This document shows, piece by piece, positions 1 to 17,426 of a stretch of 17,426 nucleotides of DNA. The DNA comes from a virus (lineage: Duplodnaviria; Heunggongvirae; Uroviricota; Caudoviricetes): IMG/VR virus record IMGVR_UViG_3300000292_000062. One strand, given 5' to 3'. A program made the translations under genes and the position numbers. The notes beneath the pieces are model-generated. The model did not search any database, was not told the DNA's origin, and saw only the letters and a list, made by a program, of their open reading frames with translations. How positions within the stretch are numbered: position 1 is the stretch's first letter; the number at the start of each line of letters is the position of its first letter.

Positions 1-558
1 GCTGCATTTATCCTTCGTGATATCGGACGTCGGCTGGTCATATTCATCCGCGACTGCCGGACCGTGATAACCGCACTCATCACCGCGATAGGTCCAGGTG
101 CAGGTGTTGGCCAGCATGATACGCCCCGGAAAAACAGCGCCATCCGTTTCCGTCGGCGTGGACAGTACAAAGGAGGCACTCACCGCGCTCAGTTCGCTGC
201 ACTGCTCGATGCGCCAGCGGCTGATCACCTCCTGCNNNNNNNNNNGGACCACCGTTCCGCCGACCAGACTCTGCATATCTTCCACCATACCGGTGACCAT
301 GCCGTACAGGTTAGAGACTGCCAGCGTGGGCCGCGTACTGGTGCCTTTGCCATTCAGTTCAAAACCGCTCCCCTGAATGGGATACGCCTGATACTGCCTC
401 CCCTGCCAGGTGACCGGCTCACCTTTTTCGTTCTGCTCATTACAGAAAAAATAACGTTCTCCACCGACCTCTGTCAGATCGATTTCCCAGAGCACCACGC
501 TGGCCGACTGCTCCGCACGGGTGCATTCATTCAATGTTTCCTGCCGGATATCCTGCAT
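1..558 (-). CDS. L: Minor tail protein L, second copy (L'), partial: runs off the window start and is interrupted by the N run at 236-245
   Basis: Minus-strand translation from ATG at 556-558 reads MQDIRQETLNECTRAEQSASVVLWEID, matching the lambda gpL N-terminus as recalled. Start overlaps the M' stop (ATGA). About 70 nt present in the paralogous copy at 1097-1166 is replaced here by 10 N, so the downstream frame cannot be trusted. Confidence 0.75.
   Translation of the reverse strand, partial: MQDIRQETLNECTRAEQSASVVLWEIDLTEVGGERYFFCNEQNEKGEPVTWQGRQYQAYPIQGSGFELNGKGTSTRPTLAVSNLYGMVTGMVEDMQSLVGGTVVXXXXQEVISRWRIEQCSELSAVSASFVLSTPTETDGAVFPGRIMLANTCTWTYRGDECGYHGPAVADEYDQPTSDITKDKCS
236..245. other. 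Assembly gap or masked bases (10 N) inside L'
   Basis: Run of N seen directly; comparison with the L paralog shows the true missing length is about 70 nt. Confidence 0.95.
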
Positions 559-887
559 CAGTTCACCACCTGTTCAAACTCTGCGCTGAACTCAACACGC
601 AGCATACTGACCCGCGACGACCATTTTGCGCAGGTCACCTTTATCTGCCTGTAACCATAAGGCGGCGTCCACAGAAAGGCCTTCCAGCCCCCGTGCTCAG
701 CCAGAAACGACTCCAGCGCCGTGGCCTCCTCACGGGAGACAGACAGCGTCACGCTGTACGTTTTCAGGTCAGCGTTCAGCCCGGCAGGCGCACGCTGGGA
801 ATAGCCATCACCAAAGCGCACCTCCCTGACGGAAGGAGCCGATGTCACATCCATCCCGGGTTTCACTTTCCAGCGGAAGGTTTTCAT
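558..887 (-). CDS. M: Minor tail protein M, second copy (M'), close to lambda gpM
   Basis: Translation MKTFRWKVKPGMDVTSAPSVREVRFGDGYSQRAPAGLNADLKTYSVTLSV...MLRVEFSAEFEQVVN is roughly 90% identical to lambda gpM as recalled. ATG at 885-887 is preceded by GGAGGTGGACG; stop overlaps the L' start. Confidence 0.85.
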   Translation of the reverse strand: MKTFRWKVKPGMDVTSAPSVREVRFGDGYSQRAPAGLNADLKTYSVTLSVSREEATALESFLAEHGGWKAFLWTPPYGYRQIKVTCAKWSSRVSMLRVEFSAEFEQVVN

Positions 888-907
888 CGTCCACCTCCGG
901 AGAACAG

Positions 908-917
908 NNNNNNNNNN
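908..917. other. Assembly gap or masked bases (10 N) between truncated L and M'
   Basis: Run of N seen directly; L is cut at about residue 187 of an expected ~232. Confidence 0.95.
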
Positions 918-1481
918 AGCCGGACCGTGATAACCGCACTCATCACCGCGATAGGTCCAGGTGCAGGTATTAGCCAGCATGATGCGCCCCGGAAAAACAG
1001 CACCGTCCGTTTCCGTCGGCGTGGACAGTACAAAAGAGGCACTGACCGCGCTCAGTTCGCTGCACTGCTCGATGCGCCAGCGGCTGATCACCTCCTGCTC
1101 CGGATCGGCGTCACTGTTTCCGTTGACGAAGTTCACCGCATCCAGAAAACGGGCGTAAACCTTACGCCTGACCACCGTTCCGCCGACCAGACTCTGCAGG
1201 TCTTCCGCCATCCCGGTGACCATTCCGTGCAGGTTAGAAACCGTCAGTGTCGGACGGGCAGCACTGCCCTTGCCGTTCAGTTCAAATCCCGTCCCCTGAA
1301 TGGGGTATGCCTGATACTGCCGCCCCTGCCAGGTAACCGGCTCACCTTTTTCGTTCTGCTCATTACAGAAAAAATAACGTTCACCACCGACCTCTGTCAG
1401 ATCGATTTCCCAGAGCACCGCCTGGGCTGACTGAGTGAGGCGTGTCGTCTCATGATGTGTTTCCTGTGGAATATCCTGCAT
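918..1481 (-). CDS. L: Minor tail protein L, first copy, N-terminal ~187 aa; 3' end lost in the N run
   Basis: Translation MQDIPQETHHETTRLTQSAQAVLWEIDLTEVGGERYFFCNEQNEKGEPVTWQGRQY...TWTYRGDECGYHGPA aligns with lambda gpL. ATG at 1479-1481 with GGAGG upstream. About 90% but not 100% identical to L' at 1-558. Confidence 0.8.
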
Positions 1482-1490
1482 CAGAGCCTC

Positions 1491-1820
1491 CTATGCCACG
1501 ACCTGTTCAAAATCTGCCGTTATGGTTACCCACAACGCCCCCACGCTTGCCGACCATTTACGACAAACCACCCTGATCGGCTTCCAGTCATAAGGTGGCG
1601 TCCACTGAAATGCGCGGACGCCACCGTGCCGTTCCAGAAAGGATTTTAAAGATGGGTGTTCACATTTACGAACACGTATCGTCACGCTGTAAGTCGACAA
1701 CTGGTTATTCAGTCCCGCCGCACGACGCTGTTCATAACCATCGCCCAGCTTCACTGTCACCACTTTCGGCTCTGATACCACATTCATATCCGGGCGCACT
1801 TTCCAGTGAAACGTCTCCAT
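1491..1820 (-). CDS. M: Minor tail protein M, divergent copy
   Basis: 109 aa, same length and position as lambda gpM, about half the residues conserved (FxWKVxPxM, GDGYxQR, TYSVT, WTPPY, ADFEQVV). Start overlaps the H stop by 1 nt. Confidence 0.8.
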   Translation of the reverse strand: METFHWKVRPDMNVVSEPKVVTVKLGDGYEQRRAAGLNNQLSTYSVTIRVRKCEHPSLKSFLERHGGVRAFQWTPPYDWKPIRVVCRKWSASVGALWVTITADFEQVVA

Positions 1821-4800
1821 TACCGATATGCTCCACTTAACCGACCACCATCACGGGCCTGCTGTTGCATAAAGTCCGCTGCCGCTTTTTTCCCAAGGTC
1901 ATAAACCACCTTCAGGGCAGCAGGACCTATCTGCCCGTTCGTGCCATCGTTATTGATCTCGATGTTGTACTGCGGGGCAAACATCGCCATACCTGAACCA
2001 CCAATATCCGCCACAACCCCCAGCTTACCGTCAGCACCACGACGCAGTGGCAGAATGGCTTCAGGTCCAGCTTCCCCCATCACACCCGCGCCTTTTGCAA
2101 AAGCAAAAAACGTCGGACGGTTAACCACCGTGCCACTGTAGCGACTCAAATCAGCCGACTGATAAACACCGCCATCAGCATTGGCTACAAAATCAAAAGG
2201 CAGCGCGGAAGCAATGCCTTTTACCGCTTTCATTAAAGCTATCTGAGCCATGATTCTGGACATATCTGACAGCACAGAAGAGGTGAAGGATTTGAAATTG
2301 AGTTTGCCTGTAGTACAGAATGTCGCCAGCCAGTCACTCATGCTACTGAACGCAGACGTGAACAACTGTTCCACTGTCCCGGCTGTGTTATCCGCATTCT
2401 CAGTGACATTCTGGAGTGCACGCAGGACTCCGTTTTTCCAATTACCCTGAGCAATTTCAAGCCGTTGCCAGTAACGGCGATTCTCATTCAGTTGTCGGTT
2501 CAGACTCTCCGTCAGCGCCTGCTCGGCCTTTCTGTAGTCATCCGTGTTATATGTCCCTTTCTGCTCACTATCCCGCCTCAACTGCTCCAGCTGTTGCTGG
2601 TATTTCTGGCGAAGACTCAGTTGTACCTGATATCGCTGCCGCTGCTGATCACCCATACCCACCGTGGCGATATCCAGGTCATGTTGCTGACGCTGAGCGC
2701 GCTCTTCTTCAGCCAGTTGACTGGTCAGCTGAATTGTTTTTTTCTTCAGATCGTTGAGTGCCGTCTGTTTCTGAAGCTCCTGCTGTTTTACATCCAGCAG
2801 CGTCAGTGCCTGAATCAGTTCATCTTTACGGGCCAGCACACTCTTTTCATCTGCCGTCAGTTTTTTCCCGTCCAGATCGCTGATGCGCTGCTGCAGAGCC
2901 AGAAGCTGTTTATGCGCTTCTGTCATCTTTTCAGTGGCAATGCCTGCTGACTGTCTTGCAGCAGCAATCTGTCCTTCCACCTGTGCCTGTTGCTGACTGT
3001 ACTGCAGCAATAACCGGGTGGCCTCATCATTACGGGTTTCGCGTGTTTTTTTCTTACCGGATGCCAGGGCTTTCTCGTAACGTTCATTTTCACGTTGTAT
3101 CGCCGCATCCCTGACAGCCTGATCGGCGTACTGCATGGCATTAATACGCGCAATTTCACGCTGATGTCGTGCAGCTTCCGTTTCATTCATCCGGTTCAGT
3201 GCAGCATTTTCAGCATTACGGCGTTTCTGTTGCTCCTGATAATTCCGCTCTGCCTGCTCTTTTGCATCCTGCAAATCCTTCTGGCGTTTTTTCTCCTGAA
3301 GATCGTTAAGACGCTGCTGATCGTATTCAACCTGAGAAGATGATGCCGTCCAGGGGAGTCTTTTCGCCCGCGACACTTTCTCCTGCAAAGTGGCAATCTG
3401 CGCATCCAGCGAATCTTCACGACCAATATTCATGGCCGCATCCCAGAACTGCTTCCACCAGTCAGACAAAGTTTGCAGCGTACTGCCCAGCGCATTGAGG
3501 TTATTATCAATATCCGCAGTACGCCGACCGGTTTCCTCTGCCAGTGCAGACATGGCTATCCGTGCCGCATCACTGGACCGCCCCTGCTCTCCAAGGACGC
3601 GTATCTGCTCAAGCTGAGTGGCAGTAAGAAAATGCAGCTCATTGTCCAGAGACTTCGCGGCATTTACAGGATCATCCTTCAGCCGCTTAAACTGATTTAT
3701 GGTATCGCTGACCGACTGGCCAACCGATCGCTCCATCTGTGCGGCAGCTCTCGCCACCATACCGATATCGTTTCCACGAAATGCACCACTCCCCACCACC
3801 TGAGCCAGCGCACCGGCTGCAGCATGTTGCGTGATACCATTCCCGGAAATAGCACGACTGAGCGTCCACAGCTGCCCGGCAGTGACTCCGGCATAATGCC
3901 CCGTCAGCGACAGCTGGCGGTTAAATTCTTCCCCCTCCTTCTGACCGTCATACCAGGCTTTACCCAGGCCATAGACAGCCGCGGCAATACCGCCAATAAC
4001 CCCGCCAAGCATCATGCCTTTCGGTGACATCAATGTGTCTATCCACCCGGCACGGTTAGCCAGCGTTATTCCGGATCCCCTCAGCGCACCTAAATTTCCG
4101 CGGGCCAGTTCACCTATCAGAACGCCTATCTCCTGACGGGCCGCTGCACTTTTCAGCCCCAGCGAATGCGTGGCTTTTCCTGCCTGCTCCATTTTGCGGA
4201 TATACACTTCTGCAGCACTGCTTACCCCCAGCTGGGCAGCCTTGGCACGAAGCAACTCAGAAGAAGAAAGATTCTGGCGGGTTGCCTGCTCTTTAAGCTG
4301 ACGGATAAACGCCACTTTCTGTCGGGTAGCCTCTTCCTCAGCCTGTGTAAGAACACGGGTTTTCGCCGTAACCTCAGAAATCAGCGCCAGATAATCCTGC
4401 TGACCAATCCCGCCACTGTTTCTGGCCTGNNNNNNNNNNNNNNNNNNNNNNNNNNNNNNNNNNNNNNNNNNNNNNNNNNNNNNNNNNNNNNNNNNNNNNN
4501 NNNNNNNNNNNNNNNNNNNNNNNNNNNNNNNNNNNNNNNGCAGACCCGCACTGGCCTGTTTCACACTGTCAATCTGACGATAAAACGCAGCAGCCGCTTT
4601 ATCCTGAGCCTCCGCCAGAGCCATGGCCTGCGCCTGTTCCTCGCGCATTTTCTGGCTCAGCGCCTCCATACGCTGGCGGGTTTTCTCCACCTCGCGGGCC
4701 ATGCGTTCATGAGCCTGTGCGTTCTTCTCCACCGTCTGCGCATGGACGGATGCGGCTGTTGCAGCCGAAGACGCCGCCTGCGTTGTCTGCCGGGCGGCCT

Positions 4801-4954
4801 GAGTCTGACGCTCCATAAAACGCTGCATACGGGCAGAAGACCGTTCTGCATCGCTGGCTGCACCATTCAGAAGGTTTTTGATACGGGGGATTTCATTTTT
4901 AAACTCTGCCGCATCAATCCCCAAATCAATGACCAGGTTGGCTATCTGGTCCAT
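1820..4954 (-). CDS. H: Tail tape measure protein (gpH-like), interrupted by a 110-N gap
   Basis: C-terminus ...EINNDGTNGQIGPAALKVVYDLGKKAAADFMQQQARDGGRLSGAYR matches the lambda gpH C-terminus. Long Ala/Gln/Glu/Arg-rich coiled-coil N-terminal two thirds. Probable start is MDQIANLVIDLGID at 4952-4954, preceded by GGAGGTG; the ORF-track start at 4984 is an in-frame extension. Confidence 0.85.
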   Translation of the reverse strand: MDQIANLVIDLGIDAAEFKNEIPRIKNLLNGAASDAERSSARMQRFMERQTQAARQTTQAASSAATAASVHAQTVEKNAQAHERMAREVEKTRQRMEALSQKMREEQAQAMALAEAQDKAAAAFYRQIDSVKQASAGLXXXXXXXXXXXXXXXXXXXXXXXXXXXXXXXXXXXXXQARNSGGIGQQDYLALISEVTAKTRVLTQAEEEATRQKVAFIRQLKEQATRQNLSSSELLRAKAAQLGVSSAAEVYIRKMEQAGKATHSLGLKSAAARQEIGVLIGELARGNLGALRGSGITLANRAGWIDTLMSPKGMMLGGVIGGIAAAVYGLGKAWYDGQKEGEEFNRQLSLTGHYAGVTAGQLWTLSRAISGNGITQHAAAGALAQVVGSGAFRGNDIGMVARAAAQMERSVGQSVSDTINQFKRLKDDPVNAAKSLDNELHFLTATQLEQIRVLGEQGRSSDAARIAMSALAEETGRRTADIDNNLNALGSTLQTLSDWWKQFWDAAMNIGREDSLDAQIATLQEKVSRAKRLPWTASSSQVEYDQQRLNDLQEKKRQKDLQDAKEQAERNYQEQQKRRNAENAALNRMNETEAARHQREIARINAMQYADQAVRDAAIQRENERYEKALASGKKKTRETRNDEATRLLLQYSQQQAQVEGQIAAARQSAGIATEKMTEAHKQLLALQQRISDLDGKKLTADEKSVLARKDELIQALTLLDVKQQELQKQTALNDLKKKTIQLTSQLAEEERAQRQQHDLDIATVGMGDQQRQRYQVQLSLRQKYQQQLEQLRRDSEQKGTYNTDDYRKAEQALTESLNRQLNENRRYWQRLEIAQGNWKNGVLRALQNVTENADNTAGTVEQLFTSAFSSMSDWLATFCTTGKLNFKSFTSSVLSDMSRIMAQIALMKAVKGIASALPFDFVANADGGVYQSADLSRYSGTVVNRPTFFAFAKGAGVMGEAGPEAILPLRRGADGKLGVVADIGGSGMAMFAPQYNIEINNDGTNGQIGPAALKVVYDLGKKAAADFMQQQARDGGRLSGAYR
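4430..4539. other. Assembly gap or masked bases (110 N) inside the tape measure gene
   Basis: Run of N seen directly; the H frame stays open across it. Confidence 0.95.
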
Positions 4955-5255
4955 AACGCACACCTCCGGAAATACCTTCCCCAAGATGCATCAGTTCTTC
5001 GTCCGTTCGCTCCGGTATCCCGTTCTCTTCCGGTAAAAGGCTGAAATCAGCCACCGCAGCATCACTGCTGCCGGACACCATTCTCACGATCAATGCCTTC
5101 AGCGAGGCAAACTGCGCATCCATCCACACATCACTGAAGCTCTGCATCCGGAAATAATCGCCCCACTCACCAAGCTCAGTGGCCGACATTTCCGACAGCA
5201 TCCGCCGCCAGTCTGCCCGCCGGAACTCCCGGGCAAGCCGCATGACAAACTGCAT
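4926..5255 (-). CDS. T: T segment of the tail assembly chaperone, expected to be expressed as a G-T fusion by -1 frameshift
   Basis: ORF in the -1 frame relative to G, between G and H as in lambda. The T frame opens only 4 codons upstream of the slippery heptamer. The 3' end overlaps the H start by 29 nt. Confidence 0.6.
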   Translation of the reverse strand: MQFVMRLAREFRRADWRRMLSEMSATELGEWGDYFRMQSFSDVWMDAQFASLKALIVRMVSGSSDAAVADFSLLPEENGIPERTDEELMHLGEGISGGVRYGPDSQPGH

Positions 5256-5263
5256 TTCCCGCG

Positions 5264-5653
5264 TCAGGACTTTTCCGGCGTCAGCGCCTCATGCTCATCA
5301 TCCCCGGCATTATCAATGGCCCCCATACCGCTCAGCGACAGAACCATCTCCGCCCCCGCACCCAGGGCATCATACGACCATGTTGTAATAACGGATGCGC
5401 AAAGCGTCTCTACATCCTTAGACTGATCCGCATTCCACAGTGAGCGGGAAACCAGCCAGGCATTGATATCCATCCCCATCCGCAGAAAAGCAATCTGTCG
5501 TTCAGCCTCCGGCAGTTCTCCCTCACCGGCATCAAACTTTGCCGTTCGCTGCTGAACAAACGCCAGATATTCAATTCTCTGCAACCCGGACAGCTCACTG
5601 AGCACCACGGACTGTTTTTCATAATTAAACGTGCCCTGTTTCAGAAACATCAT
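5264..5653 (-). CDS. G: Tail assembly chaperone G
   Basis: Position between V and T/H. Translation MMFLKQGTFNYEKQSVVLSELSGLQRIEYLAF... resembles lambda gpG (MFLK..., LSELSALQRIEHLAL) as recalled. Start taken at the internal Met rather than the ORF-track start at 5692. Confidence 0.7.
   Translation of the reverse strand: MMFLKQGTFNYEKQSVVLSELSGLQRIEYLAFVQQRTAKFDAGEGELPEAERQIAFLRMGMDINAWLVSRSLWNADQSKDVETLCASVITTWSYDALGAGAEMVLSLSGMGAIDNAGDDEHEALTPEKS
5270..5276 (-). promoter_or_regulatory. Putative programmed -1 ribosomal frameshift site GGAAAAG (G GAA AAG)
   Basis: Minus-strand sequence ...ACG CCG GAA AAG TCC TGA; the heptamer sits 2 codons before the G stop and differs by one base from lambda's G GGA AAG. 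The -1 frame (GGA AAA GTC...) leads into the T ORF. Confidence 0.45.
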
Positions 5654-5710
5654 GTTCTCCACCTGCAAAAAAGCCCCGGATAACCGGGGCAAATGATGAG
5701 TATCGTCCTG

Positions 5711-6454
5711 TTAACCTGCGGCGCTGACAGTCACCGCAGCCACAGCCACAAAATTCCCGTCAGCGGTCATGCCCACAATGCTGACACTGCCCTGCTTCAC
5801 GCCTTTCACCGTGGCCACAAGCCCGTTCAGGGTCACCGTGGCAGTCTGTGGATCTGACGAATGCACACTGATCGCTTTGTCACTGGCTCCGTCAGGTTTT
5901 ACTGTAAAGGTCAGCGTGGTGGTTGCTCCCACTTTTACACTGGCAGATGCCGGTGCCACCGTCAGCCCGGTAACGCTCACTGTTTCAGTGCCTTCCTCTG
6001 CCAGATACGGACGCCCCACACCGCTGATTTTCACAGTGCGGGTCATCACGTCTTTTGAGGCAATGGTTTTACCCAGTGAACTCAGCCAGCCACGGAAAAC
6101 ATCAACAGTACCGTTGGGATATTTGATACGAAACGCGCAGACTTCACCGGAGTCGAACAACTGAACCAGTTTTTTCTGCCCGCTGTCACCCGGACGCCAG
6201 GCCAGCGTCGCCGAAGTATCACCGACTGATTTCTGCCCCTGGGTTGTCGTTTTCCAGTCTGCATCTTCATCATCGAGATAAGTATCATCTTCTGCATCAG
6301 CGGTCATTTCGCCAGGTTGCAGATCCTTCACCATCGCAAGACGCAGCCAGTCAGTGTCCGACAAAGGGTTCGCAAATGCGTCGCCGTTGCCGGTATACAT
6401 CCAGAACGTCGTCCCCGCACCTTTCGTCTTTGCCAGTGGATTTGGTGTGGTCAT
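5711..6454 (-). CDS. V: Major tail protein V with C-terminal Ig-like domain
   Basis: Translation from MTTPNPLAKTKGAGTTFWMYTGNGDAFANPLSDTDWLRLA...YLDDEDADW...NGTVDVFRGW aligns with lambda gpV ([20 protein letters not shown]...). Ser/Thr/Val-rich C-terminus as in the gpV Ig-like domain. ATG at 6452-6454 preceded by AAGGAGGT. Confidence 0.85.
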   Translation of the reverse strand: MTTPNPLAKTKGAGTTFWMYTGNGDAFANPLSDTDWLRLAMVKDLQPGEMTADAEDDTYLDDEDADWKTTTQGQKSVGDTSATLAWRPGDSGQKKLVQLFDSGEVCAFRIKYPNGTVDVFRGWLSSLGKTIASKDVMTRTVKISGVGRPYLAEEGTETVSVTGLTVAPASASVKVGATTTLTFTVKPDGASDKAISVHSSDPQTATVTLNGLVATVKGVKQGSVSIVGMTADGNFVAVAAVTVSAAG

Positions 6455-6464
6455 TGCCACCTCC

Positions 6465-6866
6465 TTAATTCGTGTACGTGATCTGGTACGTGATTTCCGC
6501 CATCGCCCAGGTGGCCATCTCATTATCACGTTGATAGTTAAAACCGAGTGGGATCAGGGTGTCGATGAGTCCGGAAAGTGCCGGTACATCATTCAGGGCC
6601 GGGAAAATGGTGCTCTCCATCCACATATCCAGCTCTGAATCCGGTGCCTGTGCCCGGATGAAGACAGCAATATGCAGAACAGCCTGCCAGTCATCTTCAT
6701 CCGTCATTTTTCCGGTGTACTGAGCATCACTCAGCCACACCGCCACGGCAGGCAGTTCCTGCGCATCAACAAATGCCGGAAGCCCGTCAAAAAACGTGGC
6801 GCTGTCTCCACACTGTTCCCGAAGGCGTGCCAGTACGACCTGGCGGATTTGTGTATGTCGGTTCAT
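6465..6866 (-). CDS. U: Tail terminator protein U
   Basis: About 133 aa; motifs ATFFDG, PAVAV, YTG, DSELD.WMES match lambda gpU. ATG overlaps the Z stop (ATGA). Confidence 0.8.
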   Translation of the reverse strand: MNRHTQIRQVVLARLREQCGDSATFFDGLPAFVDAQELPAVAVWLSDAQYTGKMTDEDDWQAVLHIAVFIRAQAPDSELDMWMESTIFPALNDVPALSGLIDTLIPLGFNYQRDNEMATWAMAEITYQITYTN

Positions 6867-7441
6867 CGGGTCAGCCATAACCTCAGTTGTTGTTTCAGTG
6901 CATACCCCAGCTGTTTCGGCATTTCCGCAGCAATGATGCGGTCGCGGGCATCTTCAAATGCCTGTGTCAGCGGTCCGGACAGCGGGATTTTCACCACATC
7001 AATGGGGTAACGATTTTTGCCATCAATACGCCGCATCACATGCCAGCGACCATTCGCCAGTTGCTGAATAAACGCATCCCGGAAAAGATATTTACCCACC
7101 TTCAGCACACTGCCACGGTACTGCAGTTTTCCACCACGCCGGGCCAGTCTGACCCGGGCTGTCCCCAGCTTAATGGCGGGCAGATTGCCCCGGTTAACGC
7201 GGATCCTGGCCGTCATTTTTCCTGACGGACTGGCTTTAAACACCCGGACACGCTGACGTACCAGTTTCAGGGGGATCCCTTTCACCTGGTTATCTCCCGC
7301 AACGGTATTCCCGGCAACCTGCCGGGTGGCAACCGAGACCGCTTTCTGTGCCACACGGTTTATCGCCCATGCGCTGGCCTGTGGCACCATACGGGTATCA
7401 AGGCTGTTCAGATTGCGGATGGCATTCTCAAGCCCCTTCAT
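6863..7441 (-). CDS. Z: Tail completion protein Z
   Basis: 192 aa; MKGLENAIRNLN..., FIQQLANGRWHVMRRIDGKNRYPIDVVKIP..., LGYALKQQLR match lambda gpZ as recalled. Confidence 0.8.
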   Translation of the reverse strand: MKGLENAIRNLNSLDTRMVPQASAWAINRVAQKAVSVATRQVAGNTVAGDNQVKGIPLKLVRQRVRVFKASPSGKMTARIRVNRGNLPAIKLGTARVRLARRGGKLQYRGSVLKVGKYLFRDAFIQQLANGRWHVMRRIDGKNRYPIDVVKIPLSGPLTQAFEDARDRIIAAEMPKQLGYALKQQLRLWLTR

Positions 7442-7452
7442 CCCACACCTCT

Positions 7453-7728
7453 TTACTCAATAAAGATCATTGGCTTACCGTTAAAGCGTTCATGCCGTGT
7501 GACCGTCCATTGTTGTCCGTCATAAACAACGCGATCCCCGCGCCGTGGGCGGTATCCCGAAGAAAACACCACCAGAGAGACCGCAGGTCCGGACAGAGCA
7601 TTCAGCTCTGCCAGTGTTTCTCCCAGGATCACAGCCATATCGACATCATTAATCGAGGCTGTCTTTCCCATCTTTCTGACCGTGATCGCATCCATACGCG
7701 CTGCCAACCGGGAAAAGGGATCAGACAT
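7453..7728 (-). CDS. Small head-tail joining protein (FII-like position)
   Basis: 91-aa ORF between the head genes and Z, coupled by overlap to its neighbours. Assigned by position and size; sequence similarity to lambda FII is weak. Confidence 0.5.
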   Translation of the reverse strand: MSDPFSRLAARMDAITVRKMGKTASINDVDMAVILGETLAELNALSGPAVSLVVFSSGYRPRRGDRVVYDGQQWTVTRHERFNGKPMIFIE

Positions 7729-8044
7729 TGAGTTTTACCGGCACTTCTTCTGCACTGGTTCCGGCATCTGCCCAGACAACCCCGACCAGCGGATCAGAGC
7801 CGCTGTTAGTCAGCTGAACTTTTCCGGACTTCAGATAAACCTTCTTACCCGTTTTCATGTCATCCGTTTTCAGCTTAGGCAGCATAAACACACCTTCGGT
7901 CATGCCGTCGCCTGTTTCACCCTGTGGAATATCGGTCAGCGCCACCGCAAAAACATCGCCCACCTGCACCAGATCTCCGCTGCTGATGGCTGCACTGGCA
8001 ACAATCGCCACCGTTTTTCCTTCTTCTACAAAATTCTTTGCCAT
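7721..8044 (-). CDS. Small head-associated protein (possible head decoration or DUF2190-like)
   Basis: About 107 aa from MAKNFVEEGKTVAIVAS..., directly downstream of the capsid gene. GGAGA RBS 6 nt upstream of the ATG at 8042-8044. Function inferred from position only. Confidence 0.55.
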   Translation of the reverse strand: MAKNFVEEGKTVAIVASAAISSGDLVQVGDVFAVALTDIPQGETGDGMTEGVFMLPKLKTDDMKTGKKVYLKSGKVQLTNSGSDPLVGVVWADAGTSAEEVPVKLNV

Positions 8045-8086
8045 AACTGTCTCCGCACAGCCCCGTTCAGGGGCTGATTTCAGGTA

Positions 8087-8106
8087 CAAAAAAAGCCCTT
8101 ACGGGC
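8087..8106 (-). terminator. Candidate intrinsic terminator downstream of the capsid gene
   Basis: Minus strand reads GCCC-GTAA-GGGC followed by TTTTTTT, 25 nt after the capsid stop. The stem is only 4 bp; a second 7-bp hairpin (CAGCCCC/GGGGCTG, 8058-8076) lies next to it. Confidence 0.4.
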
Positions 8107-8130
8107 CATCAGAGTTGTTGTCTGCGACGT

Positions 8131-10089
8131 TTACGCCGTACATTTCACCAGACCGCGGTGATCAACTGGCGCGACACCGGCGTCAATACGCACTTTCGTT
8201 GTCACGCCATCCACACTGAAGCCCTCCATCTGATCAATATATGGCGTATCCACACCGTTGAGATAAGCCACTTCAATCGTATCGGAGCCTTTGGACGCAG
8301 CCAGGTAGAAAGTGGTCTGGCTGTTATCATCAAGACGAGGCTCTGCAATAACGGTCGCAAAATCTTTCACCGGGTTAATAATACCGGCGTTAATGTCAGC
8401 CCCCTTGACACTTGAGGAGCGAATGACCTGGTTAGCAACAGACTCCATCGCCGTCGGTACCAGTACGAACGCAGGACGAATATTCAGATGACGCTCCCCC
8501 TCTTTCTGAACGCGCATCAACTGGCGGGCTTTATCCAGCGATGCCACGTCCATTGCAGCGCTCTCCAGTACGTTTGCATGTTTCGCTTTATCGAACAGAC
8601 TTACATTATCTGTGGAGATTTTCGGGTTAGACGTCAGAATGGCATAAACCAGATCGGCAATAGTGGATTTCGCCGCACGGCCCAGTTTCATCGGGACATC
8701 GGTCAGCATATTCAGATCATCATTGATAATGGCCTGACGGGTGATACTGAACAGCTCGCCATAGGTCGCCAGTGCAATAGTGGCCTGTTTATCTCCGGTG
8801 GTGACGTATTTATATTCCGCCCCTTCACGCACCTTACGCAGAGCACTGAAGCCCCCCATACCCACACGATGGGCAATTTTAAAATCAGACAACTGACCTT
8901 TCCGCGTCCACTGTTCATAGGTTTCAGGGGCATCTTCCCAGCCCTGCAGAATGGCTTTGTTCGCAACATCCAGCAGAATATTACCGAAGTCAGACGTACT
9001 GTGTGTGAACGCCGCACCGACCATCTGCATCGGGTTATAACTGGAAACACCAATACCCCGTTCAGTCAGTGACATACGGGCATATTCACGCAGAGTCATC
9101 CCGTTGTAGACATTATCACGTTCGGTTTTTTCAAATCCGGCACGCGCCATCAGCGCCTGGCGGATCCCGTCCCCCACAAAATTACCGTTACCGGCATAAA
9201 TATGAGCCGGGGTATTTTTATTGGATGGCGTGGACTCGCGCCCCATCTCGTTCAACAGCTTTTCGCGGGCCTGCTCCAGCGAACATTCAGGATCGGCAAG
9301 GCACTGAGCCTGCAGCGTCTGATAACGCCCGCCAAACATGGCAAACAGATCATTAATACCGTTTACACGCGCTTTTTGCTCTGCCAGTACCTGCGCACGG
9401 ATACTGTTTTCATCCAGCACGGGTGCTGCTGCCTGCACTGGCGTCCGGGAGGCTGCAGGTTCATTATCCTGTACGCGTGGAGCACTGTTACGTGGCGGAG
9501 TAATCATGTTTCGAATGGATTCCGGCATCTTTTTAAATTCCTCTGTACGTTTTGACTGAATACATGCCATTGCCTTAACGGCTGGCGTCACCTGATCAGC
9601 AAATCCCTGTGCCAGACATTCGGCACCGGACATCCAGGTCTCATCCGCCAGCATGGCAGCAATTTCATCGGTGGTTTTCCCGGTTTTCTGTGCATAAGCG
9701 GGTAACAGAACCGCCTCAACTTTATCGAGCAGGTCGGCATAGGTGCGCATGTCCTCCGCATCACCGCCCGTAAAGCCAAATGGTTTATGAATCATCATGA
9801 AGGTGTTTTCCGGCATAATGACCGGGTTTCCCACCATCGCAATGACCGACGCCATTGACGCCGCCACACCGTCGACATAAACGGTAATGGACGCACCATG
9901 TGTTTTCAGTGCATTAAAAATGGCGATGCCTTCAAAGACATCGCCACCCGGTGAATTGATATGGAGATTAATGTGGGTGATATCGCCCAGTGCATTCAGA
10001 TCACTGATAAACTGCTTCGCCGTAACACCCCAGAAACCAATCTCGTCATAAATATAAATATCCGCATCACTCTGGTGACCAGCCTGCAT
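8131..10089 (-). CDS. Prohead protease (ClpP/S14-like) - scaffold - major capsid protein fusion
   Basis: N-terminal part (IYIYDEIGFWGV...INSPGGDVFEGIAIFNALK...VDGVAASMASVIAMVG...MMIHKP) has ClpP-like serine protease motifs; a Gln/Ala-rich linker follows; the C-terminal ~300 aa is capsid-like. Start taken at MQAGHQSD (ATG 10087-10089) because the ORF-track N-terminus overlaps the portal gene. Confidence 0.75.
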   Translation of the reverse strand: MQAGHQSDADIYIYDEIGFWGVTAKQFISDLNALGDITHINLHINSPGGDVFEGIAIFNALKTHGASITVYVDGVAASMASVIAMVGNPVIMPENTFMMIHKPFGFTGGDAEDMRTYADLLDKVEAVLLPAYAQKTGKTTDEIAAMLADETWMSGAECLAQGFADQVTPAVKAMACIQSKRTEEFKKMPESIRNMITPPRNSAPRVQDNEPAASRTPVQAAAPVLDENSIRAQVLAEQKARVNGINDLFAMFGGRYQTLQAQCLADPECSLEQAREKLLNEMGRESTPSNKNTPAHIYAGNGNFVGDGIRQALMARAGFEKTERDNVYNGMTLREYARMSLTERGIGVSSYNPMQMVGAAFTHSTSDFGNILLDVANKAILQGWEDAPETYEQWTRKGQLSDFKIAHRVGMGGFSALRKVREGAEYKYVTTGDKQATIALATYGELFSITRQAIINDDLNMLTDVPMKLGRAAKSTIADLVYAILTSNPKISTDNVSLFDKAKHANVLESAAMDVASLDKARQLMRVQKEGERHLNIRPAFVLVPTAMESVANQVIRSSSVKGADINAGIINPVKDFATVIAEPRLDDNSQTTFYLAASKGSDTIEVAYLNGVDTPYIDQMEGFSVDGVTTKVRIDAGVAPVDHRGLVKCTA

Positions 10090-10102
10090 CCTGAACCAGG
10101 AA

Positions 10103-11611
10103 TTATTCTTCGGACTGGTTGTTGGTGTGCTGCGGCTCCTGTCGTTTCGTTGCGGCACTGCTGCCTCCTTTATCACTGGCCGGATCGGTATCAAATACCA
10201 GATCCAGCTTGCGGTTTTCATCAATTTCGGCCTTGCGCCGACGTTTGACATCATCCGGATTACGACCACCAGCACGTACCCAGTCTGATTCTGTCGCCGC
10301 TCCACCACGAATCTGGATTTTCCAGGCCTCAGCCTCCTTAACAGGGTCAATCCACGGCATCACCGGTCCGGAATACACCGCGGTATACAGTGAAGAACGG
10401 TCAAGATCGCGGGGTAGCCTGATAACACCGGATGCCACAGCCTGTTTCAGCCAGGCACGGTACATCGGGCGGGTGACGGCACCAATAAACCAGTCCTGCA
10501 GGATCAGGTAGCCATCAGTGGATTCAACCAGCTCCTGACGCTGGGCGCTGTAAGTGCCGTTATAGTTGCGCGCTGTACTGGAAAAACTCAGACGACTGCC
10601 AGCCGCCACGGCACGCAACTGACCATTACGAAAAGTTTCAAGGTTAGGATTGGGACGATCCGACTTCACCATTCCGATTTCTTCGCCGGGTTTCAGATCG
10701 TCGTAAATAATGCCTGGCTGAATGGTAAGCTCGCGTTCATTCTCCTTGCTGTCATTACCATCCGTTTCATAGCTCTGTCCGTCGCCTTTCCGGATGTACA
10801 TCCCCAGAGCAGCGGCGATCCTTGCTGCAGTCAGCTCAGAATCTTCATACTCTTTCAGGGCGCTGAGGCGGATCAGCACACCGGACAATAAAGACGTCCC
10901 GCGCATCTGGTGCAGACGGCGAACAAATTTAAGATGCAGCATTCGCTCTGCATCCACTTCTTTGGTTTCCATCTGCCGTCCGGATACAGGACGACTTTTA
11001 TACACCAGATATTTTTCGGGACGCCCCCAGTCATCAACAAACACGCCCTGATTCAGCCTGTTGCTCTCATCACTGGTCATGGGAATAAAGTCCGGCTCGA
11101 GCGCCTCCAGCCAGAAATGAACACCGGCAGAAGGCGTCAGGCTGTTTATGCGCCCGGAAACCATCTGGGCAAACACCTCACCATCGCGCAGCCAGGTACG
11201 CAGCATCAGACGTTCCAGCATCGGACGGGTAAACTGCCCGGTGACTTCCGGACTGACAGACCATTCACTCCATCGGGTACGTATCTCCGCTGCCAGGTCA
11301 CGGGCAATGGCACCATTGCGTAATACCGGATGTGGCTCGACAATAATCCCGTTTTTCCCCACCACCCGTTCTTCCAGCTTGTCAAATACACCAATGACCA
11401 GATCGTGGTTGTTATCAAGGTAACGGGCCTGCTCACGTAACGACACGGCCCCGTACTGGCTTAACTGGTCGGCAGTTCGGTTCTCCCGTCGGGCTTTGTG
11501 TGTCCGCGTCGTTTTTACGGCCTCATAAGCTTGGATCACCGCTCGGGAACGCAGCCTTGCCGCTTTCCATCCTGGTGAAAAAACGCCAATCACATCATCA
11601 AGAATTGCCAT
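10103..11611 (-). CDS. Portal protein (lambda gpB-like)
   Basis: About 502 aa directly downstream of terminase and the W-like gene. Start MAILDDVIGV... at ATG 11609-11611 overlaps the W stop (TGATG); the longer ORF-track N-terminus is rejected. Confidence 0.8.
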   Translation of the reverse strand: MAILDDVIGVFSPGWKAARLRSRAVIQAYEAVKTTRTHKARRENRTADQLSQYGAVSLREQARYLDNNHDLVIGVFDKLEERVVGKNGIIVEPHPVLRNGAIARDLAAEIRTRWSEWSVSPEVTGQFTRPMLERLMLRTWLRDGEVFAQMVSGRINSLTPSAGVHFWLEALEPDFIPMTSDESNRLNQGVFVDDWGRPEKYLVYKSRPVSGRQMETKEVDAERMLHLKFVRRLHQMRGTSLLSGVLIRLSALKEYEDSELTAARIAAALGMYIRKGDGQSYETDGNDSKENERELTIQPGIIYDDLKPGEEIGMVKSDRPNPNLETFRNGQLRAVAAGSRLSFSSTARNYNGTYSAQRQELVESTDGYLILQDWFIGAVTRPMYRAWLKQAVASGVIRLPRDLDRSSLYTAVYSGPVMPWIDPVKEAEAWKIQIRGGAATESDWVRAGGRNPDDVKRRRKAEIDENRKLDLVFDTDPASDKGGSSAATKRQEPQHTNNQSEE

Positions 11612-11823
11612 CAGAACCTCGCCAGCCGGTACCCGGGATGCCCCCGTCGTCGTGTAATCAGAGCCGCAAGGCGGCGCTCCCACTCCTGCCGCCCCTGCCG
11701 GATCTCAGATAAGTTTTCCATGGTCATCTGCTGACCATTAAAAGTGACGGATTTTCCGTCCAGCACTGCCATTTCAGCTTCCGTATAACGCTGAATCATG
11801 GCTTCAATATCATTCTGATTCAT
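11611..11823 (-). CDS. W: Head-tail joining protein (gpW-like)
   Basis: About 70 aa between large terminase and portal, as lambda W. C-terminal RRRGHPGY resembles lambda gpW ...QRRRGPAGF. ATG overlaps the TerL stop (ATGA). Confidence 0.65.
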   Translation of the reverse strand: MNQNDIEAMIQRYTEAEMAVLDGKSVTFNGQQMTMENLSEIRQGRQEWERRLAALITRRRGHPGYRLARF

Positions 11824-13922
11824 AACCATCCTCCGGAAGTCAGCCAGGGGTTAACATCGTCAGTTACTGTTTTCTTCCGTTTTTGTTTTTTAACAGGCGT
11901 GGATACCGGTTCCGGTGTGGGTGACGGTTCGGTACTGTCCGGGACACACTCCAGCCAGGTTTCCCGGCTCGCCCACTCCGGTGCATCCGGCCAGCGGATC
12001 TTTTCGTATCCATGCAGAATGACCAGAGCCTCGGCATACACCATCAGGTCAAAAGCTTCGTTGGCACCGCGACCCGGCTTACTCCATTTCCCGTCACTGC
12101 TCCGCTCTTCATACGTCAGTTCGTCGTAAAACCAGCTCCCCAGCCAGTCAGGGAAATGCACATAGCCGGGACCTGGCGAGTCACGCCATAACGCGTTATT
12201 CACCCGGTCTTTCAGGGCATCCGTCTGAAGAAGCCAGAGCGGTACATCACCTGCGGCCTGCGCCCGTCGGCCCGTTCGTCCGGTGTTATCAGGGAATGTA
12301 CGGGTGATCAGTTTTGCGCGCCGGATGCTGTCGCCCTTAAACAGGTAAATACGTTTACCAAGGCCATCACGACGGCAACGACGCCAGAATTTATAGGCAT
12401 TATCAGTGACCCCGTCTTCACCGCCGGAGTCCACCGCCATTGCCATCAGTCGCATTTGTTGAGAAGGATCGGAGGCCAGCGGCCAGCTTTTATGAAAAAC
12501 ATCCGTCAGCAGGACATCCCAGTCTTCCGGATAGCTGGCCGGATCAATTCGCTGGCTCTCCCCGTCGCTGTCACCGCGCAATGACTGCGTGATGTTGTAA
12601 CGATCAATAATCCAGCGTTCGCCACGGCTGCCATAGCCCGTTACCTGAACCACAAAACGGCGATGAAGTCCCGCCTGCACATCCACTGTCGCCACAAGGA
12701 AATTAACGCCATCCGGAACACTGCGGGAAGGAACTGGCTCTGCCCGCTGCTCAAGCAATTCACTTTTTCGTTGCTCCATGCTGGCGCGGGGAAGATAAGG
12801 TAATCCCCAGTCTGTATTGATAACCGTCTTGAGTGTCTCTTCACTTCCGGTTGTCTCGTATTCCTGTTCTGCAGTAAGCAGTTTGTAAACGAGTTGCGAG
12901 AGTGTCTGATAAGCAGCTGCCGGCCCCTCCATCCAGAATGACGCAATACGTGAACGCCGGGGATCACCATAACGACTGCCATCTGCATTGATGGATTCAC
13001 CATCCCGTAACCAGACCCCACGTCCGTTCAGCTCGCGTTTTTGTTCAGGCAAAATCCGTCCTGAACAGGAAGGACACTGAATATAAGCCGCCTCACTTGC
13101 CAGCACAGGATCGGCAATATCACGGAAACCAGCAACCACATCGCCGCAGGGCTGAAAATACTCACCACAGTGTGGACAGGGCCAGTACCAGCGACGGCGA
13201 TCGCCACGGTTATAGAGCGACAGGATCCCCGTGGTTGGTGGAGCCTCATGCGGTGAAGTCCGTCGCCATTTCACATCCTTCACATCCCTGCCGGGGGAAC
13301 TCTCCACCAGCGTCATACCACTGGACATAAATGTGGTGGTACGTTTTGAGGCAAGAGAGAAGGCATCCCCCTCACCATCAATATCTTCCGGAAAACGGTC
13401 ATAATCCGTCAGCGCCACGCATTTATAATCTGATGAAGACATGATATTGACTGACGGCCAGCCGATTTTCAGGTAGTTGCCAGCAAGGAATGTTCTGTCA
13501 TAAACGTTGTTGTCATTTTTGTTCGGACTCAGGCGACTGACCACTTCCGGGCTGACGCGAAACGTTCTGGCGAGTCGTTTTTTGGAGTGTTCGCGGGCTT
13601 TTTCCTCCGTCATCTGAATGATCAGCATATCAGCAGGATCGCAAATCACGTTGTAAATCACCCAGCCGTCAATCAGGCCGATAGTCTTGCCGGTTCGTGC
13701 CGGGCCAACAAATATCACTGCGTCGTATTCACGCGAGGCCAGGCAGTTCATAGGCTCAATAACATACGGTGCCACCAGCGGATCCCACGGGACTGAGTTC
13801 CCTGCCCCCATGGGCACCCGCATATACTGAGCAACGGCATCAGCAACCCGCATTCGTCTCGGTGCGCGAAGGATATAACCTGAATCGGTTCGTGCTGCCT
13901 TTGCGGTTTCCTGATTCAGCAT
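11820..13922 (-). CDS. Terminase large subunit (gpA family)
   Basis: 700 aa; Walker A-like GPARTGKT near the N-terminus; WPCPHCGEY resembles the lambda gpA ACPHCGEE zinc-ribbon-like motif. Coupled to TerS upstream and W downstream. Confidence 0.85.
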   Translation of the reverse strand: MLNQETAKAARTDSGYILRAPRRMRVADAVAQYMRVPMGAGNSVPWDPLVAPYVIEPMNCLASREYDAVIFVGPARTGKTIGLIDGWVIYNVICDPADMLIIQMTEEKAREHSKKRLARTFRVSPEVVSRLSPNKNDNNVYDRTFLAGNYLKIGWPSVNIMSSSDYKCVALTDYDRFPEDIDGEGDAFSLASKRTTTFMSSGMTLVESSPGRDVKDVKWRRTSPHEAPPTTGILSLYNRGDRRRWYWPCPHCGEYFQPCGDVVAGFRDIADPVLASEAAYIQCPSCSGRILPEQKRELNGRGVWLRDGESINADGSRYGDPRRSRIASFWMEGPAAAYQTLSQLVYKLLTAEQEYETTGSEETLKTVINTDWGLPYLPRASMEQRKSELLEQRAEPVPSRSVPDGVNFLVATVDVQAGLHRRFVVQVTGYGSRGERWIIDRYNITQSLRGDSDGESQRIDPASYPEDWDVLLTDVFHKSWPLASDPSQQMRLMAMAVDSGGEDGVTDNAYKFWRRCRRDGLGKRIYLFKGDSIRRAKLITRTFPDNTGRTGRRAQAAGDVPLWLLQTDALKDRVNNALWRDSPGPGYVHFPDWLGSWFYDELTYEERSSDGKWSKPGRGANEAFDLMVYAEALVILHGYEKIRWPDAPEWASRETWLECVPDSTEPSPTPEPVSTPVKKQKRKKTVTDDVNPWLTSGGWL

Positions 13923-14413
13923 TACTCCTCCTGCTGTAATTCCTCCTCATCATCCGCACCTGCTTCGGTCACCCGCAGGGCTATCTGATCGCGCAGATCA
14001 TCAATAATGGACTGAACACGGCTCACAGCGGCAGGCTGCAGGCCGCAGTCACGTTCCAGAATATCCGGTAATGTCTCCAGCACCTGCACGACCGCTTTTG
14101 CCCAGATGGCAAACTCCCGTCTGACATCACTGGCCGGAATGAGTTGTGCCGTTTCCTGTTCGAACTTAAGACGCTCACGTTCAGACTGATACCAGGCTTT
14201 GCGTTCATGTGGATCCATTTCGCCCTCAGCAACCGGCGGTGGTAACCCCATAAATTCAGTCAGAATATCGGTCAACCGGTATAGCTTGAGTTTGTCATGT
14301 CCACCAGCGGGACGAATGTTTTTCAGTCTTGCCACGACAGTCTGGCGGTGCAGACCAGATAAAGCCGCCAGTTGATTAATATTCAGCACCAGGTTTTTCA
14401 ACTCATGATCCAT
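13922..14413 (-). CDS. Terminase small subunit (Nu1-like, N-terminal winged HTH)
   Basis: 163 aa. N-terminus INQLAALSGLHRQTVVARLKNIRPAG is HTH-like, comparable to lambda Nu1 KKQLADIFGASIRTIQNWQEQGMPV; acidic C-terminus. Sits directly upstream of TerL with a 1-nt overlap; GGAGG RBS 5 nt before the ATG at 14411-14413. Confidence 0.75.
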   Translation of the reverse strand: MDHELKNLVLNINQLAALSGLHRQTVVARLKNIRPAGGHDKLKLYRLTDILTEFMGLPPPVAEGEMDPHERKAWYQSERERLKFEQETAQLIPASDVRREFAIWAKAVVQVLETLPDILERDCGLQPAAVSRVQSIIDDLRDQIALRVTEAGADDEEELQQEE

Positions 14414-14465
14414 ATATCCTCCGGAGAGCTTTAAACATGCATCGTGCGAACAACTTTAAGAAAAC

Positions 14466-14502
14466 GCGTTCGATGTCGAACAAAAAACACTCAATTCGAC
14501 AT
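14466..14502. promoter_or_regulatory. Dyad-symmetric repeats in the terminase leader, candidate small-terminase binding sites (cosB-like)
   Basis: GTTCGATGTCGAAC (14468-14481) is a palindrome; ATGTCGAA (14473-14480) and TTCGACAT (14495-14502) form an inverted repeat with a 14-nt A-rich spacer. CGAACA recurs at 14447 and 14477. Located between the putative cosN and the TerS start, where lambda cosB lies. Confidence 0.35.
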
Positions 14503-14582
14503 ACAAAAAACAAACAACCATTAATAATCAATAAGATGCAAAGATGATGGTGGCCGATAAAAATGCAAAAACTAGCCTTTTT

Positions 14583-14602
14583 CCGCGACGCTCCCGCCCC
14601 GT
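14583..14602 (-). other. Putative cohesive-end site (cosN-like)
   Basis: Minus strand reads GGGGCGGGAGCGTCGCGGAAAAAGG, against the lambda left end GGGCGGCGACCTCGCGGGTTTTCGC as recalled. Lies about 170-190 nt upstream of the small terminase start, as cosN does relative to Nu1. Confidence 0.4.
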
Positions 14603-14701
14603 GGCAGGGCCCCCCACAGGGAGGACCCGACAGCCTGACAACCGTGACGAGCATCTGAAACAGAGCTTTACATAATGGCGTGGGGATAATTCAGAAGGAC
14701 A

Positions 14702-14932
14702 TCACAGCATGCCCACACAAATTAGTGTGAGTGTCCTGTTTCTTCCACCCCCGCACAGGACTGGCGAGCATGAGGGACAACCCCGCGAACCATAACCGCG
14801 CTGATGACAGGACTGGCCCGGCTTGTATTGCTTCCAGCCTTCGCTTTTGTGGCTTTTGCAATAGCCTGACGGATCTGTGGTGGTATTGCGGTAGCCGCGA
14901 ACACGGCAGGTTTTTGGGGTTCGTGGGGGCAT
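14702..14932 (-). CDS. Hypothetical small Cys-rich protein (76 aa), uncertain
   Basis: ATG at 14930-14932 preceded by GGAG at 5-nt spacing. Translation MPPRTPKTCRVRGYRNTTTDPSGYCKSHKSEGWKQYKPGQSCHQRGYGSRGCPSCSPVLCGGG... has 7 Cys. It lies in a GC-rich island where three frames are open, so it could be spurious. Confidence 0.25.
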   Translation of the reverse strand: MPPRTPKTCRVRGYRNTTTDPSGYCKSHKSEGWKQYKPGQSCHQRGYGSRGCPSCSPVLCGGGRNRTLTLICVGML

Positions 14933-15154
14933 ATGTACTCCAATGAAGAAGCCACCAACATAGCCTCCTCCATTCATCGTGAAACTATTTTCATCTACCC
15001 AGTAATGAATTCTTTGAAGAGTTGTGATCAATACAACTCGCTAATGGAGAGGCTTGTCTCACACGTGAGACAAGCTTCCTGTTTGATTTACTGGACAGTA
15101 TAGGAGGACAGAATGCCTTCCTCACTCGAATAACATCAATTAAGGAGGTTCAAC

Positions 15155-15277
15155 ATGTTTCATTCCACAAGTCATCAGGCTGTAATTATGGCAGCATCAG
15201 TTTGTGCCACAGACCTTTTCCGCTTCACTTTGAGCCTGATTCATTTCTACCTGACCGGCTCGCCTCTATCTTTCTAA
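15155..15277 (+). CDS. Hypothetical 40-aa peptide with a strong RBS, uncertain
   Basis: TAAGGAGGT at 15141-15149, 5 nt before the ATG at 15155. Translation MFHSTSHQAVIMAASVCATDLFRFTLSLIHFYLTGSPLSF is moderately hydrophobic. It is on the strand opposite the lysis genes, as bor is in lambda. Confidence 0.25.
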   Translation: MFHSTSHQAVIMAASVCATDLFRFTLSLIHFYLTGSPLSF

Positions 15278-15398
15278 TCCCCGATTAATCCAAATTTCAC
15301 TGCCATAATGCCGACATTCTCTGCCATTGTTGGCTCCGTTTATCCGTTAAAAGGGATATCAGTTAAGTTATCCCGTGCAGGGTATAAGCCATTATCAA

Positions 15399-15458
15399 AG
15401 CCACTCTGTAGGGAGTGGCTTTTGTAATGGCAATAAAAAGCCCCGCGAATGCGAGGCT
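15399..15458. terminator. Pair of adjacent hairpins, candidate bidirectional terminator between the lysis operon and the accessory region
   Basis: 15399-15420 is a perfect 8-bp stem AGCCACTC/GAGTGGCT with a 6-nt loop, followed by TTTGT on the plus strand. 15439-15458 forms a 7-bp stem with one mismatch, followed on the minus strand by TTTTTATTG, about 200 nt downstream of Rz. Confidence 0.45.
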
Positions 15459-15637
15459 AAATCCTGGTATTTGTAATGACTGGCTCTTATCTCAACGCAG
15501 CCCCTTACCGCGCGCAAGATGCTCAATATCAAGCATCAGCAATGAGATGTTTAATCTGGATTCACTCCAGAAGTGATCACCATCCTGTCTACAGAGCCAG
15601 ATGTGAAGGATGATGAGTAAAATTATCGCTATCATCG

Positions 15638-15721
15638 NNNNNNNNNNNNNNNNNNNNNNNNNNNNNNNNNNNNNNNNNNNNNNNNNNNNNNNNNNNNNNN
15701 NNNNNNNNNNNNNNNNNNNNN
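15638..15721. other. Assembly gap or masked bases (84 N) covering the 3' ends of Rz and Rz1
   Basis: Run of N seen directly. Confidence 0.95.
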
Positions 15722-16112
15722 TACCGAGAACGTTTCGTCCAGCAACTGGAGAGAGTTCGACGGTGGCATCATTGCCCATGCCGGAGGCGCTGGAGGTTTC
15801 GGCTGAGGATGGCACAGGGCATTTTCCTTTGACGAACACCCGACCACCATTATCAAGCTTGCGCCGAAGAGCATCATTTTTAGCTTTCGCATCAGCTAAC
15901 TCCTTCGTGTATTTAGCATCGAGTGCATCAGCAGCACGCTGGCGCTGCTGCATGTCAGTAATGGTGGCGGTCGCCTGCTTCAGCTCACTGACTTTTTTAT
16001 CACGCTGTTCTTTATAGGCGATGGCGTTATCACGGTAATGATTGACCGCCCACGACAGGCAGACGATGATGCAGATAACCAGAGCATAAATAATCGCGGC
16101 GACTCTGCTCAC
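15638..16112 (-). CDS. Rz: Spanin inner-membrane subunit Rz (i-spanin); 3' end lies within the N run
   Basis: Translation [39 protein letters not shown]...[19 protein letters not shown] is near-identical to lambda Rz as recalled. Probable GTG start at 16110-16112 overlaps the R stop (GTGA), replacing lambda's ATG. The ORF-track extension to 15492 beyond the gap is rejected. Confidence 0.85.
15722..15892 (-). CDS. Rz1: Spanin outer-membrane lipoprotein Rz1 (o-spanin), embedded in Rz in the +1 frame; 3' end in the N run
   Basis: [44 protein letters not shown]... has a lipobox (VVGC) and a proline-rich core like lambda Rz1 (MLKLKMML...VVGCTSK...KPPPPPAW). ATG at 15890-15892. Confidence 0.75.
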
Positions 16113-16642
16113 TGATCTATCCCCCAACAGGCTAATGCGCTTTCCTGGTCACGACGAATAACTTGCCCATAGCAGTTATTTGAACGTATGCGGCAATCGC
16201 GCCCACCATCTTTTATCCACCAACGAATCGCCTCACATGCACCCTTACGATCACCGGCATTCAGCCGCTTATAAAACGTCGACGGGAAACACTTACCAGG
16301 GCCAATGTTATAGGGACAGAATGACGCGATACCGGCTTTCTGTGGCTCGGTCAGTGGAACTTTTATATTGCGCTCCACCCATGCCAGCGCCTTATCCCGC
16401 TCAATGGCGTTAACCTGGGCGCATTTTTCCTTCGACAGTTTCATTCCCGGAATAACAGGTTTACCGTCCACCATCGTTGCTCCCCGACAGATGGTCCATA
16501 TGCCGGAGCCATCGCGGTATGCAGTGGTGTGATTCCCCTCTTTTTCATCCAGAAACTGATCGAGAATGTCAGGGGCAGGAGCACTGGCGGCAATCAGTGC
16601 CAGAACAGCAGCCGACAGGCTGTATCTGATTTTTACGTTCAT
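16109..16642 (-). CDS. R: Phage endolysin, lysozyme type (T4-lysozyme-like), with a hydrophobic N-terminal signal or SAR segment
   Basis: 177 aa; [56 protein letters not shown]... closely resembles the 177-aa lysozymes of lambdoid prophages (E. coli Qin RrrQ and Stx-phage R, as recalled). Immediately upstream of Rz. Confidence 0.9.
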
Positions 16643-16755
16643 GGATATTTATCAGGATTTATCGGCTTCAAATCCCCGGATATGTTAAATCTTACCTCAC
16701 CAGTGATGGGCACTGGCGGGAGGAGGATGTCAATCTGATAAACACAGAGGTGACT

Positions 16756-17016
16756 ATGGATTACACAAATCTACCAAAACAAACTTTTGCTGATTTAATC
16801 GCACTCAGGCAAGCAGTCGTAGCTCTAATCAACTTGTTGCCGGAGAAGGAAAAGGAATTAGTTAAAGCGCTTCTTAACAGAACTGCCGCCGATTTTTCAT
16901 CATATCCACTGACAGATGACCTTGCGGACCTTCCTGAATTAATTGCAGCGTCCGCCATTAAGCTTACTGAAGAGATTTACCCTCCTCAAAAATCTTCACA
17001 AAATTCCTGCGAGTAA
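16756..17016 (+). CDS. Hypothetical 86-aa acidic protein, unknown function
   Basis: ATG at 16756 with AGAGG 6 nt upstream; strong intrinsic terminator 20 nt after the stop. Translation MDYTNLPKQTFADLIALRQAVVALINLLPEKEKELVKALLNRTAADFSSYPLTDDLADLPELIAASAIKLTEEIYPPQKSSQNSCE has no transmembrane segment. Lies on the strand opposite the late genes, in a segment AT-richer than the phage genes. Confidence 0.45.
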   Translation: MDYTNLPKQTFADLIALRQAVVALINLLPEKEKELVKALLNRTAADFSSYPLTDDLADLPELIAASAIKLTEEIYPPQKSSQNSCE

Positions 17017-17426
17017 CTTCAATGCAATAATCGTAAAACGCCGCAAACTGCTCATCGCGGCGTTTTTTTTCATCTTCAGAAGGGATCAGCACCGACAATT
17101 TTTTATTCAGATCAGCGACGCTGCCCTCCAGTTTTTCAATGGGCGATTCAATATCATCTTTTTCTGACCGCAATGCCGTCGGTGGCGTCTTCAGAGAACC
17201 AGTAATTCTTCCCGGTAGCTTTCCTTTGTAGGTTATCCATACATTCTGCGCCTCTAAAATTACGGGGCGCTTTTCCGGCGACTGCTCATCCCCTTCACAT
17301 AACCCGGCAGCAACATCCAGGAAGACCTGTCTGATGCTCATTCTGGCTGCTGCCTCATAAAACTCCAGCGCGGCACCTTCAACACGGTCCAGCGAGATGT
17401 CCAGGTCAAAAATTTCACCGTCAAAG
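16964..17426 (-). CDS. Hypothetical protein, unknown function, 5'-partial (continues past the window end)
   Basis: The reading frame is open from the window edge for at least 154 codons (...FDGEIFDLDISLDRVEGAALEFYEAAARMSIRQVFLDVAAGLCEGDEQ...EDEKKRRDEQFAAFYDYCIEVTRRNFVKIFEEGKSLQ). The ORF track reports only the internal-Met part. Same orientation as the late operon, in the position where Q/S-proximal genes are expected. Confidence 0.5.
   Translation of the reverse strand, partial: FDGEIFDLDISLDRVEGAALEFYEAAARMSIRQVFLDVAAGLCEGDEQSPEKRPVILEAQNVWITYKGKLPGRITGSLKTPPTALRSEKDDIESPIEKLEGSVADLNKKLSVLIPSEDEKKRRDEQFAAFYDYCIEVTRRNFVKIFEEGKSLQ
17035..17070 (+). terminator. Intrinsic (rho-independent) terminator
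   Basis: AAAACGCCGC - 12-nt loop - GCGGCGTTTT, a 7-10 bp GC-rich stem followed by eight T. Lies 20 nt after the plus-strand ORF stop and inside the 3' coding part of the minus-strand ORF 16964-17426. Confidence 0.6.

Follow-up and report, generated by a model that had tools for sequence, protein, structure and literature searches.

An apparent second M-L gene pair beside an assembly gap in a lambdoid prophage scaffold is very probably an assembly artefact

Introduction

In phage lambda the genes H, M, L, K, I and J follow one another in that order (NC_001416, 10542-18903). Two kinds of departure from a single M-L pair are relevant here. In draft genomes, the copies of a false duplication typically have an assembly gap between them (PMC9516828; PMC2864568). 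Within one deposited complete genome, that of Escherichia coli FY26 (NZ_CP101741.1), the order is H'-M'-L'(159 nt)-M'-L'(396 nt), followed by two tRNA-Arg genes and a holin gene, where primes mark the lambda-like gene set. The FY26 repeat region (4130064-4130967; L002, 2918-4170) holds an exact 508-nt tandem repeat made up of the H' tail, M' and L' nt 1-159, and the second L', cut at nt 396, is fused to the two tRNA-Arg genes and the lysis cassette.

Here we examine a stretch of viral DNA of 17,426 nt (IMG/VR record IMGVR_UViG_3300000292_000062), referred to throughout as the window, in which two diverged M-L pairs appear in tandem on either side of a run of Ns. An initial annotation, made from the sequence alone, had considered a scaffold chimera of two lambdoid prophages the likeliest explanation and a real tandem duplication unusual. 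We have determined where each piece of the window belongs in finished genomes, reconstructed the contig ends with a de Bruijn graph, and searched for the L-to-M' adjacency in complete genomes and in IMG/VR.

Results

Layout of the scaffold

Four runs of N are present in the window, at 236-245 (10 N), 908-917 (10 N), 4430-4539 (110 N) and 15638-15721 (84 N), so the window is a scaffold of at least five contigs; the last two runs were absent from the initial annotation. We refer to 1-235 as contig A, to 246-907 as contig B and to the sequence from 918 onward as C. P1 is the prophage of C, P2 the second, lambda-like prophage that gives A and B, and P3 a third prophage type.

All of the genes concerned lie on the minus strand, in the order H, M, L (cut), M' and L' that had been described, with every element found where it had been placed except that M' ends at 558 and not at 560. 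In P1, the tape-measure gene H (1820-4954, with the start annotated in the identical complete genome) is broken by the 110-N run. It is followed by M (1491-1820), which encodes 109 residues and shares 56.5% of them with lambda gpM, against an earlier estimate of about half. L of P1 (918-1481) comprises nt 1-564 of 699 and ends at codon 188, directly before the N run, essentially at the residue (~187) first proposed for the truncation; over these 188 residues it is 91.0% identical to lambda gpL.

On the other side of the run at 908-917, contig B opens with the last 7 codons and the stop of the tape-measure gene H' (884-907), to which the 20 nt upstream of M' (888-907) belong. Their presence shows M' to derive from an H'-M'-L' module. 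M' (558-887) encodes 109 residues and is 90.8% identical to lambda gpM, as the estimate of roughly 90% had it, and its stop codon overlaps the start of L' as ATGA. The 5' part of L' (246-558) covers nt 1-313 (104 codons) and is 97% identical to lambda gpL, while contig A carries L' nt 384-618 (codons 129-206). Taken together the L' pieces are 97-99% identical to gpL, so that the match first seen at the N-terminus is borne out. The two L copies agree at 433 of 494 comparable nucleotides (87.7%), close to the 90% previously given.

The assignment of these genes to families is straightforward. Proteins exactly matching M and M' have precomputed matches to the lambda gpM family (PF05939, Phage_min_tail). 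For the lambda gpL family (PF05100, Phage_tail_L), the identities to gpL given above are joined by position, since both L and L' lie directly downstream of a gpM homologue. The full-length counterparts of L and L' in finished loci (L003 and L012) are 232 residues long and are annotated as, or match, PF05100 or minor tail protein L. Both L copies in the window are incomplete solely because of the contig ends.

The lengths of the N runs can be compared with the sequence that they replace. The flanks of 236-245 lie 70 nt apart in the finished P2-type locus, and the alignment to the other L copy concurs, so that the 10 Ns stand for exactly 70 nt of L' (nt 314-383), in agreement with the figure of about 70 nt that had been proposed. 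Relative to the complete genome of E. coli FDAARGOS_1304, the 110 Ns at 4430-4539 replace 32 nt and the 84 Ns at 15638-15721 replace 71 nt. Given these three discrepancies, gap lengths in this scaffold are mere estimates. The longest reading frame for H (1820-4984) has 1054 codons from a TTG and crosses the N run; the annotated protein in the identical complete genome has 1018 residues. The Ns inflate the length of this frame, and H probably starts at about 4954.

Each piece has a home in finished genomes

The sequence from 918 to 17426 aligns to the complete genome of FDAARGOS_1304, which may not be the source strain, with 1 mismatch over 16,315 aligned nt. The genes of that locus run H-M-L(699 nt)-K-I-J-Lom-tail fibre, with an intact L and a single M-L pair followed by K. 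Strain O177:H21 has the same gene order.

Contigs A and B belong elsewhere. Contig A is 100% identical to positions 4713-4947 of L012 (GCA_000459635.1) and contig B matches the same locus with 1 mismatch; the two are collinear there and lie within the canonical H'(868 aa)-M'-L'(232 aa)-K'-I'-J' module of another lambdoid prophage type. Among the best complete-genome matches listed, 60 of 60 hold A and B as one 967-nt place overlapping a tape-measure gene. FDAARGOS_1304 is not among these 60 matches listed for window 1-907, which give one place per record. By these sequence comparisons, the join of A to B across 236-245 is a correct adjacency with the wrong gap size, and only the join at 908-917 appears to be false.

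Co-residence of the P1 and P2 types is found in MS20653, FDAARGOS_1300, MS21324, EC9682 and W224N, where the two lie 0.4-3.3 Mb apart. More generally, the number of places per E. coli genome that match the 1-907 segment has a median of 2 and reaches 7. From such comparisons with other genomes, we infer that the P1 and P2 pieces would occupy separate loci in the source genome as well.

Contig ends coincide with break points of a k = 55 graph

The positions at which the contigs stop are not arbitrary. Contig A consists of a P2-specific core of 127 nt (L nt 438-564) with 54 shared nt on each side, and since 235 = 127 + 2x54, k = 55 is the only value that fits. Window position 246, next to a 55-nt shared run, is the first P2-specific base and distinguishes P2 from P1, and 918 is the first P1-specific base past a 65-nt run common to P1 and P2. 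At the other end of contig B, window 400-907 is a 508-nt run identical in the P2 type and in a very common prophage type (L004); 907 is the last base of the run, and the base adjoining it is polymorphic among lambda-like prophage types.

Three separate prophage segments, L003 (P1), L012 (P2) and L004 (P3), were entered into a node-centred de Bruijn graph with k = 55. One of its unitigs coincides exactly with contig A at either end, including window position 1, so that contig A is a complete unitig. A P2 unitig starts 54 nt before 246, a P1 unitig starts 54 nt before 918, and the 508-nt shared node is window 400-907. Thus the contig ends at 1, 235, 246, 907 and 918 are all break points of this graph, reproduced to the base. 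The five ends are explained together if the first contig was written in full and later contigs without their first k-1 bases. Velvet scaffolds, as we take it, are written in just this way, with a minimum gap of 10 N. A literature search returned no statement on a Velvet minimum gap of 10 Ns, and the argument is independent of it. From k = 55, the 54-nt trimming pattern and this behaviour of the program, Velvet would be the assembler.

Because the graph reproduces the contig ends, the breaks are repeat-induced and the 10-N runs are placeholders that carry no distance information. The graph is silent as to the location of P2, since truly tandem copies would give identical breaks. The end at 907 calls for at least three prophage types, of which P3 is assumed from other genomes. 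The coincidence of position 1 with a predicted unitig end indicates that the window most likely begins at a physical scaffold end, and 1-907 was most likely not joined to K', I' or J' in the source assembly.

The same arithmetic fits the remaining gaps only loosely. For the gap in H it predicts an 86-nt node, which falls within an identical block of ~98 nt; the 110-N run sits in this block of the tape-measure gene, which is identical among otherwise divergent H genes. At the 84-N run no repeat was found among the fetched loci, none of which contains the 125-nt node predicted for the lysis-region gap. The right end of the window (17426) lies inside a YdfR-family pseudogene adjoining the holin gene (L003, 24172-24507). 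The region at this end is 97.6% identical to the lysis region of another prophage in FY26, and for this reason the right end may be a repeat-induced scaffold end too; on the sequence, the window may thus be the whole 17.4-kb scaffold.

The L-to-M' adjacency was not found outside the window

In all 20 genomic contexts returned for the proteins identical to M or to M', wherever genes were called, the next ones were L, K, I and J. A second M after L was never seen in these 20 contexts, and M was preceded in them by the tape-measure gene or by a remnant of one.

The complete genomes were searched with a junction query that joined window 831-907 to 918-977 with the Ns removed, the two halves being too far apart in the normal order to merge. 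They came within joining distance in only one of 5,426 complete E. coli genomes, strain 214-4, and this match was rejected, as the locus is canonical in order and carries an internal deletion. In that strain (L071; NZ_CP025840.1, 4865-5539) M has lost its 3' end and L its 5' part, leaving two annotated pseudogenes in normal order. Hence this part of L adjoins the start of M' in the order of the window in none of the 5,426 complete E. coli genomes, which bears out the initial view that a real tandem duplication would be unusual.

We also collected, by a 70-nt exact pattern next to the gap, 47 IMG/VR loci with a P1-type L segment. In none of the 47 does M'-like sequence lie downstream of L; it occurs upstream only, as the ordinary partner gene. 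A junction search of IMG/VR with the 10 Ns as wildcards gave 0 matches, a count that is probably uninformative, since literal Ns in the targets may not match. In seven of the IMG/VR loci (L038, L041, L053, L054, L055, L057 and L070) an M'-type, lambda-like M stands with an L that has a P1-type 3' segment. Since these loci mix the two types, homologous exchange in M-L between lambdoid phages does occur, and L is a mosaic gene.

Discussion

Origin of the apparent duplication

Our analysis indicates that the apparent tandem M-L copy is very probably an assembly artefact, in which P2 contigs were stuck onto the end of the P1 scaffold across Ns. The scaffold chimera first suspected is strongly supported by the finished genomes, the adjacency searches and the graph, with two amendments: two prophages do not suffice, as at least three types are needed, and of the two 10-N joins only that at 908-917 is false.

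The events can be pictured as follows. The window would be a single scaffold from an E. coli draft assembled from short reads, apparently starting at a scaffold end. The source genome would have carried several lambdoid prophages, whose M-L regions are identical over stretches of 50-70 nt and once over 508 nt, and a de Bruijn assembler with k = 55 would have broken the contigs at these shared runs. A scaffolder would then have attached small leftover P2 contigs to the broken end of P1 inside L, contig B (H' tail, M' and L' nt 1-313) and contig A (L' nt 384-618), writing gaps of the minimum length of 10 N. Read pairs passing through the collapsed shared runs presumably caused the link. The outcome would be an M-L pair of P2 set beside that of P1, mimicking a tandem duplication that flanks an assembly gap.

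Alternative explanations

Two readings keep the P2 fragments apart from P1. Contigs A and B could stem from contamination or from another strain in the sample, rather than from another prophage of the source genome. We found no direct support for this, although contamination too would give short contigs of low context at a scaffold end, and we think it very unlikely: E. coli genomes often hold two or more places matching these contigs, and since several complete genomes carry both types a second strain is unnecessary. The other reading concerns what ends contig B at 907. If, as in FY26, the P2 locus held the 508-nt H'-tail/M'/L'(1-159) segment twice in exact tandem, this could take the place of P3, with the join to P1 still false. 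FY26 is the only complete genome that matches contig B at 100%, and its repeat unit is exactly window 400-907. On each side, however, the unit ends at a site that varies among prophage types, and lambda-like types with exactly this 508-nt run in common are very frequent. The FY26 arrangement may be artefactual as well: a shared node bounded by variant sites is the kind of repeat unit that untrimmed end-to-end joining of contigs would leave, and from its sequence the FY26 repeat is probably such an untrimmed contig overlap and not biology. When the FY26 repeat junction was used as a query, 2,125 complete genomes appeared to match, an uninformative count, since the search joins pieces that are not collinear and only 508 nt separate the two halves of the query where the gene order is normal. 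We regard a repeat of this kind at the P2 locus as highly improbable.

The scarcely credible alternative is that the order is real, i.e., that one prophage holds H-M-L-M'-L' in tandem, with L truncated or full, through recent illegitimate recombination or unequal exchange between two resident lambdoid prophages, and that the Ns hide the true junction. The scaffolder did link the contigs in this order, M-L recombination among lambdoid phages does occur, with some IMG/VR loci pairing an M'-type M with a P1-type L 3' segment, and the deposited complete genome of FY26 does have a tandem M'-L' fragment. Against this, the same arrangement appears in no independent assembly among the 20 exact-protein contexts, the 47 IMG/VR loci and the 5,426 complete genomes, and the closest complete genome, FDAARGOS_1304, passes from an intact L to K. 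Moreover, the codons that open contig B are the end of H', so a real tandem order would have to join L to the H' tail, with which it has no homology. Instead of an uninterrupted junction there is an N run, and while a unique junction would have let contig B extend, it halts where the 508-nt run common to prophage types ends. The argument against a real duplication rests on the finished genomes, the H' tail in contig B, its stop at a repeat boundary and experience with draft assemblies (PMC9516828; PMC2864568). Were the duplication true, it would be a modest curiosity concerning recombination between co-resident lambdoid prophages, with two diverged copies of M and L in tandem.

Under the artefact that we favour there is no biological novelty here, and the locus serves as a warning. 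Gene callers would count one M too many, together with a truncated L and another, partial L, and such miscalled genes inflate counts and suggest a non-existent duplication or mosaic junction in a prophage tail module. The arithmetic of contig ends, a shared core plus 2x(k-1), exposes repeat-induced breaks from the sequence alone; it cannot by itself place the copies.

Comparison with known systems

Both M/L pairs of the window are homologous to gpM and gpL of phage lambda, and each pair sits between H and K in finished genomes, as in lambda. The extra M'-L' after L, in contrast, is matched neither in lambda nor in the finished genomes examined. The FY26 arrangement resembles the window in that its M' sequence is that of contig B and the boundary of its repeat corresponds to window base 907, and differs in that the FY26 copies are 100% identical over the 508-nt unit, no N gap lies between them and no P1-type L is involved.

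There is also a likeness to the heterotype false duplications described by Kelley & Salzberg (2010; PMC2864568) and Ko et al. (2022; PMC9516828). As in those cases, diverged copies stand side by side with an assembly gap between them, here the N run at 908-917 between L and M', and apparent extra and truncated genes result. The arrangement is likewise missing from better assemblies, in that FDAARGOS_1304, with the reservation already made as to its being the source strain, has a single M-L pair and the adjacency is found in 0 of 5,426 genomes. The difference is one of ploidy: those copies are the haplotypes of a diploid genome, whereas the bacterium here is haploid and its two copies are paralogous prophage modules.

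Follow-up and report, generated by a model that had tools for sequence, protein, structure and literature searches.

Phage morons, as defined in the case of HK97 and HK022, are inserts consisting of a promoter, a gene, and a terminator located between late genes. The bor gene of lambda and the iss gene of E. coli are a moron occupying the slot between Rz and cos, in the orientation opposite to that of the late operon. In lysis cassettes of the SfIV/P2 type, the Rz1-like o-spanin is LysC (PF23793). Hok, TisB, and ZorO-like proteins belong to the type I toxins and other small membrane proteins with one helix found in enterobacterial prophages, and antisense antitoxins overlapping the 3' end of the toxin gene are known in the type I systems of Bacillus subtilis prophages. 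Lambda-type terminases cut cos without any HNH partner. The location of HNH genes next to cos and the terminase is a known arrangement (PMC3592412).

We analyzed the interval extending from cos to Rz in a window of 17,426 nucleotides (the whole stretch of DNA of virus record IMGVR_UViG_3300000292_000062). The window represents a lambdoid prophage of E. coli, with the late genes located on the minus strand, and a sequence identical to it (100%) is present in E. coli FDAARGOS_1304. In our opinion, the interval is probably a mosaic lambdoid lysis-to-packaging junction derived from at least two phage lineages, plus one apparently maintained small unit on the plus strand.

The interval resembles each of the above systems in part. 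It carries an HNH stub similar to the HK97 gp74-type HNH endonucleases (PF01844; gp54 of Shigella phage SfIV) in its N-terminal Cys-rich region and its position next to cos, but the stub ends after codon 50, has no catalytic motif, shows the substitutions C14Y and R42C in comparison with the intact HNH proteins, and is accompanied by a terminase of the GpA/DUF1441 and not the P27/HK97 type. Another segment shares homology with roughly the 30 final codons of the SfIV/P2-type lysC, but only this tail is present, with in-frame stops, and the prophage has its own lambda-type Rz/Rz1. A 40-codon ORF lies in the same Rz-cos slot as bor and iss and, like them, is oriented against the late operon, but its product shows no sequence similarity to Bor, having 40 aa and no lipoprotein signal as against the 97-aa Bor lipoprotein. 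This ORF is like Hok, TisB, and the ZorO-like proteins in its size, predicted single helix, strong Shine-Dalgarno sequence (SD), prophage location, and antisense overlap, but it shows no similarity to the curated families, no antitoxin RNA was identified beside it, and the hydrophobicity of its E. coli forms is marginal. As in moron units, convergent terminators bound a slot which is filled in relatives, and the small gene with its own terminator is moron-like; however, the slot is empty in the window and the promoter scan yielded nothing for the small gene.

Components of the cos-Rz interval

The interval between cos and Rz named in the initial annotation was recovered, with a cosN-like site at one end and the end of Rz (15632) at the other (Table 1). 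On the minus strand, the cosN-like letters are ACGGGGCGGGAGCGTCGCGG, as compared with ACG/GGGCGGCGACCTCGCGG in lambda. The DUF1441 small terminase starts at 14413, and the cosN-like site is located about 170 nt upstream; TerS was assigned to DUF1441/phrog_141 and TerL to GpA_ATPase plus GpA_nuclease. At the other end, a run of N at 15639-15721 masks parts of Rz and Rz1 in the window. The 50-aa ORF following Rz is called "hypothetical" in the annotation of this sequence and "partial i-spanin" in another genome.

Table 1. Positions in the window of the features identified in and around the cos-Rz interval
Feature	Position	Strand	Basis or remark
cosN-like site, lambda-type packaging module	14583-14602	-	Aligned locally with the cos junction of circularised lambda
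cos-proximal segment common to mEp460/Ayreon-type phages	14439-14800		blastn, 81% identity to mEp460, 73-85% to Ayreon
Putative recombination joint, 15-nt patch CGAACCATAACCGCG	14786-14800		Overlap of mEp460-type and SfIV-type homologies
HNH endonuclease pseudogene, codons 1-50 only	14783-14932	-	RefSeq pseudogene call on the identical sequence, alignment
Second small hairpin, GAGTTGT-N7-ACAACTC	15019-15039	-	Better pairing of the variants in minus-strand RNA
Conserved hairpin of up to 13 pairs, including the perfect 11-bp palindrome at 15052-15075	15049-15078		T-rich tail on the plus strand
Candidate small-protein gene	15141-15277	+	SD 15141-15149, ATG 15155, 40 codons, stop 15275-15277
3'-end remnant of SfIV-type lysC (Rz1-like o-spanin)	15225-15316	-	About the last 30 codons; in-frame stops in the window
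Hairpin with UUUUGUAAU tail	15399-15429	+	Likely intrinsic terminator of the small-gene unit, predicted
Hairpin with UUUUUAUU tail	15431-15458	-	Intrinsic terminator after the lysis cassette, predicted; terminator scan
50-aa ORF after Rz (phrog_11822)	15492-15644	-	5' end hidden by the N run of the window
Functional lambda-type Rz (PF03245)	15632-16112	-	Annotation, family match
Rz1 (68 aa, PF06085), embedded in Rz	start 15892	-	

In agreement with the initial annotation, the ORF list contains no long ORFs between cos and Rz, and no homolog of bor is present in the window: a tblastn search with lambda Bor and one prophage Bor yielded only chance matches with E values above 4. No gnsB- or ynfN-like gene was found in the RefSeq annotation of the identical sequence or in Pfam and NCBIfam scans of the main small ORFs. 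Several other reading frames were rejected. The ORFs annotated as mEp460 gp59 and as a "putative late gene regulator" in Ayreon, which cross the cos region, show weak or no family matches; they are truncated in the window and are probably spurious. On the minus strand, the ORFs of 83 and 109 aa which cover the HNH stub correspond to out-of-frame or read-through frames of the pseudogene. When the small frames were checked for conservation, that of the 40-aa ORF was found to be conserved and those of the two others were not: most variants of the 56-aa ORF on the plus strand (14933-15103) are already interrupted at codon 24 or 29, and the length of the 44-aa ORF on the minus strand (14991-15125) ranges from 32 to 44 aa among variants.

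The HNH endonuclease stub and the probable mosaic origin of the interval

The 76-aa Cys-rich ORF on the minus strand (14702-14932), which had been singled out as a possible small-protein gene inside a GC-rich island, does exist and is preceded by the GGAG ribosome-binding site described. The island is also real, with 58.7% GC at positions 14730-14930 versus 46.5% at 14400-15638 and 53.0% in the whole window. The small-protein reading of this ORF did not hold, however, since it consists of the 50 N-terminal codons of an HNH gene followed by a read-through of unrelated sequence down to 14702. The stub aligns with residues 1-50 of intact 116-aa HNH proteins, with 64-68% identity over the whole alignment; its residues 1-49 match phrog_144 (E 2e-8), and SfIV gp54 and E. 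coli homologs align with it. The PF01844 domain occupies residues 66-112 of the intact homolog, and the 76-aa ORF, which diverges after residue 50, gives no Pfam match and lacks the beta-beta-alpha-metal (HNH) catalytic motif including the CxxC zinc site. The presence of an intact HNH frame or of catalytic-motif residues downstream of 14783 was excluded in this sequence. Judging from these alignments, the Cys-rich ORF is a pseudogene of an HK97/SfIV-type HNH endonuclease devoid of the catalytic domain. The intact copies adjoin a P27-family TerS belonging to a P27/HK97-type terminase, in contrast with the terminase present beside the stub.

The long-range inverted repeat thought to bound the island had been placed incorrectly: its arms, CCCCGCGAACC and GGTTCGTGGGG, are located at 14781-14791 and 14918-14928, respectively. 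It can moreover be attributed to chance, since three repeats with 11-nt arms, at most one mismatch, and a spacing of 50-200 nt were observed as against a mean number of 1.63 in dinucleotide shuffles, 26% of which gave three or more. The two arms derive from two different ancestral sequences.

In blastn searches and a five-way alignment, homology to mEp460 was found to stop at 14800 and homology to SfIV to begin at 14786. The segment at 14933-15316 is present upstream of HNH in 686 of the 5426 E. coli genomes. It is unannotated in all 38 of the listed records covering that part, the only features mentioned being lysC/Rz1 at the 3' end. PF23793 (LysC) was matched on the intact protein, and the annotated lysC or Rz1 ends at the position equivalent to the end of the remnant in SfIV, RM10466, and CFSAN061762. 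The possibility that known genes might have been overlooked, which had been raised at the outset, thus proved to be correct in the case of the Cys-rich ORF (HNH) and the segment 15225-15316 (lysC tail), but not in that of the 40-aa ORF.

The following sequence of events would explain this arrangement. The ancestral right end, of the SfIV/HK97 type, would have carried lysC, a spacer of about 290 bp, the HNH endonuclease, and cos in that order. Earlier exchanges would already have cut lysC down to a tail of about 90 bp, a reduction which we attribute to the use by the prophage of a lambda-type Rz/Rz1 pair, and the same exchanges may have brought two convergent terminators back to back. The right end would have been joined to an mEp460-type cos and a lambda-type (DUF1441 plus GpA) terminase module by a crossover via the 15-nt microhomology inside the HNH gene, leaving the dead 5' stub. 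Since lambda-type terminases cut cos without such a partner, the stub would presumably be dispensable.

Hairpins, predicted terminators, and the moron slot

The perfect 11-bp inverted repeat GCTTGTCTCAC-AC-GTGAGACAAGC was found exactly at the position given in the initial annotation. None of 100 shuffles contained a perfect 11-nt inverted repeat with a gap of 0-10 nt. Folded as plus-strand RNA, this hairpin has an energy of -21.1 kcal/mol (z -4.95), as compared with -17.7 kcal/mol (z -4.15) for the minus strand. Among the variants, 95.7% of the cells are paired and three pairs are altered on both sides; the covariation score is 0.212, as compared with 0.137 +/- 0.013 in shuffles, and none of the 500 shuffles reached 0.212. 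Since the pairing has been kept via compensatory changes, the palindrome can be read as a selected hairpin. It is also worth mentioning that paired changes in the arms can arise without selection, by template switching within quasi-palindromes. Of the two roles initially suggested for the palindrome, that of a sequence-specific operator is disfavored because both arms shift together to different bases; that of a terminator agrees with the scan, which lists 15049-15078 as terminator-like on the plus strand, with the predicted tail CTGTTTGATT. In the second hairpin (15019-15039), one pair changes from U-A via U-G to C-G when read on the minus strand, the intermediate being C.A on the plus strand.

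These structures might also be considered as cis elements of the lysC-HNH intercistronic region, along with the SD complement present on the late mRNA (ACCUCCUUA). They would serve as processing or stability sites, control HNH translation, or belong to an sRNA, and would be relics here because the HNH gene is dead. The compensatory changes in the palindrome and the variation of the second hairpin, which fits minus-strand pairing, are consistent with such an RNA function; the fold of the minus strand at 14920-15240 is also stable (-101.2 kcal/mol, z -4.0), and the block 15113-15152 is the least variable part of the segment. However, beyond the two local hairpins, the covariation is small, with consensus-fold terms of -1.1 and -2.15 kcal/mol, and about five or six of the wobble-compatible events in the palindrome fit the plus strand as against three or four the minus strand. 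The Rfam search suggested in the initial annotation detected no family at the gathering score in the whole window, and a permissive regional search likewise yielded only sub-threshold hits, namely part of a human lncRNA, the precursor of a miRNA, and two families of bacterial sRNAs (20.4 vs 55 bits for STnc560 and 18 vs 50 bits for the other). When 45 loci upstream of HNH homologs in other genera (L039-L083, of 80 fetched from other genomes) were compared, the spacer was not found to be conserved, apart from one weak match, which implies that HNH-terminase modules do not carry these hairpins in general. An RNA function would also leave unexplained the in-frame SD and ATG of the Klebsiella homologs described below, and we regard it as highly improbable.

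The two back-to-back hairpins previously noted at 15399-15458 were found to be convergent predicted terminators, based on folding, the terminator scan, and the annotation of phage Ayreon. For the hairpin at 15399-15421, the best fold is that of the plus strand (-18.8 kcal/mol, z -5.3), and the site equivalent to 15399-15429 is annotated as a terminator in Ayreon. It is absent from the list obtained in the terminator scan, possibly because the A-tract upstream can pair with the U-tract, and this A-tract would make the terminator partly bidirectional. Homologous hairpins (GCCACC..GGTGGC followed by TTTG) occur after the small ORF in the Klebsiella loci. The best fold at 15439-15458 is obtained with the minus strand (-14.1 kcal/mol), and the scan passes it as 15458-15439 (-), along with 15049-15078 (+). 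In R11-type relatives, an insert of 304 bp carrying a 95-aa gene (phrog_3527) is located exactly between 15430 and 15431. As far as can be told from the letters, the two hairpins bound a moron slot which is empty in the window.

The candidate 40-codon gene

The initial annotation proposed that the region might encode a small protein, and of the two ORFs that it put forward, the 40-aa one (MFHSTSHQAVIMAASVCATDLFRFTLSLIHFYLTGSPLSF) holds up as a candidate gene. This ORF and its consensus SD, opposite to the lysis genes, were both found; the E. coli forms turned out to be marginally or poorly hydrophobic for a membrane helix, with a maximum Kyte-Doolittle value over 19 aa of 1.53 in the form present in the window and 0.90 in the SfIV form, as compared with 1.83 in Klebsiella type 1. 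The Klebsiella forms have Lys-rich N-termini and hydrophobic cores. AlphaFold predicts a single helix at residues 2-34 (pLDDT 83). The family has no match in Pfam, NCBIfam, PHROGs, or PADLOC, amounts to seven clusters among 1.84 billion representatives, and the literature search returned no paper on the peptide motif.

The ORF is kept in 57 of 58 distinct variants, and in all 94 E. coli copies located by means of an anchor independent of the ORF, the SD, the ATG, and the 40 codons are intact. In Klebsiella prophages, where one homolog is indexed in hundreds of assembly blocks, the versions have 37-38 aa, an SD and ATG of their own, a divergent N-terminal half, and the same C-terminal motif; their position and orientation are unchanged among different spanins and terminases. 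Two N-terminal versions were distinguished in E. coli and at least four in Klebsiella, each of which supplies an SD and an in-frame ATG about 20 codons upstream of the common motif. One Klebsiella-type copy has ATA instead of ATG as its start, and a few of the database alleles are frameshifted at the C-terminus. In 42 of the 100 or so related contexts, the small gene is followed on its own strand by bor/iss, at a distance of about 180 nt.

The last 17 codons of the ORF are overlapped in antisense by the lysC remnant. Full-length lysC occurs in only about 20 of 100 contexts of the 40-aa ORF, the remnant being found in about 80%, and a lysC fragment is always retained beside the small ORF, even when it is non-coding. 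The conserved C-terminal half of the peptide coincides exactly with this overlap, and its conservation could be partly inherited from lysC.

The 40-codon ORF is probably a real small gene (15155-15277, plus strand). An unlikely alternative is that the region is a pure decay remnant: nothing would then be functional between 14660 and 15500 apart from the terminators, the ORF would be accidental, running antisense to a conserved lysC tail, and its SD would be either fortuitous or complementary to an RNA element of the late mRNA. The above coincidence with lysC fits this possibility, as does the lack of any gene annotated by RefSeq at the position of the small ORF in the listed records. In E. coli, the pN/pS ratio of the N-terminal half is about 1.4, as would be expected in the case of decay, whereas the C-terminal half shows a pN of 0 and a pS of 0.06-0.13, a signal arising from only 13 column changes. 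The openness of the frame within E. coli is weak evidence, since the roughly 41 column changes are estimated to create only about two stops. In the last 17 codons of the E. coli copies, however, the column changes are distributed 3/1/9 over codon positions 1/2/3 (chi-square p=0.018), and the variable third positions are position 2 of the lysC codons and not the lysC wobble positions; the latter are nearly invariant and the second positions of lysC vary, which speaks against mere decay. In Klebsiella, the codon-position counts were not significant, but the pN/pS values of the types are 0.4-0.5 and 0.23 over the whole ORF, i.e., below 0.5. The 20-nt bins with the least variation in the segment are the 5' UTR/SD block and the C-terminal half of the ORF. 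A remnant undergoing decay would hardly be expected to keep its frame where lysC is truncated or broken, as in Kp4856-1, in which lysC is broken and the small ORF intact, or to show divergent N-terminal versions each having an SD and an in-frame ATG. Nor does a chance match account well for TAAGGAGGT, the SD, which occurs in two copies in the window versus 0.09 expected.

The apparently maintained unit on the plus strand would consist of the consensus SD, the 40-codon gene, a 3' UTR of about 120 nt, and the hairpin/U-tract terminator at 15399-15429, lying opposite the late operon at the place where lambda carries bor, and would encode a single-helix, probably membrane-associated peptide with the invariant C-terminal motif LSLIHFYLTGSPLSF. 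Searches upstream of the ORF revealed no sigma-70-like promoter in the window, in locus L006, or in three Klebsiella loci, which is also in keeping with decay; upon hand inspection, the hexamers matched three or four of the six positions at most. Like other morons, the gene would presumably be transcribed, translated, and expressed from the prophage, and late antisense transcription through it would oppose the ORF during lytic growth. Sequestration of the SD by an upstream CCUUCCU, which alifold predicts, was rejected, as the local fold is no stabler than shuffles (z +0.44). Our best guess for the product would be a small protein located in the inner membrane and acting in lysogenic conversion or like a toxin.

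The ORF might more specifically encode the toxin of a module resembling type I toxin-antitoxin systems, the antisense regulator being produced from the lysC-tail DNA or by late read-through. The short peptide with its predicted single helix, the Lys-rich N-termini and hydrophobic cores of the Klebsiella forms, the consensus SD, and the prophage location would all suit a toxin of this kind, as would the convergence with a transcript overlapping the 3' end of the ORF, the constant presence of a lysC fragment, and the precedent of the 3'-overlapping antitoxins of Bacillus subtilis prophages. This possibility nevertheless seems very remote: no conserved antisense promoter was detected, the single 9/12 matches present in two loci being within the shuffle expectation; none of the known toxin families resembles the peptide; the hydrophobicity of the E. 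coli B form appears insufficient for a membrane helix; and the SD-sequestering structure is unsupported. A literature search on type I toxins near spanins returned nothing relevant. It is conceivable, though very improbable, that the 40-aa gene and the accompanying piece of the o-spanin gene form one antisense-regulated module moving as a unit between E. coli and Klebsiella lambdoid prophages. The 3' end of lysC would then have been co-opted as the template of an RNA controlling a small membrane peptide, in a type I toxin-antitoxin, lysis-timing, or exclusion switch, and the module would be silenced by late read-through.

On the whole, the region consists of ordinary mosaic debris plus one uncharacterized small-protein family. 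Recording the HNH stub mainly serves to prevent the Cys-rich ORF from being taken for a gene. The interval illustrates how lambdoid prophages are assembled, by fusion of an HK97/SfIV-type right arm with a lambda-type terminase module. The segment harboring the 40-codon gene is present in about 13% of the complete E. coli genomes. Annotations seldom include this gene, which has no place in any described family; it occupies the slot in which prophages keep genes directed at the host, such as bor/iss, and iss often comes directly after it. Should the gene be expressed, clinically common strains would possess a new small protein of prophage origin, and the obligatory sharing of its 3' DNA with an o-spanin gene would represent a compact case of antisense gene overlap.

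Mosaic structure of the interval between cos and Rz

The region between the lysis and packaging genes consists mostly of ordinary mosaic debris, plus one candidate gene of modest interest: the HNH stub (the 5' part of an HNH endonuclease gene), the tail of lysC (an Rz1-like o-spanin gene) and the terminators are known things, degraded or empty. The host element is an E. coli lambdoid prophage, 961 surrounding bases being 100% identical to the FDAARGOS_1304 chromosome, and parts of these bases occur in 3833 of the 5426 complete E. coli genomes. On the minus strand, the late genes follow the order lysozyme, Rz/Rz1, 50-aa ORF, interval and terminases. Since the cosN-like sequence aligns with the lambda cos junction, the placement between cos and Rz in the initial annotation is correct; the site precedes the terminase start by ~170 nt, versus 190 nt in lambda. 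A search of the window for a Bor homolog was negative, in agreement with the view that no classical bor homolog is present.

Features of the interval and its surroundings (window coordinates unless a locus is named; L001, source-genome locus; other L numbers, loci of relatives, L004 and L005 being phage records)
Feature	Position	Strand	Remarks
Rz with embedded Rz1	16112 down to 15632	-	PF03245; PF06085
Embedded Rz1	about 15686-15892, partly masked; L001 4114-4320	-	68 aa
N run	15639-15721; L001 4080-4149		83 N for 70 real bases
50-aa ORF	15644-15492	-	phrog_11822, function unknown
Hairpin	15458-15439	-	best fold on this strand, -14.1 kcal/mol; then UUUUUAUU
95-aa gene of relatives	between 15430 and 15431; L002 3154-3441	-	phrog_3527, unknown function
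Hairpin	15399-15421	+	best fold on this strand, -18.8 kcal/mol; then UUUUGUAAU; counterpart of annotated terminator in phage Ayreon
lysC tail	15225-15316		92 bases, right-hand end of segment 14933-15316; last ~30 codons; Rz1-like o-spanin, PF23793, SfIV-type
40-codon ORF	15141-15277	+	SD TAAGGAGGT, ATG
Stretch doubled in relatives	14869-15155; L002 2596-3154 and 1841-2596		also L010, L013, L014, L024, L028
76-aa ORF	14702-14932	-
HNH pseudogene	14783-14932	-	C-terminus missing; RefSeq annotation
cosN-like sequence	14583-14602		alignment to lambda cos junction
cos-crossing ORFs (82-94 aa)	~14570-14800; L004 134-382, L005 127-411	-
Small terminase	14413-13922	-	DUF1441
Large terminase	13922-11820	-	GpA-type

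The interval was shown to be a patchwork, in which an SfIV/HK97-type right end has been joined to cos DNA of mEp460 type and to a terminase of lambda type. The Cys-rich 76-aa ORF described previously exists, and both the RefSeq annotation and the alignments identify it as an HNH pseudogene stub: its residues 1-50 can be aligned to intact HNH proteins (116 aa) from Shigella phage SfIV and E. coli prophages, no similarity to these proteins was found past residue 50, and its sole match is phrog_144 (HNH endonuclease, residues 1-49). The HNH domain (PF01844), corresponding to residues 66-112 of the intact proteins, is absent, and two conserved residues are substituted (C14Y and R42C). An HNH gene beside cos is an arrangement already described (PMC3592412). 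In the relatives, the intact gene has the lysis cassette on one side and a P27/HK97-type terminase on the other; the stub adjoins a lambda-type terminase. Cos-proximal homology to mEp460 and Ayreon spans 14439 to 14800 and homology to SfIV 14786 to 15316; the breakpoint is visible in their overlap, CGAACCATAACCGCG. Fusion to the mEp460-type cos and lambda-type terminase killed the HNH gene.

The GC-rich island was recovered (58.7% GC vs 46.5% locally). The long-range inverted repeat placed at its ends was misplaced: the true arms lie at 14781-14791 and 14918-14928, and such repeats are not above chance (3 seen vs 1.63 expected; 26% of shuffles reach 3). As the left arm is on the mEp460 side of the joint and the right arm in the HNH sequence, the two have no common history.

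Another route to HNH loss is seen in an O157:H7 strain (L038 114-1327), where IS1203 (IS3-family) has inserted into an HNH gene of the intact type that lies upstream of the same segment. The ORFs annotated across the cosN-like site, one of them labelled 'putative late gene regulator' in Ayreon, gave sub-threshold family matches only and look like spurious frames of GC-rich DNA.

The segment 14933-15316 lies upstream of HNH in 686 of the 5426 E. coli genomes, with 83-100% identity. It did not turn up next to the HNH homologs compared from other genera, in the upstream position, which makes it a lineage-specific piece of the mosaic rather than a general component of the HNH-terminase module. The lysC tail at its right-hand end contains stop codons in this window; lysC was shown to have been functionally replaced by the lambda-type Rz/Rz1, only the tail surviving. 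Mosaic boundaries recur at 14786, 15316 and 15430/15431. The last of these separates the two hairpins, which are present as initially described. In R11-type relatives, a 304-bp insert carrying a 95-aa minus-strand gene lies exactly between them, and the hairpin pair is therefore an empty moron slot. The 95-aa gene has no Pfam or PADLOC match; its equivalent in strain E10 is a DUF8602 domain-containing protein in RefSeq. One hairpin would end the lysis-side transcript unless antiterminated, and the other would be well placed to end a plus-strand small-gene transcript. In several Klebsiella loci, the small ORF is followed by homologous hairpins (GCCACC...GGTGGC) with TTTG tails.

Because the 83 N of the masked run stand for 70 bases, coordinates to its right are 13 off those of the source genome. 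The masked bases comprise the Rz1 3' end, an internal part of Rz near its 3' end and codons 1 and 2 of the 50-aa ORF. The RefSeq record of identical sequence has no annotation for the embedded lambda-type Rz1 (lipobox LIMVVGC; PF06085, E 4e-21). The 50-aa ORF has a hydrophobic N-terminus and a 13-nt overlap with the Rz stop; it makes up a separate PHROG, its conservation extends to mEp460 and Ayreon, and in another genome PGAP calls this stretch a partial i-spanin. It may be a gene or a piece of Rz.

The palindrome upstream of the small ORF

The perfect inverted repeat at 15052-15075 is present as described, and none of 100 shuffles contains such a structure. Among 18 distinct versions of 15010-15092, 95.7% of the cells of its 13-pair stem are paired, and three pairs are altered on both sides (TC..GA to CA..TG, for example, or T-A to C-G via T-G). 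The covariation score (0.212) exceeds that of column shuffles (0.137+/-0.013; 0/500 as high) and collapses once the partners are slid. The fact that the pairs change jointly to different bases argues for structure rather than for the sequence-specific operator proposed earlier, which is disfavoured. We regard the palindrome, from this pattern of changes, as a hairpin probably kept by selection. On the plus strand it might act as a terminator or insulator directly ahead of the small gene; alternatively, it might serve in the stability or processing of the late mRNA. Wobble-compatible intermediates are about equal for both strands, and the folding energies are -21.1 kcal/mol for the plus strand, where a T-rich tail follows, and -17.7 for the minus strand. 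Variation in a second hairpin (15019-15039) fits the minus strand. No Rfam family matched and the covariation terms of global consensus folds were small; the suggestion that the region encodes a small protein or an sRNA keeps a candidate for its first half, the 40-codon ORF, and no known RNA family for its second. Taken as a whole, the initial observations were partly confirmed and their interpretation partly supported.

Some relatives have two copies of 14869-15155, a stretch that takes in the 5' end of HNH, the two hairpins and the SD; the junction is precisely at the A in the ATG of the small gene. With several percent of difference between them, the copies reflect recombination between two lineages, not a recent tandem duplication.

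A candidate small gene opposite the lysis genes

The 40-aa ORF with its consensus SD was found as described. The nonamer occurs twice in the window (0.09 expected); the other exact copy, at 6459-6467 (-), presumably serves a structural gene as its ribosome-binding site. The ORF is kept in 57 of 58 distinct segment variants. When copies were located by an anchor outside the ORF, all 94 had the SD, the ATG and exactly 40 codons, and a full-length lysC was present in only some 20 of 100 contexts. In the last 17 codons, antisense to lysC, column changes fall 3/1/9 at plus-frame codon positions 1/2/3 (p=0.018) and 10 of 13 are synonymous. The varying sites are second positions of lysC codons and lysC wobble positions hardly vary, which is the opposite of what constraint on lysC would produce.

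Homologous 37-38-aa ORFs, each with its own SD and ATG, occupy the same place and orientation in Klebsiella phages and prophages and a few other assemblies, flanked by lysis and packaging genes of various types. Their N-terminal halves diverge strongly (MLKISLLSTIVNHKITFAVIYF..., MHKPLIKLFLIKLLFSGFFQR..., MTKILAKKLLNLLFSHMFFY..., MTKLITKYVIINFLFSKELTR...); the C-terminal motif F.LSL.H(F/Y)(Y/F)LTG(S/Y)PL(S/T)F is common. A lysC fragment adjoins every homolog, often with a complete spanin set elsewhere, and in phage Kp4856-1 a stop and a frameshift disrupt this fragment, next to an intact small ORF. Several of the Klebsiella prophages L253, L255, L259 and L261 carry a complete lysC 700-1200 bp from a decayed lysC 3' fragment beside the small ORF; the fragment's nucleotides are near-identical across loci despite strongly different small-ORF N-halves.

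The statistics rest on few events. The pN/pS values are 0.4-0.5 between two Klebsiella type-1 alleles differing at 29-31 of 114 nucleotides, 0.23 within Klebsiella type 2 and ~1.4 in the E. coli N-half. The 5' UTR/SD block (15113-15152) and the small-ORF C-half are the least variable parts of the segment. No promoter was recognisable upstream in any locus, a predicted SD-sequestering fold was no better than shuffles, and the E. coli forms are marginal in hydrophobicity. The family comprises 7 clusters among 1.84 billion representatives; the peptide matched nothing in Pfam, NCBIfam, PHROGs or PADLOC, a literature search found no paper with the motif, and this part of the segment is without RefSeq annotation in all records among the matches listed. 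All in all, it is rather probable that the ORF is a translated gene.

The small gene would be the one unit of the interval that is maintained, a plus-strand gene equipped with a ribosome-binding site and a terminator of its own, and would probably be expressed from the prophage, like bor/iss; bor/iss lies downstream on the same strand in many relatives. Late transcription in lytic growth would necessarily be antisense to the small gene and oppose it. Its anatomy resembles that of prophage morons. Its size and setting resemble those of type I toxins, but no antitoxin RNA, a defining element of such systems, was found. The peptide may be a conversion factor, a membrane peptide of toxin-like kind or a protein of some other sort. 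AlphaFold predicts a single helix (residues 2-34, pLDDT 83), which is weak information at so short a length. The small gene may best be described as a new, uncharacterised example among small prophage-encoded single-helix proteins, with one unusual feature, its constant overlap with the tail of an o-spanin gene.

What the first reader, a model, noticed from the sequence alone, without database searches (positions are those of the whole stretch)
16756..17426. Convergent, overlapping pair of unknown genes with an intrinsic terminator inside coding sequence
The plus-strand 86-aa acidic ORF (16756-17016; RBS and terminator present) and the minus-strand ORF of at least 154 aa (16964-17426+) overlap by 53 nt tail to tail. 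The strong terminator hairpin at 17035-17070 lies inside the minus-strand coding region. Neither protein resembles the usual lambdoid late-region products (Q, S, R, Rz, Bor). Small convergent gene pairs beside lysis cassettes are typical of prophage accessory islands that carry toxin-antitoxin, superinfection-exclusion or anti-phage defence cargo, so this is a candidate uncharacterised accessory module. Antisense transcription through the overlap could regulate the minus-strand gene.
Basis: inference. Interest (0 to 1): 0.55.

Follow-up and report, generated by a model that had tools for sequence, protein, structure and literature searches.

The report
Backward small gene inside prophage lysis operon
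A small, backward-facing gene of unknown function sits inside the cell-bursting genes of an E. coli prophage and overlaps tail-to-tail with a lengthened copy of the known gene ydfR; this gene pair also occurs at another site in Salmonella prophages, but nothing suggests it is a toxin or defence system.

Summary
The + ORF is at 16756-17016 (86 aa). A minus ORF runs off the window end. The two overlap by 53 nt, and a strong hairpin followed by T8 (17035-17070) lies inside the minus ORF.

The minus ORF is not an unknown gene. It belongs to the YdfR family (DUF1327), a usual though uncharacterised gene between holin and endolysin in Qin-like lambdoid prophages. Here it is 183 aa because a roughly 70-aa helical tail is fused to it.

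The + ORF is a real, already annotated hypothetical gene (WP_001306174, phrog_2572). It has diverged relatives (41-57% identity), between-lineage dN/dS of 0.27, and a conserved Shine-Dalgarno sequence and start codon.

Compared with K-12 Qin and the 116-aa YdfR forms, the tail plus the + ORF look like an insertion of about 480 nt with lower GC. The same convergent, overlapping pair with the same hairpin occurs in a second E. coli allele. It also occurs in Salmonella prophages, where the late-strand partner is a free-standing 73-aa gene after Rz.

Best reading: a moron-like, reverse-oriented small gene whose terminator is overprinted by a late gene. I found no toxin-antitoxin, defence or structural homology. 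The promoter, expression and function are untested. Interest is modest.

The parts
16756..17016 (+). Small gene: an 86-aa acidic protein predicted to form three helices (WP_001306174.1, phrog_2572).
   Evidence: - Translation.
- Annotated by PGAP as a hypothetical protein.
- PHROG match at E 1e-53.
- Diverged homologues of 93 aa at 41-57% identity.
- Between-lineage dN/dS is 0.27 in this frame, 0.41 in the antisense frame and about 1 in the other frames.
- This frame has the best identity and BLOSUM score and no stops. Its codon-usage log-likelihood is +14, against -4 for the shadow frame.
- AlphaFold2 gives helices at 8-27, 30-48 and 56-74 with pLDDT 72.
16747..16758 (+). Shine-Dalgarno GAGG, a 5-nt spacer, and the ATG of the small gene.
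   Evidence: Read from the sequence. A Shine-Dalgarno sequence followed by ATG or GTG is kept in all three lineages, although the leaders differ (TAAGGA-N7-ATG/GTG in the other two).
16645..16686 (+). Conserved upstream motif ATATTTATCAGGATTTATCGG (16645-16665), followed by a weak promoter-like pair: TTATCG (16659-16664), 16 nt, TATGTT (16681-16686). Promoter function is unproven.
   Evidence: This stretch is a conserved island in the alignment of the E. coli, L101-type and Salmonella modules. It does not pass the sigma-70 consensus scan. The motif is also present next to the lysozyme gene in E. coli forms that lack the module.
17035..17070 (+). Hairpin of 10 bp with a 12-nt loop, followed by T8. 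Likely the intrinsic terminator and 3' end of the small-gene transcript. It is embedded in codons E-K-K-R-R-D-E-Q-F-A-A-F of the minus-strand gene.
   Evidence: - Folding energy.
- The 8-bp stem core is kept in all three lineages, while the loops and flanks diverge.
- One G:C to A:U compensatory pair arises from non-synonymous changes in the partner (R to H, A to V).
- The T-run is strong only in the E. coli type.
- One stem arm is deleted in the 296-aa YdfR form, which has no small gene.
16964..17016 (.). The 53-nt tail-to-tail overlap, which codes on both strands.
   Evidence: The overlap is kept as 53 nt in the E. coli type and 59 nt in the L101-type and Salmonella lineages.
16964..17179 (-). 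C-terminal extension of the YdfR-like protein (residues 113-183), including a predicted helical hairpin (residues 123-182). This is the 'partner' half of the cassette.
   Evidence: - Absent from the 103-aa K-12 YdfR and the 116-aa forms.
- AlphaFold2 gives helices 123-143 and 147-182 after a disordered linker.
- The equivalent in Salmonella is a free-standing 73-aa gene.
- hhalign gives E 1.6e-5, but over 29 columns only.
- Variants of 169, 171, 176, 180, 183 and 211 aa differ by in-frame indels and all keep the same C-terminus.
- pN/pS is 0.44 in this frame.
17180..17426 (-). DUF1327 (YdfR family) core of the minus-strand gene. It continues about 89 nt beyond the window end, to an ATG just downstream of the class II holin gene.
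   Evidence: Pfam PF07041 scores 83.7 bits against a cutoff of 25. The full gene and its neighbours come from an identical chromosome segment. 350 homologues were found.
16761..16958 (-). A 65-aa antisense ORF opposite the small gene. Judged a non-coding shadow frame.
   Evidence: - Its third codon positions coincide with those of the + ORF, so it tends to stay open.
- No PHROG, Pfam or NCBIfam match.
- The ATG is changed to TTG in 9 of 38 variants, and there is no Shine-Dalgarno sequence.
- It has higher dN/dS and lower similarity than the sense frame, and a negative codon-usage score.
16109..16642 (-). Context: the endolysin gene (lysozyme R / RrrQ-like, 177 aa), the next late gene after the cassette.
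   Evidence: Pfam Phage_lysozyme at E 2.6e-24. Annotation.

Best explanation
The region is a moron-like two-gene cassette set into the late lysis operon of a Qin-like lambdoid prophage of E. coli.

**Ancestral layout (shown).** The lysis genes run holin, YdfR, endolysin, Rz, tightly packed on one strand.

**What is added here (shown).** About 480 nt of lower-GC DNA lies between the DUF1327 core of ydfR and the endolysin gene. It carries two things:
- On the late strand, a stretch of about 70 codons read in frame as a helical C-terminal tail of YdfR.
- On the opposite strand, a self-contained small gene. It has a leader of about 110 nt, a Shine-Dalgarno sequence and ATG, 86 codons for an acidic three-helix cytoplasmic protein, and a GC-rich hairpin with a U8 run 19 nt after its stop.

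The last 17 codons of the small gene and its hairpin are overprinted by the late-strand tail. The two reading frames travel together. The same convergent pair, with a 53-59-nt overlap and the same hairpin, occurs in two other settings. One is a rare diverged E. coli allele at the same site. The other is Salmonella prophages, between Rz and the small terminase gene, where the late-strand partner is a separate 73-aa gene.

**How it probably works (inferred).**
- The small gene is transcribed on its own, against the direction of late transcription and probably in the lysogen, as with lambda bor.
- The hairpin ends or stabilises that transcript before it can run antisense into ydfR and the holin gene.
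- During lytic growth, Q-modified RNA polymerase reads through the hairpin from the other side and produces the extended YdfR.
- Converging transcription and the roughly 110 nt of complementary RNA would then make expression of the two genes mutually antagonistic.

**Not known.** The biochemical roles of the small protein and of the YdfR tail, and whether the two proteins bind each other.
For: **Identity and context of the minus gene.** DUF1327 at E 1e-23. The gene order is holin, YdfR, small ORF, lysozyme, Rz.

**Insertion.** K-12 Qin ydfR (103 aa) abuts rrrQ. The 116-aa form leaves only a 63-nt gap and has no small ORF. The alignment shows the extra block. GC is 41-45% in the block against 50-55% in the flanks.

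**The small gene is coding.**
- phrog_2572.
- An exhaustive phmmer search found 93-aa relatives at 41-57% identity.
- Between-lineage dN/dS is 0.27.
- The sense frame does best on identity, BLOSUM score, stops and codon usage.
- The Shine-Dalgarno sequence and start codon are conserved.
- Indels are in frame.

**The pair is conserved and mobile.**
- L101-type allele: a 174-aa YdfR with a different tail plus a 93-aa ORF, overlapping by 59 nt.
- Salmonella: a 73-aa gene after Rz plus a 93-aa convergent ORF, overlapping by 59 nt and next to the terminase gene.
- The E. coli type is in 364 of 5426 complete E. coli genomes, and the L101 type in 8.
- It is present in isolated phages 2H10, PhiR63_1, PhiR5_1 and the PhiR12 series.

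**Hairpin.** It is stable. The stem core is kept in all lineages despite 23-28% partner protein identity, with one compensatory pair. One arm is missing exactly in the 296-aa form, which lacks the small gene.

**The tail is kept in frame.** Several in-frame indels all end in ...KSLQ.
Against: - No consensus sigma-70 promoter lies upstream of the small gene in any lineage. Independent transcription is therefore inferred, not shown.
- The U-run after the hairpin is strong only in the E. coli type, so termination may not be the conserved role.
- Covariation is too thin to be significant: 2 pairs, and 65 of 500 shuffles do as well.
- Partner homology between lineages is confined to 29 columns around the hairpin. 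This could reflect nucleic-acid constraint rather than protein constraint.
- Within-lineage dN/dS of the small gene is only about 0.6.
- Some variants have lost the small gene's start or reading frame. A Shigella/E. coli group has ATG changed to ACG, L077 carries a nonsense codon, and Salmonella L191-196 has a replaced 5' end.
- The conserved upstream motif also occurs in forms without the module.
- I have no expression, interaction or phenotype data.
Confidence: 0.55

Rival explanations
1. The pair is a toxin-antitoxin, superinfection-exclusion or anti-phage defence module. The late-strand helical protein would be harmful, and the convergent small acidic protein or its antisense RNA would neutralise it in the lysogen.
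For: - The two genes are conserved together at two different insertion sites.
- A 3' antisense overlap of 53-59 nt plus about 50 nt out to the hairpin resembles 3'-overlapping type I systems.
- The position in a prophage and the lower GC fit accessory cargo.
- YdfR binds the RNase E catalytic domain and co-purifies with RNA (PMC13232886), so the late protein could act on host RNA.
Against: - No PADLOC, Pfam or NCBIfam match to any toxin, antitoxin or defence family.
- No structural match.
- Neither protein is a small hydrophobic peptide of the type I kind.
- The genes are convergent, not a co-directional operon of the type II kind.
- Overproducing K-12 YdfR, which lacks the tail, changed few transcripts, and no growth arrest was noted for it.
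- In some Salmonella variants the partner stays intact while the small gene's 5' end is replaced, with no sign of counter-selection.
Confidence: 0.1
2. The hairpin's conserved role is on the late (minus-strand) transcript. It could be an RNase III or RNase E processing site, a stability element, or a brake on RNA polymerase not modified by Q that limits leaky endolysin expression. Its position after the small gene's stop would then be incidental.
For: - The minus-strand fold is more stable (-18.8 kcal/mol) and is followed by UUUUACGAUUAUU.
- The + strand U-run is not conserved in the Salmonella and L101 types.
- One rare stem variant (L087) is compatible with G:U pairing only on the minus strand.
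- YdfR is linked to RNase E.
Against: - Two other stem variants (L078 in 9 loci, and L086) are compatible with G:U pairing only on the + strand.
- The hairpin always lies 19-22 nt after the small gene's stop.
- It is absent where the small gene is absent (the 296-aa, 116-aa and 103-aa forms).
- In Salmonella it lies upstream of the packaging genes, where terminating late transcripts would be harmful.
Confidence: 0.15
3. The + ORF is not a functional protein gene. Under this view it is a decaying remnant, or its conservation reflects constraints on the late mRNA between ydfR and R. What matters would be the antisense RNA, or nothing at all.
For: - Within-lineage dN/dS is about 0.5-0.6 and cannot be told apart from the shadow frame.
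- The start codon is lost in a widespread Shigella/E. coli group, and there are a nonsense variant and Salmonella variants with a truncated 5' end.
- No consensus promoter.
- The family is narrow, with three 50%-identity clusters among 1.84 billion representatives.
Against: - Between-lineage dN/dS is 0.27 with saturated dS, and this frame is the best of the six.
- The Shine-Dalgarno sequence and start codon are conserved across 41-57% protein divergence.
- A 7-codon indel is in frame.
- Codon usage favours the sense frame.
- AlphaFold2 predicts a confident helical fold from the single sequence.
- PGAP, Prodigal-type gene callers and PHROGs all call it a gene.
Confidence: 0.12

Closest known systems
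YdfR (P76160) of the cryptic prophage Qin, E. coli K-12; Pfam DUF1327 / PF07041
   Same: The N-terminal roughly 110 residues of the minus-strand protein are about 90% identical across the family. The gene occupies the same slot between the class II holin (essQ) and the lysozyme (rrrQ). Function is unknown. A 2026 study reports binding to the RNase E catalytic domain and co-purifying RNA (PMC13232886).
   Different: K-12 YdfR is 103 aa and ends at the rrrQ start codon. The window protein is 183 aa, with a disordered linker and a helical-hairpin tail. The tail is encoded by inserted DNA and overlaps a convergent gene.
Morons of lambdoid phages, such as lambda bor (opposite strand, just after Rz) and lom. 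The concept is from Hendrix and colleagues; this comparison rests on my own knowledge.
   Same: It is an extra gene present in some otherwise collinear phages and absent from others. It lies in the late region beside the lysis genes and is oriented against late transcription. It has its own terminator-like hairpin and lower GC. In one module-less relative, bor itself sits after Rz on the opposite strand.
   Different: The product is a cytoplasmic acidic helical protein, not a lipoprotein or outer-membrane protein. No recognisable promoter was found. Its 3' end and terminator are overprinted by a late-strand reading frame that moves with it, so the unit has two genes.
Type I toxin-antitoxin loci with convergent 3' overlap in prophages (B. 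subtilis txpA/RatA, bsrG/SR4). This comparison rests on my own knowledge.
   Same: Two convergent transcription units in a prophage whose 3' ends overlap by about 100 nt, giving scope for RNA-RNA pairing.
   Different: Both strands here encode soluble helical proteins of 70-90 aa. There is no small hydrophobic toxin, and no homology to any toxin-antitoxin family.
Anti-CRISPR AcrIIC4 (88 aa, helical, prophage-encoded)
   Same: Similar size and helical content. A profile of the small-protein family aligns over 62 residues, including an LP...E..K.L......FSS motif.

Membership tests
YdfR family (Pfam DUF1327, PF07041) | Match to the family profile above Pfam's gathering score. | tested here: met
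   83.7 bits against a cutoff of 25 for the window fragment. The full-length protein matches phrog_2091 and phrog_406. 350 homologues were found, and most of the 120 listed carry PF07041.
YdfR family (Pfam DUF1327, PF07041) | Position between the class II holin and the endolysin in a lambdoid lysis cassette. | tested here: met
   The gene order is shown. The same order holds in K-12 Qin.
Moron (independently transcribed accessory gene in a phage late region) | Present in some and absent from other otherwise collinear phage genomes. | tested here: met
   K-12 Qin, the 116-aa form and the 296-aa form lack the small gene at the same site.
Moron (independently transcribed accessory gene in a phage late region) | Own promoter. 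| tested here: inconclusive
   There is a conserved upstream motif and a weak TTATCG-N16-TATGTT pair. No consensus sigma-70 site was found in any of the three lineages.
Moron (independently transcribed accessory gene in a phage late region) | Own factor-independent terminator. | tested here: met
   A 10-bp GC-rich stem followed by U8, at -14.6 kcal/mol (z -3.7), lies 19 nt after the stop. Caveat: the U-run is weak in the two other lineages.
Moron (independently transcribed accessory gene in a phage late region) | Base composition differs from the neighbouring genes. | tested here: met
   GC is 41-45% across the block and 50-55% in the flanking lysis genes. The difference is modest.
Moron (independently transcribed accessory gene in a phage late region) | Expressed from the repressed prophage. 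| not testable with these tools
   No transcriptome, ribosome-profiling or proteome data were available here. No paper mentions the gene.
Type II toxin-antitoxin module | A co-directional two-gene operon with a recognisable toxin or antitoxin domain. | tested here: not met
   The genes are convergent. No toxin or antitoxin domain appears in Pfam, NCBIfam or PADLOC.
Type I toxin-antitoxin module | A small hydrophobic toxin peptide with an antisense RNA. | tested here: not met
   Both products are soluble, charged and helical. Rfam gives no hit. Only the 3' antisense geometry is shared.
Known anti-phage defence systems (PADLOC-DB) | Match to a defence-protein model. | tested here: not met
   No hit at E up to 0.1 for either protein.
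Intrinsic (Rho-independent) terminator | A GC-rich stem-loop directly followed by a U-run, conserved in relatives. | tested here: inconclusive
   Fully met in the window and in the E. coli type. The stem is conserved, but the U-run is degenerate in the Salmonella type (UUUCUGUUC) and the L101 type (UUGUCGCUCAUUU). Activity was not measured.

The most novel reading that the evidence does not exclude
The cassette could be a previously unrecognised mobile two-gene switch of enterobacterial lambdoid prophages. A small acidic protein made in the lysogen and a helical protein made late would be encoded tail-to-tail, with the small gene's terminator embedded in and co-evolving with the partner's coding sequence. 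The late protein may be free-standing or fused to the RNase-E-binding YdfR. The two would antagonise each other through RNA pairing, protein binding or both, to control lysis timing, host RNA decay or superinfection.
Probability: 0.15. Interest if true: 0.6.

Novelty: new member of a known kind. Interest (0 to 1): 0.33.

Why it matters
If the reading is right, three modest gains follow.

- **Annotation.** PGAP labels the intact 183-aa YdfR-like gene a pseudogene in many E. coli genomes. The cassette is in about 7% of complete E. coli genomes and in viable phages.
- **YdfR biology.** The C-terminus of YdfR turns out to be a hotspot where different modules are fused. YdfR was recently tied to RNase E, so the tail variants are natural tools for studying it.
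- **A test case.** The cassette is a compact, experimentally tractable example of a terminator hairpin maintained inside a protein-coding frame on the other strand. Even non-synonymous changes in that frame preserve the stem.

There is so far no link to virulence or defence.

Tried and rejected
- **Pfam hits for the small protein.** ABATE (E 0.078) and DUF1823 (E 0.11) fall below threshold. The 'DUF1823 containing protein' label in some phage records is therefore not justified.
- **NCBIfam and PADLOC.** Nothing for either protein.
- **Rfam.** No family at gathering score. Only chance-level hits at E 0.17-0.27.
- **Fold searches.**
  - Foldseek against the PDB with the small-protein model gave no hit at E < 9.
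- **AcrIIC4.** The sequence resemblance has E about 0.2 and no structural support, so I rejected it.
- **TPR/CHAT hit.** A 975-aa TPR/CHAT protein (P0139) in the exhaustive search is a repeat artefact, and P0142 looks like a corrupted sequence.
- **Loci searches that added little.** A scan of genome contigs returned one E. coli locus. A viral-contig scan with the partner alignment returned only near-identical copies. The Salmonella module is not in any named phage of the phage collection.
- **The 65-aa antisense ORF as a late gene.** Considered and rejected.
- **Other ideas for the leader.** I read it by eye for a sigma-54 promoter and for an anti-Shine-Dalgarno pairing. Neither is conserved between lineages.
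- **Literature.** Only the RNase E interaction paper bears on YdfR. Nothing covers the small gene. The Gifsy defence gene paper concerns an unrelated ATPase.
Full report
**1. The observation**

The window is the late region of a lambdoid prophage. Almost all genes lie on the minus strand: tail genes, portal, large terminase at 11820-13922, a DUF1441 small terminase at 13922-14413, Rz at about 15645-16112, and the lysozyme gene at 16109-16642.

Within the finding, every coordinate holds.
- The + ORF runs from the ATG at 16756 to the TAA at 17014-17016, giving 86 aa. GAGG lies 5 nt upstream.
- The minus ORF stops at 16966-16964 and is open to the end of the window, giving 154 codons.
- The overlap is 53 nt.
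- The stem 17035-17044 pairs with 17057-17066, followed by eight T. It folds at -14.6 kcal/mol on the + strand and -18.8 kcal/mol on the minus strand. No shuffle out of 200 folds as well.

**2. What the minus ORF is**

It is a YdfR-family protein (Pfam DUF1327, 83.7 bits against a cutoff of 25). An E. coli chromosome that is 100% identical over 827 nt supplies the missing 5' end. The gene is 183 aa and starts 5 nt after a class II holin gene. The order is Q ... methyltransferase, holin, YdfR-like, [small + ORF], lysozyme, Rz. CFT073, phage PhiR63_1 and phage PhiR5_1 show the same order.

YdfR is a regular, though uncharacterised, member of Qin-type lysis cassettes. The only functional data I found is a 2026 study. 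In it, K-12 YdfR bound the catalytic half of RNase E in two-hybrid and pull-down assays and co-purified with RNA. Its overproduction changed few transcripts (PMC13232886).

PGAP labels the gene here a pseudogene 'missing C-terminus', but the ORF is intact.

**3. The family has a constant core and a variable tail**

Homologues come in lengths of 103, 114-116, 169-183, 211, 268 and 296 aa. They share about 110 N-terminal residues and differ after '...SLKTPP'. An AlphaFold2 model of the 183-aa form gives three parts:
- a three-strand plus helix domain at residues 1-73;
- a disordered stretch at 71-125;
- a helical hairpin at 123-182.

In K-12 Qin the 103-aa gene ends at the rrrQ start codon. In the 116-aa form only 63 nt separate it from the lysozyme gene, and there is no + ORF. 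Aligning these forms shows that the window type carries about 480 extra nucleotides, roughly 16710-17180. This block encodes the tail on the minus strand and the small gene on the + strand. The block has 41-45% GC against 50-55% in the flanks.

**4. The + ORF is a real gene**

- It is annotated as hypothetical protein WP_001306174.1 and is phrog_2572 at E 1e-53.
- The word-indexed search found only relatives of at least 85% identity in E. coli and Shigella.
- The exhaustive phmmer search of 1.84 billion cluster representatives found two further clusters, P0140 and P0141 (93 aa, 41-57% identity). Loci for both were recovered.
- Between the three lineages the sense frame has dN/dS 0.27 with saturated dS. 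The antisense frame that shares third positions gives 0.41, and the other frames about 1.
- The sense frame also has the highest identity and BLOSUM score and no stops. A codon-usage log-likelihood trained on the window's own genes gives +14 for the + ORF and -4 for the 65-aa antisense ORF.
- A Shine-Dalgarno sequence and ATG or GTG are kept in all lineages. A 7-codon indel is in frame.
- AlphaFold2 predicts three helices from the single sequence, with pLDDT 72.

Constraint is not strong. Within lineages dN/dS is about 0.6, and some copies are damaged. A Shigella/E. coli group has ATG changed to ACG, one variant has a nonsense codon, and some Salmonella variants have a replaced 5' end.

**5. 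The pair is a unit**

In 61 distinct IMG/VR variants of the E. coli type the 53-nt overlap is almost always present.

In the L101-type allele, the holin, the YdfR core and the lysozyme are close to those of the window. This allele is also from E. coli and occurs in 8 of 5426 complete genomes. Its YdfR tail has a different sequence (174 aa in total). A 93-aa convergent ORF overlaps it by 59 nt.

In Salmonella enterica prophages there is no YdfR at all. A free-standing 73-aa gene starts at the stop of the Rz-like gene and overlaps the 93-aa convergent ORF by 59 nt. The small terminase gene comes next.

The 73-aa protein aligns with the window tail around '...E(K/Q)KRRDE(Q/N).AA...' and at the C-terminus. 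hhalign gives E 1.6e-5, but over 29 columns only. In the E. coli type, several in-frame indels (169, 171, 176, 180, 183 and 211 aa) all keep the ending ...KSLQ. This argues that the tail is kept in frame.

The window-type block occurs in 364 of 5426 complete E. coli genomes and in isolated phages.

**6. The hairpin**

In all three lineages a hairpin lies 19-22 nt after the small gene's stop:
- E. coli type: AAAACGCCGC, 12-nt loop, GCGGCGTTTT, then further T.
- Salmonella type: AACGCCGC, 12-nt loop, GCGGCGTT, then TCTGTTC.
- L101 type: AACGCCACC, 10-nt loop, GGTGGCGTT, then GTCGCTCATTT.

The loops and flanks differ, yet the 8-bp stem core is kept, although the partner proteins are only 23-28% identical. 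In the L101 type a G:C pair has become A:U through two non-synonymous changes in the partner (KRRDE..AAF to QRHHENGVAF). With so few lineages this covariation is not significant: 2 pairs changed on both sides, and 65 of 500 shuffles do as well.

The 296-aa YdfR form keeps a partner-like stretch. It lacks the 15 nt that make one stem arm and has no small gene. This ties the hairpin to the small gene.

The U-run is strong only in the E. coli type. The conserved role may therefore be 3'-end stabilisation or something on the late strand, rather than termination as such. I keep that as a rival explanation.

**7. Upstream of the small gene**

No consensus sigma-70 promoter is found in any lineage. 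There are conserved islands: ATATTTATCAGG(A/C)(T/C)TTATC(G/T)G, a weak TTATCG-N16-TATGTT pair (TTATCT-N16-TATTGT in Salmonella), and GTG(A/G)TGGG(A)CACTG in the leader.

The first motif also sits next to the lysozyme start in E. coli forms without the cassette. Yet it is retained in Salmonella, where no lysozyme gene is adjacent. It may be a regulatory site or a footprint of where the cassette came from. I could not decide between these.

**8. Function**

**9. Verdict**

The best-supported picture is a moron-like, reverse-oriented small gene with its own terminator-like hairpin. It is nested in the late lysis operon and overprinted at its 3' end by a late-strand reading frame that travels with it. 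That frame is fused to YdfR in E. coli and free-standing in Salmonella.

By analogy with lambda bor (my own knowledge), I infer three things:
- expression of the small gene in the lysogen;
- read-through of the hairpin by Q-modified polymerase during lytic growth;
- mutual interference between the two transcripts.

None of these is shown.

The toxin-antitoxin or defence reading is not excluded, but nothing positive supports it. Both genes are already annotated as hypothetical. What is new is modest: recognising the conserved, mobile pair, the fused and free forms of the partner, and the hairpin kept inside a coding frame.

Noticed in passing
window 16645-16665; L099 about 3872-3892; L201 about 2385-2410: A 21-nt motif, ATATTTATCAGGATTTATCGG, has two TTATC copies 10 nt apart. 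It abuts the lysozyme start codon in E. coli forms both with and without the cassette. It is also kept upstream of the small gene in Salmonella, where no lysozyme gene is adjacent. It may be a regulatory site or a footprint of the cassette's origin.
   Followed up: partly
window 16964-17426 (L001 4365-4916; CFT073 C_RS30310): RefSeq/PGAP annotates the intact 183-aa YdfR-like ORF as a pseudogene ('incomplete; missing C-terminus', covering codons 1-112 only). This looks like an annotation artefact caused by the variable tail.
   Followed up: yes
L199 2001-2891 (P0065, 296 aa) and P0104 (268 aa): Another YdfR variant carries a different C-terminal domain of about 120 aa in place of the small gene. 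It keeps a partner-like stretch but lacks 15 nt, which removes one hairpin arm. The C-terminus of YdfR appears to be a hotspot for swapping modules.
   Followed up: partly
window 16761-16958, minus strand: A 65-aa antisense ORF opposite the small gene stays open in all variants, because its third codon positions coincide with those of the + ORF. Equivalent shadow ORFs of 63 and 115 aa exist in the two other lineages. It is not a gene by the tests run.
   Followed up: yes
L191-L196 about 2664-2930 (Salmonella): In some Salmonella prophages the first 13 codons, the Shine-Dalgarno sequence and the upstream region of the small gene are replaced, leaving an 83-codon frame with only a TTG start. The 73-aa partner and the hairpin stay intact.
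   Followed up: partly
window 16757 in variants L043, L056, L063, L068: A Shigella/E. coli group has the small gene's ATG changed to ACG. The same group has a 7-codon in-frame deletion in the YdfR tail (176-aa form, P0025, seen on 463 contigs). This may be loss of the small gene in that lineage.
   Followed up: partly
YdfR residues about 73-111 (window about 17183-17299, minus strand): The stretch CEGDEQSPEKRPIILEAQNVWITYKGKLPGRITGSLKTP is almost invariant across the family, yet AlphaFold2 predicts it as disordered (pLDDT below 40). It could be a binding motif, and the reported RNase E interaction makes that worth testing.
   Followed up: no
window about 14796-14945 (L001 2197-2346) and 15505-15657 (L001 2906-3058): In the identical chromosome record, an HNH endonuclease pseudogene fragment and a 50-aa hypothetical gene lie between Rz and the small terminase gene. 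This is the slot where the Salmonella prophages carry the cassette.
   Followed up: no
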